From the IMG/VR virus record IMGVR_UViG_2651869748_000011: a stretch of 15,748 nt of DNA; one strand, written 5' to 3'. Within the stretch, counting starts at the first letter, position 1, and each line of letters begins with the position of its first letter. The translations under genes were made by a program, and so were the position numbers. The DNA comes from a virus. Taxonomy: Duplodnaviria; Heunggongvirae; Uroviricota; Caudoviricetes. Positions 1 through 15,748 of this stretch are shown piece by piece. The notes under the pieces are model-generated. The model made no database searches and was not told the DNA's origin. It saw nothing but the letters and a program-made list of their open reading frames with translations.

Positions 1-246
1 TCAGTATTTCCCCGATACCTTGTGTGCAAATTGCATCAGATAGTTGATAGCCTTTTGTTTGTCGTTCTGGCTGAGTTCGTGCTTACCACAGAATACAGCC
101 ATTCCGAATCCGGCTTGTGATTGCGCCATCCCCATAGCAGCCATCACATCAGTACCGGAAAGAGAGTCAGAAGCCGTAGCCCGTGGTGAGTCGCTCATCA
201 TCGGGCTTTTTGGCGAATGAAATTTAGCTACGCTTTCGAGTCTCAT
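1..246 (-). CDS. Q: Late-gene antiterminator Q (lambda type), N-terminal 81 codons only; the ORF closes with TGA at window positions 1-3
   Basis: Translation [31 protein letters not shown]...KVSGKY matches the lambda Q N-terminus as recalled; ATG at 246-244 overlaps the ninI stop. Lambda Q is about 207 aa, so this copy appears truncated. Confidence 0.85.
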
Positions 247-908
247 GCGCCTTCTCCCTGTACCTGAATCAATGTGAGGTTTCCGCAGAACACTGCGCCG
301 GTATCGATATACATCTGGTTGGCAAACTTGAGTGGTTTCACTGCTGGCGTATGACCAAAGATGAACGTGTCCGCACCTTTGATTTCTTTCACGATCCCGT
401 CTTGTGAGTTGCTGATTCGTTCGCGGTTCCAGATTACCTGCTGATGATCAACTGGTTTTCCAAACTCGTATTCGTCACAAGGATAATCGGCGTGGCAGAT
501 GACATATTTTTTATCTTTGCTCACCAGTTCGATGATTAACGGAAGTTCATCTGCTTTATGGGCAAGAGCTTTAGCCAGAATTTCTTTGTCGTAATCGAGA
601 TTAAAGAACCATCCACCGCCATTAAGCAGCCAGTGATTAACGTTTCCACGCTCTGATAAGCCATCAATCATCATTTGCTCATGGTTTCCACGTACAGCTC
701 TGAACCAGGGGAATGTGATTAATTCCAGGCATTCGACGTTCTCTGCACCACGATCAACCAAATCGCCCACCGAGATAAGCAGGTCTTTTTTGTTGTCGAA
801 TCCAATCGTATCCAGTTTGTTCATCAGGTTCGTGTAGCATCCGTGCAGATCGCCAACTACCCAAATATTTCGGTATTTGCTGCCATCAATTTTTTCGTAA
901 TAGCGCAT
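243..908 (-). CDS. ninI: Ser/Thr protein phosphatase (lambda PPase, NinI), 221 aa
   Basis: Starts [25 protein letters not shown]; metallophosphatase motifs GDLHG, GDLVDRG, GNHE; near-identical to recalled lambda PPase. Start set at the internal ATG (906-908) rather than the upstream end of the ORF. Confidence 0.93.
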
Positions 909-1092
909 CTCTTTCACTCCATCCGCGATGAACCATAAGAACATCGTTGACGATGGCGTGCATTTTCCCGTCTTTATCATCAACGTATTTTCTGACCGTA
1001 CCGCGACTACATTTCAGTCTGCGTGCTACTTCTGTCTGGTTTCCGTATGCTTCAACGAGCATGTCTGGAATGGTTTTTACTGAGAACGTCAT
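886..1092 (-). CDS. ninH: NinH (lambda orf68)
   Basis: 68-aa [39 protein letters not shown]...; position between ninG and ninI follows lambda nin order; HTH-like segment. Confidence 0.85.
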
Positions 1093-1700
1093 GCGGCCTC
1101 ACTTCTGCTATTTCGCAGGTCTTTGAGTTTCTGTTGGTACTCTGCCTTGATCGCCTTGCACTCTTCGACAGTCCAGCGATGGCGGCTATGGTTTGATTCG
1201 ATTTCGTCTACTGCTTCCTGCCCGATGCGGTTAATCAGTTCGACGCGATACGGAACGAGATTTCCGCTTTTGTGCTGGTTGCACACCACGCATTGCTTGT
1301 GAATATTGCGTTCATCAAATCGGAGTTGAGGTGCCGCAGCAGTTGTCCGGTAATGTCCGGCATCCCACTGAGCAGACGTGAGCGTTCCGCACGAGATACA
1401 TGGTAAGTCGCGGTCTCTTTCTCTGATGAAGGCGTTTACAGCTTGTTGGGCTTGTTTAATCCAGTAACTGCGGGGCTTTAAGGCGAGTTTTCGAATCTTC
1501 AGTTTATCTTTCTGTTTCTGCTCCTCTCGTCGTCGTTTCTTCTCTGCTGCTTTTTCCGCTTTTTCGCGTTCTTTGCTTCGTCGTTCCAGTGCTATCTTTG
1601 TTCCACACTCTGGAGAGCACCACCACTGATTAGCGAATGCAGGGTGAAACCATTCCCGACATTCTTCGTTTTTACATCGTCTTCGCGCTTGTTTAGCCAT
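1089..1700 (-). CDS. ninG: NinG / Rap recombination protein (lambda orf204)
   Basis: 203 aa, [33 protein letters not shown]...; Cys-rich Zn-binding N-terminus; matches lambda NinG as recalled; start overlaps upstream stop. Confidence 0.9.
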
Positions 1701-1969
1701 TATGGTTCGCTCCAGTAATTCTCAATTGCAGCAGCCATTCTCTGCATCCACTCTGCCAGCTTTAACGCGGCTTCTCTTTCAGAACCACATTTAGGGAAAT
1801 CCTTCATTTCCATGCTGGCCTTATATGTTCTGAATGCCAGGTCTCCGGTAATAACCAGCTCCTGATCAAGCACCGAGCGTTTATTCCGGTGTTGAACGTA
1901 ATAGACAGATTCAGTCCGCATTTCTTCTCTGTCTTTTTTGAAGGAAATAAGCTCAGAGAAATCACTCAT
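1700..1969 (-). CDS. Hypothetical 89-aa protein between ninF and ninG (not present in lambda at this position)
   Basis: ATG at 1969-1967 overlaps the ninF stop (ATGAGTGA); stop overlaps the ninG ATG, so it is translationally coupled within the nin operon. No family recognised. Confidence 0.6.
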
Positions 1970-2138
1970 CGTCTTCTTCCTCGTACATTGAGCTATTCGG
2001 ATCGCTCATCAGTTCTGCGCAGCAGTGCTCACACACATGAACTTCCAGCACATGCAGCTTCTGACCGCAGTTAGCGCACGTTAAAGCCCGCTCGACGCTT
2101 TCTTTCTGGTATTGAAGAGATTGGGATGGGCTAAGCAT
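1962..2138 (-). CDS. ninF: NinF (58 aa)
   Basis: Not in the ORF track (under 60 aa). Reverse-complement of 1962-2138 translates to [58 protein letters not shown], matching lambda NinF as recalled; CxxC...CxxC Zn-ribbon. Confidence 0.85.
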   Translation of the reverse strand: MLSPSQSLQYQKESVERALTCANCGQKLHVLEVHVCEHCCAELMSDPNSSMYEEEDDE

Positions 2139-2490
2139 TATTGGCGTCCTGCATCATGAGAAAGACAATCATGGCGGCGCGGAGGGAATTTTCATGTATA
2201 GCTAGCTTAGATTTACAGTCGGCCACACCACGTGCACCCCACTCGTCTTCATCGAGATTGATGATGCTAATCCTGTACTTCTCAATAATCGGCCATGAGG
2301 CGCTAGGATCATTGCAGTAGTCAGGCAAAGGGTTTAATGGCTCAAAAGTTGTATCAGCATTTCCGTAATACCATTTGTTGGTGTTATTCCCTGATGTTTC
2401 CGGTTTACATGCCCAAAGGCCTTTAAAAATTATGTCTCCTACCATTCTGTTAATTTCAAAATCACTTAACTGTGAATAATCCATTGTCAT
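2131..2490 (-). CDS. Hypothetical nin-region protein, possibly NinX-like (119 aa), lying between ninE and ninF
   Basis: ORF 2131-2526 begins at a GTG inside ninE; the more likely start is the ATG at 2490-2488, which overlaps the ninE TGA (ATGA). The ninE-X-ninF position matches P22/HK97-type nin regions. Family assignment is tentative. Confidence 0.55.
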
Positions 2491-2663
2491 TTCCTCGCAC
2501 GATGTCTTAGCCACCGGATATCCCACAGGTGAGCCGTGTAATTGAAGGTTTTTACGTCAGATTCTTTTGGGATTGGCTTGCGTTTATTTCTGGAGCGTTT
2601 CGTTGGAAGGTATTTGCAGTTTTCGCAGATGATGTCGGTGATACTTCGTCGCTGTCGTCTCAT
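2487..2663 (-). CDS. ninE: NinE (58 aa)
   Basis: [58 protein letters not shown] matches lambda NinE as recalled; ATG at 2663 overlaps the methyltransferase stop. Confidence 0.88.
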
Positions 2664-3187
2664 GCCGCCCTCCTGACGCCCTGCCCGATCGCCATCAATG
2701 CCGCTTTGGATACGGTAGTAAACATCCGTCGAGGACTGATGAACGGTCGCCAAATCAGCAGCATGGAACCTTTGCTGTTTCCCTTCTTCTCCAGCCCTGT
2801 CGATGGTTCGATAAAATTAATCCGTCCATCAGTGATAATACGAACTTCGTCAACACTCTCCAGAGCCTTGCTGAACCATCCGACAGACATATCCTCTGGC
2901 ACAAGCATCACTACCGTCTGTCGCTGTTGTATGCACTGCTCAGCGGCTTTTTCCACCCACGGCCTGATATTGCTGTACGGTGGGTTATTCCAGATTGCAC
3001 CGTGGCTTACCCACTCAGAATTGAGCGCGTCGTCGGCCTCAGTTAACCAGTGAGCGCACAGAGCATTTTTGTCGCTCGCTGCCGAATCCAGCCAGAATCC
3101 AAACTCAATATCCAGTGCATCAAAAAGCCAAAGCGGCGTTTGCCAGCAGTCCTTGTCGTGTGCTGGCGTATTTGATTTGATAGTCAT
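2660..3187 (-). CDS. Phage DNA N6-adenine methyltransferase (Dam-like orphan MTase) occupying the ninC/ninD slot
   Basis: [31 protein letters not shown]...; NPPY catalytic motif (AIWNNPPYS) typical of N6-adenine MTases; ATG at 3187 overlaps the ninB stop (ATGA). Confidence 0.8.
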
Positions 3188-3624
3188 GCAGCCCGATCTC
3201 CCCATCTCGCTTTCCACTCCAGAGCCAGTCTCGCTTCGTCTGACCACTTAACGCCACGCTCTGTACCGAATGCCTGTATAAGCTCTAATAGCTCCGCAAA
3301 TTCGCCTACACGCATCCTGCTGGTTGACTGGCCTATTACCACAAAGCCATTCCCGGCAAGGTTAGGAACAACATCCTGCTGCTTTAATGCTGCGGTAAAC
3401 ACACACTTCCAGCTTTCTGCATCCAGCCAGCGACCATGCCATTCAACCTGACGAGAGACGTCACCTAAGCAGGCCCATAGCTTCCTATTTTGGTCTAAGC
3501 TGCGGTTGCGTTCCTGAATGGTTACTACGATTGGTTTGGTTGGGTCTGGAAGGATTTGCTGTACTGCGTGAATAGCGTTTTGCTGATGTGCTGGAGATCG
3601 AATTTCAAAGGTTAGTTTTTTCAT
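3184..3624 (-). CDS. ninB: NinB recombination protein (lambda orf146)
   Basis: From MKKLTFEIRSPAHQQNAIHAVQQILPDPTKPIVVTIQERNRSLDQNRKLWACLGDV... 146 aa matching lambda NinB as recalled; strong SD (GGAGAGGGAAG) upstream of the ATG at 3624. Confidence 0.92.
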   Translation of the reverse strand: MKKLTFEIRSPAHQQNAIHAVQQILPDPTKPIVVTIQERNRSLDQNRKLWACLGDVSRQVEWHGRWLDAESWKCVFTAALKQQDVVPNLAGNGFVVIGQSTSRMRVGEFAELLELIQAFGTERGVKWSDEARLALEWKARWGDRAA

Positions 3625-3639
3625 GACTTCCCTCTCCCC

Positions 3640-3672
3640 CAAATAAAAAGGCCTGCGATTACCAGCAGGCCT
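3640..3672 (-). terminator. tR2-like rho-independent terminator between ren and ninB
   Basis: On the minus strand: AGGCCTGC-(8-nt loop)-GCAGGCCT followed by TTTTTATTTG; 8-bp GC-rich stem plus U-tract; matches the lambda tR2 position. Confidence 0.8.
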
Positions 3673-3697
3673 GTTATTAGCTCAGTAATGTAGATGG

Positions 3698-3988
3698 TCA
3701 TCTTTTAACTCCATATACCGCCAATACCCGTTTCATCGCGGCACTCTGGCGACACTCCTTAAAAATCAGGTTCGTGCTCATCTTTCCTTCCCGTTCTTCC
3801 CTGGTAGCAAACCGGTAATACACCGTTCGCCAGACCTTACCTTCGATAACCAGAAGACCTGCCCGTGCCATTTTAGCCGCGGCCTGATTTATGCTGGTTA
3901 CTGTTGCGCCTGTTAGCGCGGCAACGTCCGGCGCACAGAAGCTATTATGCGTCCCCAGGTAATGAATAATTGCCTCTTTGCCCGTCAT
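3698..3988 (-). CDS. ren: Ren (Rex-exclusion escape protein), 96 aa
   Basis: MTGKEAIIHYLGTHNSFCAPDVAALTGATVTSINQAAAKMARAGLLVIEGKVWRTVYY... matches lambda Ren; ATG overlaps the P stop. Confidence 0.92.
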   Translation of the reverse strand: MTGKEAIIHYLGTHNSFCAPDVAALTGATVTSINQAAAKMARAGLLVIEGKVWRTVYYRFATREEREGKMSTNLIFKECRQSAAMKRVLAVYGVKR

Positions 3989-4686
3989 ACACTTGCTCCT
4001 TTCAGTCCGAACTTAGCTTTAATTTCTGCGATCTTCGCCAGAGCCTGTGCACGATTTAGAGGTCTACCGCCCATAACAGGAAGTTGTTTTACTGGTTCAG
4101 GTATCGTCTCACCACGGTTAATTCGCGCTGTCATACAGGTCAGTTCATCGGCAGCCTTGCGCCGTAATTCCGCATCAGTAAGCGCATTGGCCCGCATGTT
4201 CTGATACAGGTTGGTAACCAGCCAGTAGTGCGCGTTTGATTTCCACGGATAAGACTCCGCATCCGGATACAGGCCTCGCTTCCGGCAATACTCGTAAACC
4301 ATATCAACCAGCTCGCTGACGTTTGGCAGTCCGGCGATAACGGATGCTTCTTCCCGGCACCATGCAACAAACTGCCCGGGTGATGGCAGAAATGGTCGAT
4401 TCTGCCGACGGGCTACGCGCATTCCTGCGTTAACCTGTTCCATCGTGGTGATCCCGTTTTCCCGAAAAGCCAGAACCCACTGGCGACGGATTTCGTTCAC
4501 TTCGTTCTGGTCACGGTTAGCCAGGCTCGCCGGGAAAGTTGCCAGTAACTGGCTGAACACACCGTTGATGATCTGCGCTACCTGCTGTACCTGCGGCTTT
4601 TCGTCGTACTGTTCCGGCATGTTGTTGGCGATCCGACGCATCTGCTCACGGTCAAAGTTAACCATCTGTGCGGCGATGTTTTTCAT
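3985..4686 (-). CDS. P: Replication protein P (DnaB helicase loader), 233 aa
   Basis: MKNIAAQMVNFDREQMRRIANNMPEQYDEKPQVQQVAQIINGVFSQLLATF... matches lambda P; start overlaps the O stop. Confidence 0.95.
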   Translation of the reverse strand: MKNIAAQMVNFDREQMRRIANNMPEQYDEKPQVQQVAQIINGVFSQLLATFPASLANRDQNEVNEIRRQWVLAFRENGITTMEQVNAGMRVARRQNRPFLPSPGQFVAWCREEASVIAGLPNVSELVDMVYEYCRKRGLYPDAESYPWKSNAHYWLVTNLYQNMRANALTDAELRRKAADELTCMTARINRGETIPEPVKQLPVMGGRPLNRAQALAKIAEIKAKFGLKGASV

Positions 4687-5582
4687 AGATCCACCCCGTA
4701 AATCCAGTCTGTGTTTGTCAGGTCGAGTTTTGGTTTGCTGGCTGTCACGACTGCCTGTTGCTTGTTACGGTTGATTTCGAGCTGGGTCCACTTGTCGCGG
4801 AGTTTGGCCGGACTAAGCACGTTACCGGACCAGAAGTTGTCCTGGCATGCCCAGCGGAACAGCACGCACATGTCGCGGTGGTTACGTCCGTCACGTTCAC
4901 GCATCAGGCGGATATCGTTAGCCCACCCTGCAAAATTCGGTTTTCTGGCTGATGGCGCGATGGTCTTCACCATGTCAAACATCCACTCTGCGGCGGTCAG
5001 GTCTTCTGCTGTCCCCCACTTGCTGCCGCTCTGAATTGCAGCATCCGGTTTCACCACAGAAAGATCGTTTTCTGGCTGGTCAGAGGATTCGCCAGAATTC
5101 TCTGACGAATAATCTTTTCTTTTTTCTTTTGTAATAGTGTCTTTTGTGTCCCTCTGTTTTGAGGGATAGCAATCCCCCAATTTGAGGGATGTTTTATCCC
5201 TCGTTTTAGGGGATTTTCCCTCGTTTTGAGGGATACACCATTCTGAGATGTTTTTATTTGGTCCAAACATGCCGCCTTGCTGCTTGATAATATTCATTCT
5301 GACGAGTTCTAACTTGGCTTCATTGCACCGTTTGACGGGTAACTTTGTAATCTCGCTAAGTTGAGAATCGGTGACTCTGTCCATTGGTTTATTCCACCCA
5401 TAGGTTTTACGCAGAATGGCAAGCAGCACTTTAAACTGTCGCTTGGTCAGATCTGCGCCCGAATAAGCCTCAAGCAGCATATTTGATAGTCTGGCGTAAC
5501 CATCATCGAGATCTGCCACATTACGCTCCTGTCCGGCAAAGTTACCTCTGCCGAAGTTGAGTATTTTTGCTGTATTTGTCAT
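4683..5582 (-). CDS. O: Replication initiator O, 299 aa
   Basis: MTNTAKILNFGRGNFAGQERNVADLDDGYARLSNMLLEAYSGADLTKRQFKVLLAILRKTYGWNKPMD... matches lambda O; the origin iterons lie inside the coding sequence. Confidence 0.95.
   Translation of the reverse strand: MTNTAKILNFGRGNFAGQERNVADLDDGYARLSNMLLEAYSGADLTKRQFKVLLAILRKTYGWNKPMDRVTDSQLSEITKLPVKRCNEAKLELVRMNIIKQQGGMFGPNKNISEWCIPQNEGKSPKTRDKTSLKLGDCYPSKQRDTKDTITKEKRKDYSSENSGESSDQPENDLSVVKPDAAIQSGSKWGTAEDLTAAEWMFDMVKTIAPSARKPNFAGWANDIRLMRERDGRNHRDMCVLFRWACQDNFWSGNVLSPAKLRDKWTQLEINRNKQQAVVTASKPKLDLTNTDWIYGVDL
5100..5233. other. ori-lambda: four iterons plus adjacent AT-rich region, inside O
   Basis: Four ~18-bp inverted-symmetry repeats of the type TCCCTCnnTTTGAGGGA at about 5149-5166, 5173-5189, 5197-5213 and 5217-5233; AT-rich tract at about 5100-5148 (cttttcttttttcttttgtaatagtg). 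Confidence 0.9.
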
Positions 5583-5592
5583 AATGACTCCT

Positions 5593-5669
5593 GTTGATAG
5601 ATCCAGTAATGACCTCAGAACTCCATCTGGATTTGTTCAGAACGCTCGGTTGCCGCCGGGCGTTTTTTA
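5593..5669 (+). ncRNA. oop: oop antisense RNA (~77 nt), overlapping the cII 3' end
   Basis: Plus-strand terminator CGCUCGG-UUGCCG-CCGGGCG followed by UUUUUU at 5643-5668, antisense to the cII 3' end. The 5' end is inferred from the lambda arrangement (start about 10 nt ahead of the O ATG), not seen directly. Confidence 0.65.
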
Positions 5670-5908
5670 TTGGTGAGAATCGCAGCAACTTGTCGCGCCA
5701 ATCGAGCCATGTCGTCGTCAACGACCCCCCATTCAAGAACAGCAAGCAGCATTGAGAACTTTGGAATCCAGTCCCTCTTCCACCTGCTGATCTGCGACTT
5801 ATCAACGCCCACAGCTTCCGCTGTCTTCTCAGTTCCAAGCATTGCGATTTTGTTAAGCAACGCACTCTCGATTCGTAGAGCCTCGTTGCGTTTGTTTGCA
5901 CGAACCAT
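5615..5908 (-). CDS. cII: Transcriptional activator cII, 97 aa
   Basis: MVRANKRNEALRIESALLNKIAMLGTEKTAEAVGVDKSQISRWKRDWIPKFSMLLAVLEWGVVDDDMARLARQVAAILTNKKRPAATERSEQIQMEF matches lambda cII; start taken at the ATG at 5908. Confidence 0.95.
   Translation of the reverse strand: MVRANKRNEALRIESALLNKIAMLGTEKTAEAVGVDKSQISRWKRDWIPKFSMLLAVLEWGVVDDDMARLARQVAAILTNKKRPAATERSEQIQMEF
5886..5899 (+). promoter_or_regulatory. cII-binding site of PRE (TTGC-N6-TTGC), directing plus-strand transcription toward cI
   Basis: ttgcgtttgtttgc on the plus strand just inside the cII 5' end, as in the lambda PRE -35 region. Confidence 0.7.
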
Positions 5909-5987
5909 ATGTAAGTATTTCCTTAGATAACAATTGATTGAATGTATGCAAATAAATGCATACACCATAGGTGTGGTTTAATTTGAT

Positions 5988-6019
5988 GCCCTTTTTCAGG
6001 GCTGGGATGTGTAAGAGCG
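5988..6019 (-). promoter_or_regulatory. nutR (boxA CGCTCTTAC, boxB GCCCTGAAAAAGGGC), with the tR1 region downstream toward cII
   Basis: Minus-strand sequence cgctcttacacatcccagccctgaaaaagggcatcaaa; boxB hairpin at 5988-6002, boxA at 6011-6019; palindrome TATGCAAATAAATGCATA at about 5944-5961 in the tR1 region. Confidence 0.85.
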
Positions 6020-6027
6020 GGAATATC

Positions 6028-7383
<1,356 letters not shown>

Positions 7384-7433
7384 TCCCCACCTCAATCTCG
7401 ATAACCAAAAAACAAACTATTTTCCGTTTAAAA

Positions 7434-7502
7434 ACAATGGAGTTTGTTTTTCATGCCCCTTTTTTACAATATTTCTTGTTTACAACATACAATCTTTCTT
7501 GT
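7434..7502. promoter_or_regulatory. 434-type left operator region (OL) and PL promoter upstream of nutL and N
   Basis: 14-bp ACAA-N6-TTGT sites: ACAATATTTCTTGT (7466-7479), ACAATCTTTCTTGT (7489-7502), and a weaker candidate ACAATGGAGTTTGT (7434-7447). Confidence 0.65.
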
Positions 7503-7548
7503 AATTTTAAGCCATCAGCAGGACGCACTGACCACCATTGAAGGTGAT

Positions 7549-7578
7549 GCTCTTAAAAATTAAGCCCTGAAGAAGGGC
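7549..7578 (+). promoter_or_regulatory. nutL (boxA GCTCTTAA, boxB GCCCTGAAGAAGGGC)
   Basis: Plus-strand sequence gctcttaaaaattaagccctgaagaagggcagcattcaaagcag matches lambda nutL as recalled. Confidence 0.88.
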
Positions 7579-7736
7579 AGCATTCAAAGCAGAAGGCTTT
7601 GGGGTGTGTGATACGAAACGAAGCATTGGCCGGAAGTGCGAATCCGGATTAGCTGCAAATGAGCCAATCGTGGGGTGTTTTCGTTCAGGACTACGACTCA
7701 CACACACCACCAAAGCTAACTGACAAGAGAATCCAG

Positions 7737-8060
7737 ATGGATGCACAAACACGCCGCCGCGAACGTCGCGCAGAGAAACAGGCTCAATGGAAAGTAGCAA
7801 ATCCCCTGTTGGTTGGGGTAAGCGCAAAACCAGTTAACCGCCCTATTCTCTCGCTGAATCGCAAACCGAAATCACGAGTAGAAAGCGCACTGAATCCGAT
7901 AGACCTTACAGTGCTGGCTGAATACCACGAACAGATTGAAAGCAACCTGCAACGTATTGAGCGCAAGAATCAGCGCACATGGTACAGCAAGCCTGGCGAA
8001 CGCGGCATAACATGCAGTGGACGCCAGAAAATTAAGGGAAAATCGATTCCTCTTACCTAG
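7737..8060 (+). CDS. N: Antiterminator N, lambda type (107 aa)
   Basis: MDAQTRRRERRAEKQAQWKVANPLLVGVSAKPVNRPILSLNRKPKSRVESALNPIDLTVLAEYH... arginine-rich motif; matches lambda N; the longer 7659 start in the ORF track is disfavoured. Confidence 0.93.
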   Translation: MDAQTRRRERRAEKQAQWKVANPLLVGVSAKPVNRPILSLNRKPKSRVESALNPIDLTVLAEYHEQIESNLQRIERKNQRTWYSKPGERGITCSGRQKIKGKSIPLT

Positions 8061-8615
8061 TTACTTAGATATTGGCCTTGGCTTTATCTCAATATTATAT
8101 GGATCATAGCTGGCAACTAATTCAGTCCAGTAAATATCCTCAATAGGGAATAATATATGCTTCCCGTTCCATCGGGAAAAAGTTTTGTTCAACACACCAA
8201 GCTCAATCAACTCACTAATGTATGGGAATTGTTTTGATGTAACCACATACTTCCTGCCTTCATTAAGGGCTGCGCACAAAACCATAGATTGCTCTTCTGT
8301 AAGGTTTTGAATTACCGATCGCACTTTATCGTTTTGCATCTTAATGCGTTTTCTTAGCTTAAATCGCTTATATTTGGCGCTGGCAATAGCTGATAATCGA
8401 TGCACATTAATTGCTAGCGAAAATGCAAGAGCAAAGACGAAAACATGCCACACATGAGGAATACCGATTCTCTCATTAACATATTCAGGCCAGTTATCTG
8501 GGCTTAAAAGCAGAAGTCCAACCCAGATAACGATCATATACATGGTTCTCTCCAGAGGTTCATTACTGAACACTCGTCCGAGAATAACGAGTGGATCCAT
8601 TTCTATACTCATCAA
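8061..8615 (-). CDS. sieB: Superinfection exclusion protein SieB (membrane protein), 184 aa
   Basis: Abuts N tail-to-tail as in lambda; hydrophobic segments MYMIVIWVGLLLLSP and HVWHVFVFALAFSLAI; matches lambda SieB as recalled. Confidence 0.82.
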   Translation of the reverse strand: MMSIEMDPLVILGRVFSNEPLERTMYMIVIWVGLLLLSPDNWPEYVNERIGIPHVWHVFVFALAFSLAINVHRLSAIASAKYKRFKLRKRIKMQNDKVRSVIQNLTEEQSMVLCAALNEGRKYVVTSKQFPYISELIELGVLNKTFSRWNGKHILFPIEDIYWTELVASYDPYNIEIKPRPISK

Positions 8616-8739
8616 ACTGTAGGGGTTGTAATAGTTTATCCGATTTCTCGCTGTAGGGGTACACGAGAACCACCGAGCCTGATGTGGTTAAAAGACAGGC
8701 ACAATCTTTACTACCGCAATCCACTATTTAAGGTGATAT

Positions 8740-8826
8740 ATGGAAGAAGAATTTGAAGAGTTCGAAGAGCATCCGCAGGATGTAATGGAACAGTACCAGG
8801 ACTATCCGTATGACTACGACTATTGA
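8740..8826 (+). CDS. Small acidic 28-aa ORF upstream of, and overlapping, ral; doubtful gene
   Basis: MEEEFEEFEEHPQDVMEQYQDYPYDYDY; ATG preceded by AAGGTGA; not in the ORF track because of its size. Confidence 0.3.
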   Translation: MEEEFEEFEEHPQDVMEQYQDYPYDYDY

Positions 8827-8989
8827 TAAGAATCAATGGTGTGGACAATTCAAGCGATGCAATGGATGCAAGCTGCAATCGGAATGCATGGTTAAGCCTG
8901 AAGAAATGTTTCCTGTAATAGAAGATGGGAAATATGTCGATAAATGGGCAATACGAACGACGGCAATGATTGCCAGAGAACTTGGTTAA
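8810..8989 (+). CDS. ral: Ral (restriction-alleviation protein) with a premature in-frame TAA; 59 aa here versus about 66 aa in lambda
   Basis: MTTTIDKNQWCGQFKRCNGCKLQSECMVKPEEMFPV.EDGKYVDKWAIRTTAMIARELG then TAA; the same frame continues as QNNKAA-TGA (stop at 9008-9010), matching the lambda Ral C-terminus as recalled. Confidence 0.75.
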   Translation: MTTTIDKNQWCGQFKRCNGCKLQSECMVKPEEMFPVIEDGKYVDKWAIRTTAMIARELG

Positions 8990-9109
8990 CAGAACAACAA
9001 AGCTGCCTGATAGTGGCCTTTATTTTTGGCATAAATAACAGAATAAACACTGCACTGAACCGCCCCGGGAATCCTGGAGACTAAACTCCCTGAGAAAGAG
9101 GTAAACAGG

Positions 9110-9436
9110 ATGACTAAAAATACTCGTTTTTCCCCTGAAGTCCGTCAACGGGCAGCCCGTATGGTTCTGGAAAGTCAGGGCGAATATGACTCACAATGGG
9201 CGACAATTTGTTCCATTGCTCCAAAGATTGGCTGTACGCCGGAGACTCTGCGTGTCTGGGTTCGCCAGCATGAGCGGGATACCGGGGGCGGTGATGGAGG
9301 GCTCACCACCGCTGAACGTCAGCGTCTGAAAGAGCTGGAGCGTGAAAATCGTGAACTGCGCCGCAGTAACGATATCCTTCGCCAGGCTTCCGCTTATTTT
9401 GCGAAGGCGGAGTTCGACCGCCTCTGGAAAAAATAA
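9110..9436 (+). CDS. IS3-family transposase OrfA (HTH/leucine-zipper part)
   Basis: [60 protein letters not shown]...; A6 run at the orfA/orfB overlap is the likely programmed -1 frameshift window. Confidence 0.9.
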
Positions 9437-10323
9437 TGCCGCTGCTGGATAAGCTGCGTGAGCAGTACGGGGTCGGACCGCTATGCAGCGAACTGCATAT
9501 TGCCCCGTCAACGTATTACCACTGTCAGCAACAGCGACATCATCCGGATAAACGCAGTGCCCGTGCGCAGCGCGATGACTGGCTGAAGAAAGAGATACAG
9601 CGCGTATACGATGAAAATCACAAGGTATACGGTGTGCGTAAAGTCTGGCGTCAGTTGTTACGGGAAGGAATCAGAGTGGCCAGATGCACTGTGGCACGTC
9701 TCATGGCGGTTATGGGACTTGCCGGTGTTCTCCGGGGTAAAAAGGTCCGCACTACCGTCAGCCGGAAAGCCGTTGCCGCATGCGACCGCGTAAACCGTCA
9801 GTTCGTGGCAGAACGTCCAGACCAGTTGTGGGTGGCTGATTTTACCTGGGTAAGCACATGGCAGGGCTTCGTTTATGTGGCGTTCATCATTGATGTGTTC
9901 GCCGGATACATCGTGGGATGGCAGGTCTCATCATCCATGGAAACAACATTCGTGCTGGATGCACTGGAGCAGGCGTTGTGGGCCCGTCGGCCGTCCGGCA
10001 CAATCCATCACAGTGATAAAGGTTCTCAGTATGTATCGCTGGCCTACACGCAGCGGCTTAAGGAAGCCGGATTACTGGCATCAACAGGGAGTACTGGCGA
10101 CTCGTATGACAACGCGATGGCGGAGAGCATCAATGGTCTTTACAAAGCGGAGGTAATACACCGTAAGAGCTGGAAAAACCGTGCAGAAGTGGAACTGGCC
10201 ACACTCACGTGGGTGGACTGGTATAACAATCGACGATTGCTGGAAAGGCTGGGCCATACTCCCCCGGCAGAAGCAGAAAAAGCTTATTATGCTTCCATCG
10301 GAAACGATGATCTGGCAGCCTGA
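9436..10323 (+). CDS. IS3-family transposase OrfB (DDE integrase-like catalytic domain)
   Basis: [15 protein letters not shown]...WVADFTWVSTWQGFVYVAFIIDVFAGYIVGW...HHSDKGSQYVS...DNAMAESINGLYKAEV; rve-type DDE domain. Confidence 0.9.
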   Translation: MPLLDKLREQYGVGPLCSELHIAPSTYYHCQQQRHHPDKRSARAQRDDWLKKEIQRVYDENHKVYGVRKVWRQLLREGIRVARCTVARLMAVMGLAGVLRGKKVRTTVSRKAVAACDRVNRQFVAERPDQLWVADFTWVSTWQGFVYVAFIIDVFAGYIVGWQVSSSMETTFVLDALEQALWARRPSGTIHHSDKGSQYVSLAYTQRLKEAGLLASTGSTGDSYDNAMAESINGLYKAEVIHRKSWKNRAEVELATLTWVDWYNNRRLLERLGHTPPAEAEKAYYASIGNDDLAA

Positions 10324-10365
10324 GTTCACAGATAAAACACTCTCCAGGAAACCCGGGGCGGTTCA

Positions 10366-10554
10366 CTGCGTGTGTGGGTTCGTCAGCATGAGCGGGATAC
10401 CGGGAGTGGTGATGGTGGACTCACCACCGCTGAACGTCAGCGTCTGAAAGAGCTGGAACGTGAAAATCGTGAACTGCGCCGCAGTAACGATATCCTTCGC
10501 CAGGCTTCCGCTTATTTTGCGAAGGCGGAGTTCGACCGCCTCTGGAAAAAATAA
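10366..10554 (+). pseudogene. 5'-truncated orfA remnant of the second IS element
   Basis: Encodes ...[60 protein letters not shown] with no native start codon or left inverted repeat. Confidence 0.8.
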
Positions 10555-11441
10555 TGCCGCTGCTGGATAAGCTGCGTGAGCAGTACGGGGTCGGACCGGT
10601 ATGCAGTGAACTGCATATTGCCCCGTCAACGTATTACCACTGTCAGCAACAGCGACATCATCCTGATAAACGCAGTGCCCGTGCTCAGCGCGATGACTGG
10701 CTGAAGAGAGAGATACAGCGCGTATACGATGAAAATCACAAGGTATACGGTGTGCGTAAAGTCTGGCGCCAGTTGTTACGCGAAGGTATCAGGGTGGCCA
10801 GATGTACAGTGGCGCGCCTCATGGCGGTTATGGGACTTGCCGGTGTTCTCCGGGGTAAAAAGGTCCGTACTACCGTCAGCCGGAAAGCCGTTTCCGCAGG
10901 CGACCGCGTAAACCGTCAGTTCGTGGCAGAACGTCCTGACCAGCTGTGGGTGGCTGATTTTACTTACGTCAGCACATGGCAGGGCTTCGTCTATGTGGCG
11001 TTCATCATTGATGTGTTTGCCGGATGTATCGTGGGGTGGCGAGTCTCATCGTCTATGGAAACGACATTCGTGCTGGATGCACTGGAGCAGGCGTTGTGGG
11101 CCCGTCGGCCGTCCGGCACAGTCCATCACAGTGATAAAGGTTCTCAGTATGTATCACTGGCCTATACGGAGCGACTAAAAGAAGCAAAACTGCTGGCATC
11201 AACAGGGAGTACAGGTGACTCGTATGACAACGCGATGGCGGAGAGCATCAATGGTCTTTACAAAGCGGAGGTAATACACCGTAAGAGCTGGAAAAACCGT
11301 GCAGAAGTGGAACTGGCCACACTCACGTGGGTGGACTGGTATAACAATCGACGATTGCTGGGAAGGCTGGGTCATATCCCTCCGGCAGAAGCAGAAAAAG
11401 CTTATTATGCTTCCATCAGAAACGATGATCTGGCAGCCTGA
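10554..11441 (+). CDS. IS3-family transposase OrfB of the truncated element (probably not expressible as OrfAB)
   Basis: 295-aa ORF about 95% identical in protein to copy-1 OrfB (e.g. FAGCIVGWRVSSS versus FAGYIVGWQVSSS). Confidence 0.8.
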   Translation: MPLLDKLREQYGVGPVCSELHIAPSTYYHCQQQRHHPDKRSARAQRDDWLKREIQRVYDENHKVYGVRKVWRQLLREGIRVARCTVARLMAVMGLAGVLRGKKVRTTVSRKAVSAGDRVNRQFVAERPDQLWVADFTYVSTWQGFVYVAFIIDVFAGCIVGWRVSSSMETTFVLDALEQALWARRPSGTVHHSDKGSQYVSLAYTERLKEAKLLASTGSTGDSYDNAMAESINGLYKAEVIHRKSWKNRAEVELATLTWVDWYNNRRLLGRLGHIPPAEAEKAYYASIRNDDLAA

Positions 11442-11713
11442 GTTCACAGATAAAACACTCTCCAGGAAAACCGGGGCGGTTCAAATAACATTGTGCGTAC
11501 TCCTCTTGAGAAGGTGAGAACTATCGGTATCGCAGACACAGTTATGCCTACGGGTCTCCCCGCATCGGTCATTCTCAAAAGGTTTAAAATAGGGTTAGGT
11601 TTGATCACTCTGAACGATCAATCGAAGACATTACGATTGGAACAAACGATCAATAGGTATGTGGTTATTTGCTAAGCTGCGACAACCTTTACAAAGACAC
11701 TCAGGAATGTTTC

Positions 11714-12022
11714 ATGCCCAAATTAGCTATTAGCTTATTACTTTACTTGGCCTGCTTTTATGCAGTTGGATATGGCGCTGGATATATAACAGGTGGAATA
11801 ACTTGGCACACACTGTATATGCTTGAACGTATAATTACCGTAGCCCTACTTGCATTCATTCCAGTGTTTATCTTTGCGGCTTTATTAAATGCATCCAAAA
11901 GACAAGGAATAATAAAATCACTTTCTGTCTCAGCGATTAATTTAATCCCTTCGGCTATCGCATTACTTATAGGATTTACTGACGCAGTGACCAGAAAGTT
12001 TCTTACTTATTTTCTCGGTTAA
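11714..12022 (+). CDS. Small hydrophobic membrane protein (102 aa, about 3 predicted TM helices), AT-rich gene
   Basis: MPKLAISLLLYLACFYAVGYGAGYITGG...ERIITVALLAFIPVFIFAALL...INLIPSAIALLIGF; SD AGGAA 9 nt upstream; its 3' end overlaps the convergent 63-aa gene by about 20 bp. Confidence 0.55.
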   Translation: MPKLAISLLLYLACFYAVGYGAGYITGGITWHTLYMLERIITVALLAFIPVFIFAALLNASKRQGIIKSLSVSAINLIPSAIALLIGFTDAVTRKFLTYFLG

Positions 12023-12194
12023 CTGACATATTGCGAATGACCAACTGTTCTATTAGCTCATTACGAGAATAAAATGGTCGGTCATTCGTAGCCGCTTTAT
12101 CCACGCCAAGCATCGACAATAGAATAGAAGTGGGAAGCCCCCGGTAACGCAGGGTCAAACGGCCTTCGGGAGTGCGTGGGTCAATCATAGCCAT
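12003..12194 (-). CDS. Hypothetical 63-aa protein, translationally linked to the upstream 161-aa gene
   Basis: ATG at 12194 sits 2 nt after the upstream TAA and is preceded by GGAG; MAMIDPRTPEGRLTLRYRGLPTSILLSMLGVDKAATNDRPFYSRNELIEQLVIRNMSVNRENK. Confidence 0.5.
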   Translation of the reverse strand: MAMIDPRTPEGRLTLRYRGLPTSILLSMLGVDKAATNDRPFYSRNELIEQLVIRNMSVNRENK

Positions 12195-12196
12195 TG

Positions 12197-12682
12197 TTAA
12201 AGTCTCCACTCACAGCGACCGACACGTAGCTCCTCAAACTCCTCTTTCGAGACGAGTTGTCCAGCCCTGTAGTGCGATACCGTGTGCTTCTTAATGAATG
12301 CCTTAGAGTCCGGCGTGATGTCGTCCGAAGATGCTACAGCGGCCTGTACGCTGGCACTGGAGGTCATAGACACAAAGGCATCCGCTACAGCTATTCCGTA
12401 CTCAAAGTCCAGCCACTCGCCAAACTTGACGGCGGACGTGGGGTCAGCAAGCCATGACGTACCGAGGCGACCCATATCAACTTTCTTTATGCGGCGGTTT
12501 TTCTGCCCCATAAGATAGCGCCCGACTTTGGTCTGAGCGAAACGCTTAACCATTGTCTTCTCGGTGTCTTCTACCTTACCAATCTGAATACCGACCCGGC
12601 GAATTTCATCCAATCGGAACAATCCGTCTTGACTGGTGAGGTCCTGACCGAAGATATGGATAGTGTATTCTTGTTGAGACAT
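12197..12682 (-). CDS. Hypothetical 161-aa protein, possibly KilA-N-like DNA-binding domain
   Basis: MSQQEYTIHIFGQDLTSQDGLFRLDEIRRVGI...GRLGTSWLADPTSAVKFGEWLD resembles the KilA-N conserved core (G-T-[WY]-x-H/A...W-L motif); strong SD AAAAGGAG upstream of the ATG at 12682. Assignment is from memory. Confidence 0.6.
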   Translation of the reverse strand: MSQQEYTIHIFGQDLTSQDGLFRLDEIRRVGIQIGKVEDTEKTMVKRFAQTKVGRYLMGQKNRRIKKVDMGRLGTSWLADPTSAVKFGEWLDFEYGIAVADAFVSMTSSASVQAAVASSDDITPDSKAFIKKHTVSHYRAGQLVSKEEFEELRVGRCEWRL

Positions 12683-12905
12683 ATCGTTGTACTCCTTTTA
12701 TCTGCATCCTGAAGCCGCATCCTGCCGCCTACTCAAAGCCCCCAACGATAGGGAGACGGCAGGCAACAAGACGCAGATAGAATGACTTTGAGATTTGATG
12801 ATTAGTGTCGGCGGTGGCACTTATTTAAAACGAAAGGACAACAGCATATTTCCGCATGACTTGACGCATCAAGGCCAGAGGCAGAAATAAGTATTTGCTC
12901 GGTGT

Positions 12906-12929
12906 CGTTCCTAAGGTGATAGTTTAGTC
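12906..12929 (-). promoter_or_regulatory. Second, weaker phage-RNAP promoter-like copy sharing the same -18 to -5 block
   Basis: Minus strand GACTAAACTATCACCTTAGGAACG; a 14-nt block (GACTAAACTATCAC) is identical to the upstream copy, but the initiation region is degenerate. Confidence 0.3.
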
Positions 12930-13447
12930 AAACAGTAATGAACTTCGGAGAACTTGACTCGAAAGTGTTCAGGACTTCCAGTGAGACCCGAAGTATGGAG
13001 ATCATATTATAGCGACCATAGTTTACTTCGGACTGACAGGACTGGAGGCTGGACTTAAAGTTCTTCTTATTGGAATTGTGATAACACAATCCATAACAAG
13101 ATAAACTCATGGTCTCCTCAAGCCTGCTGGTCAAGACTCAAAGCTCCAACCTCAGACACCACCACTGGTCTAACCTCTTTGAGTTTCCGCCTGTCCACAA
13201 ATGGATGGCAGACCTCAGCAATGATGTCTTGGTTCTTCAGTTATCCGCGCAGCGATTATCACAGAGCCAACTTAAAGTCGGATGTGGTCTTCTGCTCCCC
13301 GCCTGTCAAAAGGGAAGATAACCTACGTTAAAAGAGAATGGTCTCAGGCCAAGGTGATTTAACACTAGGCGTCTGCGGATGGTTTCCAATCGGTCCGCTA
13401 CCGGAAGCCTGAGACTATATGAATGTGTGGGTCGGTGACTTAGGGCC

Positions 13448-13470
13448 TCTCCCTATAGTGATAGTTTAGT
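13448..13470 (-). promoter_or_regulatory. T7-family single-subunit RNA polymerase promoter-like sequence (candidate), predicted start G at 13453
   Basis: Minus strand ACTAAACTATCACTATAGGGAGA; positions -8 to +6 (TCACTATAGGGAGA) are identical to the T7 consensus, while -17 to -9 differ (a different specificity region); located 18 bp downstream of the 219-aa gene stop. Confidence 0.45.
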
Positions 13471-13488
13471 CCCCCTTCCCCGTCAGCC

Positions 13489-14148
13489 CTACTCGTTAGC
13501 GGCCTGTTGCTGTTCCCTCGCTTTCCGGTCCCGGTCTTCAATGCCCTTAAGCGCCCGTTCCGGCATACTGTTAAACATGGCTTCGACTTCTTTCGGTCGA
13601 GTAATCTGCTCAGTGACAATAATGTTCAGCAGCTTAAAGAGACCATGCGCCAACTGAGGGTCGTCATCAATGTTAATTTCACCCGGATGTACCGCCTGAT
13701 TGCCAACAATACGACAGATGTCAGCAGCTCGCTGGACCAGTGGAGACAGCCCTTTAGCTACAAGGGACTTAATGTCCGTGTCGATATGCTTCCCCGGCTC
13801 ACCGAGATGGACCATCAGCTTTTGAAGACTTAAGCGCAGGAGTGCGGCAGCGCCCTTAGGTGACAGATTAATGATGCTTCTGGCTTCCATGTAGTCGGAC
13901 TTACAGTCTTCTGGCATGTCAGGATTAGGCAGCTCAACACTACCAGCCGCAGGAATCATCATATTGCCTTTATACCAATAAGCATTTTCATAGCAATGTT
14001 GACAATATGATAAGTGGAAATCAGTTTCCATATAAGTAGAATGAGGCGCAACTCCCACCATTGACCGCCAGCTTTGCTTGGAATAAACACCACAGTGCGG
14101 GCAATTAAAAGCTTTACCATCAAACACCGCCGGATAATACTCAGCCAT
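13489..14148 (-). CDS. 219-aa protein with N-terminal Zn-ribbon (CPHCG...CQHC) and a C-terminal region possibly DUF4145/HEPN-like; translationally coupled to the integrase
   Basis: [25 protein letters not shown]...[13 protein letters not shown]...; C-terminal motif [17 protein letters not shown]; its ATG (14148-14146) overlaps the integrase TGA (ATGGCTGA). Family call is tentative. Confidence 0.6.
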
Positions 14149-15748
14149 TTACTCCAGTCTCCTTATAAACATCAGCCATCACATTAACCAATCTATCTAC
14201 CTCGACTTCTTTCGCATACCTGTCATAGGTAATCGACCCTGAGCTATGACCCATAATCGCCTGAGCATACGCTAACCCGACCCCATGTTGTTTTAACTGG
14301 GTCGCCACTGTATGTCTGAATGAGTGGAACGCTAAGCCGCTACGGTCAGCGAGGACTTTAGGTAGCAACGTTCTGTTAAACCATTTGCTCACCTGCTCAC
14401 CGTAGCCGTTCTTCATCAGCTTGAGGCCATCGAATACCATAGCATTATCACCCTTAGCCTTTCTACGGTCTTCCACGAGTGACATAAAGTCAGCCAATAA
14501 AAAACCATAAGCACCATCTACCAACGGGACACAGCGGTCACTATGGGCGTTCTTGATGCTCTTACCCGGTAGGCTGCTATCGTCTTCGTTGATATGGATA
14601 TACACGGTCCCGGCCTCAGTGGTCCTGACGTCTTTGACCTGAAGCTGAGCCACCTCATTAAGTCTTGCTCCAGTGATTGCCGCCAGAGCAGTGACGTAAT
14701 AGTGGTAGGGCTTACCTGAGGTCTTCTGAGAGTACGCTTTAGCGGCGACCAGTAGTTGCCCTACCTGCTCAGGACTGAACGCATCACGAGCGTCGGAGGC
14801 TTTACGCTGCGGGACTTTCAGCTCAAGACCTTCGGTCAGGTTCTTAGCTATCAAGTCGTTGCGTACCGCCCACTTAAACACAGCAGCCATCTTGATAAGA
14901 TATTTATTGTTGATGGTAACGACATCCAAACAGTCAGTCTTAGACTCCCGGTTCAGCAGGTCAGACAGCGGCATAGACTTAAAGCGTTGCTTGCGGTTCT
15001 TCGGTATCTGCTGGAGGACTTCACGGACCCTGAGCATATCTGAACGGGTCGCCTTGCTGACATCCTGAATATCCAGATAGTCGAATATCTCGATTAACGT
15101 AGAGTGAGACGCTCGGTTCTCGCTTAGGGTCGCTGGCTTCCAGTTCTGAGCGTTCTCCTGCTCGTACTGCTCAATGAGAGACGCGAGGGTCAGTGCTTTA
15201 GGCTCGGGGACTTCAGGCTCTGCCAATACAGATAGGGAGACGGACGGTCTTAGACTGCCAGTCTCAGGCTCAAGGTAAGACAACAGGCCAGAGGTATCGC
15301 CTTTGAGTCTATCCTGACACGCTTTAAGCACACCGATAACGTCATTGATATAGCGATGCTGGTCTACAGTCAGATGCTCAGTCGCTACAGCTTCCCGAAG
15401 GTTGGACTTGATGTCATCGTACTGGTCAACGTAGAGCTGGTAGGACTCAGGGTCGTTCAGGTCATCGCGGCTGACACTAAGTTCCCACTCGACAATGGTC
15501 TTCAGGTGTTCCCGTAGCTCCTCATAAGAGGCGTTAGGGTTGTCTGCGTGGATTGCTTTAAGTGCTGACTTGATGTGCCGTGAGTGAGCCATAGCGGTAC
15601 GTCTATCCTTGGTCCGTAAAGATACTGACGCTAGTTTATAACGGTTGTGAGAAGGAAGCGAAGCGGTCAGGCGACTAGTGGTCTTCATCCTAAGACGGAT
15701 GTAAAAGACACCGTTACGCTGATAAAGGTAGGTTCTTGAATTGAGCAT
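14141..15748 (-). CDS. Tyrosine site-specific recombinase / integrase (535 aa), unrelated to lambda Int
   Basis: C-terminal catalytic residues: R in [12 protein letters not shown]-x-x-R in [10 protein letters not shown] in [11 protein letters not shown]; N-terminus [20 protein letters not shown] typical of large-N-terminus integrases; its ATG is the last 3 bases of the window. Confidence 0.85.

Follow-up and report, generated by a model that had tools for sequence, protein, structure and literature searches.

A lambda-type Q antiterminator gene probably interrupted by an IS629/IS1203-group element in an Escherichia coli prophage remnant, and a possible breakpoint hot spot at the same site

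The cryptic lambdoid prophages of Escherichia coli K-12 (DLP12, Rac and Qin) hold partial gene sets with which a lytic cycle is impossible, and some of their immunity and exclusion genes are kept. The insertion sequence IS629 ranks among the main agents by which E. coli prophage genes are inactivated or deleted; in O157, 62% of its copies lie within prophages (PMC9943667, PMC3271280, PMC4587872). The element has been described as having no sequence-specific target (PMC3271280). Deletions that depend on the IS-excision enhancer (IEE) adjoin the IS, range from a few nucleotides to >40 kb and are closed by microhomology-mediated joining (PMC9943667).

The locus studied here lies at one end of a stretch of 15,748 nucleotides, which we call the window, and it shares features with both kinds of described case. 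Like DLP12, Rac and Qin, the window carries a partial lambdoid gene set in which some immunity and exclusion genes are kept; unlike them, the phage fragment measures only ~9 kb, has IS copies at its ends and lies within an integrative island unrelated to it. As in the prophage inactivations by IS629/IS1203 known from EHEC O157 and its relatives, the element is 1310 nt long, has termini reading TGAACCGCCCCGG... and carries orfA and orfB; the target is a gene of a lambdoid prophage, and both IS-adjacent deletions and nested IS copies are seen. The disruption of Q is, as such, an ordinary route of prophage disabling; a disruption at the position of codon 81 was not found in the literature searched.

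The truncated Q reading frame and the sequence behind its stop codon

The 5' part of a lambda-type Q antiterminator gene, here called Q', occupies positions 1..246 of the window on the minus strand and was recognized from its translation, its identity to the genes of lambda and Sf101 and its match to Pfam PF03589. Read from 246 to 1, it opens with an ATG, runs through 81 codons and closes with a TGA at positions 3..1. The product agrees with residues 1–81 of the Q proteins of lambda and Sf101 at 80 of 81 positions (99%), the sole difference being A51V, and matches PF03589 (Antitermination protein Q) at E = 8e-18 over profile positions 1–62 of 87. The surroundings are also those of lambda Q: the gene order is alike, and the start of Q overlaps the stop of the upstream gene ninI in the same ATGA as in lambda. 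The latter gene (243..908, minus strand), a Ser/Thr phosphatase gene of 221 aa, is identified by the gene call, a Pfam Metallophos match and the annotations of matching records. Full-length Q, in lambda and Sf101 as well as in a protein-database cluster of 3759 members, has 207 aa, and the Q' product is without residues 82–207, i.e. 126 residues. The earlier note on this DNA had described Q as cut short at codon 81 with the loss of more than 120 residues relative to lambda Q, and the alignment bears out both statements.

What follows the stop can be read from contigs that extend past the window. The window corresponds to bases 76 onward of the NCBI draft contig JHSG01000002.1, with 0 mismatches across 10,246 overlapping bases, and past the stop of Q' both this contig and JHRG01000244.1, from a second assembly, run on as TGAACCGCCCCGGGAATCCTGGAGAC..., the left inverted repeat of an IS. 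In both, ...GGGGAAATAC is followed by TGAACCGCCCCGGGAATCCTGGAGACTAAACTCCCTGAGAAAGAGGTAAACAGGATGACTAAAAATAC..., which comprises the left inverted repeat and the start of orfA; at loci L001 and L002 the sequence beyond Q' reads TGAACCGCCCCGGGAATCCTGGAGACTAAACTCC...ATGACTAAAAATAC. Between 75 and 93 nt of this Q-side element are visible, and both NCBI contigs end inside it. The sequence after codon 81 is of the same IS type as the complete copy at 9056–10365 of the window, and the terminal inverted repeat of the element abutting Q begins with 5'-TG, as in known copies of the IS629/IS1203 group. Compared copy by copy, the 93-nt stretch past Q' is free of mismatches to the IS resident in the glyU island of NZ_CP062871, differs at 3 positions from the complete window copy and at 4 from one that RefSeq labels as IS1203 family. 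In a megablast search with the last 1200 window bases, every match to a phage or to E. coli stops at query base 1197, and directly before the TGA the homology breaks off, whether to lambda, to Sf101 or to any E. coli Q gene. By contig continuation, alignment and megablast, the stop codon (1..3, minus strand) thus also opens, as its first three bases, the left inverted repeat of an IS629/IS1203-group element, of which the remainder falls beyond the window.

Since the bases beyond the stop are the left end of an IS, the TGA is to be attributed to the element and not to a mutated Arg codon. We conclude, with high confidence, that Q was interrupted by an IS of the IS629/IS1203 group (IS3 family) joined precisely at its terminus and that the TGA is IS-derived. 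The left terminus of the element, 5'-TGAACCGCC..., follows Q codon 81 (lambda nt 44128) with nothing in between; read in this phase, the IS opens with TGA, and translation stops without a single IS-derived residue. The evidence for the junction comes from draft assemblies, and the Q'–IS junction was found in none of the complete E. coli genomes of RefSeq, the GTDB representative genomes, IMG/VR and the JGI metagenome contigs.

Three other origins of the 81-codon frame have to be weighed against an IS insertion. The earlier note had proposed that a single C-to-T change of an Arg codon created the TGA, with the remaining Q in frame behind it. Such an origin has some appeal, as TGA is one base from CGA, nonsense mutations of this kind are common in cryptic prophages and ral in the same window does carry one; codon 82, however, is CGT in both lambda and Sf101, and a C-to-T change there gives TGT (Cys) and no stop. 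Moreover, AAATACCGTGGTGTGGC is carried by 117 IMG/VR contigs, and the bases past the TGA are an IS terminus, not GGTGTGGCAAAG. In a point-nonsense pseudogene homology continues past the stop; here IS sequence follows instead, the search beyond position 1 that the earlier note had recommended revealed no continuation of the Q frame, and the probability left for a point mutation is vanishingly small. It is just as hard to believe that this phage group naturally has a short Q, an option that the earlier note had kept in view: apart from the existence of the ORF nothing speaks for it, the Q proteins of the nearest relatives have 207 aa and the Pfam domain match breaks off at profile position 62 of 87. 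The exact 81-aa product occurs, according to the gene-position index, on only three contigs (JHSG01000002.1, JHRG01000244.1 and one from run ERR987442), and for this reason we do not regard it as a natural short form. An artefact of assembly, in which a chimeric contig end was produced at a collapsed IS repeat, is more worth considering as both NCBI contigs end within the IS and IS copies often break or misjoin draft assemblies. We nevertheless judge it very unlikely: the identical Q'–IS junction is present in two separate NCBI assemblies, the 81-aa product is found also in an independently assembled SRA run, the join coincides to the base with the IS terminus (TG...), as expected of a transposase, and another assembly holds a second, different Q::IS629 junction.

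With an IS insertion as the preferred reading, the annotation changes. Q' is a gene fragment and an IS-disrupted pseudogene in an IS-scrambled prophage fragment, neither a point mutant nor a functional member of the Q family. As the disruption is by an IS, reversion through a single base change is impossible.

The prophage fragment and its insertion sequences

Along the window, the phage genes follow one another in the order Q', ninI, ninH, ninG, ninF, ninX, dam, ninB, ren, P, O, cII, cro, cI, a 134-aa ORF, N, sieB and ral. Everything left of ral is lost, and the phage DNA, ~9 kb in all, has IS copies at both ends. A complete relative with the same immunity region resides at the lambda attachment site (attB-lambda) of strain LD22-1, and left of ral it carries int, xis, exo, bet, gam, kil and cIII, all of which are absent from the window; the left arm that an inducible lambdoid prophage has is here replaced by IS copies and the glyU island. 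The phage DNA is a rearranged prophage remnant within the tRNA-Gly island and not an inducible prophage. Q' belongs to a 9-kb fragment of immunity, replication and nin genes, flanked by IS copies on both sides and placed inside that island. The earlier note had pictured a cryptic prophage that had lost its left arm through IS activity and retained immunity and exclusion functions; the degraded, IS-bounded remnant agrees with the former, and the presence of cI, cro, cII, O, P, the nin genes, N and sieB agrees with the latter.

The cI-type repressor gene (6350..6982, plus strand; gene call and Pfam), with HTH and S24 peptidase domains, is apparently intact, and its product equals that of the LD22-1 prophage in length (210 aa). 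Directly 3' of cI, in the position of rexAB, lies the 134-aa ORF (6979–7383, plus strand), which has no Pfam or NCBIfam match and accompanies the same 210-aa cI in unrelated contigs (L009–L011). The last phage gene, ral (8810..8989, plus strand), was identified with Pfam Ral, covered over profile positions 1–59 of 66, and by alignment to lambda ral; it ends at codon 60 of 66 through a change of AAA to TAA at 8987–8989. This nonsense codon had been cited as a further sign of decay. It is real, but at least 12 complete E. coli genomes carry this allele, ending 7 codons early, at 100% identity, and RefSeq annotates it as a Ral family protein; its stop therefore represents a common allele and not a private defect.

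Behind ral, the window holds two IS copies. The former (copy 1; 9056..10365, plus strand), a complete IS3 element of the IS629/IS1203 group of 1310 nt, was delimited by its inverted repeats and transposase matches; its left end adjoins phage DNA just past ral, and its right end adjoins nt 193 of another IS. It is 94.9% identical to a RefSeq copy labelled "IS3-like element IS1203 family". The latter (copy 2; 10366..11483, plus strand) is, by sequence comparison, of the same group, starts without its first 192 nt and shares 99.6% identity with the IS that resides in the tRNA-Gly island of NZ_CP062871 (L005 7104–8417). The in-window IS copies encode the IS3-family transposases orfA and orfB (NCBIfam; NF033516 at 312 bits). 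The name IS629/IS1203 builds on the RefSeq labels of relatives, the element length (1310 nt) and, in part, what we take to be the terminal-repeat sequence of IS629; the string of the IS terminus gave no matches in a literature search.

The remainder of the window (11484..15748, plus strand) is not lambda DNA. By identity, annotation and Pfam it is part of a tRNA-Gly (glyU) integrative island adjoining ETT2, with genes for a 535-aa integrase and a DUF4145 protein, and it is 100% identical to two complete E. coli genomes, NZ_CP062871 and NZ_CM172811. In comparison with NZ_CP062871, 580 nt of the island are missing next to the right end of the truncated IS (window 11481–11486 versus L005 8415–9000), an IS-adjacent deletion. 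Between and within small ORFs of the island upstream of the DUF4145 gene, a 20-nt direct repeat, CCTAAGGTGATAGTTTAGTC, is present in three copies (12910–12929, 13452–13471 and 13854–13873; 75–100% identical).

The draft contigs leave room for two views of what stands behind the Q-side IS. Over 93 nt (L002 2636–2728), that element matches exactly the beginning of the IS resident in the glyU island, and copy 2 of the window is this resident IS type without its first 192 nt. These relationships suggest that copy 1 may have transposed into a resident-type IS in connection with an inversion that split one IS into two pieces, and they fit it because the Q-side element carries the start that copy 2 lacks. 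Had an inversion occurred, one would find neither the 3' part of Q nor the late genes behind the IS; we lean, without great assurance, towards such a rearranged junction, in which they would no longer follow the element directly. The other view is that of a simple insertion, with Q intact apart from one complete IS and its target duplication of 3–4 bp and with the 3' part of Q, pR' and the lysis and late genes directly behind; it expects ...GGTTCA(TAC)CGTGGTGTGG at ~1310 nt past the junction. This is the default outcome for IS3-family transposition, and IS629 does make duplications of 3–4 bp (PMC3271280). On the other hand, the phage fragment lies inside the glyU island and not at a phage attachment site, its other end is IS-rearranged and joined to an IS without the first 192 nt, and the visible end of the Q-side IS matches, without a difference, the beginning of exactly that IS type, as fits an inversion. 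The 124-aa Q 3' product to be expected was on no source-assembly contig among those listed by exact look-up, which is weak evidence. We thus consider a simple insertion quite possible, though the view we lean away from. Three kinds of search bear on the right-hand side of the element. Synthetic queries combining the IS end with the 3' part of Q in both orientations found no IS copy at codons 77–82 in E. coli genomes; right-hand junction patterns (the IS end, 0–16 nt and CGTGGTGTGGCAAAG, or the IS end and then TATCGGGG) were found in neither IMG/VR nor metagenomes; and the exact look-up, which used guessed Q 3' fragment proteins, listed no contigs from the source assembly and returned unrelated deletion joints instead.

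Recurrent breakpoints within Q

The insertion point falls within a palindrome, GGTAT-CGGGGAA-ATAC(C), that spans Q codons 77–82 (4..19 of the window, minus strand) and was defined from the sequence, its DNA fold and tables of junctions. In its full form, GGTAT-CGGGGAA-ATACC, it corresponds to lambda 44113–44129, and the wild-type 26-mer has a DNA fold of −3.2 kcal/mol. The IS next to the window sits in the right arm, after ATAC. Base 17 of the window equals lambda 44115, and this position is a recurrent breakpoint of other assemblies (breakpoint loci L007–L023, L024 and L149–L151). In at least 11 contexts, the 3' part of Q starts exactly at lambda 44115 (TATCGGGGAAATACCGTGG...), with a different left partner each time; the joints, which contain no IS, lead from the partner straight into TATCGGGGAAATACC.... 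The partners are bet, ea22, ea8.5, cro, DNA close to cII (in two different joints), O, ninE, ninX, ninG and a chromosomal cscB-like gene. The reciprocal joint, with Q codons 1–77 (...CACAAGGTA) fused to tail genes, is seen in two contigs.

A further contig, MOZU01000074.1, reads ...CACAAGGTAT followed directly by TGAACCGCCCCGGGTTTCCTGGAGAG, that is, by the right end of an IS629-group element in the orientation opposite to that of the window IS, and the IS end falls exactly behind ...AAGGTAT. This is a second, independent IS629 insertion, placed 11 nt upstream of the window insertion in the other arm of the palindrome. Its boundary coincides with the fixed ends of all the deletions described above, and in both insertions the left end of the IS faces the loop of the palindrome, so that the two are in mirror orientation. 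The deletions share one pattern: one end is fixed at the IS boundary, the far end varies, the joint has 1–2 nt of microhomology and the IS is lost. They are in this like the IEE deletions at IS629, which likewise have one fixed end at the IS boundary, a variable extent and no IS left; unlike the products of IEE deletions, the window still carries its IS. Whereas IS629 is described as lacking a sequence-specific target (PMC3271280), two independent insertions stand here 11 nt apart. Among the IMG/VR contigs with the site, 117 of 118 are wild type, and the rearranged forms are therefore rare and come from degraded prophages.

Taken at face value, these junctions suggest that Q codons 77–82 may be an IS-anchored breakpoint hot spot. 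The stronger proposition, that the codons are a preferred target of IS629-group elements and that one-sided deletions of the IEE type make up a recurrent, nucleotide-precise route of loss, is tentative, the evidence being circumstantial, and we rate it slightly less likely than not. Several other causes of the breakpoint were considered and rejected. The Chi-like sequence CGTGGTGT has two mismatches to Chi and is in the wrong orientation; a secondary attachment site for lambda Int shows no resemblance to the core; and targeting of the IS91 or IS200/IS605 type is contradicted by a left flank that is not conserved. A vector or restriction-site artefact is out of place, the nearest HindIII site being at lambda 44141 and not at 44115, and a contig artefact disagrees with the occurrence of the same joint from different assemblers and with different left flanks.

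Other irregularities cluster around this part of the gene. In seven complete E. coli genomes, an IS629-group copy lies 250–400 nt upstream of Q codon 78, within ninI or before the start of Q, and the ninI–Q region has therefore been hit repeatedly by an element of this group. More than 100 draft assemblies break their contigs inside Q at codons 80–91 (protein clusters P0059–P0078), the N-terminal partials ending between K80 and T91 and the C-terminal ones starting at V84, E88 or G89; this implies a repeat or branch boundary there in many genomes. Several frameshifted variants of Q have their change in or near the GGGGAAA run of codons 79–80 (...KVSGNTVVWQS...; P0090, P0099, P0101, P0104, P0107 and P0108), one of these codon 79–80 variants being on a 4.6-Mb contig, and could be either real slippage mutations or homopolymer sequencing errors. 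Finally, at L153 3001–3426, a deletion of another type connects Q codon 95 (...GCAAAGGTA) with lambda 45986 in Rz and removes pR', S and R; P0086 and P0088 break within 1–2 codons of the codon 95 joint, and the left side is again AAGGTA.

Predicted loss of Q function and its implications

The structures found for Q (PDB 4MO1, 7UBJ and 7UBM) help to judge what is left of the protein. In Q-lambda, residues 1–60 are disordered and form a torus in the RNA-exit channel; residues 61–113 and 153–207 make up a four-helix body, whose HTH binds to the Q-binding element; and residues 114–152 form a zinc-ribbon arm, through which the protein touches sigma region 4 and the beta' zinc-binding domain (PMC9388147). 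The N-terminal segment (residues 1–60) is present in Q' and, except for A51V, identical to that of lambda Q. The four-helix body with the HTH is incomplete, with the ORF ending at residue 81 and the Pfam match at 62 of 87, and the zinc ribbon motif CxxC...CxxC is absent; compared with lambda Q, most of the body and the whole of the ribbon are gone. From the published structures, the 81-aa product would keep the disordered segment and ~20 residues of the body, have no HTH for the Q-binding element at pR' and no zinc ribbon, and would not load onto RNA polymerase or antiterminate. Without the DNA-binding motif and the zinc ribbon, Q' should be unable to load at pR' and antiterminate, and it should be inactive. 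The earlier expectation that the prophage is unable to express its late genes is sound so far as it concerns the function of Q; late genes themselves are not seen at all. Late-gene expression here would need another Q supplied in trans.

The nucleotide-precise breakpoint in Q is the one uncommon feature of the locus, and it may be a genuine hot spot. If so, lambdoid prophages of E. coli would lose their early or late region from this site in Q, and the window would represent one of at least two independent insertions, placed as mirror images in the two arms of a palindrome. Such a hot spot would be new and would provide a testable target preference for an IS that has been reported without one. 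It would also give a simple marker of how lambdoid prophages in E. coli are disabled and whittled down.

Follow-up and report, generated by a model that had tools for sequence, protein, structure and literature searches.

An AT-rich gene of 102 codons on the plus strand at positions 11714 to 12022 of the window, by which is meant the whole 15,748-nucleotide stretch of viral DNA analysed, appears to be a core module of an island at tRNA-Gly(CCC) that responds to T7-like phages, and we regard this explanation of the locus as about evenly poised between right and wrong. The reading frame starts with ATG, has AGGA 8 nt upstream and is predicted to encode an inner-membrane protein of three helices belonging to an orphan family, a description that draws on the open reading frame, hydropathy, an AlphaFold2 model and dN/dS. 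Both this gene and the oppositely oriented 63-codon gene with which it converges are annotated in RefSeq as "hypothetical protein", with the same boundaries as here.

The island is an integrative element of about 6.4 kb, found at tRNA-Gly(CCC) in Enterobacterales and carrying an integrase of 528-550 residues. In locus L002 the 6.4-kb element is bounded by 17-bp direct repeats of the 3' end of tRNA-Gly(CCC), and the situation is similar in L003, L007, L015 and L018. Islands with the 102-codon gene occur in E. coli, Enterobacter, Kluyvera, Shimwellia, Buttiauxella, Pectobacterium, Photorhabdus and Hafnia, and they fall into three architectures that have only the integrase and the 102-codon gene in common. 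In the window the tyrosine integrase (535 aa, 14141-15748, minus strand) has a weak N-terminal match to DUF6538 in addition to Phage_integrase and overlaps by 8 bp a defence gene, RAZR/PD-T7-4 (13489-14148, minus strand). The remaining core genes of this architecture lie on the strand opposite to the 102-codon gene and encode proteins of 161 and 63 residues, followed in intact islands by proteins of 163 and 326 residues. The island of the window is truncated by IS629-like copies: a 5'-truncated copy of this IS3-family element (10366-11483, plus strand) cuts it such that only 8 nt of the gene for the 163-residue protein remain (11484-11491), the gene for the 326-residue protein and attR are missing as well, and any action of the full operon is partly lost there. 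The 326-residue protein has no phage match and no similar PDB chain, and comparing it with an HK97-like capsid gave an hhalign probability of 0.1% against gp10 of T7 and Ro45lw, with a pLDDT of 37 for the AlphaFold2 model.

The RAZR/PD-T7-4 protein combines a zinc ribbon with a DUF4145/HEPN RNase (PADLOC PD-T7-4, E 1.7e-99; Pfam DUF4145) and is a known single-gene abortive-infection defence against T7-like phages (PMC13017515; PMC9519451). Since cloned RAZR is sufficient for defence on its own (PMC13017515), the 102-residue protein is not needed for this function. RAZR is furthermore a variable cargo beside the integrase, 70-94% identical between islands, and its slot is taken by a 202-residue protein in L004 and L051, while no RAZR homologue was detected in L016. 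As all three of these loci retain the 102-codon gene and the promoter array described below, the 102-residue protein is not a component of RAZR, and PADLOC indeed has no match for it. What the two have in common is residence in the same island, RAZR lying 19 nt upstream of the first of these promoters.

This promoter, P1 (ACTAAACTATCACTATAGGGAGA, 13448-13470, minus strand), starts 19 nt past the RAZR stop codon, points towards the operon for the 161- and 63-residue proteins and matches in 23 of 23 positions a late promoter annotated at 20967-20989 in the 39.8-kb genome of Escherichia phage Ro45lw (Kayfunavirus, Autographiviridae), in which seven related copies occur. T7-group promoters are defined by a 23-bp element from -17 to +6 with a conserved CACTATAGGGAGA, a phage-specific box from -8 to -12 and many copies in the cognate phage. 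P1 has each of these features; its 23 bp span -17 to +6, the part from -8 to +6 agrees in full with the T7 consensus TCACTATAGGGAGA, and its core occurs in 18 viral contigs (17 of 39-40 kb and one of 72.9 kb) and, as several copies per record, in 235 phage records. P1 is unique in the window, where none is expected by chance, and at the level of sequence it is a T7-like phage promoter, for which initiation at +1 is predicted only. A second promoter-like 23-mer of T7 type, P2 (ACTAAACTATCACCTTAGGAACG, 12906-12928, minus strand), shares 18 of 23 positions with P1, being identical from -17 to -5 and degenerate in the TATA region with two changes in the strain of the window, and its orthologues in L006 and L007, CACTGTAGGAAC and CACTATAGGAGAG, resemble annotated class-II-type promoters of Ro45lw. 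Exact copies of the CACTATAGGGAGA core, 15 in number, are found in 11 of 18 loci and all lie on the operon strand, and such copies are placed between the integrase or cargo and the slot gene (that of the 161-residue protein in the window) in every main-type locus scanned. Other island variants carry other specificity boxes, corresponding to promoters of different T7-like phages, which likewise recur many times in viral contigs of 38-40 kb. P1 and P2 differ from T7-group promoters in residing in an island of a bacterial chromosome rather than in a phage; only the promoter and not its flanking DNA is shared with the phages, and no longer phage-derived DNA was found in the island.

If P1 and P2 are active, they would transcribe not only the gene for the 161-residue protein (12197-12682, minus strand), the first of the operon and preceded by a strong AAGGAG Shine-Dalgarno sequence, and that for the 63-residue protein (12003-12194, minus strand), but also the 102-codon gene in antisense. 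The preliminary description had noted that the 3' ends of the two convergent genes overlap by about 20 bp and that this would allow antisense or transcriptional-interference control. The overlap is exactly 20 bp, tail to tail (12003-12022), it is found at the identical position in every main-type locus examined and has the same register in the window, L002, L003, L006 and L007, and the arrangement does permit such control. The idea is made more plausible by the fact that the operon of the 63-codon gene is headed by T7-like promoters and that the stretch from P1 to the 102-codon gene is free of terminators and class-II T7 stops; neither terminators, sigma-70 promoters nor a class-II T7 stop were found around the overlap, and the intact island has a single terminator-like hairpin, located after the gene for the 326-residue protein, and no sigma-70-like site on the operon strand. 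We infer from this layout the activity of P1 and P2, the read-through and the direction of regulation. In an uninfected cell the host polymerase would accordingly make little of the 102-residue protein, the level of which may also be kept low by its AT-rich coding sequence and rare codons. When a T7-like phage, here of Kayfunavirus type, expresses its polymerase, P1 and P2 would fire, the 161- and 63-residue proteins would be expressed and transcription might then read through the 102-codon gene in antisense, so that polymerase collision and duplex RNA could couple the two expression states negatively.

The 102-codon gene moreover seems to have a regulated promoter of its own, as suggested by a pair of CGATCAAT boxes at 11615-11622 and 11647-11654 (11615-11654, plus strand), a candidate operator or promoter element that moves with the gene. 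The boxes lie at -99 and -67 relative to the ATG, with a spacing of 32 bp, and TTGATC is found 15 bp upstream. The pair is located at -99/-67 or -100/-68 in main-type loci, with L006 having one box, and at -95/-64 in L012 and L013, while L009 has one box at -70 plus TTGATC, and the roughly 210 kb of loci contain only 5 copies besides these. The region upstream of the gene furthermore retains about 80% conservation even where the flanking proteins of two island types are just 36% identical. A simple scan revealed no sigma-70-like promoter in this region, and an upstream RNA structure was rejected, as the RNAalifold energy was weak and covariation almost nil. In L009, a locus of distant architecture, the homologue of the 102-codon gene lies in sense orientation downstream of two T7-type promoters, so antisense coupling is not a property of the whole family and may be incidental to the function of the protein; purifying selection persists whichever way the gene faces, which speaks for its own promoter being the decisive one.

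As for the protein itself, the earlier suggestion of a multi-helix membrane protein is borne out by prediction, since three Kyte-Doolittle peaks of 1.6 or higher (residues 4-22, 33-62 and 66-93) coincide with three helices in the AlphaFold2 model (residues 2-25, 31-64 and 67-101), albeit one of low confidence (pLDDT 64). It is thus a predicted small inner-membrane protein, and its topology is probably N-in/C-out, with K+R counts of 1 at the N-terminus and 3 in the second loop versus 0 in the first loop and 2 at the C-terminus. A GxxxGxxxG motif at residues 19-27 is kept in homologues of 36-38% identity, and this conserved zipper suggests that homo-oligomers may form; the alignment also shows a conserved C-terminal GFTDAVTR.FLTYF. 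A lipoprotein or signal-peptide N-terminus was rejected on inspection, because the YLAC context of Cys14 misfits a lipobox and the cysteine is missing in distant homologues. No family was found above threshold in Pfam, PHROGs, PADLOC or NCBIfam, where homology to toxin, holin and exclusion families was likewise absent, the best PHROG match (E 0.035) being to a family of unknown function and not to a holin profile; PDB sequence and profile searches were empty for the 102-, 63- and 161-residue proteins alike, and tblastn in 50,697 phage records retrieved nothing for the 102-residue family.

Its size and three predicted transmembrane domains are reminiscent of class I holins, which range from about 90 to 125 residues, and so is the GxxxGxxxG packing motif, which also recalls other membrane oligomers of glycine-zipper type. 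The protein could hence be thought of as a holin-like or abortive pore that is made when the phage RNA polymerase appears and permeabilises the membrane for early killing or lysis. The sense orientation behind two T7-type promoters in L009 agrees with such a role, as would the low basal level of a dangerous protein expected from an AT-rich, rare-codon gene without a strong promoter. L012 to L014 have one weak promoter-like site, CACTATGGGGAAA, in the same position, but this was rejected as a promoter, since it occurs once, deviates from the 13-nt core at two positions and is, by our own estimate, about as frequent as expected by chance per locus. However, in the window and in all main-type loci examined the phage polymerase would produce antisense RNA of the gene and not its mRNA, and the gene is under purifying selection even where it is antisense to the phage promoters. 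The protein furthermore has no sequence similarity to class I holins and lacks their charged hydrophilic C-terminal tail, its C-terminus TDAVTRKFLTYFLG containing 2 K/R and 1 D/E and ending hydrophobically, as well as a dual-start motif, the sequence beginning with MPKL. Lysis cassettes also pair the holin with other genes, whereas no endolysin or spanin neighbour was seen in any locus examined, and no holin or defence model matches, all of which makes an infection-induced pore unlikely.

A further comparison is with the superinfection-exclusion proteins, such as Imm of T4, SieA and SieB of P22 and gp15 of HK97, which are membrane proteins of resident mobile elements and keep an incoming phage from entering or developing. 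The 102-residue protein resembles these in being a small predicted inner-membrane protein of a mobile element with anti-phage neighbours and in apparently having its own promoter, although there is no homology and the likeness thus lies in predicted membrane character and island residence. We tentatively favor, at rather less than even confidence, that it is an oligomeric membrane effector of exclusion or abortive type in the conflict between the island and T7-like phages.

The preliminary description judged the gene to be visibly AT-rich, in the mid-30s % GC by eye, and took this to suggest a separate horizontal origin. The first part holds, since the computed GC content is 36.9% versus 48.2% for the window, with a GC3 of 28.2% versus 45-58% in the genes around it, and both composition and codon usage are anomalous; the gene is among the lowest 0.5% of all 309-bp windows, similarly low values being found in only one further region (starting near 7189-7269), and rare codons make up 22% of it as against 5-13% in its neighbours. 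The second part is not supported. The gene is constant in one island family and diverges in step with the 63-codon gene, the respective protein identities being 65/69, 85/86, 89/82, 95/91-93 and 97/98%, and the low GC3 (28-38%) is maintained in homologues of 34-38% identity from other island architectures. As synonymous sites are saturated at 34% protein identity, low GC3 is a maintained trait and not the legacy of a recent donor, and it should be mentioned that AT-richness in general need not mean recent transfer.

The related notion of an independently acquired AT-rich "moron", a passenger of low-GC provenance that is functionally unconnected with both the island and phages, could account for a composition clearly unlike that of all neighbours and for the fact that the gene and its box pair form a cassette that is placed differently in the three architectures, where its position and orientation vary. 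Against it stands the distribution of the family, which has 6 matches among 1.84 billion representative proteins, and all of the 48 word-index matches that carry a source name are from Enterobacterales. Even the distant homologues adjoin integrases of 65-74% identity in the two other architectures, and the gene was never seen outside the integrase-defined island family among the 1.84 billion representatives, in one genome-collection scan or in phage genomes. A plasmid context was considered, but the single matching record contains this same island along with chromosomal flanks (actS, lysS), and is therefore not independent. Together with the persistent low GC3 this makes the moron improbable, and what survives of a separate origin is the weaker form in which gene and box pair seem to travel as a cassette.

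The conserved 20-bp overlap may also bring to mind an addiction module, in which the small, hydrophobic 102-residue protein would be a toxin that the convergent 63-codon gene restrains, through its protein or the overlapping transcript, thereby stabilising the island. In the main island type the two genes are indeed strictly linked, and their divergence runs in parallel. However, with 102 residues and three helices the protein differs from type I toxins (Hok/Sok, Ldr, TisB, Ibs), which have a single helix and usually fewer than 60 residues, and what overlaps is the final 20 nt of the coding region, whereas a type I antitoxin is a small RNA that is antisense to the 5' UTR or ribosome-binding site or else acts in trans. 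The overlapping partner is furthermore a protein-coding gene under purifying selection (dN/dS 0.13-0.36) and matches no Rfam antitoxin RNA, and a position behind phage promoters is the wrong logic for a constitutive antitoxin. The 63-residue protein, of unknown fold and second in the operon headed by phage promoters, has no family or PDB match (Pfam, PHROGs, PADLOC, NCBIfam and PDB; tblastn in 50,697 phage records), and it lacks a clear counterpart in the other two architectures, since the 86-residue protein of L009 reaches an hhalign probability of just 7% and L012 has none. As no toxin-antitoxin model matches either, an addiction module seems very improbable.

Finally, that the 102-codon frame is a mere chance product of an AT-rich spacer antisense to the operon, where long reading frames can arise and as the lack of a known domain might suggest, is refuted as far as sequence evidence goes by its fixed length of exactly 102 codons with zero indels out to a dS of about 1.4, a dN/dS of 0.13-0.37 indicative of purifying selection, 43 invariant positions among 20 aligned homologues, three hydrophobic helices at regular spacing, the recurrence of the same motifs in homologues of 34-38% identity and the preceding Shine-Dalgarno sequence, and it is by these measures a real gene.

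Returning to the phage-responsive island, its organisation is reminiscent of phage satellites such as P4, PICI, cfPICI, PLE and PICMI in that it is a small integrase-bearing element with att repeats at a tRNA gene, a defence gene beside the integrase and a core operon apparently switched on only by a phage transcription function. In P4, the promoters Psid and PLL are activated by Ogr of P2. The predicted trigger is different here, as it would be the single-subunit RNA polymerase of the T7-like phage itself acting on exact promoter copies, and profile searches found no AlpA, primase or replicase, Fis, terminase or recognisable capsid gene in the island. PICMI are satellite islands induced by a helper phage (PMC10803314), and no literature description was found of chromosomal islands with T7-type promoters, nor one of DUF6971 or DUF6538. 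It is thus possible, if on the unlikely side, that the window contains an IS-truncated remnant of an undescribed minimal class of islands that parasitise or defend against virulent T7-like phages, with phage-promoter arrays serving as infection sensors, specificity boxes interchangeable per phage genus and the 102-codon gene as one of only two invariant genes, toggled by the phage polymerase in antisense here and in sense elsewhere. Should the 163- and 326-residue proteins serve in assembly or packaging, the islands would form a first satellite family of the Autographiviridae. If the promoters work, a chromosomal element would directly read out the presence of a T7-like polymerase, its boxes being swapped to match phage genera, which would account for the ability of such a small element to respond to phages that are strictly virulent and stop host transcription, and would furthermore provide a genomic home for RAZR/PD-T7-4 and a testable induction signal for the genes of the 161-, 63-, 102-, 163- and 326-residue proteins. 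What was an odd AT-rich reading frame is now in any case a defined and conserved module of a box pair and a predicted three-helix glycine-zipper protein, and its differing orientation relative to the phage promoters across architectures amounts to a natural experiment.

Some observations concern the rest of the operon. The slot of the 161-residue protein is variable and is in other variants filled by unrelated proteins of 164-190 residues with weak KilA-N-, Rha- or Ant-like matches. The 161-residue protein itself has nothing above threshold in Pfam, PHROGs, PADLOC or NCBIfam, tblastn matched only an Ant protein, at E 0.09, among the 50,697 phage records, and an assignment as KilA-N is not made here, since the weak KilA-N/Rha matches are confined to the other slot variants. 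Between P1 and this gene lies a non-coding leader of about 770 nt (12683-13452, minus strand), the DNA of which is 82-91% conserved between E. coli-type islands and has an MFE z-score of -3.6. It contains no conserved reading frame and no credible Rfam family, and a coding function was rejected because a 60-codon frame is broken in L006, L007 and L015. The primary replication origin of T7 consists of tandem promoters followed by an AT-rich stretch, and L009 resembles this layout in having two tandem T7-type promoters and then a very AT-rich stretch. The window differs in that no strongly AT-rich stretch directly follows P1 and P2, the most AT-rich DNA downstream of them being the 102-codon gene, with 65-68% AT in 80-bp windows.

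The membrane gene, a 102-aa ORF at 11714-12022 on the + strand with an ATG start and an AGGA 8 nt upstream, meets the 63-aa gene (ORF at 12003-12194, -) tail to tail, and their overlap, put at about 20 bp in the preliminary description, is exactly 20 bp long (12003-12022, both strands). Both ORFs are annotated in RefSeq genomes with the same limits, as hypothetical proteins. The AT-richness first judged by eye is borne out by computation, the gene having 36.9% GC and 28.2% GC3 against a window GC of 48.2%, and lying within the lowest 0.5% of the window's 309-bp windows. GC3 is furthermore 45-58% in the 63-aa, 161-aa, RAZR and integrase genes of the window, and rare codons make up 22% of the membrane gene versus 5-13% in its neighbours. 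It should also be mentioned that a single other stretch is as AT-rich, at about 7189-7577 in the lambdoid prophage part, with a minimum of 36.2% GC in a 309-bp window (starting near 7189-7269). The expected small multi-helix membrane protein is likewise recovered, since Kyte-Doolittle averaging gives three hydrophobic segments (residues 4-22, 33-62 and 66-93) and AlphaFold2, run on an alignment of 20 sequences, three helices with low confidence (pLDDT 64). The N-terminus and loop 2 hold most of the Lys and Arg residues, consistent with an N-in/C-out topology, and a GxxxGxxxG glycine zipper occupies residues 19-27.

No match above threshold to the protein was found in Pfam, PHROGs, PADLOC or NCBIfam, and none in 50,697 phage records. 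A word-index search of 5.8 billion clusters returned 48 relatives, nearly all of 102 aa and, where the source is named, from Enterobacterales throughout, and a profile search reading all 1.84 billion representatives gave six matches, two of them 101-aa proteins of 36-38% identity keeping VGY..GY..GGVTW.T.Y..ER and GF. Of 5,426 complete E. coli genomes, 34 carry the 102/63 pair. An independent plasmid context was not found, the sole plasmid match being a record with chromosomal flanks and the same island. Within the collections searched, the protein is evidently restricted to integrase-bearing islands of this family.

The right part of the window, from 11484 onward, is such a small integrative island, which when intact measures about 6.4 kb and is flanked by 17-bp direct repeats of the tRNA-Gly(CCC) 3' end (6028-12416 in comparison locus L002). 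It consists, in order, of an integrase gene (535 aa; 14141-15748, -), a cargo gene overlapping it, here RAZR/PD-T7-4 (13489-14148, -; PADLOC E 1.7e-99; zinc ribbon and DUF4145 HEPN RNase), a non-coding stretch of about 800 bp, a variable gene of 161-190 aa, the 63-aa gene, the membrane gene, inverted relative to all others, and, in intact islands, a 163-aa gene (with a precomputed faint DUF6971 match in locus L040) and a 326-aa gene. This order is kept in E. coli, Enterobacter, Pectobacterium, Photorhabdus, Hafnia and Buttiauxella, and also in the Kluyvera and Shimwellia copies, but the DNA examined for these did not reveal a tRNA gene. RAZR, a zinc-ribbon/HEPN RNase, responds to phage portal or Gp77 rings by aborting infection (PMC13017515). 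Two islands (L004 and L051) have in its place a 202-aa protein that matches RiboL-PSP-HEPN weakly, and a RAZR homologue was not detected in a third. The island is a mosaic: most copies of the main type, i.e. with the architecture of the window, share integrases of 90-98% identity, identities for the 63/102 pair run from 65/69% to 97/98% between islands, the 161-aa slot holds unrelated proteins in different islands, and the 163/326 block reassorts independently.

In the window the island is cut after 8 nt of the 163-aa gene by two tandem IS629-like (IS3 family) copies of 94.6% identity, one full (9053-10365, +) and one 5'-truncated (10366-11483, +) that lacks the first ~195 bp. The 163- and 326-aa genes and attR are gone, and with attR removed the remnant should be unable to excise normally. 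The same copies join it to a lambdoid prophage early region at 244-9057 (O/P-like replication proteins, NinG, a LexA-family repressor and a Ser/Thr phosphatase), and this junction is absent from the complete E. coli genomes among the best matches listed.

As read from the sequence, exact T7-like phage promoters here head a unit that includes the membrane gene in antisense, beside a known anti-T7 defence gene. The promoter sequence P1 (13448-13470, - and thus operon strand; ACTAAACTATCACTATAGGGAGA) starts 19 nt past the RAZR stop, within the conserved non-coding DNA that precedes the 161-aa gene, and occurs once in the window where chance predicts none. It matches at 23/23 positions a late promoter annotated in Escherichia phage Ro45lw (Kayfunavirus, Autographiviridae), which carries seven related copies. 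Its 20-nt core recurs in 18 viral contigs (17 of 39-40 kb) and, several times in each, in 235 phage records. The weaker P2 (12906-12928, -) shares the -17..-5 part with P1 and is degenerate in the TATA part in the window strain; its orthologues in other islands resemble class-II-type promoters. Such elements were found in the window and in L002, L003, L004, L006, L007 and L015-L018, with two to five per main-type island, on the operon strand throughout. The specificity box is ACTAAACTAT in one island type, AATCAAACCCA or AATGAGACCCA in a second, TAAGGAAGGTA in a third and ATATACCCT in a further one. Two viral contigs, of 39.9 and 38.5 kb, hold eight and six copies of the AATCAAACCCA/AATGAGACCCA type, and one of 39.7 kb holds two of the TAAGGAAGGTA type. 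L009, a distant architecture, has three copies of TAATACGACTCACTAATGG(G/A)AG, at best 20/23 to the canonical T7 promoter, and this string is likewise present in viral contigs of 38.5-40.8 kb. Promoters only are shared between island and phages, the flanking DNA is not. In L009, tandem near-canonical T7 promoters (TAATACGACTCACTAATGGGAGG; 7137-7159 and 7329-7351) precede a very AT-rich stretch at about 7520-7700, a layout resembling the T7 primary replication origin, and a third copy lies at the membrane-gene stop.

In the unit starting at P1/P2, the 63-aa gene comes second. The 770-nt leader from P1 to the 161-aa gene (12683-13452, -) is 82-91% conserved as DNA in E. coli-type islands, has no conserved ORF and no Rfam family match, and folds with a predicted energy z-score of -3.6, a long hairpin standing right before the ribosome-binding site of the 161-aa gene. 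In the intact island no sigma-70-like site was found on the operon strand and the sole terminator-like hairpin is 3' of the 326-aa gene, and in the window neither a terminator nor a class-II T7 stop signal was found from P1 to the membrane gene. A T7-type polymerase starting at P1 should therefore traverse the 161- and 63-aa genes, continue antisense through the entire membrane gene and, in intact islands, reach the 163- and 326-aa genes. Antisense or interference control, earlier suggested from the 20-bp overlap, is thus plausible as judged from sequence, and in a stronger form, with predicted phage-polymerase transcription across the membrane gene.

A second conserved feature appears to point to control of the membrane gene in its own right. 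Two CGATCAAT boxes (11615-11622 and 11647-11654, +; -99/-67 from the start codon) lie 31-32 bp apart, each with a GATC Dam site. The pair recurs at -95/-64 in the distant loci L012 and L013, L009 has one box plus TTGATC at -70 in a region otherwise unalignable, and elsewhere about 210 kb of loci hold only five copies. Between island types with 36% identity in the adjacent proteins, conservation of the 222-bp intergenic region as a whole is about 80%. An RNA structure in this region is not supported. Since the integrase and the membrane gene are the only genes common to all three architectures, the latter with its boxes is a self-contained module tied to the integrase family.

This conserved, island-restricted, apparently three-helix glycine-zipper protein with its own conserved upstream element may oligomerise in the inner membrane, would be made at low level from its own promoter, and could act in the island's interaction with T7-like phages, its expression being negatively coupled to the phage-polymerase-driven operon in the window architecture. 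We regard this overall picture of a membrane gene in a phage-promoter-wired island as evenly balanced, and the specific role of exclusion or abortive effector against T7-like phages as a tentative proposal. An infection-induced pore or holin-like effector is a rather unlikely alternative. The weight of the antisense reading is limited by L009, where two T7-type promoters precede the membrane gene in its sense orientation; with purifying selection on the gene in the antisense arrangement, its function cannot depend on one particular orientation.

Improbable is also an unrelated AT-rich passenger, although low GC had been taken as a sign of separate horizontal origin. GC3 is 28-38% in the membrane gene of every island, both other architectures included, where the protein is 34-38% identical and synonymous sites are long saturated, and 45-64% in its neighbours in all islands. 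A low GC3 surviving such divergence is a maintained trait rather than a donor leftover. It may possibly keep the translation of a potentially harmful membrane protein slow, or allow H-NS to silence the gene. T7-like phages carry a gene for a protein that binds H-NS, with an annotated example in Ro45lw.

A pairing with the 63-aa gene as a toxin-antitoxin-type addiction module is slightly less probable still. A chance ORF can be dismissed, the 102-codon frame being indel-free out to dS ~1.4 with a dN/dS of 0.13-0.37 among E. coli, Pectobacterium, Photorhabdus and Hafnia copies, and 43 positions being invariant among 20 homologues. In the same copies the 63-aa gene has a dN/dS of 0.13-0.36 and the overlap keeps its register throughout. 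The invariant positions of the membrane protein include the blocks CFYAVGY.xGYIT.G..W and C-terminal GF..AVT...LTYF. By these signatures both ORFs are real genes.

The nearest concept is that of the helper-responsive promoters of phage satellites (P4 with P2; PICI, PLE and PICMI islands), with which the island shares an integrase and att sites, but AlpA, primase, Fis and terminase were not recognised in it. No description of chromosomal islands carrying T7-type promoters was found in the literature searched, a single library and hence not proof of novelty. For the 163- and 326-aa core genes of intact islands (L002 6454-8011) no known relatives were found. The 163-aa protein has a coiled-coil tail, and DUF6971 in the L009 variant. 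AF2 gave no usable model of the 326-aa protein (pLDDT 37). Its homologues of ~80% identity, in clusters of >1,000 members, are also present elsewhere in E. coli/Shigella chromosomes (L039), where they adjoin a truncated molybdopterin-enzyme gene.

Follow-up and report, generated by a model that had tools for sequence, protein, structure and literature searches.

What kind of element combines an integrase, a Zn-ribbon protein and several orphan genes with a long non-coding leader that carries bacteriophage-type promoters? The question is raised by one end of a 15,748-nt stretch of viral DNA (IMGVR_UViG_2651869748_000011, hereafter the window), in which an earlier, sequence-only reading had discerned an integrase-linked accessory module of unassigned components, a candidate novel defence or satellite-like system. 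The module makes up 4.3 kb at the integrase end of a ~6.2-kb integrative mobile element found in Enterobacterales, and the copy in the window is an IS-truncated version of this small element, which inserts at a glycine tRNA gene. The key features are listed below.

14141-15748, minus strand: integrase gene, 535 aa
13489-14148, minus strand: Zn-ribbon gene (RAZR / PD-T7-4), 219 aa
12683-13488, minus strand: non-coding leader, 806 nt, separating RAZR from the cargo operon
13448-13470, minus strand: promoter A, Kayfunavirus-type single-subunit RNA polymerase (RNAP) promoter, predicted +1 at 13453
12906-12928, minus strand: promoter B, Kayfunavirus promoter variant with CACCTTAGG, predicted +1 at 12911
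12691-12787, minus strand: long hairpin of the 5' UTR, imperfect and conserved (RNAalifold)
12197-12682, minus strand: 161-aa gene, the first gene 3' of the phage promoters
12003-12194, minus strand: 63-aa gene, starting 2 nt past the 161-aa stop
11714-12022, plus strand: 102-aa gene, convergent, overlapping the 3' end of the 63-aa gene by 20 nt
11481-11491, minus strand: what is left of the gene for the 163-aa backbone protein, its first 11 nt with the ATG at 11491
10366-11486, plus strand: partial IS3-family copy that cuts the element

The gene positions, the coupling of the integrase and Zn-ribbon genes (an 8-nt overlap), the 2-nt spacing, the convergence and the AT-rich 102-aa gene are all present as previously described. 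All five genes are under purifying selection (dN/dS 0.06-0.37 against orthologues), with values of 0.06-0.11 for the integrase, 0.07-0.24 for the 161-aa gene, 0.16-0.29 for the 63-aa gene and 0.15-0.37 for the 102-aa gene.

A mobile element truncated by an insertion sequence

The integrase matches Pfam Phage_integrase (PF00589, 8e-19) and phrog_1 (3e-44), and contains HxxR at residue 475 as well as the ITYDRY nucleophile motif. In a 100% identical relative from E. coli Res13-Lact-PEA14-20 (locus L001), the 5' end of this gene lies 135 bp from tRNA-Gly (glyU). The tyrosine integrase is the recombinase of the element, which inserts into the 3' end of this tRNA gene. In locus L027, an 18-bp direct repeat of the glyU 3' end flanks ~6.15 kb, IS elements not counted, and the repeat is found also in L001, L024, L025 and L053; these repeats are the island boundaries and att site that comparative genomics had been expected to reveal. 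The element thus possesses the integrase and the att repeats around a small genome segment that are typical of satellites, with the distal att gone from the window copy. The view of the module as an integrase-linked accessory part of a mobile element, with anti-phage genes, is borne out by the att-bounded element and by RAZR, described below.

Identity between the window and L001 stops at 11481, the truncation point, in both base-by-base comparison and blastn, and the intact 163-aa gene is annotated in L001 at 14501-14992. The IS copy at 10366-11486 is 99.6% identical to the IS in L001 (13280-14401); a second copy, 94.4% identical, occupies 9053-10366, and a lambdoid prophage remnant lies beyond, with 176-9057 of the window resembling lambdoid early regions. 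The IS3-family insertion removed the 163-aa and 329-aa genes, the most conserved of the backbone, and the distal att site, so that only the first two operon genes remain in the window and the role of the distal genes is lost in this copy. The decayed prophage that had been noted beside the module is indeed adjacent, but this neighbourhood is secondary, created by the IS elements.

A known defence gene overlapping the integrase gene

By sequence, the 219-aa protein is identified as RAZR / PD-T7-4, a Cys4 zinc-ribbon sensor combined with a DUF4145 (HEPN-like) RNase and a known abortive-infection defence. It matches the PADLOC PD-T7-4 model PDLC04109 over its full length (E 1.7e-99, residues 1-209 of the 211-position model), chain OA of PDB 9Y9C across 219/219 residues (E 2.5e-112) and Pfam DUF4145 (3.4e-13), and is a full-length orthologue, equal in length, of the RAZR characterized in the published accounts (Vassallo et al. 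2022, PMC9519451; Nature 2026, PMC13017515; PDB 9Y9C). The N-terminal zinc ribbon is intact (C16, C19, C49, C52), the linker is conserved, catalytic R146 and H154 are kept at positions equal to those in RAZR-Ec, and the gene shares 8 nt, from its start ATG to the integrase stop, with the end of the integrase gene (ATGGCTGA). Identity to the solved structure 9Y9C is 75% overall and 83% in the HEPN domain; the zinc-finger sensor domain, which sets trigger specificity, is only 60% identical, and the phage range of the window RAZR may differ for this reason.

According to the RAZR publications (PMC9519451, PMC13017515), the system confers defence when cloned alone and is constitutively expressed; it assembles on ring-shaped phage proteins, the T7/T3 portal and SECphi27 Gp77 being the triggers, and then cleaves RNA. 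The overlap of a RAZR family gene with an integrase gene has already been reported; the passages searched in these papers make no mention of downstream phage promoters or of the rest of the element. Among the components previously left unassigned, the Zn-ribbon protein accordingly joins a known defence family, and the 161-, 63- and 102-aa proteins remain orphans, with no above-threshold match in the same searches (Pfam, PADLOC).

Phage RNA polymerase promoters in the leader

Between RAZR and the cargo operon lies the leader in which phage-type promoters had been noted, and this description of an ~800-bp segment is upheld by its length of 806 nt and by promoter scores well above background. Promoter A (ACTAAACTATCACTATAGGGAGA) begins 18 nt past the RAZR stop and matches at 23/23 positions the promoter annotated ahead of capsid gene 10A in EcoDS1 (EU734172 20819-20841). 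In promoter B (ACTAAACTATCACCTTAGGAACG), the core is the rare CACCTTAGG that also occurs in the EcoDS1 promoter ahead of gene 4 (11107-11129); relatives L024 and L025 have the canonical CACTATAGGGAC form at this position. With a weight matrix derived from the 11 promoters annotated in EcoDS1, A (13470-13448) scores 33.9 bits and B (12928-12906) 29.6 bits, both inside the range of the EcoDS1 promoters themselves (29.3-35.4 bits), against 8.5 bits for the next best site in the window and a mean maximum of 10.3 for shuffles. These comparisons, far beyond chance, identify the two sites as predicted genuine promoters for the RNAP of Kayfunavirus (K1F/EcoDS1-type T7-like) phages. Like other T7-group promoters (T7 class II/III; Kayfunavirus K1F/EcoDS1), they have the GGGAGA start and are identical or near-identical to annotated EcoDS1 counterparts; unlike those, they sit on a bacterial chromosomal element without other phage-derived DNA.

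The exact 19-mer of promoter A is present in 21 viral contigs, of which 20 measure 39-41 kb, and promoter A matches 401 phage records, at 8-10 places per record among those listed; the cognate phages are Kayfunavirus genomes of 39-41 kb. No sigma-70-like promoter is predicted on the operon strand within the leader, which also has no match in Rfam, and its sole sizeable ORF (12928-13134) is interrupted by a stop or a frameshift, or absent, in relatives. The operon would, then, be transcribed by a K1F-type phage polymerase from promoters A and B.

All 14 island loci examined have, between slots 1 and 2, T7-group promoters of this or a closely related type that run in the direction of the genes; in some variants, further promoters stand in tandem, with other T7-group specificities and matches to other real phages. 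That the promoters are conserved selectively, compared with the DNA around them, is evident both across these 14 loci and in a Shigella variant, whose integrase is 43% identical over the portion compared and in which the 22-nt promoter, 100% identical, is the sole part of the 806-nt leader that still aligns. In 185,579 species genomes, the 19-mer has 3 hits, 3/3 beside integrases related to that of the window and 2/3 accompanied by island backbone genes. Among 5426 complete E. coli genomes, 236 carry the promoter, with a median of 2 copies, all chromosomal and unannotated in 40/40 rows listed; the leader or the adjoining cassette is matched in 390, the leader alone in most hits.

The leader folds with a z-score of -2.46 and contains, downstream of the promoters at 12691-12787, a hairpin of 34 pairs, 6 of them with compensatory changes (RNAalifold, 7 sequences), that ends at the Shine-Dalgarno of the first cargo gene. 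The hairpin is retained upstream of the 161-aa gene and of its Rha and KilA-N alternatives, that is, where the downstream gene differs. A long 5' UTR hairpin with a strong Shine-Dalgarno is likewise found in T7 mRNA leaders with RNase III sites, a likeness that we do not extend to RNase III processing.

Variable slots and conserved backbone genes

Slots 1 and 2 differ between variants, each without regard to the other, and the backbone genes are conserved. Slot 2 is occupied here by the 161-aa orphan, elsewhere by Rha/Ant, KilA-N or HNH proteins. The 161-aa family (41 clusters) is confined to Enterobacterales, and a profile search of 1.84e9 representatives found members of this family alone. 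The earlier description of this protein as KilA-N-like has no support from Pfam, PHROG or NCBIfam, and neither the window protein nor any of 23 family members has a Pfam hit even at E <= 10, PF04383 and the related Bro-N/Rha models included. What survives of that description is a weak profile match to the KilA-N protein of L045 (hhalign probability 53%, E 1.4e-4, 44 columns), in which residues 78-122 align with the C-terminal third of the KilA-N domain; tblastn against a Vibrio phage Ant gives E 0.09. The protein may thus be weakly KilA-N/Ant-like in residues 78-122. Slot 2 of sister islands encodes true members of the Rha/Ant (phrog_10324, 2e-69) and KilA-N (Pfam, 1e-9) families, in contrast to the 161-aa protein, which is detected by no family model and belongs to an orphan family confined to this island.

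The 63-aa protein is basic (pI about 10) and is encoded by a backbone gene in most island variants examined, including L024, where a homologue (57%) follows a Rha-type gene. Its family comprises 55 clusters from E. coli, Salmonella, Citrobacter, Enterobacter, Kluyvera, Leclercia, Pectobacterium and a 'Photorhabdus' assembly; family-model searches gave no match, and we regard the protein as a candidate small DNA-binding or excision factor. In intact copies, the 63-aa gene is followed by genes for a 163-aa coiled-coil-rich protein and a 329-aa protein and, in those read (e.g., L027, L042, L052), by one or more small ORFs. The 163- and 329-aa genes are found in every variant with the distal part read, across different integrases and insertion sites. 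The 161-, 63-, 163- and 329-aa proteins are without informative homologues, and their AlphaFold models are unusable (pLDDT 48 for the AF2 model of the 161-aa protein).

The 102-aa protein contains three hydrophobic segments (about residues 4-22, 40-58 and 70-88), and the GC of its gene is 0.369. Orthologues in L027 and L044 are 91-93% identical, the gene is present also in L049/L050, and family-model searches gave no above-threshold match. The earlier suggestion of a membrane effector finds no support here: among the variants examined, the gene occurs only alongside the 161+63 cassette, with no homologue annotated in the Rha and KilA-N variants and none in L052/L053, and it runs antisense to the phage-promoter transcript.

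A proposed operon switched by a phage polymerase, and the alternatives

We lean, with a little more confidence than doubt, towards an operon switched by a phage polymerase on a small mobile element that carries RAZR, the operon being satellite-like or a second defence layer. The element then has two layers, functionally separate. Layer 1, the integrase recombinase and RAZR, is well documented by homology. For layer 2, the comparisons demonstrate the identity and conservation of the promoters, and we infer their activity and its outcome. This layer would comprise, in order, two K1F-type promoters, the structured 5' UTR and a co-oriented operon with a variable first gene and the conserved 63-aa gene. 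T7-group phages shut down the host RNAP and transcribe with their own enzyme. Because of this replacement, the operon would be silent in a healthy cell until a K1F-type phage infects and makes its polymerase, upon which the operon would be strongly expressed and its products would affect either the phage or the element. Phage-dependent exploitation, in which the element would excise and propagate in the manner of a satellite and the 63-aa protein might serve as a directionality factor, appears most likely because the genes driven by these promoters belong to the conserved backbone and not to variable cargo; an additional defence layer, triggered by infection, is a close alternative. T7-type, transcription-primed replication of the element is a conjecture. 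Exploitation fits awkwardly with RAZR, which would kill the T7-like-infected cells that a T7-like helper needs, unless allele specificities differ.

A purely defensive cassette, without mobilisation by phage, is possible but seems to us less likely: the phage-polymerase promoters would drive toxic or phage-inhibiting effectors, namely the DNA-binding or nuclease proteins of KilA-N/Rha/HNH type in slot 2 together with the backbone proteins, as a second abortive layer beside RAZR. The adjoining RAZR fits such a role, as does the hypervariability of slot 2 (HNH nuclease, Ant/Rha/KilA-N), which arms-race selection predicts, and the KilA-N variant weakly matches the PADLOC candidate PDC-S22 (6e-7). 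Also consistent with pure defence, and weighing against the favoured reading, is the lack of packaging and replication genes. Nothing like a T7-type terminal repeat, packaging signal, primase or terminase was found in the element, nor any similarity to the EcoDS1 terminal repeats, and Pfam, PHROG and NCBIfam found no primase, helicase or Rep in the genes scanned, where no replication module like those of satellites was thus detected. The 329-aa protein has no detected capsid homology, and its gene occurs in only 3 viral-collection contigs, all with isolate-genome-style identifiers rather than clearly virome-derived, so that there is no sign of encapsidation; by these three checks (terminal repeats, capsid homology, viral-collection contigs), satellite-type packaging was not detected. 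Against pure defence, the 163- and 329-aa proteins, encoded wherever the distal part was read and with different integrases and insertion sites, are more typical of an element's life cycle than of defence cargo and match no PADLOC model.

That the promoter-like 23-mers are non-functional debris of past recombination with Kayfunavirus DNA is highly improbable. Such exchange between phage and island could leave sequences identical to phage promoters, but flanking phage-derived DNA is not detectable, the 22-23-mers are kept at 100% where the remaining leader no longer aligns, they occupy the same place and always aim at the cargo, and different T7-group promoter types stand in tandem in different variants.

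We give equally little credence to the sequence-only model of one novel multi-component defence system consisting of the integrase, Zn-ribbon, KilA-N-like, 63-aa and 102-aa proteins, with a membrane effector. In the 161-type variants examined, these genes lie side by side and are inherited together, but the slots vary independently, the integrase, with its att repeats, serves mobility, and the 102-aa homologue is absent in the Rha, KilA-N and L052/L053 variants and is transcribed against the operon. The single-system part of the model falls, since cloned RAZR defends alone (PMC9519451 and PMC13017515), and the satellite-like part may yet hold.

A decayed temperate T7-like prophage with leftover genes still under their own promoters is scarcely tenable: T7-group promoters and an integrase are present, and one 163-aa family member weakly hits Pfam T7_gp14 (E 0.015, below cutoff), but no gene resembles any of 50,697 phage genomes or EcoDS1, no RNAP gene is encoded, the size is a uniform ~6.2 kb and the att repeats are intact.

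Relationship to phage satellites

Like P4-like elements, PICIs, V. cholerae PLE and Vibrio PICMI, the element favoured here, with its phage-switched operon, is small and integrase-bearing, with att repeats and a conserved backbone, and, like satellites with defence hotspots, it has variable anti-phage slots next to the integrase. It differs from them in that recognisable genes for replication, capsid redirection and packaging are absent and evidence of encapsidation was not found. No satellite of T7-group phages was found in the literature searched. The truncated layer 2 of the window copy may be functionless.

Any helper of the element would be virulent, as is ICP1, the helper of PLE. Satellites rely on derepression or on a helper activator; here, the promoters of the helper's RNAP would be used directly. 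The new part of this element is the 806-nt leader with its phage promoters, RAZR being already known; through this leader, expression is, as judged from sequence alone, apparently coupled to a specific phage group.

Gene layout and identity of the Zn-ribbon protein

The gene layout proposed for the module by the sequence-only reading was reproduced by the ORF table, and this observation stands.

Features of the module in the window
14141-15748, minus strand: integrase, 535 aa
13489-14148, minus strand: Zn-ribbon protein (RAZR), 219 aa; its ATG overlaps the integrase stop by 8 nt
12683-13488: non-coding gap (leader), 806 nt, with promoters A (13448-13470) and B (12906-12928)
12197-12682, minus strand: 161-aa gene
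12003-12194, minus strand: 63-aa gene, beginning 2 nt past the 161-aa stop
11714-12022, plus strand: 102-aa gene, convergent, with a 20-nt overlap with the 63-aa gene

All 5 genes are under purifying selection (dN/dS 0.06-0.37, compared with orthologues from other genomes). The 102-aa gene has a GC content of 0.369, and its product contains three hydrophobic segments.

The Zn-ribbon protein, previously considered unassigned, is a known protein, RAZR. It matches the PADLOC model PD-T7-4 over the full length (E 1.7e-99) and, likewise from end to end, the chain of 219 residues in PDB 9Y9C (E 2.5e-112), and retains Cys16/19/49/52 as well as the catalytic R146 and H154. The identity to RAZR-Ec (PDB 9Y9C) is 75% overall, and the differences from this solved protein cluster at residues 20-60, in the zinc-finger sensor, which is 60% identical, compared with 93% for the linker and 83% for the HEPN-like domain. 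This divergence of the sensor suggests that the RAZR of the window may be an allele with a different trigger range.

PD-T7-4 was discovered by functional selection in E. coli and frequently overlaps an integrase gene (PMC9519451). Under its present name, RAZR, it is described as an RNase that acts by abortive infection: it assembles on phage proteins that form rings, with the portals of T7, T3 and SECphi18 and Gp77 of SECphi27 as triggers, and then cleaves tRNA and mRNA (PMC13017515). Cloned RAZR is sufficient by itself for activity (PMC13017515, PMC9519451). Together, the published overlap and solo activity explain the integrase-RAZR pair. RAZR and its link to integrases are already on record; in the passages searched, these papers make no mention of the downstream region with the promoters (PMC13017515, PMC9519451).

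The module as the truncated end of a mobile island

E. coli Res13-Lact-PEA14-20 carries the segment 11481-15748 of the window in its chromosome at 100% identity. In this strain, 135 bp separate the integrase from tRNA-Gly (glyU), and on its opposite side the island adjoins ygeQ and ETT2, a decayed type III secretion cluster. The direct repeat CTCCCTTCGCCCGCTCCA, which corresponds to 18 bp of the tRNA 3' end, flanks the island here, in two further E. coli genomes and in one metagenome contig, and the size of the island is ~6.15 kb once IS elements are subtracted. The full gene order is integrase, a variable slot-1 gene (here RAZR), leader, one or more variable slot-2 genes (here the 161-aa gene), the 63-, 163- and 326-329-aa genes, one or more short ORFs (as seen in the island copies read) and att. 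Past the 326-329-aa gene, intact islands contain a terminator-like hairpin and then a small ORF, which encodes either a hydrophobic peptide of 28 aa, equipped with a strong Shine-Dalgarno sequence, or a 79-80-aa glycine/proline-rich protein; this region was read at ~5740-5910 and 5844-6086 in the metagenome contigs L027 and L052, respectively, and at 3053-3292 in the sister island L042.

In the window, the identity to the Res13 relative ends at 11481, 11 nt inside the 163-aa gene, and the break abuts the second of two IS3-family copies.

IS3-family copies in the window, compared with the IS inside the Res13-Lact-PEA14-20 island
9053-10366: complete copy, 94% identity
10366-11486: partial copy, 99.6% identity

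The window copy lacks the 163-aa gene, the 329-aa gene and the distal att site. The adjacent IS3-family copies form the bridge between the truncated island and a lambdoid early region (window about 176-9057). Accordingly, the position of the module beside what was proposed to be a decayed prophage results from an IS-made junction. The IS/lambdoid junction is present in no complete E. coli genome of the collection, and neither is the whole window (best coverage 60%).

Variation at the insertion site was observed as well. In the EHEC-type strain 2013C-4187 (L025, 10425-14910), a second integrase and a prophage with a major capsid gene lie beside the island integrase, on the side where other strains carry tRNA-Gly, an arrangement that suggests tandem occupation of the glyU site. 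Among metagenome contigs, L053 (Logan SRR22859383, 6519 bp), L052 and L027 correspond closely to the island. The two ends of L053 lie 30 nt (k-1) beyond the att repeats, a sign that occupied sites coexist with empty (or excised) ones within one sample. The interpretation of such ~6.5-kb contigs as a free circular island was rejected given that their ends lie exactly k-1 nt beyond the att repeat.

Promoters of T7-group phages in the leader

On the gene strand, the two 20-nt repeats of the leader have the sequences ACTAAACTATCACTATAGGGAGA and ACTAAACTATCACCTTAGGAACG. The first matches (23/23) the annotated promoter upstream of the capsid gene 10A of EcoDS1, an Escherichia phage of the genus Kayfunavirus, and the second has the rare CACCTTAGG core in common with the promoter that precedes gene 4 of EcoDS1. 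With a weight matrix derived from the 11 annotated EcoDS1 promoters, the two leader promoters score 33.9 and 29.6 bits, compared with 29.3-35.4 bits for EcoDS1's own promoters; no other site in the window scores above 8.5 bits. The identity to EcoDS1 and these scores bear out the proposal that the leader carries phage-type promoters. The exact 19-mer is found in 21 viral contigs, all but one of which are 39-41 kb in size, and the 19-mer or its close variants in 401 phage records, mostly K1F-like, at 8-10 places each among the records listed. A third copy of the 20-mer, inside RAZR (around 13854-13873; 75% identity, 8.5 bits), was attributed to chance.

At the nucleotide level, the leader and cargo had no match among 50,697 phage genomes; between EcoDS1 and the island, the promoters alone match, with no terminal-repeat or pac similarity. 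No Rfam family matches 11400-15748 at E <= 1, and promoter prediction gave no sigma-70-like site for the leader on the strand of the operon. The leader ORF 12928-13134, which has a strong Shine-Dalgarno sequence, was rejected as a gene: it contains a stop in L024 and a frameshift in L025 (related islands), and no intact counterpart was detected in the Enterobacter variant (L044) or in L027. Inside this non-conserved ORF, there is a perfect palindrome, ATTGTGTTATCACAAT (window 13075-13090), which may be a protein-binding site; the leader block around it is also kept in the Enterobacter variant.

Conservation of the promoters across the island family

In all 14 island loci read, T7-group promoters of the same type as those of the window, or of a closely related type, lie in the interval that separates the two slots and are oriented like the genes. 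These loci include Rha-type and KilA-N-type islands of E. coli, those of Enterobacter, Leclercia, Pectobacterium, a 'Photorhabdus' assembly and Shigella, and islands with a different integrase that are inserted in ynfE. The integrase of the Shigella island is 43% identical over the part held, and the sole segment of this island that is alignable with the 806-nt leader is the 22-nt promoter, at 100%. A scan for the 19-mer in one genome per species (185,579 species) yielded 3 hits, all beside related integrases and two accompanied by backbone genes of the island. Among complete E. coli genomes, 236 of 5426 contain a close promoter match (median two copies, all chromosomal; unannotated DNA in all 40 of the sites listed), and 390 of 5426 match the leader or the adjoining cassette, mostly the leader only. 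By these comparisons, the promoters are conserved and selected for across the island family.

Tandem promoters next to the Kayfunavirus type in sister islands
GAATATACCCTCACTATAGGGG, Cronobacter GW1/Ro103C3lw/phiEap-1 type: L049 (5756-5810) and L050/L051 (L050 5703-5760); close variant in L043 (7716-7770)
AAACCCACACTATAGGGG, resembling the Vibrio ICP3/N4 type (95.7%): L024 (~7925-7945) and L025 (~7910-7930)
Further variants: L052 (2030 and 2469) and L053 (~2500-2545)

The promoter GAATATACCCTCACTATAGGGG matches sites in Cronobacter phage GW1, Escherichia phage Ro103C3lw and Enterobacter phages at 20/20 positions, and phiEap-1 at 19/19, whereas the 16-nt core of AAACCCACACTATAGGGG, AACCCACACTATAGGG, occurs exactly in two ~39-kb T7-like viral contigs, in 9 and 11 copies. 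Such multi-type arrays are the pattern that would be expected from selection for recognition by several phage polymerases. The view of the promoter sequences as inert debris is hard to reconcile with the addition, in several variants, of tandem promoters of a second T7-group type.

Structures and genes downstream of the promoters

The 5' UTR contains a hairpin of ~95 nt (window 12691-12787, minus strand) that ends at the Shine-Dalgarno sequence of the first cargo gene, is kept whichever slot-2 gene comes next, unrelated ones included, and shows compensatory changes (34 pairs, 6 covarying, in 7 sequences). T7 mRNA leaders carry RNase III sites, and the position of the island hairpin recalls these; the hairpin could be a target of RNase III or an element that controls translation.

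The two slots on either side of the promoters are hypervariable. In slot 1, orphan proteins of 122 or 166 aa take the place of RAZR; slot 2 is occupied by the 161-aa gene (in the window), Rha/Ant (phrog_10324, 2e-69), KilA-N (Pfam, 1e-9), HNH or other orphans. The replacement genes are candidate anti-phage genes.

Replacement genes in sister islands
Slot 1: L045 (KilA-N-type) 6533-7033; L042 6620-6988; L052 2097-2465
Slot 2: L053 2629-3426; L052 3061-3777; L042 5674-6228

The 161-aa family consists of 41 clusters, all from Enterobacterales, and when 1.84 billion representatives were searched exhaustively with its HMMER profile, nothing beyond the family itself was retrieved. Its description as KilA-N-like is possible but weak: residues 78-122 align to the C-terminal part of the KilA-N domain in the protein of a sister island (hhalign probability 53%, E 1.4e-4), but none of 23 members has a Pfam match. 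The sole phage match of the family is an Ant protein (E 0.09). The 63-aa protein is basic (pI about 10), has no family assignment and is present in most variants, in seven genera; we infer that it may be an excision or DNA-binding factor. The 102-aa membrane protein accompanies the 161+63 cassette only, among the variants examined, and its gene is antisense to the promoter-driven transcript; nothing ties this protein to the effector role for which it had been put forward.

For the two backbone proteins that the window copy lacks (163 and 329 aa), no informative homologues were found, and AlphaFold2 models of the 161-aa (pLDDT 48) and 329-aa (pLDDT 35) families were too poor for a fold search. 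The possibility that the 329-aa protein is the element's own capsid is unsupported: there was no match to the EcoDS1 capsid gp10A (hhalign), to PDB (sequence and profile), PHROGs or PADLOC, in tblastn of phage genomes, or above threshold in Pfam (12 members). The traces are limited to Phage_cap_P2, at E 0.049 (below threshold) in one of the 12 members, and a PHROG for head decoration (E 0.025).

A probable phage-responsive island: proposed mechanism and alternatives

T7-like phages are strictly virulent and silence host transcription within minutes; phages of the T7 group inactivate the host RNA polymerase, and their own polymerase transcribes the middle and late genes from 23-nt promoters. 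The cargo operon (slot 2 and the 63-, 163- and 329-aa genes) would stay silent in the absence of the polymerase of a K1F-type phage, and would be strongly transcribed once this enzyme is made. T7 itself would be expected to leave the operon untriggered because positions -8 to -12 differ. On sequence and comparative evidence, we rate the island as probably phage-responsive, with a new induction logic; the copy in the window is truncated.

We favour a phage-dependent, satellite-like life cycle of the element because the genes that the promoters would drive are the conserved backbone, with defence-type genes swapped in the neighbouring slots. A close rival is that the operon is a second, infection-triggered defence layer. 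Several results weigh against a satellite: among the genes scanned, none for replication or packaging was found, there was no pac-like sequence and there were no contigs clearly from viromes, and the metagenome contigs equal to the island indicate occupied/empty polymorphism only.

In its most complete version, the satellite-like scenario would make the island family the first one known to act as a satellite or hyperparasite on virulent phages of the T7 group (Studiervirinae). The ~6.2-kb elements would carry promoter arrays matched to the RNA polymerases of phages from several T7-like genera, and these arrays would sense infection and sustain transcription past the host RNA polymerase shut-off; the element would excise, with the 63-aa protein as directionality factor, and be copied by transcription-primed T7-type replication, the orphan 163- and 329-aa proteins would spread the element or block the phage, and swappable defence genes such as RAZR would be carried along. 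We consider this version rather doubtful.

Implications

In the literature searched, we found no description of satellites of T7-like phages, nor of chromosomal elements that have T7-group phage promoters or are wired to the RNA polymerase of such phages. If a conserved element uses the phage's promoters, this would be a new route of infection detection, for the cell or for a phage parasite, in which the trigger would be the invader's transcription machinery rather than a protein or nucleic-acid signal. The element is present in about 4-9% of complete E. coli genomes, EHEC O26:H11 among them, and in several genera of Enterobacterales, and thus could be relevant where podophages of the K1F type and their relatives are used in phage therapy. 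The island family also supplies a natural context for the well-studied RAZR gene and may offer compact, naturally orthogonal phage-responsive expression cassettes.

Follow-up and report, generated by a model that had tools for sequence, protein, structure and literature searches.

A tRNA-Gly-associated island with K1F-type phage promoters as a candidate capsid-encoding satellite of T7-like phages

T7-like phages, a textbook case of virulence, rank among the major candidates for phage therapy; in the literature that we searched we found neither a satellite of these phages nor any host element that naturally takes advantage of the specificity of their polymerase. Among eukaryotic systems, the mavirus provirophage in Cafeteria is silent until the CroV transcription machinery recognizes its virus-type promoters. 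We know of no account of such promoter mimicry that involves a bacterial element and a single-subunit phage polymerase, nor of any mimicry of phage polymerase promoters in PLE. The bacterial satellites named cf-PICIs depend on temperate helpers, and their features include a portal, connectors, small terminase/packaging genes and a regulatory/replication module. They measure ~14 kb on average (PMC10803314). They are described as encoding all proteins for making and packaging their own small capsids and stealing only tails. PICMI, likewise satellites but of virulent phages, measure ~6 kb and include a defence gene. They reside in Vibrionaceae, where they integrate beside fis; their core is int-alpA-prim, capsid genes are absent, and helper capsids package them as concatemers, with the mechanism by which the helper activates their early genes still open (PMC10803314). 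PLE, at ~18 kb (PMC10803314), occurs in V. cholerae as a satellite of the virulent ICP1 phage, and it protects the host population (PMC10945586, PMC7145576).

The stretch of DNA analysed here (the window; 15,748 nt) contains one copy of an integrase-bearing island that resembles each of these systems in part. Like a cf-PICI, it belongs to a type of integrative island with its own HK97-fold capsid protein, as predicted by structural modelling, and would presumably take the rest from a helper. Unlike a cf-PICI, the island is 6.4 kb long, has capsid and scaffold-like genes only and carries promoters of virulent T7-like phages; portal, head-tail connectors, small terminase and regulatory/replication module of the cf-PICI type are all lacking from its ORFs. 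With PICMI it shares very small size, a defence gene and, if the helper dependence proposed here holds, a virulent helper, whereas the tRNA-Gly site, the lack of alpA and prim, the capsid gene and the Enterobacterales hosts set it apart. As in mavirus, an integrated parasite would be switched on via virus-type promoters, although the mavirus system is eukaryotic and its proteins are unrelated. Like PLE, the island would be a chromosomal parasite of a virulent phage and would likewise shield the host population; PLE, by contrast, remodels the coat protein of its helper and replicates through a module of its own (PMC10945586, PMC7145576). Our literature searches returned no description of such islands, and this one appears to be a hitherto undescribed element, parasitic or defensive, that would be on only upon infection by a K1F-type (T7-like) phage. 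We judge it rather probable that the ~6.4 kb element, driven by phage polymerase from two promoters (P1 and P2, Table 1), has virulent T7-like phages as helpers and is a minimal satellite with a capsid gene of its own.

Table 1. Positions of island features in the window
Feature	Position	Strand	Description
DUF6971 gene remnant	11481..11491	-	last ~11 nt left; island truncated there by IS3
102-aa predicted membrane protein	11714..12022	+	opposite strand; three hydrophobic segments; CDS in relatives
63-aa gene	12003..12194	-	second in operon; CDS in RefSeq relatives
161-aa gene	12197..12682	-	first in operon; position held by Rha/KilA-N-type DNA-binding proteins elsewhere
Block B	12700..12778	-	long irregular conserved RNA hairpin (predicted) just upstream of the first gene's Shine-Dalgarno site
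P2	12907..12929	-	second predicted K1F-type promoter; CACCTTAGG variant known from phage gene 4 promoter
Block A	12930..13447	-	~500-nt conserved non-coding leader downstream of P1, probably structured RNA
P1	13448..13470	-	predicted Kayfunavirus (K1F-type) RNA polymerase promoter, -17 to +6, class III / phi10 type
P0 remnant	13471..13494	-	degenerate third promoter of another specificity class; relatives' copy ~30 nt upstream of P1
RAZR / PD-T7-4	13489..14148	-	Zn-finger + DUF4145/HEPN abortive-infection RNase; variable slot, immediately upstream of P1
Integrase, tyrosine, 535 aa	14141..15748	-	Pfam Phage_integrase; beside tRNA-Gly(CCC)

The preliminary description had reported two promoter-like sites on the minus strand, and both sequences are indeed present there. 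A search of T7-like genomes for such promoters, which it had proposed, returned exact matches in the phages K1F and EcoDS1. P1 (minus strand 13470-13448, ACTAAACTATCACTATAGGGAGA) is identical at 23/23 positions to EcoDS1 20819-20841, annotated there as a promoter, and likewise at 23/23 positions to the K1F site upstream of gene 10, the major capsid gene; including 2 further bases upstream, blastn gives a 25/25 exact match to the K1F/EcoDS1 capsid-gene promoter. P2 reads GACTAAACTATCAC at minus strand 12929-12916, followed by CTTAGGAACGA. From -18 to +2, P2 (GACTAAACTATCACCTTAGG) is identical (20/20) to a K1F site near 10862-10884, upstream of gene 4 (primase/helicase), and the unusual CCTTAGG is common to both. 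The block that the second site had been said to share with the first thus stands, whereas its start region, described as degenerate, is not so, because the same natural variant is found at the K1F gene 4 promoter; other islands have the canonical CACTATAGG at the P2-orthologous site. Both P1 and P2 contain the specificity block AACTAT (-13 to -8) followed by CACTATAGGGAGA, a pattern present at 10-11 sites per K1F or EcoDS1 genome. Similar sites occur in 403 phage records, with ~400 T7-like phage genomes carrying 8-10 each. Judged by these identities, P1 and P2 are real promoters of the K1F-type phage polymerase class, with the same sequence as the class II/III promoters of Kayfunavirus (K1F, EcoDS1) but placed in a bacterial chromosomal island whose surroundings are not phage-derived. 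At the P0 position, relatives have AAACCCACACTATAGGGG or the T3-like AACCCTCACTATAGGGG, and the window has GAGTAGGGCTGACGGGGAAGGGGG; the E. coli P0 sequence on its own was too short a BLAST query to yield informative matches.

These promoters recur in related islands. Across 18 loci, the melting/initiation core CACTATAGG is found in 41 sense-strand copies within 2.6 kb downstream of the integrase and in 0 copies in the remaining 528 kb, and promoter position and orientation are conserved over all 18 islands. P1 is present in all close relatives of the window island, and homologous islands with an overall identity of merely 89-91% retain both P1 and P2; the motif, whose possible absence from homologous loci had been raised earlier, is therefore present there. 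Within the window, the 14-mer of P1 and P2 occurs in exactly 2 copies, where chance would give 0.10 matches even with 2 mismatches allowed. Chance resemblance in non-functional sequence, for which the short length of the motif and nothing more can be said, is thus opposed by the 25/25 match, the 14-mer expectation, the 41-to-0 distribution of the core and the conservation across genera, and we regard it as negligible.

The specificity block, furthermore, differs with host genus, being of K11 and T7 types in Klebsiella and of N4/ICP3 type in Proteus and Shimwellia. A Klebsiella island carries an exact K11-type AATTAGGGCACACTATAGGGAGA plus an exact T7 consensus TAATACGACTCACTATAGGGAGA, and Klebsiella-island promoters match those of Klebsiella, T7-type Escherichia and Yersinia phages. 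In the Proteus and Shimwellia islands the type is AACCCACACTATAGG, which is used by Vibrio N4/ICP3 and by some Klebsiella/Enterobacter phages; at the P1-orthologous column of Shimwellia, the specificity block is swapped and the core retained. The island promoter variants CTTAAC, TATAGGAAC and TGTAGG are each also found among phage promoters. Remote islands have promoter-like arrays of their own, and for the motifs of the two most distant (L057 and L058) we found no matching phage in the phage collection. As read from these blocks, promoter specificity tracks host genus.

Perfect identity to phage promoters might also be seen in a functionless relic left by the early region of a T7-like phage or prophage, a reading considered in the preliminary description, and temperate T7-like phages with integrases exist, such as LUZ100 (PMC10134795). 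A megablast search against 50,697 phage records, however, gave no match, and between the window and K1F/EcoDS1 only segments of <=25 nt, the promoters, can be aligned; no end-to-end alignment with a T7-like phage genome exists. A profile of the island capsid protein described below is unrelated in sequence to K1F gp10 (hhalign probability 0.2%). The relic reading is unsupported because only the promoters align and the capsid is unrelated to K1F gp10, and the conserved architecture with its genus-specific promoter swaps, purifying selection and RNA covariation likewise argues against it. We consider it very improbable.

Upstream of the operon lie two conserved blocks, A between P1 and P2 and B between P2 and the first gene. 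Among E. coli, Citrobacter, Buttiauxella and Enterobacter, block A keeps an identity of 80-92%, with 1-nt indels among relatives. Its predicted pair cells are 96.7% paired, versus 36-44% when the partners are slid, and compensatory change occurs in 13 pairs, concentrated at window 13235-13327. Two ORFs overlapping this block were rejected: a 31-codon ORF with a GAGGAG site, which has lost its ATG in Buttiauxella and shows frameshifts and non-synonymous changes, and a plus-strand 70-aa ORF (13109-13321), which is ruled out by the 1-nt indels. Block B has a minimum free energy of -43.9 kcal/mol (z = -3.7), compensatory change in 9/28 pairs and 96.8% of cells paired, a score reached by 0/500 shuffles, and its conservation extends to Proteus, RIT691, L057 and L058. 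An Rfam search of 11400-15748 matched no family. The covariation in both blocks indicates function at the RNA level; block A is probably a structured RNA, and block B is possibly a processing or stability element.

A further reading, compatible with the satellite model, is that the promoters serve mainly as signals in the DNA itself, for helper replication or packaging and not for gene expression. In T7-type phages, a replication origin comprises a promoter and the sequence downstream of it, and packaging in T7 is linked to pausing of the polymerase at the concatemer junction. In line with this reading, two promoter clusters ~540 nt apart are kept across genera, block A is highly conserved although it is non-coding, no replication gene is present in the island, and TCTATCTG (12781-12774), at the 5′ base of block B, resembles the annotated concatemer-junction site of EcoDS1, CTATCTGT. 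This junction-like motif is not strictly conserved, however, reading TTCTGTTTG and TTCTGTATG in other islands, the promoters have the right position and orientation for expression of a conserved operon that is equipped with a hairpin and a Shine-Dalgarno site, and covariation points to function in RNA. As the main role of the promoters, DNA signalling thus seems to us improbable. The E. coli leader contains no exact copy of the T7 class II pause signal ATCTGTT.

Scans of the leader for sigma-70 promoters and for intrinsic terminators gave nothing above chance; the simple terminator scan overlooked the hairpin plus T-run that is legible directly after the capsid gene in intact islands. Polymerase-specific promoters combined with no excess of sigma-70-like leader sites imply that activation would depend on a helper.

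The 161-aa protein encoded first in the operon matches nothing in Pfam, PHROG or PADLOC. Its earlier label, KilA-N-like, holds as a weak similarity (BLASTP E = 1e-3; hhalign probability 41%) and not as firm membership, and the same operon position is occupied by a Rha/Ant gene (242 aa) in L025 and a KilA-N gene (252 aa) in L027. Where the 63-aa gene stands in the window, the Klebsiella and Proteus islands have a gene of 59-76 aa. Maintained island genes show dN/dS values of 0.09-0.25, which indicates purifying selection; the ratio is 0.11-0.14 for the 161-aa gene, 0.15 for the 63-aa gene and 0.43 for the 102-aa gene on the opposite strand.

In intact islands, the operon ends with a 163-aa DUF6971 gene and, directly downstream of it, a 329-aa capsid gene. 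One half of the DUF6971 protein is a charged coiled-coil, and from this composition and its gene position the protein appears scaffold-like. An AF2 model of the 329-aa protein reached a pLDDT of 82.6 with a 34-sequence alignment from a representative search, compared with 45 from 12 close sequences. With this model, Foldseek returned 197 PDB and 187 BFVD matches at E < 1e-3, essentially all of them HK97-fold capsid proteins or encapsulins, with a probability of 1.00 to phage capsids and modest TM-scores (0.35-0.45). A sequence search of the PDB with the same protein gave no match. The HK97 fold is also common to encapsulins, which are among the top fold matches, and this, like the modest TM-scores, counts against the satellite reading. 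In encapsulin nanocompartments, the shell protein goes with a co-encoded cargo that bears a targeting peptide, in a non-mobile metabolic setting; here, a small protein is encoded directly upstream, but the gene lies in an integrase island that has phage promoters. Remote homologues of the capsid protein occur in mini-islands with the same layout of integrase, gap, DUF6971 and capsid, and one of them contains a Big_2 domain, which we take to be of a kind known from phage structural proteins. Going by the predicted fold and this context, the 329-aa protein is probably an HK97-fold major capsid protein.

The copy in the window is a decaying member of this family. Window 11481-12100 corresponds to positions 13582-14201 of a relative (L001), and window 10366-11486 is IS3; the DUF6971 and capsid genes are missing because the IS3 element removed the capsid module, and P0 is absent as well. 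That the window's own copy is without capsid genes is a point against the satellite reading.

A 17-nt att direct repeat, TGGAGCGGGCGAAGGGA, which is the 3′ end of tRNA-Gly, bounds the ~6.4 kb island in L002, L003 and L026, and L027 uses another integration site, ynfE/F. The integrase family is spread across Enterobacterales, with integrases 96-97% identical in Citrobacter, Buttiauxella and Shimwellia. Near-identical elements in different genera and precise, att-bounded mobility suggest efficient horizontal transfer. Four island-sized contigs considered as free circles proved to be chromosomal fragments (L028, L029) or integrated copies with short flanks (L030, L051), the sole island-sized metagenome contig being L051.

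Next to the integrase lies a gene that matches PADLOC model PDLC04109 (E = 1.7e-99, model positions 1-209 of 211) and Pfam DUF4145 (E = 3.4e-13), and which by these profile matches is a full-length member of RAZR/PD-T7-4. RAZR/PD-T7-4 is a characterized anti-T7 abortive-infection RNase (PMC13017515, PMC9519451), and its trigger is the portal rings of T7/T3 (PMC13017515). With such a trigger, RAZR could be at odds with reliance on a T7-like helper, unless that helper has a portal that evades it. RAZR/PD-T7-4 is already known to overlap an integrase gene, as is also seen in the window. Text searches of PMC13017515 and PMC9519451 gave no phage-promoter-driven cassette, leader RNAs or capsid gene beside RAZR; in PMC13017515, the words integrase, island and satellite are absent, and in the passages retrieved promoter refers to the native razr and arabinose promoters.

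The presence of RAZR brings up the main rival to the satellite model, a dedicated anti-phage defence island in which the phage promoters would be an infection sensor for an abortive or interfering module that is on in infected cells only. Its effectors would be, for example, a decoy capsid and scaffold poisoning T7-like head assembly, a membrane protein or a regulatory RNA; the module would complement RAZR, and the integrase would serve ordinary island integration only. Several observations fit. First, a proven anti-T7 abortive-infection gene lies inside the island, and its alternative in the slot, in L027, is an HNH endonuclease (homing-type) that itself stands behind a K1F-type promoter. Second, packaging and replication genes are absent: the 6.4 kb island has room for only 7 genes, and searches of its ORFs with Pfam, PHROG and PADLOC found no portal, terminase, head-tail adaptor/connector, excisionase, primase or replication initiator. 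Third, the 1 IMG/VR locus and 9 metagenome loci examined included no circular or virion-borne copy, whether free or encapsidated. Finally, the 102-aa membrane protein is present. A conserved pair of scaffold-like and HK97 proteins under purifying selection would nevertheless be elaborate for pure interference, the near-identity of elements across genera and their att-bounded mobility suggest efficient transfer, and defence genes in hotspots are also known from satellites (PMC9122126, PMC10803314). We therefore consider a dedicated defence island unlikely, although less so than the other alternatives.

The reading as an infection-triggered module or satellite, put forward in the preliminary description, is favoured by the exact promoters, conserved arrays, genus-matched specificity, integrase island and capsid. 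Under the satellite model, the main module of the tRNA-Gly element would stay silent until a K1F-type phage brings in its polymerase. Transcription by the phage enzyme from P1 would then yield the conserved ~500-nt structured non-coding RNA, and that from P2 the hairpin followed by the operon, in the order KilA-N/Rha-type protein, 63-aa protein and, in intact copies, DUF6971 and HK97 capsid protein. For timing and expression the satellite would rely on the polymerase of its helper, the helper would presumably also supply portal, terminase and tail, and a swappable defence gene (RAZR or HNH) would be carried in the slot next to the integrase. Our comparisons establish the identity and conservation of the promoters, their genus-matched specificity, the island boundaries, the capsid fold, RNA covariation and purifying selection, whereas phage-enzyme transcription, excision, packaging and transfer, as well as the roles of both RNAs, we infer.

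More broadly, these islands may form a family of satellites induced by promoter mimicry, with arrays matching the T7-like polymerases of their hosts, a structured RNA and a two-gene capsid module, that parasitize strictly virulent T7-like phages across Enterobacterales; on this wider claim our judgement is evenly balanced. If true, a chromosomal element would sense a specific virus merely by carrying that virus's promoters, which would answer, for this island family, how satellites of virulent phages get switched on. The element would be perhaps the smallest capsid-encoding satellite, and RAZR, hitherto studied in isolation, would be placed inside a mobile anti-T7 element. The islands also add two conserved RNAs, blocks A and B, and provide natural components for gene circuits with a phage as trigger. 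From the promoter arrays of bacterial genomes one could predict which T7-like genera a strain is exposed or susceptible to; if the mimicry reading is true, the arrays would also be a readable record of the polymerase classes met by a strain. The island would then be a prokaryotic counterpart of provirophage logic and the founding example of a family.

The two minus-strand sequences P1 and P2 share a 14-mer that occurs exactly twice in the window, against a chance expectation of 0.10 matches with two mismatches permitted. Using promoters listed from the fetched genomes of the Escherichia phages EcoDS1 and K1F (genus Kayfunavirus, Studiervirinae), we found that the major-capsid-gene promoter of both is the same as P1 at 23/23 positions (25/25 by blastn), and the EcoDS1 counterpart (20819-20841) is annotated as a promoter. 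The T7-family likeness noted in the preliminary description is thereby made specific. P2 matches the promoter upstream of K1F gene 4 from -18 to +2, including the unusual CACCTTAGG; the start region, first read as degenerate, is therefore a natural variant. The proposed search of T7-like genomes, run as BLAST with the P1 region as query and 50,697 phage records as database, returned 403 genomes with P1-like sites, 8-10 in each. Most belong to podophages of ~39-40 kb (Escherichia, Salmonella, Kayfunavirus, Citrobacter and Enterobacter). The coding sequence of RAZR (the DUF4145 protein of the island's variable slot) contains a weak third match to the motif, with 75% identity to P2, that probably reflects chance.

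Coordinates and promoter types of the island and its relatives
Feature	Locus	Position	Strand	Sequence or remark
P1	window	13470-13448	minus	ACTAAACTATCACTATAGGGAGA
P2	window	12929-12907	minus	GACTAAACTATCAC then CTTAGGAACGA
P0 remnant position	window	13471-13494	minus	P0 lost
P0	L002 (relative)	7585-7622	minus	present
P0	L003 (relative)	7575-7606	minus	present
Weak motif copy	window	13854-13873	minus	CATTAATCTGTCACCTAAGG
Block B	window	12700-12778		long irregular hairpin ending just before Shine-Dalgarno site
5′ base of block B	window	12781-12774	minus	TCTATCTG
Concatemer-junction site, annotated	L022 (EcoDS1)	177-184		CTATCTGT
N antiterminator	window	7659-8060	plus
SieB superinfection exclusion	window	8061-8615	minus
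27-codon ORF	L002	about 3885-3970	minus	MDLHKVYLVVFLLKLGLVVWLWAIRR
HNH endonuclease	L027 (ynfE/F site)	6770-7625
Repeats	L058 (distant island)	4491-6390		AATT-N5-6-C(A/C)CTAATGGGAGAC
Promoters	Klebsiella pneumoniae ATCC 13883			AATTAGGGCACACTATAGGGAGA, TAATACGACTCACTATAGGGAGA (T7 consensus), two variants
Promoters	Proteus			AATTAACCCACACTATAGGGAGA, two copies
Promoters	Shimwellia			AACCCACACTATAGG block, as in Proteus
Promoters	Citrobacter			ACCCCT/ACCCT-type and K1F-type sites, in pairs
Promoters	Lonsdalea, RIT691, Edaphovirga			T7-like AACGACT or ACAACT types

The motif is present at homologous loci of related strains, a point on which the first reading had been made to depend: both promoters are kept in E. 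coli islands 89-91% identical overall, with differences that stay within the phage's own repertoire (CTTAAC, TATAGGAAC, TGTAGG). P1 starts 19 nt past the RAZR stop codon and is directed away from RAZR. In most relatives that stop codon is overlapped by a third promoter, P0, which lies ~30 nt upstream of P1 and is of another specificity class (AAACCCACACTATAGGGG or T3-like AACCCTCACTATAGGGG). In 15 loci from other genera, fetched via the integrase alignment, 1-4 phage-type promoters with genus-specific blocks lie downstream of the integrase. Those of the Klebsiella island, including AATTAGGGCACACTATAGGGAGA, which we take to be the K11 consensus, have matches in phage records of Klebsiella (165), Escherichia (165) and Yersinia (75), at 7-8 sites per genome, and the Proteus/Shimwellia type occurs at 13-15 sites per genome in Vibrio phages N4/ICP3 and is also used by some Klebsiella and Enterobacter phages. 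In the leader alignment, the specificity block is swapped in Shimwellia exactly at the P1 column, with the core kept.

Across 18 loci, the 2.6 kb that follow the integrase (44.5 kb when summed) hold 41 sense-strand copies of the exact core CACTATAGG, and the other 528 kb, searched on both strands, hold none, which argues against chance resemblance. Together with the genus-specific blocks, this enrichment is the pattern expected from selection for recognition by local phage polymerases, and not from chance or a decaying relic; the conserved genus-specific pattern likewise contradicts the earlier alternative of a relic of a T7-like phage early region. The distant island L058 has a promoter-like motif (AATT...CACTAATGGGAGAC) in six copies, the repeats forming three pairs ahead of its genes, and L057, another distant island, has two TAAACCC(C/T)GACT(A/T)TAG sites; no phage using either motif was found in the phage collection.

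The window is E. coli chromosome (11900-15748 is 100% identical to two complete genomes), and related versions occur in about 400/5,426 complete E. coli genomes, every one chromosomal. RefSeq annotation of the relatives gives the order tRNA-Gly(CCC), 535-aa integrase, DUF4145 gene overlapping the integrase gene, about 800 bp without annotated gene, 161-aa and 63-aa genes, opposite-strand 102-aa gene, 163-aa gene and ~329-aa gene, adjoining the ETT2 locus. The 6.4 kb island is flanked by direct repeats of 17 nt from the tRNA 3′ end, TGGAGCGGGCGAAGGGA, and a sister element of the same layout lies at another site, ynfE/F. The integrase family has a long N-terminal extension; many relatives carry a precomputed Pfam PF20172 N-terminal domain, for which the window integrase was not scored.

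Over its full length the DUF4145 protein matches PADLOC PD-T7-4 (E = 1.7e-99), now named RAZR, an abortive-infection RNase of the zinc-finger/HEPN kind that the portal rings of T7 and T3 activate (PMC13017515); its gene often overlaps an integrase gene (PMC9519451). Text search of both papers found no mention of the downstream cassette, and the words integrase, island and satellite are absent from PMC13017515. At the ynfE/F site the island has an HNH (homing-type) endonuclease in place of RAZR. A K1F-type promoter, CTAAACTATCACTGTAGGGAC, lies immediately ahead of it, and the phage polymerase would thus express the slot gene itself in that island.

The first operon gene is modular, encoding 161 aa in the window, a Rha/Ant-type protein in the relative L025 and a KilA-N protein at the ynfE/F site. 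The label "KilA-N-like" holds for the 161-aa protein only as weak similarity, with no family match. In the 163-aa protein the C-terminal half is charged and coiled-coil-like, and the protein's Klebsiella counterpart strongly matches DUF6971 (E = 1e-36). The ~329-aa protein had neither a sequence-family match nor a PDB sequence match, and 12 close homologues gave a structure prediction of only pLDDT 45. With ~40 divergent relatives added by profile search of 1.84 billion representative proteins, a 34-sequence alignment yielded a model with pLDDT 82.6 and pTM 0.77. Foldseek of this model returned 197 PDB matches at E < 1e-3, the top 50 all HK97-fold capsid proteins or encapsulins (phi29, T5, LME-1, the T7-like phages Kp9 and PhiM1 and several encapsulins among the top matches), and 187 in the BFVD viral library, essentially every one a capsid or head protein. 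The island protein is not copied from the helper's capsid gene (hhalign probability against K1F gp10, 0.2%).

One remote homologue has a Big_2 domain. The remote homologues are encoded in mini-islands of the same kind, in which the integrase is followed by a long gap, a protein of ~240 aa, small ORFs, DUF6971 and the capsid gene, and which have repeated promoter-like motifs of their own. Purifying selection acts on every island gene (dN/dS 0.09-0.25, and 0.43 for the 102-aa one). Immediately past the capsid stop codon comes an 8-bp hairpin and then TTTATTTTG; between this hairpin and T-run and attL, intact islands have a 27-codon hydrophobic ORF with a strong GGGAGGAGGA ribosome-binding site.

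Block A, the ~540-nt non-coding leader from P1 to P2, is conserved at 80-92% identity in E. coli, Citrobacter, Buttiauxella and Enterobacter, tolerates single-base indels, and has a sole plausible small ORF that is not conserved. Its RNAalifold consensus holds 128 pairs, with 96.7% of pair cells paired (36-44% with partners slid) and both-sided changes at 13 pairs; 0/500 shuffles attained the observed score. The informative variation is concentrated in one domain (window 13235-13327) and comes from few lineages, the rest of the block being too invariant for testing. No Rfam family matched. Past P2 the sequence is variable up to ~130 nt before the first gene, where block B (-43.9 kcal/mol, z = -3.7 in the window) shows compensatory change at 9/28 pairs and 96.8% of cells paired (41-55% with partners slid; 0/500 shuffles match the observed score), and is kept as far as Proteus, RIT691, L057 and L058. 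T7 mRNAs have RNase III processing hairpins, which the shape of block B recalls.

The window copy retains the integrase, RAZR, P1, block A, P2, block B and the 161-, 63- and 102-aa genes. Of two tandem IS3-family copies (9110-11486; orfA/orfB at 9110-10323 and about 10228-11441), the right-hand one meets the island at about 11481 and cuts it off within the DUF6971 gene, leaving ~11 nt of it and no capsid gene; having lost the capsid module and P0, this copy is a decaying member. The otherwise identical strain Res13-Lact-PEA14-20 has a single IS3 between the capsid and DUF6971 genes. Its equivalent stretch lacks the lambdoid prophage genes found left of the IS3 copies (7659-8615), which points to IS-mediated rearrangement in the window's strain.

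On balance we favour a minimal satellite of virulent T7-like phages that encodes a capsid, owes its induction to promoter mimicry and holds a swappable slot for defence (RAZR or HNH). The helper's polymerase would switch on the island through the mimicked promoters, and the position of the capsid module behind late-type phage promoters fits this reading, as does the precedent of satellites carrying defence genes. So does mobility, which is shown by the integrase and att repeats and by the 96-97% identity of integrases from different genera. Against it, genes for a portal, terminase, excisionase or replication are missing from the island, RAZR is triggered by a T7-type portal, and one IMG/VR locus and nine metagenome loci included no free or encapsidated copy, the 6,455-bp contig L051 being integrated. 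The main rival, a rather unlikely one in our estimate, is a non-transmissible defence island whose interfering module is triggered by the phage polymerase. Compatible with both is a further possible role of the promoters, the priming of replication or packaging by helper machinery: the island lacks a replication gene, and TCTATCTG resembles the EcoDS1 concatemer-junction site, although it is not strictly conserved, other islands having TTCTGTTTG or TTCTGTATG in its column after a conserved AGTC(A/T)TTCTG.

In a full-text literature search covering part of the journals, neither islands with T7-group promoters nor satellites that exploit T7-like phages were found described. PICMIs are likewise small satellites of virulent phages but have an int-alpA-prim core, no capsid gene and Vibrionaceae hosts (PMC10803314). 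Six lengths of the L002 island (3581-10017; 6 x 6.44 kb = 38.6 kb) come near the 39-40 kb Kayfunavirus genome, a numerical coincidence that parallels packaging arithmetic reported for PICMI concatemers (PMC10803314). PLE is another nearest described system; cf-PICIs also encode their own capsid, but are much larger and self-sufficient for head assembly. The island would be a satellite of phages, or an island that phages trigger, whose principle of induction we did not find described for bacteria, and its regulatory logic would resemble that of provirophages, which are activated by giant-virus transcription machinery.

What the first reader, a model, noticed from the sequence alone, without database searches (positions are those of the whole stretch)
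12942..13031. Mutually exclusive hairpin candidates in the leader RNA (ACTTCGG / CCGAAGT / ACTTCGG)
The 7-mer ACTTCGG occurs at 12942-12948 and 13025-13031 with its exact complement CCGAAGT between them at 12988-12994. On the minus-strand transcript the central element can pair with either flank (7 or 8 bp), which is the topology of an attenuator or riboswitch-like switch. The surrounding ~800 bp has no convincing ORF, so a structured RNA is plausible.
Basis: seen in the sequence. Interest (0 to 1): 0.45.

Follow-up and report, generated by a model that had tools for sequence, protein, structure and literature searches.

The report
Hairpin in a phage-promoter-driven leader RNA
The three short complementary words are real, but they are not a genetic switch: two of them form an ordinary hairpin at the tail of a long, structured, non-coding RNA that a small E. 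coli island appears to make only when a T7-like phage brings in its own RNA polymerase.

Summary
ACTTCGG lies at 12942-48 and 13025-31, and CCGAAGT at 12988-94. The pattern is unusual for the 806-nt gap (1.2% of shuffles) but not for the whole window (about 15%).

The riboswitch or attenuator reading is not supported.
- The upstream pairing (13025-33 with 12986-94) dominates the fold (P about 1). The alternative pairing has P about 0 and is 6.6 kcal/mol worse.
- The third element is replaced or deleted in two of the island's sequence variants.
- There is no compensatory covariation for either helix, no U-tract anywhere in the leader, and no Rfam hit.
- The overlapping 60-aa ORF is frameshifted in most variants.

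The gap 12683-13488 is the promoter region of a known island type, the "tandem T7-like promoter" islands of Chen & Schneider (2006).
- The layout is tyrosine integrase, PD-T7-4 defence gene, then a perfect Kayfunavirus-type phage promoter (13448-13465, minus strand).
- A decayed second promoter lies at 12908-12929, followed by a 161-aa gene.

Between the two promoters lies an RNA of about 370 nt (13045-13415, minus strand) with strong compensatory covariation across five genera and no Rfam family. The finding's upstream hairpin sits just 3' of it. It has positional counterparts with unrelated stem sequence in two divergent lineages, so it is probably a real but accessory stem.

The parts
13448..13471 (-). 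P1: intact T7-group (Kayfunavirus/K1F-type) phage RNA polymerase promoter, GACTAAACTATCACTATA|GGGAGA. The predicted transcription start is G at 13453.
   Evidence: The core is matched exactly. The 21-mer ACTAAACTATCACTATAGGGA is identical to the annotated phi6.5 promoter of Kayfunavirus Ro45lw. A 45-nt query hits 403 phage records, with 8-10 sites in each listed ~40-kb genome, those identified being Autographiviridae. It also hits 21 IMG/VR contigs, 20 of them about 40 kb.
13045..13415 (-). Conserved structured leader RNA with four domains: I 13341-13415, II 13235-13327, III 13141-13229, IV 13045-13119. Domain IV is a long hairpin holding the palindrome GGATTGTGTTATCACAATTCC (13072-13092) and the SD/ATG of the pseudo-ORF.
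   Evidence: RNAalifold on 25 variants gives 96 core pairs with 98.8% of cells paired and 17 pairs with compensatory changes. No shuffle of 500 reaches this, and slid controls give 1-3. Domain I across genera has 13 of 19 pairs compensatory. Covariance model R1 finds exactly one copy per island locus and none in the 22 T7-like phage loci L018-L039. Many G-U pairs make the structure specific to the minus strand.
12986..13033 (-). Hairpin formed by the finding's upstream and central elements: GUCCGAAGU (13033-13025) pairs with ACUUCGGGU (12994-12986) around a loop of about 30 nt with a short inner stem. It is probably an accessory 'domain V' of the leader RNA.
   Evidence: It is in the MFE and centroid structures, with pair probabilities 0.64-1.0 in the full 773-nt transcript. 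The stem cores CCGAAG and CTTCGG are invariant in 12 of 12 E. coli variants while the loop varies, and the end pairs change only U-G to C-G or A-U to G-U. Divergent lineages L016 and L052 carry a hairpin of the same size at the same place with an unrelated stem (ACACGAUGU/ACAUCGUGU and ACACGAUGC/GCAUCGUGU). It is absent in L004, L040 and L044.
12942..12949 (-). Third element (UCCGAAGU on the minus strand), the proposed alternative partner. It belongs to the cassette just upstream of promoter P2.
   Evidence: Pairing probability with the central element is 0.0. It is replaced by a tandem-promoter cassette in L013-L015, L045, L055 and L056, deleted in L004 and L040, and altered in L011. Only 75.5% of cells pair. 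L016 and L052 have no third element.
12908..12929 (-). P2: decayed copy of the second phage promoter, GACTAAACTATCACCTTAGGAA. It is intact (CACTATAGGGACC) in sister islands.
   Evidence: It forms direct repeat D1 with P1 and has 3 mismatches in the core. Intact versions sit at the same alignment position in L009, L010, L012-L015, L046, L047 and L061.
12699..12779 (-). Long hairpin immediately 5' of the Shine-Dalgarno sequence of the 161-aa gene. It is the last element of the leader and is conserved across genera.
   Evidence: It is inverted repeat I1, is present in the MFE, and in the consensus fold has 2 compensatory pairs and many wobble-compatible changes.
12197..12682 (-). 161-aa gene of unknown function, the first ORF downstream of the phage promoters.
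   Evidence: ORF list. It has no Pfam, PHROG, PADLOC, NCBIfam or PDB match. Other islands carry a Rha-family gene (PF09669) in the same slot, behind the same leader and the same MSQQE start.
13489..14148 (-). PD-T7-4 (DUF4145) anti-phage defence gene, the variable cargo slot of the island.
   Evidence: PADLOC PDLC04109 at 1.7e-99 and Pfam DUF4145. Other islands hold a different 202-aa gene or nothing in this slot. The literature notes that PD-T7-4 often overlaps an integrase gene (PMC9519451).
14141..15748 (-). Tyrosine integrase of the island. The ORF starts (ATG) at 15748, the last base of the window; its product is 535 aa.
   Evidence: Pfam PF00589 at 8.2e-19. In complete genomes it lies next to tRNA-Gly.

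Best explanation
The three 7-mers lie in the untranslated leader, about 770 nt long, of a 'tandem T7-like promoter' island. This is a small integrase-bearing element inserted at tRNA-Gly that carries phage-type promoters but no phage-type RNA polymerase gene.

When a T7-group phage infects, its RNA polymerase should start at P1 (about 13453) and run leftward. The intact promoter matches Kayfunavirus (K1F-like) phages. The polymerase first makes a structured RNA of about 370 nt (13045-13415), then the segment holding the finding, and then the 161-aa gene.

Within that segment the upstream and central elements fold on themselves as soon as they are made, giving a stable 9-bp stem with an internal loop. 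This is an accessory structural stem at the 3' edge of the structured RNA. The third element is part of the interchangeable cassette in front of the second promoter and pairs with nothing in particular. There is no alternative-hairpin switch.

Shown here: promoter identity, island architecture, non-coding status, covariation of the upstream RNA, energetics, and the pattern of presence and absence of the three elements. Inferred: that the phage polymerase actually transcribes the locus, and that the hairpin serves RNA stability, processing or architecture.
For: Promoters:
- P1 is identical over 21 nt to an annotated Kayfunavirus promoter and recurs 8-10 times in each listed ~40-kb phage genome (Autographiviridae where identified).
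- In the 16 related island loci scanned (L001-L017 apart from L002, the window's own sequence in another genome), all 40 promoter-core matches, plus the window's own one, lie in this gap and point at the 161-aa or Rha gene.

Island:
- The layout integrase, variable cargo, gap, small genes recurs at tRNA-Gly or ynfE/F in 173 of 5426 E. coli genomes and in four other genera.
- The island type is named in Chen & Schneider 2006 (title seen).

Non-coding status:
- The 60-aa ORF keeps its length in only 4 of 12 variants, one of which (L011) is frameshifted internally, and it shows 10 nonsynonymous against 2 synonymous codon variants.
- The plus-strand ORF is broken in relatives.

Structure:
- The upstream RNA covaries strongly.
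- The e1:e2 pairing has P about 1 and e2:e3 has P about 0.
- The e1:e2 stems are invariant while the loop varies.
- L016 and L052 carry analogous hairpins with unrelated stems and no third element.
Against: - No transcript data exist for this locus. Host-polymerase read-through from the integrase/PD-T7-4 genes is not excluded, because no terminator is predicted between them and the leader.
- The e1:e2 helix has no true compensatory change within its own lineage.
- The local fold is not significantly more stable than shuffles, z = -1.31.
- The hairpin is missing from one variant of the island (L004, L040, L044), so it cannot be essential.
- The window's island is truncated by IS3 at 11481 and its second promoter is decayed, so this copy may be inactive.
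Confidence: 0.65

Rival explanations
1. Pure coincidence. None of the three elements has any role. The e1:e2 hairpin is just what a random 130-nt stretch of this composition would form, and its conservation reflects the low divergence of the E. coli islands.
For: The local fold has z = -1.31, with 21 of 200 shuffles as stable. A triple of this kind is expected 0.195 times per window. No compensatory change occurs in the lineage that has it. It is absent in L004, L040 and L044.
Against: The two 6-nt stem cores are invariant in 12 of 12 variants while the 30-nt loop between them carries many substitutions and indels. All three variable stem positions change only to other standard pairs, with one unpaired cell in 107. 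Two divergent lineages have a hairpin of the same size at the same position with a different stem sequence.
Confidence: 0.2
2. A real regulatory switch. Either e1:e2 or e2:e3 forms, depending on a ligand, a protein or a translating ribosome, and this controls the downstream gene.
For: The isolated duplex energies are equal, -10.3 and -10.2 kcal/mol. In the window's own sequence an ORF with a good Shine-Dalgarno runs through all three elements, so a ribosome could in principle melt e1.
Against: - P(e2:e3) is about 0, and forcing it costs 6.6 kcal/mol.
- e3 is missing or replaced in at least 9 of 25 variants.
- The ORF is frameshifted or truncated in most variants.
- No U-tract or T7 class II signal lies anywhere in the leader.
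- No start codon or Shine-Dalgarno is near e3.
- There is no Rfam hit.
- T7-type polymerases are several times faster than ribosomes (established knowledge), which uncouples translation from transcription.
Confidence: 0.05
3. The words act as DNA, not RNA: two direct copies and one inverted copy of a binding site for an island protein such as the integrase, an excisionase, the Rha-like protein or a replication protein.
For: The core hexamers are invariant in the lineage that has them. The neighbouring perfect palindrome at 13072-13092 shows that DNA-type symmetry exists in this region.
Against: Only 7-8 nt are shared and the flanks are not similar. The elements are deleted or replaced in other islands that carry the same integrase and the same downstream genes. 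The positional counterpart in L016 and L052 conserves pairing rather than sequence, which is the signature of RNA.
Confidence: 0.07
4. The region encodes a small protein (60 aa, ATG 13110 to stop 12928) and the repeats are incidental codons.
For: A strong Shine-Dalgarno (GGAGGAGA) lies 3 nt before the ATG, and the first ~28 codons are well conserved at the DNA level, with a dozen scattered substitutions.
Against: Predicted products are 34, 42, 60, 66 or 76 aa with unrelated C-termini, caused by 1-2-nt indels and stops. There are 10 nonsynonymous against 2 synonymous codon variants in the conserved part. The ATG is lost in L004, L052 and L016. The conserved DNA coincides with the domain IV hairpin. 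No family matches.
Confidence: 0.03

Closest known systems
Tandem T7-like promoter islands of enterobacteria (Chen & Schneider, Nucleic Acids Res 2006, 34:1133; title seen, paper not held, content recalled from memory of the abstract)
   Same: A tyrosine integrase lies upstream. Two to four T7-group promoters sit within a few hundred bases, all pointing at a handful of small phage-like ORFs. There is no RNA polymerase gene. Insertion is at a tRNA gene, and islands are mosaic with one another.
   Different: This copy has one intact and one decayed promoter and is cut by IS3. To my knowledge the covarying RNA between the promoters and the defence-gene cargo slot were not described there.
Transcription attenuators (trp-type leaders) and riboswitch expression platforms
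   Same: Three consecutive segments in a 5' leader, of which the middle one can in principle pair with either neighbour.
   Different: There is no terminator U-tract, no conserved leader peptide, no conserved aptamer, no conservation of the alternative helix, and the predicted occupancy of the alternative is zero. The likely polymerase is a phage single-subunit enzyme that is not coupled to ribosomes.
RNase III processing hairpins of T7 mRNAs (the R sites, several of which lie just downstream of promoters; from my own knowledge)
   Same: Imperfect hairpins placed shortly after phage promoters and just before ribosome-binding sites, in transcripts made by a T7-type polymerase. The long domain IV hairpin and the hairpin at 12699-12779 have this placement.
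   Different: No sequence similarity to any phage beyond the promoter. Cleavage was not tested. The e1:e2 stem (9 + 5 bp) is short for an RNase III substrate.
Phage satellites with helper-triggered expression and a defence hotspot next to the integrase (P4-like elements, PICIs)
   Same: A small integrative element whose integrase sits at one end next to a variable anti-phage cargo gene, with expression apparently tied to an infecting phage.
   Different: The trigger here would be direct use of the helper's RNA polymerase through its promoters, not derepression. No capsid-remodelling or packaging genes are recognisable. The presumed helpers are virulent T7-like phages.
Promoter-primed replication origins (the T7 primary origin with tandem phi1.1A/B promoters; ColE1 RNA II; from my own knowledge)
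   Same: Tandem phage promoters are followed by a long structured untranslated transcript of a few hundred nucleotides.
   Different: The stretch between and downstream of the promoters is not AT-rich (GC 0.37-0.51). There is no evidence of replication from this site.

Membership tests
Tandem T7-like promoter island (Chen & Schneider 2006) | Two or more T7-group promoters in tandem within a few hundred bases, in the same orientation | tested here: met
   The window has P1 perfect at 13448-13465 and P2 decayed at 12908-12929, 542 nt apart. Sister loci have 2-4 intact copies, all in one orientation.
Tandem T7-like promoter island (Chen & Schneider 2006) | Promoters match those of real T7-group phages | tested here: met
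   P1 is identical over 21 nt to the annotated phi6.5 promoter of Kayfunavirus Ro45lw, and each listed ~40-kb phage genome (Autographiviridae where identified) holds 8-10 sites.
Tandem T7-like promoter island (Chen & Schneider 2006) | Tyrosine-recombinase integrase upstream of the promoters; no phage-type RNA polymerase gene in the island | tested here: met
   PF00589 on 14141-15748. The island part 11481-15748 holds only the integrase, PD-T7-4, and the 161-aa, 63-aa and 102-aa ORFs.
Tandem T7-like promoter island (Chen & Schneider 2006) | Short direct repeats (att) at both ends of an island of 4-13 kb | not testable with these tools
   The window ends at the start codon of the integrase gene, before the tRNA-Gly attachment site, and the far end is removed by IS3 at 11481. 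Complete genomes place the island next to tRNA-Gly, but I did not map the repeats.
Transcription attenuator | Terminator hairpin followed by a U-tract, with a competing antiterminator | tested here: not met
   No T-run of 5 or more on the minus strand of the whole leader, and no terminator-like site predicted in 12100-14300.
Transcription attenuator | Conserved translated leader peptide that overlaps the first segment | tested here: not met
   The ORF is frameshifted or truncated in most variants and evolves mostly by nonsynonymous change.
Riboswitch | Conserved aptamer recognisable as a described family | tested here: not met
   Rfam 15 gives no hit in 12600-13600 at gathering score or at E up to 10, apart from three chance matches of 17-18 bits.
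Riboswitch / any RNA switch | Both alternative helices conserved and supported by covariation | tested here: not met
   For e1:e2, 89-99% of cells pair, with no compensatory change among the 12 E. coli variants; the only two in the 25-variant set come from a single divergent, doubtfully aligned row and do not exceed shuffles. For e2:e3, 75-90% pair and the helix is broken or absent in 6-10 of 25 variants.
Structured non-coding RNA (generic criterion) | Compensatory base-pair changes well above shuffled and slid controls, specific to one strand | tested here: met
   Met for 13045-13415, not for the finding's own coordinates. There are 17 compensatory pairs of 96, against 9.7 in shuffles and 1-3 when slid. 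Domain I has 13 of 19. There are numerous G-U pairs.

The most novel reading that the evidence does not exclude
The covarying RNA of about 370-430 nt made from the phage promoter (domains I-IV at 13045-13415, plus the e1:e2 hairpin as an optional domain V) is a previously undescribed class of non-coding RNA. It would be produced only when a T7-like phage supplies its RNA polymerase, and would act in the conflict between island and phage, for example as a replication primer, a decoy for a phage protein, or a processing and translation platform for the downstream genes. Its invariant loop motifs (GAUUGGAAACC, UUAACGUAG, and GACRGGCGG twice) would then be functional contacts.
Probability: 0.45. 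Interest if true: 0.7.

Novelty: new member of a known kind. Interest (0 to 1): 0.45.

Why it matters
The finding as written, a riboswitch-like switch, does not hold up, and on its own it is a minor hairpin. The locus is more interesting than the finding. It belongs to a class of islands that wire their genes to the RNA polymerase of virulent T7-like phages. Sister islands carry tandem promoters of different specificity, and a variable anti-phage gene (here PD-T7-4) sits next to the integrase.

These islands were predicted computationally in 2006. Judging by the literature I could search, they have not been followed up experimentally. The strongly covarying RNA directly behind the promoters gives a concrete, testable object. 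What does an element that a T7-like phage itself switches on need a 400-nt structured RNA for? Answering that would bear on whether virulent T7-like phages have satellites, and on infection-triggered defence.

Tried and rejected
- Rfam at gathering and at E up to 10 found nothing relevant in the gap.
- Megablast and blastn of the gap against 50,697 phage records found no similarity beyond the promoter itself, so the leader is not borrowed phage sequence.
- Sigma-70 promoter and intrinsic terminator scans gave counts at or below chance, with none on the minus strand.
- T7 class II pause signals (ATCTGTT) and U-runs are absent, so the hairpins are not T7-type terminators.
- The small-protein readings on both strands were rejected by frameshifts and substitution pattern.
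- The 161-aa protein gave nothing in Pfam, PHROGs, PADLOC, NCBIfam or PDB. It is not similar to the Rha protein that replaces it in other islands.
I built one for domain I only.
- Adding the three most distant loci with MAFFT misaligned the outer stem of domain I. This was resolved with a separate domain I alignment and the model-based alignment.
- The Chen & Schneider paper is not in the held library. Only its title and the papers that cite it could be seen, and none of the citing papers treats the islands functionally.
- Searches for a described satellite of T7-like phages found nothing relevant.

Full report
OBSERVATION

The 7-mer ACTTCGG is at 12942-12948 and 13025-13031, and its reverse complement CCGAAGT is at 12988-12994, exactly as reported. 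To ask whether this exceeds chance I counted non-overlapping X / rc(X) / X arrangements of any 7-mer within 100 nt. One or more occurs in 24 of 2000 dinucleotide-preserving shuffles of the 806-nt gap. It occurs in 31 of 200 shuffles of the whole window, with a mean of 0.195 per window. The pattern is therefore locally unusual but only mildly so for a reader who scanned 15.7 kb. The only other such triple in the window sits on lambda-type origin iterons inside gene O.

CONTEXT

The window is a composite of three parts:
- a lambdoid prophage segment at 1 to about 9050 (NinG, P, O, cII, cI, N, SieB);
- two tandem IS3-family copies at 9053-11486, each with an ALIL frameshift pseudoknot;
- from 11481 to the end, a truncated small island.

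In complete E. coli genomes this island, of roughly 6-7 kb, sits next to tRNA-Gly (beside actS and the ETT2 locus) or inside ynfE/F. On the window's minus strand it reads as follows: tyrosine integrase, a variable cargo gene, a gap of 0.8-1.6 kb without ORFs, then a 161-aa gene or a Rha-family gene, and a few further small genes. In all, 173 of 5426 complete E. coli genomes have it. Enterobacter, Kluyvera, Shimwellia and Buttiauxella have relatives. The cargo in the window is PD-T7-4 (DUF4145; PADLOC 1.7e-99). This defence gene was noted to overlap integrase genes (PMC9519451).

THE GAP IS A PHAGE-PROMOTER REGION

On the minus strand, 13471-13448 reads GACTAAACTATCACTATAGGGAGA. This is a T7-group promoter. 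Its 21-mer is identical to the annotated phi6.5 promoter of Kayfunavirus Ro45lw. A 45-nt query finds 403 phage records, with 8-10 sites in each listed ~40-kb genome; the one record I opened is Autographiviridae (Kayfunavirus). The 19-mer is in 21 IMG/VR contigs, 20 of them about 40 kb.

A scan of the 16 related island loci (L001-L017 apart from L002, the window's own sequence in another genome) found 40 promoter cores, plus the window's own one. All are in this gap and all point at the 161-aa or Rha gene. They fall into two clusters about 550 nt apart. A cluster often holds tandem pairs that differ in the -12 to -8 specificity region (ACTAT, ACCCT, ACCCA).

In the window the first cluster is a single perfect promoter, P1, with its start at about 13453. 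The second is a decayed copy, P2 at 12908-12929 (CACCTTAGGAA), which is intact in sister islands.

[quoted passage not shown] The paper is not held. From memory of its abstract, it describes integrase-bearing islands of 4-13 kb with 2-3 tandem T7-like promoters and no polymerase gene, and proposes that they are satellites activated by a T7-like polymerase. Only five papers in the searchable library cite it, and none is functional. I found no description of a satellite of T7-like phages.

THE FINDING'S THREE ELEMENTS

Read on the minus strand, the elements are e1 (13032-13025, UCCGAAGU), e2 (12994-12987, ACUUCGGG) and e3 (12949-12942, UCCGAAGU). They lie between the two promoter clusters, in the transcript that would start at P1.

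Energetics.
- The MFE and centroid of both the local 126 nt and the full 773-nt leader pair e1 with e2.
- Pair probabilities are 0.64-1.0 for e1:e2 and 0.0 for e2:e3. Forcing e2:e3 costs 6.6 kcal/mol, although the isolated duplexes are equal in energy.
- e1:e2 is also the 5' pair, so it forms first during transcription.
- The local fold is not significantly more stable than shuffles (z = -1.31).

Comparison. Among 25 distinct variants (E. coli genomes, metagenome contigs, one Enterobacter) there are four forms:
- all three elements present;
- e3 and its surroundings replaced by a tandem-promoter cassette (L013-L015, L045, L055, L056);
- e2 and e3 deleted and e1 mutated to CCAAAGU (L004, L040, L044);
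- unrelated sequence (L016, L052).

For e1:e2 the cores CCGAAG and CUUCGG are invariant wherever present. The terminal pairs vary only U-G to C-G and A-U to G-U, and the loop varies freely, but there is no compensatory change. For e2:e3 only 75.5% of cells pair across the 25 variants.

L016 and L052 have a hairpin of the same size at the same position with an unrelated stem (ACACGAUGU/ACAUCGUGU and ACACGAUGC/GCAUCGUGU). They have no third element.

I conclude that e1:e2 is probably a real but dispensable stem, and that e3 is not its regulatory alternative.

No output module exists. The minus strand of the leader has no T-run of 5 or more and no ATCTGTT. No terminator is predicted. The next start codon is about 245 nt downstream of e3.

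CODING ALTERNATIVES

The minus-strand ORF (ATG at 13110, 60 aa) has a good Shine-Dalgarno. In relatives, however, it gives products of 34-76 aa with unrelated C-termini. It shows 10 nonsynonymous against 2 synonymous codon variants in its conserved first 28 codons, and it lacks the ATG in three lineages. Its conserved DNA is the domain IV hairpin. The plus-strand 70-aa ORF is equally unstable.

WHAT IS STRUCTURED

From about 13415 to 13045 on the minus strand, RNAalifold on 25 variants predicts four domains. Counting on that structure gave 96 pairs, 98.8% of cells paired and 17 pairs with compensatory changes. Shuffles give 9.7 +/- 1.2, none of 500 reaches the observed value, and slid controls give 1-3.

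Domain II exists as two or three sequence "alleles" that differ at many positions yet keep every pair. One example is A-U / G-C / U-A at a single position.

Domain I is recognisable in Kluyvera, Shimwellia and Buttiauxella with an entirely different outer stem. There, 13 of 19 pairs are compensatory. The latter alignment was fitted to the model, which favours the structure.

A covariance model of domain I finds exactly one copy in every island locus and none in the 22 T7-like phage loci L018-L039.

Many pairs are G-U, which would be A-C on the other strand. The structure therefore belongs to the minus-strand RNA, the strand the phage promoters would transcribe. Rfam has no matching family.

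A further long hairpin at 12699-12779, directly before the Shine-Dalgarno of the 161-aa gene, is conserved across genera with two compensatory pairs. The same leader and MSQQE start precede the Rha-family gene in other islands.

MECHANISM

Shown: promoter identity, island architecture, non-coding status, RNA covariation, and the energetics and distribution of the three elements.

Inferred: an infecting T7-group phage's polymerase starts at P1, makes the structured RNA, the e1:e2 hairpin and the rest of the leader, and then transcribes the 161-aa gene. The hairpins serve folding, stability or processing, by analogy with the RNase III sites that follow promoters in T7 (my own knowledge), rather than switching. 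T7-type polymerases outrun ribosomes (established knowledge), which argues further against ribosome-mediated attenuation.

Caveats: there are no expression data, host read-through from the integrase operon is not excluded, and this copy of the island is truncated and has lost its second promoter.

VERDICT

The switch interpretation is not supported. The general idea of a structured minus-strand leader is right, but the strong evidence lies just upstream of the reported coordinates. The locus is a new, damaged member of a known and little-studied island type. The covarying RNA is, as far as I could find, undescribed.

Noticed in passing
window 13045-13415 (minus strand); A4, A5, A7: An RNA of about 370 nt directly downstream of the phage promoter shows strong compensatory covariation. 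It has invariant loop motifs (GAUUGGAAACC, UUAACGUAG, and GACRGGCGG twice), is present once per island in five genera, and has no Rfam family.
   Followed up: yes
L009-L015, L045, L056 and others; window 13448-13471 and 12908-12929: Sister islands carry tandem promoters that differ in the -12 to -8 specificity region (ACTAT, ACCCT, ACCCA), as if to respond to the polymerases of several T7-group phages. The window retains only the Kayfunavirus-type promoter, plus a decayed copy.
   Followed up: partly
window 13239-13323 (domain II): This segment exists as two or three sharply different sequence alleles among otherwise ~90% identical islands, with all base pairs preserved. It looks like cassette exchange or diversifying selection on an RNA helix.
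   Followed up: partly
window 12699-12779 (minus strand): A long hairpin lies just before the ribosome-binding site of the 161-aa gene. It contains a 13-nt tandem duplication (12704-12729) that is single-copy in L001. It is conserved across genera with two compensatory pairs, and its placement resembles that of an RNase III site.
   Followed up: partly
window 12197-12682 and L010/L012/L014: The first gene after the leader is either an unknown 161-aa protein or an unrelated Rha-family protein (PF09669). Both sit behind the same leader and start with MSQQE, so recombination swaps the gene body just inside the start codon.
   Followed up: partly
window 13489-14148 and 14141-15748: The PD-T7-4 (DUF4145) defence gene overlaps the integrase gene by 8 nt. 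The slot is variable: other islands hold a 202-aa gene with a weak HEPN-like hit, or nothing.
   Followed up: partly
window 13072-13092: The near-perfect palindrome GGATTGTGTTATCACAATTCC is invariant in all island variants, at the tip of the domain IV hairpin. It could equally be a protein-binding site on DNA.
   Followed up: no
window 9053-11486: Two tandem IS3-family copies, each with an ALIL pseudoknot (9391-9507 and 10509-10625), cut the island at 11481 and join it to a lambdoid prophage. The island's 163-aa and ~326-aa genes are missing from the window.
   Followed up: partly
window 5140-5240: Repeats of the form TCCCTC-N6-GAGGGAT inside the replication gene O (4683-5582) look like lambda-type origin iterons. 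They were the only other X/rc(X)/X 7-mer triple in the window.
   Followed up: no
window 1-9050: A lambdoid prophage segment with NinG, Dam methylase, P, O, cII, a cro-like HTH protein, an S24 cI repressor, N and SieB. It is not present next to the island in the otherwise identical E. coli genome NZ_CP062871.
   Followed up: no

Follow-up and report, generated by a model that had tools for sequence, protein, structure and literature searches.

Background

Is the small gene that overlaps the integrase of this locus a part of the recombination machinery or a cargo, and if it is a cargo, to what kind of element does it belong? In this work we address this question for a window of 15,748 nucleotides (the whole stretch of DNA that was analysed), in which an initial annotation, made from the letters alone, had noticed a zinc-ribbon protein and left the choice between a cargo effector and a novel recombination directionality factor. 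Our answer is that the open reading frame at 13489-14148 on the minus strand is very probably an allele of RAZR (ring-activated zinc-finger RNase, originally PD-T7-4), that is, a single-gene abortive-infection cargo lying beside the integrase of an approximately 6.4-kb glyU island. The gene itself is not new: PD-T7-4 dates from 2022, the mechanism was worked out in 2026 and PADLOC already names it. The reference protein, RAZR-Ec, is PD-T7-4 of E. coli UMB1727 (Vassallo et al. 2022, PMC9519451; Zhang et al. 2026, PMC13017515; PDB 9Y9C). RAZR joins a zinc-finger sensor to a divergent HEPN RNase and assembles as a 24-mer around phage rings (portal or Erf-like), which leads to abortive infection (PMC13017515).

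Family assignment of the gene

13489..14148, minus strand: RAZR / PD-T7-4 gene, open reading frame with a translation of 219 aa, from ATG to TAG

The translated product matched the PADLOC PD-T7-4 profile (PDLC04109) with E=1.7e-99, residues 1-209 being aligned to profile positions 1-209 of 211, and a chain of PDB 9Y9C, an entry that holds 24 RAZR chain copies, with E=2.5e-112 and 74.9% identity, gap-free and over 1-219 on 1-219. This identity is similar to the 78% given for RAZR-Ec and RAZR-Kv (PMC13017515). DUF4145 (PF13643, E=3.4e-13) was the sole Pfam match, and the RefSeq entry at a 100% identical locus (WP_024219477.1) bears the name 'DUF4145 domain-containing protein'. The profile search proposed earlier as a check has in this way placed the protein in DUF4145 and PD-T7-4 and in no unrelated family, and the cargo-effector reading was borne out in the form of a defence effector acting by abortive infection. 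Judged by its sequence, the window RAZR is an ordinary, full-length family member; it shares with RAZR-Ec the length of 219 aa, the gap-free alignment, the Cys4 zinc ribbon, R146/H154, the linker length and the integrase overlap. The window RAZR is a small protein that stands alone, unlike the many DUF4145 proteins joined to restriction or helicase modules. By itself the gene adds little, being one more allele of a protein with published structure, triggers and mechanism (2026).

RNase domain and oligomer interface

13660..13887, minus strand: DUF4145 (divergent HEPN) RNase domain, residues 88-163
13687-13713, minus strand: catalytic motif R146-x3-N150-x3-H154, inside the DUF4145 domain

DUF4145 is a branch of the HEPN superfamily, alpha-helical and with conserved Arg and His, for which zinc-ribbon fusions and links to defence and abortive infection were described (Anantharaman et al. 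2013, PMC3710099); the DUF4145/HEPN likeness proposed from the letters was correct in this respect. The window RAZR carries the motif C145-RIVGNQAV-H154, of which R146, N150 and H154 were invariant in our conservation set of 120 homologues (65-97% identity). The Arg/Asn/His motif had been described as C-terminal; its presence and conservation hold, but it lies centrally, at 146-154 of 219, and not at the extreme C-terminus. The Arg and His singled out there are the catalytic pair R146/H154, whose substitutions R146A and H154A abolish the defence by RAZR-Ec (PMC13017515). The spacing in the window RAZR is R-x7-H (146 to 154), outside the canonical HEPN Rx4-6H, and divergent HEPN is the name given to the domain by the RAZR authors (PMC13017515).

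The oligomerisation residues V21 and R184 are kept, and C16/19/49/52, R146, N150, H154 and R184 were invariant or nearly so among the 120 homologues. The linker at 66-79 has the same length as in RAZR-Ec, with no indel and with AGS in place of AGN at 68-70. The interface aspartates D179/D180 of RAZR-Ec correspond to T179/E180 in the window protein, and D179K or D180K inactivates RAZR-Ec (PMC13017515). This replacement, as well as the state of the island, which is cut at 11481-11486 by IS3-family copies so that its far end is missing, could be taken as signs of a decaying or inactive copy in a remnant island. We regard such decay as very unlikely: the open reading frame is full-length, no invariant residue has been lost and strong purifying selection acts on the HEPN domain, while the T/E combination is a common natural variant (T179 in 50 and E180 in 53 of the 120 homologues, about 40%). 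Besides, the intact ORF is 100% identical in two complete E. coli genomes, and a Salmonella-named cluster representative (P0001) is 97% identical to it; RAZR homologues form 1474 clusters. Family membership, intact catalytic residues and zinc ligands, and a conserved architecture and context are all found in the window RAZR, and from these we infer that the allele is probably active.

The structure prediction gave a divided picture. In the AF2 model, built on a 24-sequence alignment (mean pLDDT 57), residues 1-60 were folded as beta strands with pLDDT 77-91, but the HEPN half remained below 50. Since the HEPN part of the model is of low confidence, the fold is assigned by the 75% sequence identity to the solved protein.

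Zinc-finger sensor and trigger range

13954..14148, minus strand: zinc-finger domain, residues 1-65, with CxxC pairs at 14092-14103 and 13993-14004

The CxxC pairs noticed near the N-terminus are C16xxC19 and C49xxC52, invariant in the 120 homologues, and residues 1-65 are predicted to form a Cys4 zinc ribbon. The two halves of the protein differ strongly in their rate of change. Mean column entropy was 2.42 bits for residues 20-48 vs 0.30 for residues 88-170; RAZR-Ec and the window RAZR are 41% identical in the zinc-finger loop and 83% in the HEPN domain; dN/dS amounted to 0.54-0.66 in the zinc-finger domain vs 0.07-0.12 in the HEPN domain. The HEPN domain is therefore under strong purifying selection and the sensor is evolving fast, the pattern reported for the RAZR family as a whole (PMC13017515).

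The zinc-finger domain is the trigger sensor and specificity determinant of RAZR (PMC13017515). RAZR-Ec defends against T7 and T3, and RAZR-Kv of Klebsiella variicola against T5, T7, SECphi18 and Lust; the two differ mainly in the zinc-finger domain, both are active with distinct phage ranges, and domain swaps move the specificity (PMC13017515). In RAZR-Ec the trigger Gp77 is contacted by R29, Y31, R35, T41 and E43 (PMC13017515). The window RAZR departs from RAZR-Ec at each of these positions (R29S, Y31V, R35P, T41E, E43D), which are the most variable of the family. Because the sensor loop is only 41% identical and all five contacts are replaced, the trigger and phage range of the window RAZR likely differs from that of RAZR-Ec, and sensing of T7, T3 or SECphi27 by this allele should therefore not be assumed. 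The replaced contacts bear on the specificity of the allele, we argue, and do not count against its membership of RAZR. With all published contacts replaced and the catalytic core kept, it would represent a natural specificity variant, suited to probing how zinc fingers read phage rings.

Junction with the integrase and expression

14141..15748, minus strand: tyrosine integrase of the island, 535 aa (Pfam Phage_integrase, E=8.2e-19; PHROG 1 integrase, E=2.9e-44)
14141-14148, minus strand: overlap of the integrase stop (TGA) with the RAZR start (ATG), 8 nt, ATGGCTGA
14159-14164, minus strand: Shine-Dalgarno AAGGAG, within the integrase 3' end

The integrase ends ...GTA AAT GGC TGA, and the downstream RAZR frame reads A-ATG-GCT-GA. 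The overlap of the two genes, pointed out already in the initial annotation, is real and is kept, with a TATAAGGAGA box, in 11 of the 15 loci from other genera, the other four (L004, L006, L013, L016) having no complete integrase gene upstream of RAZR. PD-T7-4 'often overlaps an integrase gene' also according to its discoverers (PMC9519451). A consensus scan found no sigma-70-like promoter with at least 9/12 matches on the minus strand upstream of RAZR, and a relaxed scan gave only 8/12 matches, about 290-320 nt upstream. Since the overlap is conserved, co-expression of RAZR with the integrase, as the earlier claim 'expressed together' had it, is plausible; it is not required by the family, because 200 bp of upstream DNA are enough for RAZR-Kv to function in a vector lacking a promoter (PMC13017515).

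The conserved place beside the integrase in several genera is the only positive support for the alternative that the ORF is a recombination directionality factor (excisionase-like) of the overlapping integrase, to which may be added that the searches of the island turned up no gene recognisable as Xis or AlpA. Against it stand the demonstrated anti-phage RNase function of the RAZR family, the lack of any Xis, AlpA or HTH-17 domain in the Pfam search (DUF4145 only) and of any such NCBIfam match, and a size of 219 aa, about twice that of a typical directionality factor. The homologues in the four loci named above have no complete integrase upstream. Moreover, the identities are decoupled, 97% for the integrase vs 75% for RAZR in L003 and 96% vs 65% in L014, which is unexpected for a co-evolving integrase-directionality factor pair. 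We have rejected this alternative, as it is extremely improbable given the known function of the family, the absence of a DNA-binding or Xis-type domain and the decoupled identities; the earlier remark that the protein is not a typical excisionase was right.

Proposed mode of action

For RAZR as the defence effector, the steps that follow are carried over to the window protein from the characterised RAZR (PMC13017515, PMC9519451). RAZR would be synthesised constitutively at a low level, either from the integrase transcript through the overlapping stop and start codons or from a weak promoter within the 3' end of the integrase gene, and would rest as inactive linear oligomers. A phage ring measuring some 170 A, either the dodecameric portal or a 24-mer of Erf-like type, would be bound around by the N-terminal Cys4 zinc fingers. 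The binding would curve the oligomer into a 24-mer and bring the HEPN dimers into register, with R146 and H154 building the active sites. The activated enzyme may then cut single-stranded RNA (mRNA, tRNA, rRNA) non-specifically, translation would halt and the infected cell would release no phage.

The island and its allele turnover

In the complete genomes NZ_CP062871.1 and NZ_CP019005.1 the tRNA-Gly gene glyU lies 135 nt from the integrase start, and the island measures about 6.4 kb when IS elements are left out. A 17-nt direct repeat, TGGAGCGGGCGAAGGGA, corresponding to the tRNA-Gly 3' end, is present at both island ends in L001 (15512 and 23201) and L038 (3693 and 12027). An Rfam search of 11400-15748 at E up to 1 returned no match. 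The 3-kb integrase-RAZR region gave no megablast match in phage genomes, and by this search the integrase-RAZR module is not part of a known phage; the arrangement of lambdoid prophage, IS and island seen in the window occurs in no complete E. coli genome. The relevant context of RAZR is the island, not the prophage.

The RAZR of L039 (P0026, 97% identical to RAZR-Ec) shares the island backbone of the window. Between L039 and the window the integrase is 93.5-95%, the intergenic region 96% and ORF161 99% identical. The RAZR gene reaches only 79.5-85.5% nucleotide identity vs 93.5-99% for its flanks, and therefore acts like a cassette that is being swapped or is diversifying. Prophages and satellites (P4, P2 and similar) have defence hotspots that adjoin the integrase (cited in PMC9519451), and the RAZR island resembles such hotspots in that a single variable defence gene occupies a fixed place beside a conserved gene of the mobile element and its alleles turn over much faster than the backbone. 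Unlike in those hotspots, the slot is always taken by the RAZR family, and the variation lies within the gene instead of unrelated systems replacing one another.

Phage-type promoters and the genes behind them

13448..13470, minus strand: phage-type (single-subunit RNA polymerase) promoter 1, ACTAAACTATCACTATAGGGAGA (-17..+6), predicted +1 at 13453
12906..12928, minus strand: phage-type promoter 2, ACTAAACTATCACCTTAGGAACG, predicted +1 at 12911, 542 nt downstream of promoter 1
12683..12800, minus strand: conserved leader predicted to fold into a long hairpin, immediately before ORF161, the first gene that the promoters would drive
12197..12682, minus strand: ORF161, first gene downstream of the phage-type promoters, with no family match
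12003-12209, minus strand: 68-aa ORF after ORF161

Promoter matrices were rebuilt from the annotated T7 and K11 records and from Kayfunavirus vB_EcoP_F. Promoter 1 begins 18 nt past the RAZR stop and is directed away from RAZR; its sequence is the same as that of the site preceding the major head gene of vB_EcoP_F. It scored 35.5 bits on the 11-site matrix of this phage, whose own sites range from 30.8 to 37.3, and its 19-mer was found in 21 phage contigs, all but one of about 40 kb. Promoter 2, which is one copy of the direct repeat D2, scored 30.8 bits on the Kayfunavirus matrix, and its CACCTTAGG variant occurs also in vB_EcoP_F at 17571. Beyond these two, no site on either strand of the window reached 14 bits on the Kayfunavirus matrix.

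The same arrangement recurs at other RAZR loci. A phage-type promoter core begins between -5 and +113 nt relative to the RAZR stop, on the RAZR strand, in 11/11 integrase-linked loci of other genera and in 4/4 E. coli loci (the window included), and in none of the four RAZR loci without a complete integrase gene. In K. pneumoniae L009 the T7 matrix gave a site score of 40.4 bits and the K11 matrix gave 36.9 and 40.2 bits; no comparable phage-type site was found elsewhere in about 250 kb scanned on both strands. The promoter sets are of T7-, K11- and other type, in 2-4 tandem copies, and their type appears to track the phages of the host genus, being of Kayfunavirus type in E. coli and of K11 and T7 type in Klebsiella. 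The physical association of integrase, RAZR and phage-type promoters is a direct observation.

The hairpin leader had a minimum free energy of -43.9 kcal/mol (z=-3.7), and 0/200 shuffles folded as well; the block is 75-83% conserved in L002, L003, L007, L009, L012, L014, L015 and L038, even where its flanks could not be aligned. The 341-nt leader after promoter 1 had no significant structure (z=-0.9). ORF161 matched no Pfam or PHROG family and, by tblastn, nothing in the phage collection; its 41 homologues were all from Enterobacterales, and its position is kept in L002, L007, L015 and L039. No polymerase-size ORF is present in the island.

Enterobacterial islands with tandem T7-like promoters downstream of a tyrosine integrase, and with no RNA polymerase gene, were reportedly described by Chen & Schneider 2006 (Nucleic Acids Res 34:1133). 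Those islands are said to be of a few kb, beside a tRNA and with short direct repeats at their ends, and to hold, between integrase and promoters, an ORF reportedly without known function. The window is similar in its integrase, tandem T7-group promoters, lack of an RNA polymerase gene and few small downstream genes, and RAZR islands generally in their size of a few kb, their place next to a tRNA and their 17-nt end repeats (seen in the two loci given above). The difference to the 2006 description is that the ORF between integrase and promoters is here identified as RAZR, the previously anonymous gene at the head of enterobacterial T7-group-promoter islands. Promoters, satellites and the 2006 study are absent from both RAZR papers (PMC9519451, PMC13017515).

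A wider reading may be built on this association, which we put forward tentatively and hold to be possible but rather doubtful. RAZR would be one arm of an island-level device against T7-group phages, and the RNA polymerase of the invader would switch on, or help to replicate, ORF161, ORF63/68, ORF163 and ORF317/328 only during infection, as defence effectors or satellite functions. The constant position of the promoter core in integrase-linked loci of E. coli and of other genera, and its absence where the integrase gene is incomplete, speak for it, as do scores within the phages' own ranges with no comparable site in the scanned DNA, the conserved hairpin leader before the first downstream gene, and the defence of RAZR-Ec against T7 and T3, phages of the same group. 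However, RAZR-Ec and RAZR-Kv each protect alone when cloned (PMC13017515), so the rest of the island is not needed by RAZR; RAZR itself, being upstream of the promoters, is not among the genes that they would drive; no function can be recognised for the downstream genes; and RAZR homologues without such promoters exist, in loci lacking a complete integrase and in Streptococcus prophages. With the same reserve, and thus with less than even confidence, integrase, RAZR and the T7-group promoter array might belong together as a single conserved module, namely the 'T7-like promoter islands' of 2006, in which RAZR would be a constitutive, integrase-coupled sentinel of portal rings and the remainder would be transcribed by the polymerase of the invader and perhaps also replicated by it, as happens at the T7 primary origin, making a two-arm element that is either anti-T7 or T7-parasitic. 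Should these promoters be active in infected cells, immunity or parasitism would in these islands be linked directly to the transcription machinery of the invader, and the experiments with cloned RAZR alone would have covered the system only in part.

Some minor observations concern the DNA around these promoters. An ORF of 61-68 aa at 12928-13134, between the two promoters, has a strong GAGGAG Shine-Dalgarno sequence; the ORF is not kept in L002 or L003, and we consider it probably non-coding. L039 has an extra proximal promoter with a ACCCTCACTATAGG core. The other island genes gave no Pfam or PHROG family, except for a Rha/Ant-like gene in L038, where it holds the first downstream position.

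Identity of the gene

The gene and its upstream neighbour are arranged as follows:

13489-14148, minus strand: RAZR ORF, 219 aa in translation
14141-15748, minus strand: tyrosine recombinase (integrase) ORF, 535 aa, directly upstream of RAZR
14159-14164: AAGGAG box upstream of the RAZR start

The initial annotation had described a zinc-ribbon ORF overlapping the integrase, with CxxC pairs and an R/N/H motif suspected to be HEPN/DUF4145-like, and all these elements were recovered in place. The zinc-ligand pairs are C16xxC19 and C49xxC52, and the central motif reads C145-R146-IVG-N150-QAV-H154. The suspected domain was recognized by Pfam (DUF4145, residues 88-163, E=3.4e-13), and the PD-T7-4 profile of the PADLOC library spans the whole protein (positions 1-209 of 211, E=1.7e-99). 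The search of solved structures returned a single target, PDB 9Y9C, aligned gap-free from 1-219 to 1-219 (E=2.5e-112), labelled 'DUF4145 domain-containing protein' and containing 24 chains per entry.

This structure comes from Zhang et al. (Nature 2026, PMC13017515), where PD-T7-4 became RAZR (ring-activated zinc-finger RNase). PD-T7-4 had been described earlier by Vassallo et al. (2022, PMC9519451), who remarked on its frequent overlap with an integrase gene. According to Zhang et al., the N-terminal Cys4 zinc finger senses infection and determines specificity, and the C-terminal DUF4145 is a divergent HEPN RNase; defence needs R146 and H154, the same Arg and His that the initial annotation had picked out. 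Resting RAZR forms inactive linear oligomers, and a 24-mer wraps phage-protein rings of ~170 Å, namely the portal of T7, T3 and SECphi18 or the Erf-like Gp77 of SECphi27. Assembled RAZR cleaves single-stranded RNA non-specifically, which leads to translation block and aborted infection (PMC13017515). DUF4145 was put into the HEPN superfamily, with zinc-ribbon fusions listed, by Anantharaman et al. 2013 (PMC3710099). The Pfam, PADLOC and PDB 9Y9C matches, taken with the published mechanism, assign the gene to a known, mechanistically solved defence family, in agreement with its earlier reading as a possible cargo effector.

Divergence of the sensor

The window protein is 74.9% identical to RAZR-Ec, the characterised E. 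coli UMB1727 protein, with 83% identity in the HEPN domain; between the two CxxC pairs, identity drops to 41%. The trigger-contacting residues R29, Y31, R35, T41 and E43 of RAZR-Ec (PMC13017515) are replaced by S, V, P, E and D. The four cysteines, R146, N150 and H154 do not vary across 120 homologues sharing 65-97% identity. The sensor loop has a column entropy of 2.4 bits, compared with 0.3 in the HEPN domain, and pairwise dN/dS falls from 0.54-0.66 in the zinc finger to 0.07-0.12 in the HEPN domain. At the oligomer interface, D179/D180 became T179/E180, a variant present in ~40% of homologues, and V21 and R184 are retained. A precedent is RAZR-Kv of Klebsiella variicola, 78% identical to RAZR-Ec yet differing in phage spectrum, which tracks the zinc-finger domain in swaps (PMC13017515). 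We infer that the window allele encodes an active RAZR whose trigger range would be unlike that of RAZR-Ec, and its diverged sensor is the first part of the interest that remains in this gene.

Linkage to the integrase

The upstream ORF was identified as an integrase by Pfam (Phage_integrase, E=8.2e-19) and PHROG (E=2.9e-44). It overlaps RAZR by 8 nt (ATGGCTGA), read as ...AAT GGC TGA in the integrase frame and ATG GCT GAG in that of RAZR. Among 15 loci retrieved from other genera (including Enterobacter, Citrobacter, Rouxiella, Buttiauxella, Klebsiella, Edaphovirga, Morganella and Shimwellia), 11 keep this overlap and a TATAAGGAGA box, which makes co-transcription and translational coupling plausible. 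The earlier statement that the two genes are expressed together is thus upheld as a plausible arrangement and not as an obligatory one: RAZR-Kv is functional from a promoter-less plasmid when preceded by only 200 bp of its own upstream sequence (PMC13017515), so coupling is no family-wide requirement. No convincing sigma-70 promoter was found in the integrase 3' end within the window.

An excision factor (RDF) had been offered as the alternative to a cargo effector. All that speaks for it is position; against it, the identities of integrase and RAZR do not run in parallel (97% vs 75% in locus L003, 96% vs 65% in L014; 91% vs 94% in L002), and this candidate was rejected.

Promoter-like sites downstream of RAZR

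A 20-nt direct repeat lies downstream of RAZR, within two promoter-like sites:

13470-13448, minus strand (that of RAZR): site 1, ACTAAACTATCACTATAGGGAGA, beginning 18 nt past the RAZR stop
12928-12906, minus strand (that of RAZR): site 2, ACTAAACTATCACCTTAGGAACG, second repeat copy

Both resemble promoters for the single-subunit RNA polymerases of T7-group phages. Copies of the 19-mer AACTATCACTATAGGGAGA are present in 21 viral contigs, of which 20 are ~40 kb long, and each contig has several on the same strand; two contigs were identified, as the Kayfunavirus coliphage vB_EcoP_F and a Pectobacterium T7-like phage. vB_EcoP_F (NC_047808.1) has 11 such sites, every one between genes and on the coding strand. 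Scored with a matrix derived from these 11 sites, whose own scores are 30.8-37.3 bits, sites 1 and 2 reach 35.5 and 30.8 bits, respectively. Site 1 is identical to the vB_EcoP_F site upstream of the major head gene, and the CACCTTAGG variant of site 2 is found in this phage as well. With this matrix, both strands of the window and of the 43-kb RAZR locus L001 gave no further site of at least 14 bits.

A promoter core starts on the same strand, between -5 and +113 nt relative to the RAZR stop, in 11/11 integrase-linked loci of other genera and 4/4 E. coli loci including the window, and in none of the four RAZR loci that have no complete integrase gene. Loci with tandem promoters just downstream of RAZR are the window, L002, L003, L005, L007-L012, L014, L015, L038 and L039; a second cluster often follows 490-600 nt further on. 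The association of RAZR with these promoters is tight and far beyond chance.

Promoter specificity regions vary from locus to locus. Using matrices from 17 annotated T7 and 13 annotated K11 promoters, we found in K. pneumoniae ATCC 13883 (L009) an exact T7 class III consensus (40.4 bits, T7 matrix) and two K11-type sites (36.9 and 40.2 bits, K11 matrix). Rouxiella, Edaphovirga and Morganella loci have T7-type sites of 31-35.5 bits, and L039, the RAZR-Ec-type locus, carries a ACCCTCACTATAGG-type and a Kayfunavirus-type site.

RAZR islands fit the 'tandem T7-like promoter' islands reportedly described by Chen & Schneider (Nucleic Acids Res 2006, 34:1133). The two RAZR papers mention neither T7-like promoters nor satellites nor the work of these authors, and the unremarked position of RAZR, heading T7-promoter islands, is the second part of the remaining interest. 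If the promoters fire, possible outcomes would be infection-gated effectors or satellite-like replication, for which the tandem phi1.1A/B promoters at the T7 primary origin are a model.

Region behind the promoters

The promoters run away from RAZR, towards ORF161, through these features:

12930-13447, minus strand: inter-promoter stretch, ~520 nt
12683-12800, minus strand: ~100-nt conserved leader with a hairpin, directly upstream of ORF161
12197-12682, minus strand: ORF161
12003-12209, minus strand: 68-aa ORF behind ORF161

The inter-promoter stretch is 82-96% conserved between genera, more than RAZR itself, and showed no conserved ORF, Rfam match or significant predicted structure. The leader is 75-83% conserved across loci, even where flanking sequence is unalignable; its hairpin (-43.9 kcal/mol, z=-3.7) could, speculatively, be where an RNase III-type enzyme processes the transcript, as happens with T7 mRNAs. 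Neither ORF161 nor the 68-aa ORF, the first genes behind the promoters, has a family in Pfam or PHROG. Homologues of ORF161 number only 41; all are from enterobacteria, and phage genomes yielded none. The L038 locus of E. coli Ecol_AZ155 differs: past the promoters and an IS100 insertion, its first gene encodes a Rha/Ant-like regulator.

The island and its prophage junction

Positions 11481-15748 match E. coli NZ_CP062871.1 at 100% identity. There the integrase start is 135 nt from tRNA-Gly (glyU), beside what remains of the ETT2 type III secretion system. In two genomes the RAZR island is flanked at both ends by a 17-nt direct repeat, TGGAGCGGGCGAAGGGA, which is the tRNA-Gly 3' end:

L001, 15512-15528 and 23201-23217: island-end repeats
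L038, 3693-3709 and 12027-12043: island-end repeats

Without IS elements the island is ~6.4 kb, of which the window holds only the integrase-proximal 4.3 kb. Of 5426 complete E. coli genomes, 398 carry the integrase-RAZR module.

On its left side, the window begins with 9 kb of lambdoid prophage early region, which IS3-family copies link to the island:

1-8615: lambdoid early region (Ser/Thr phosphatase, NinG-like, methyltransferase, NinB-like, P, O, cII, cro)
6350-6982: cI-like gene, LexA family
7659-8060: N-like gene
8061-8615: SieB superinfection exclusion (Pfam SieB, E=1.2e-29)
9053-10366: complete IS3-family element, IS629/IS1203-like
10366-11486: second IS3-family copy, lacking the first ~195 nt and abutting the first copy

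The prophage is judged a non-native context of RAZR, because its join to the island was absent from all complete E. coli genomes searched. The arrangement would come from an IS-mediated rearrangement specific to this strain or else from an assembly join, and the early region has no relation to the RAZR finding.

Compared with L039, identity is 93.5-95% for the integrase, 96% for the intergenic region downstream and 99% for ORF161; the RAZR gene shows only 79.5-85.5% nucleotide identity, with dS >1. By these values RAZR is a divergent cassette within the island. Immediately upstream of the RAZR-island integrase, positions 1-5159 of L039 hold another element, which encodes a 406-aa integrase and a Phage_cap_E capsid protein and looks like a tandem integration.

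Temperate Streptococcus phages and the 11.5-kb Vibrio element PQ189324.1 carry RAZR homologues (33-45% identity, ~90% coverage), which argues that the family is mobile-element cargo well outside Enterobacterales. In the Javan phages the homologue gene lies in the first 4-6 kb of the record.
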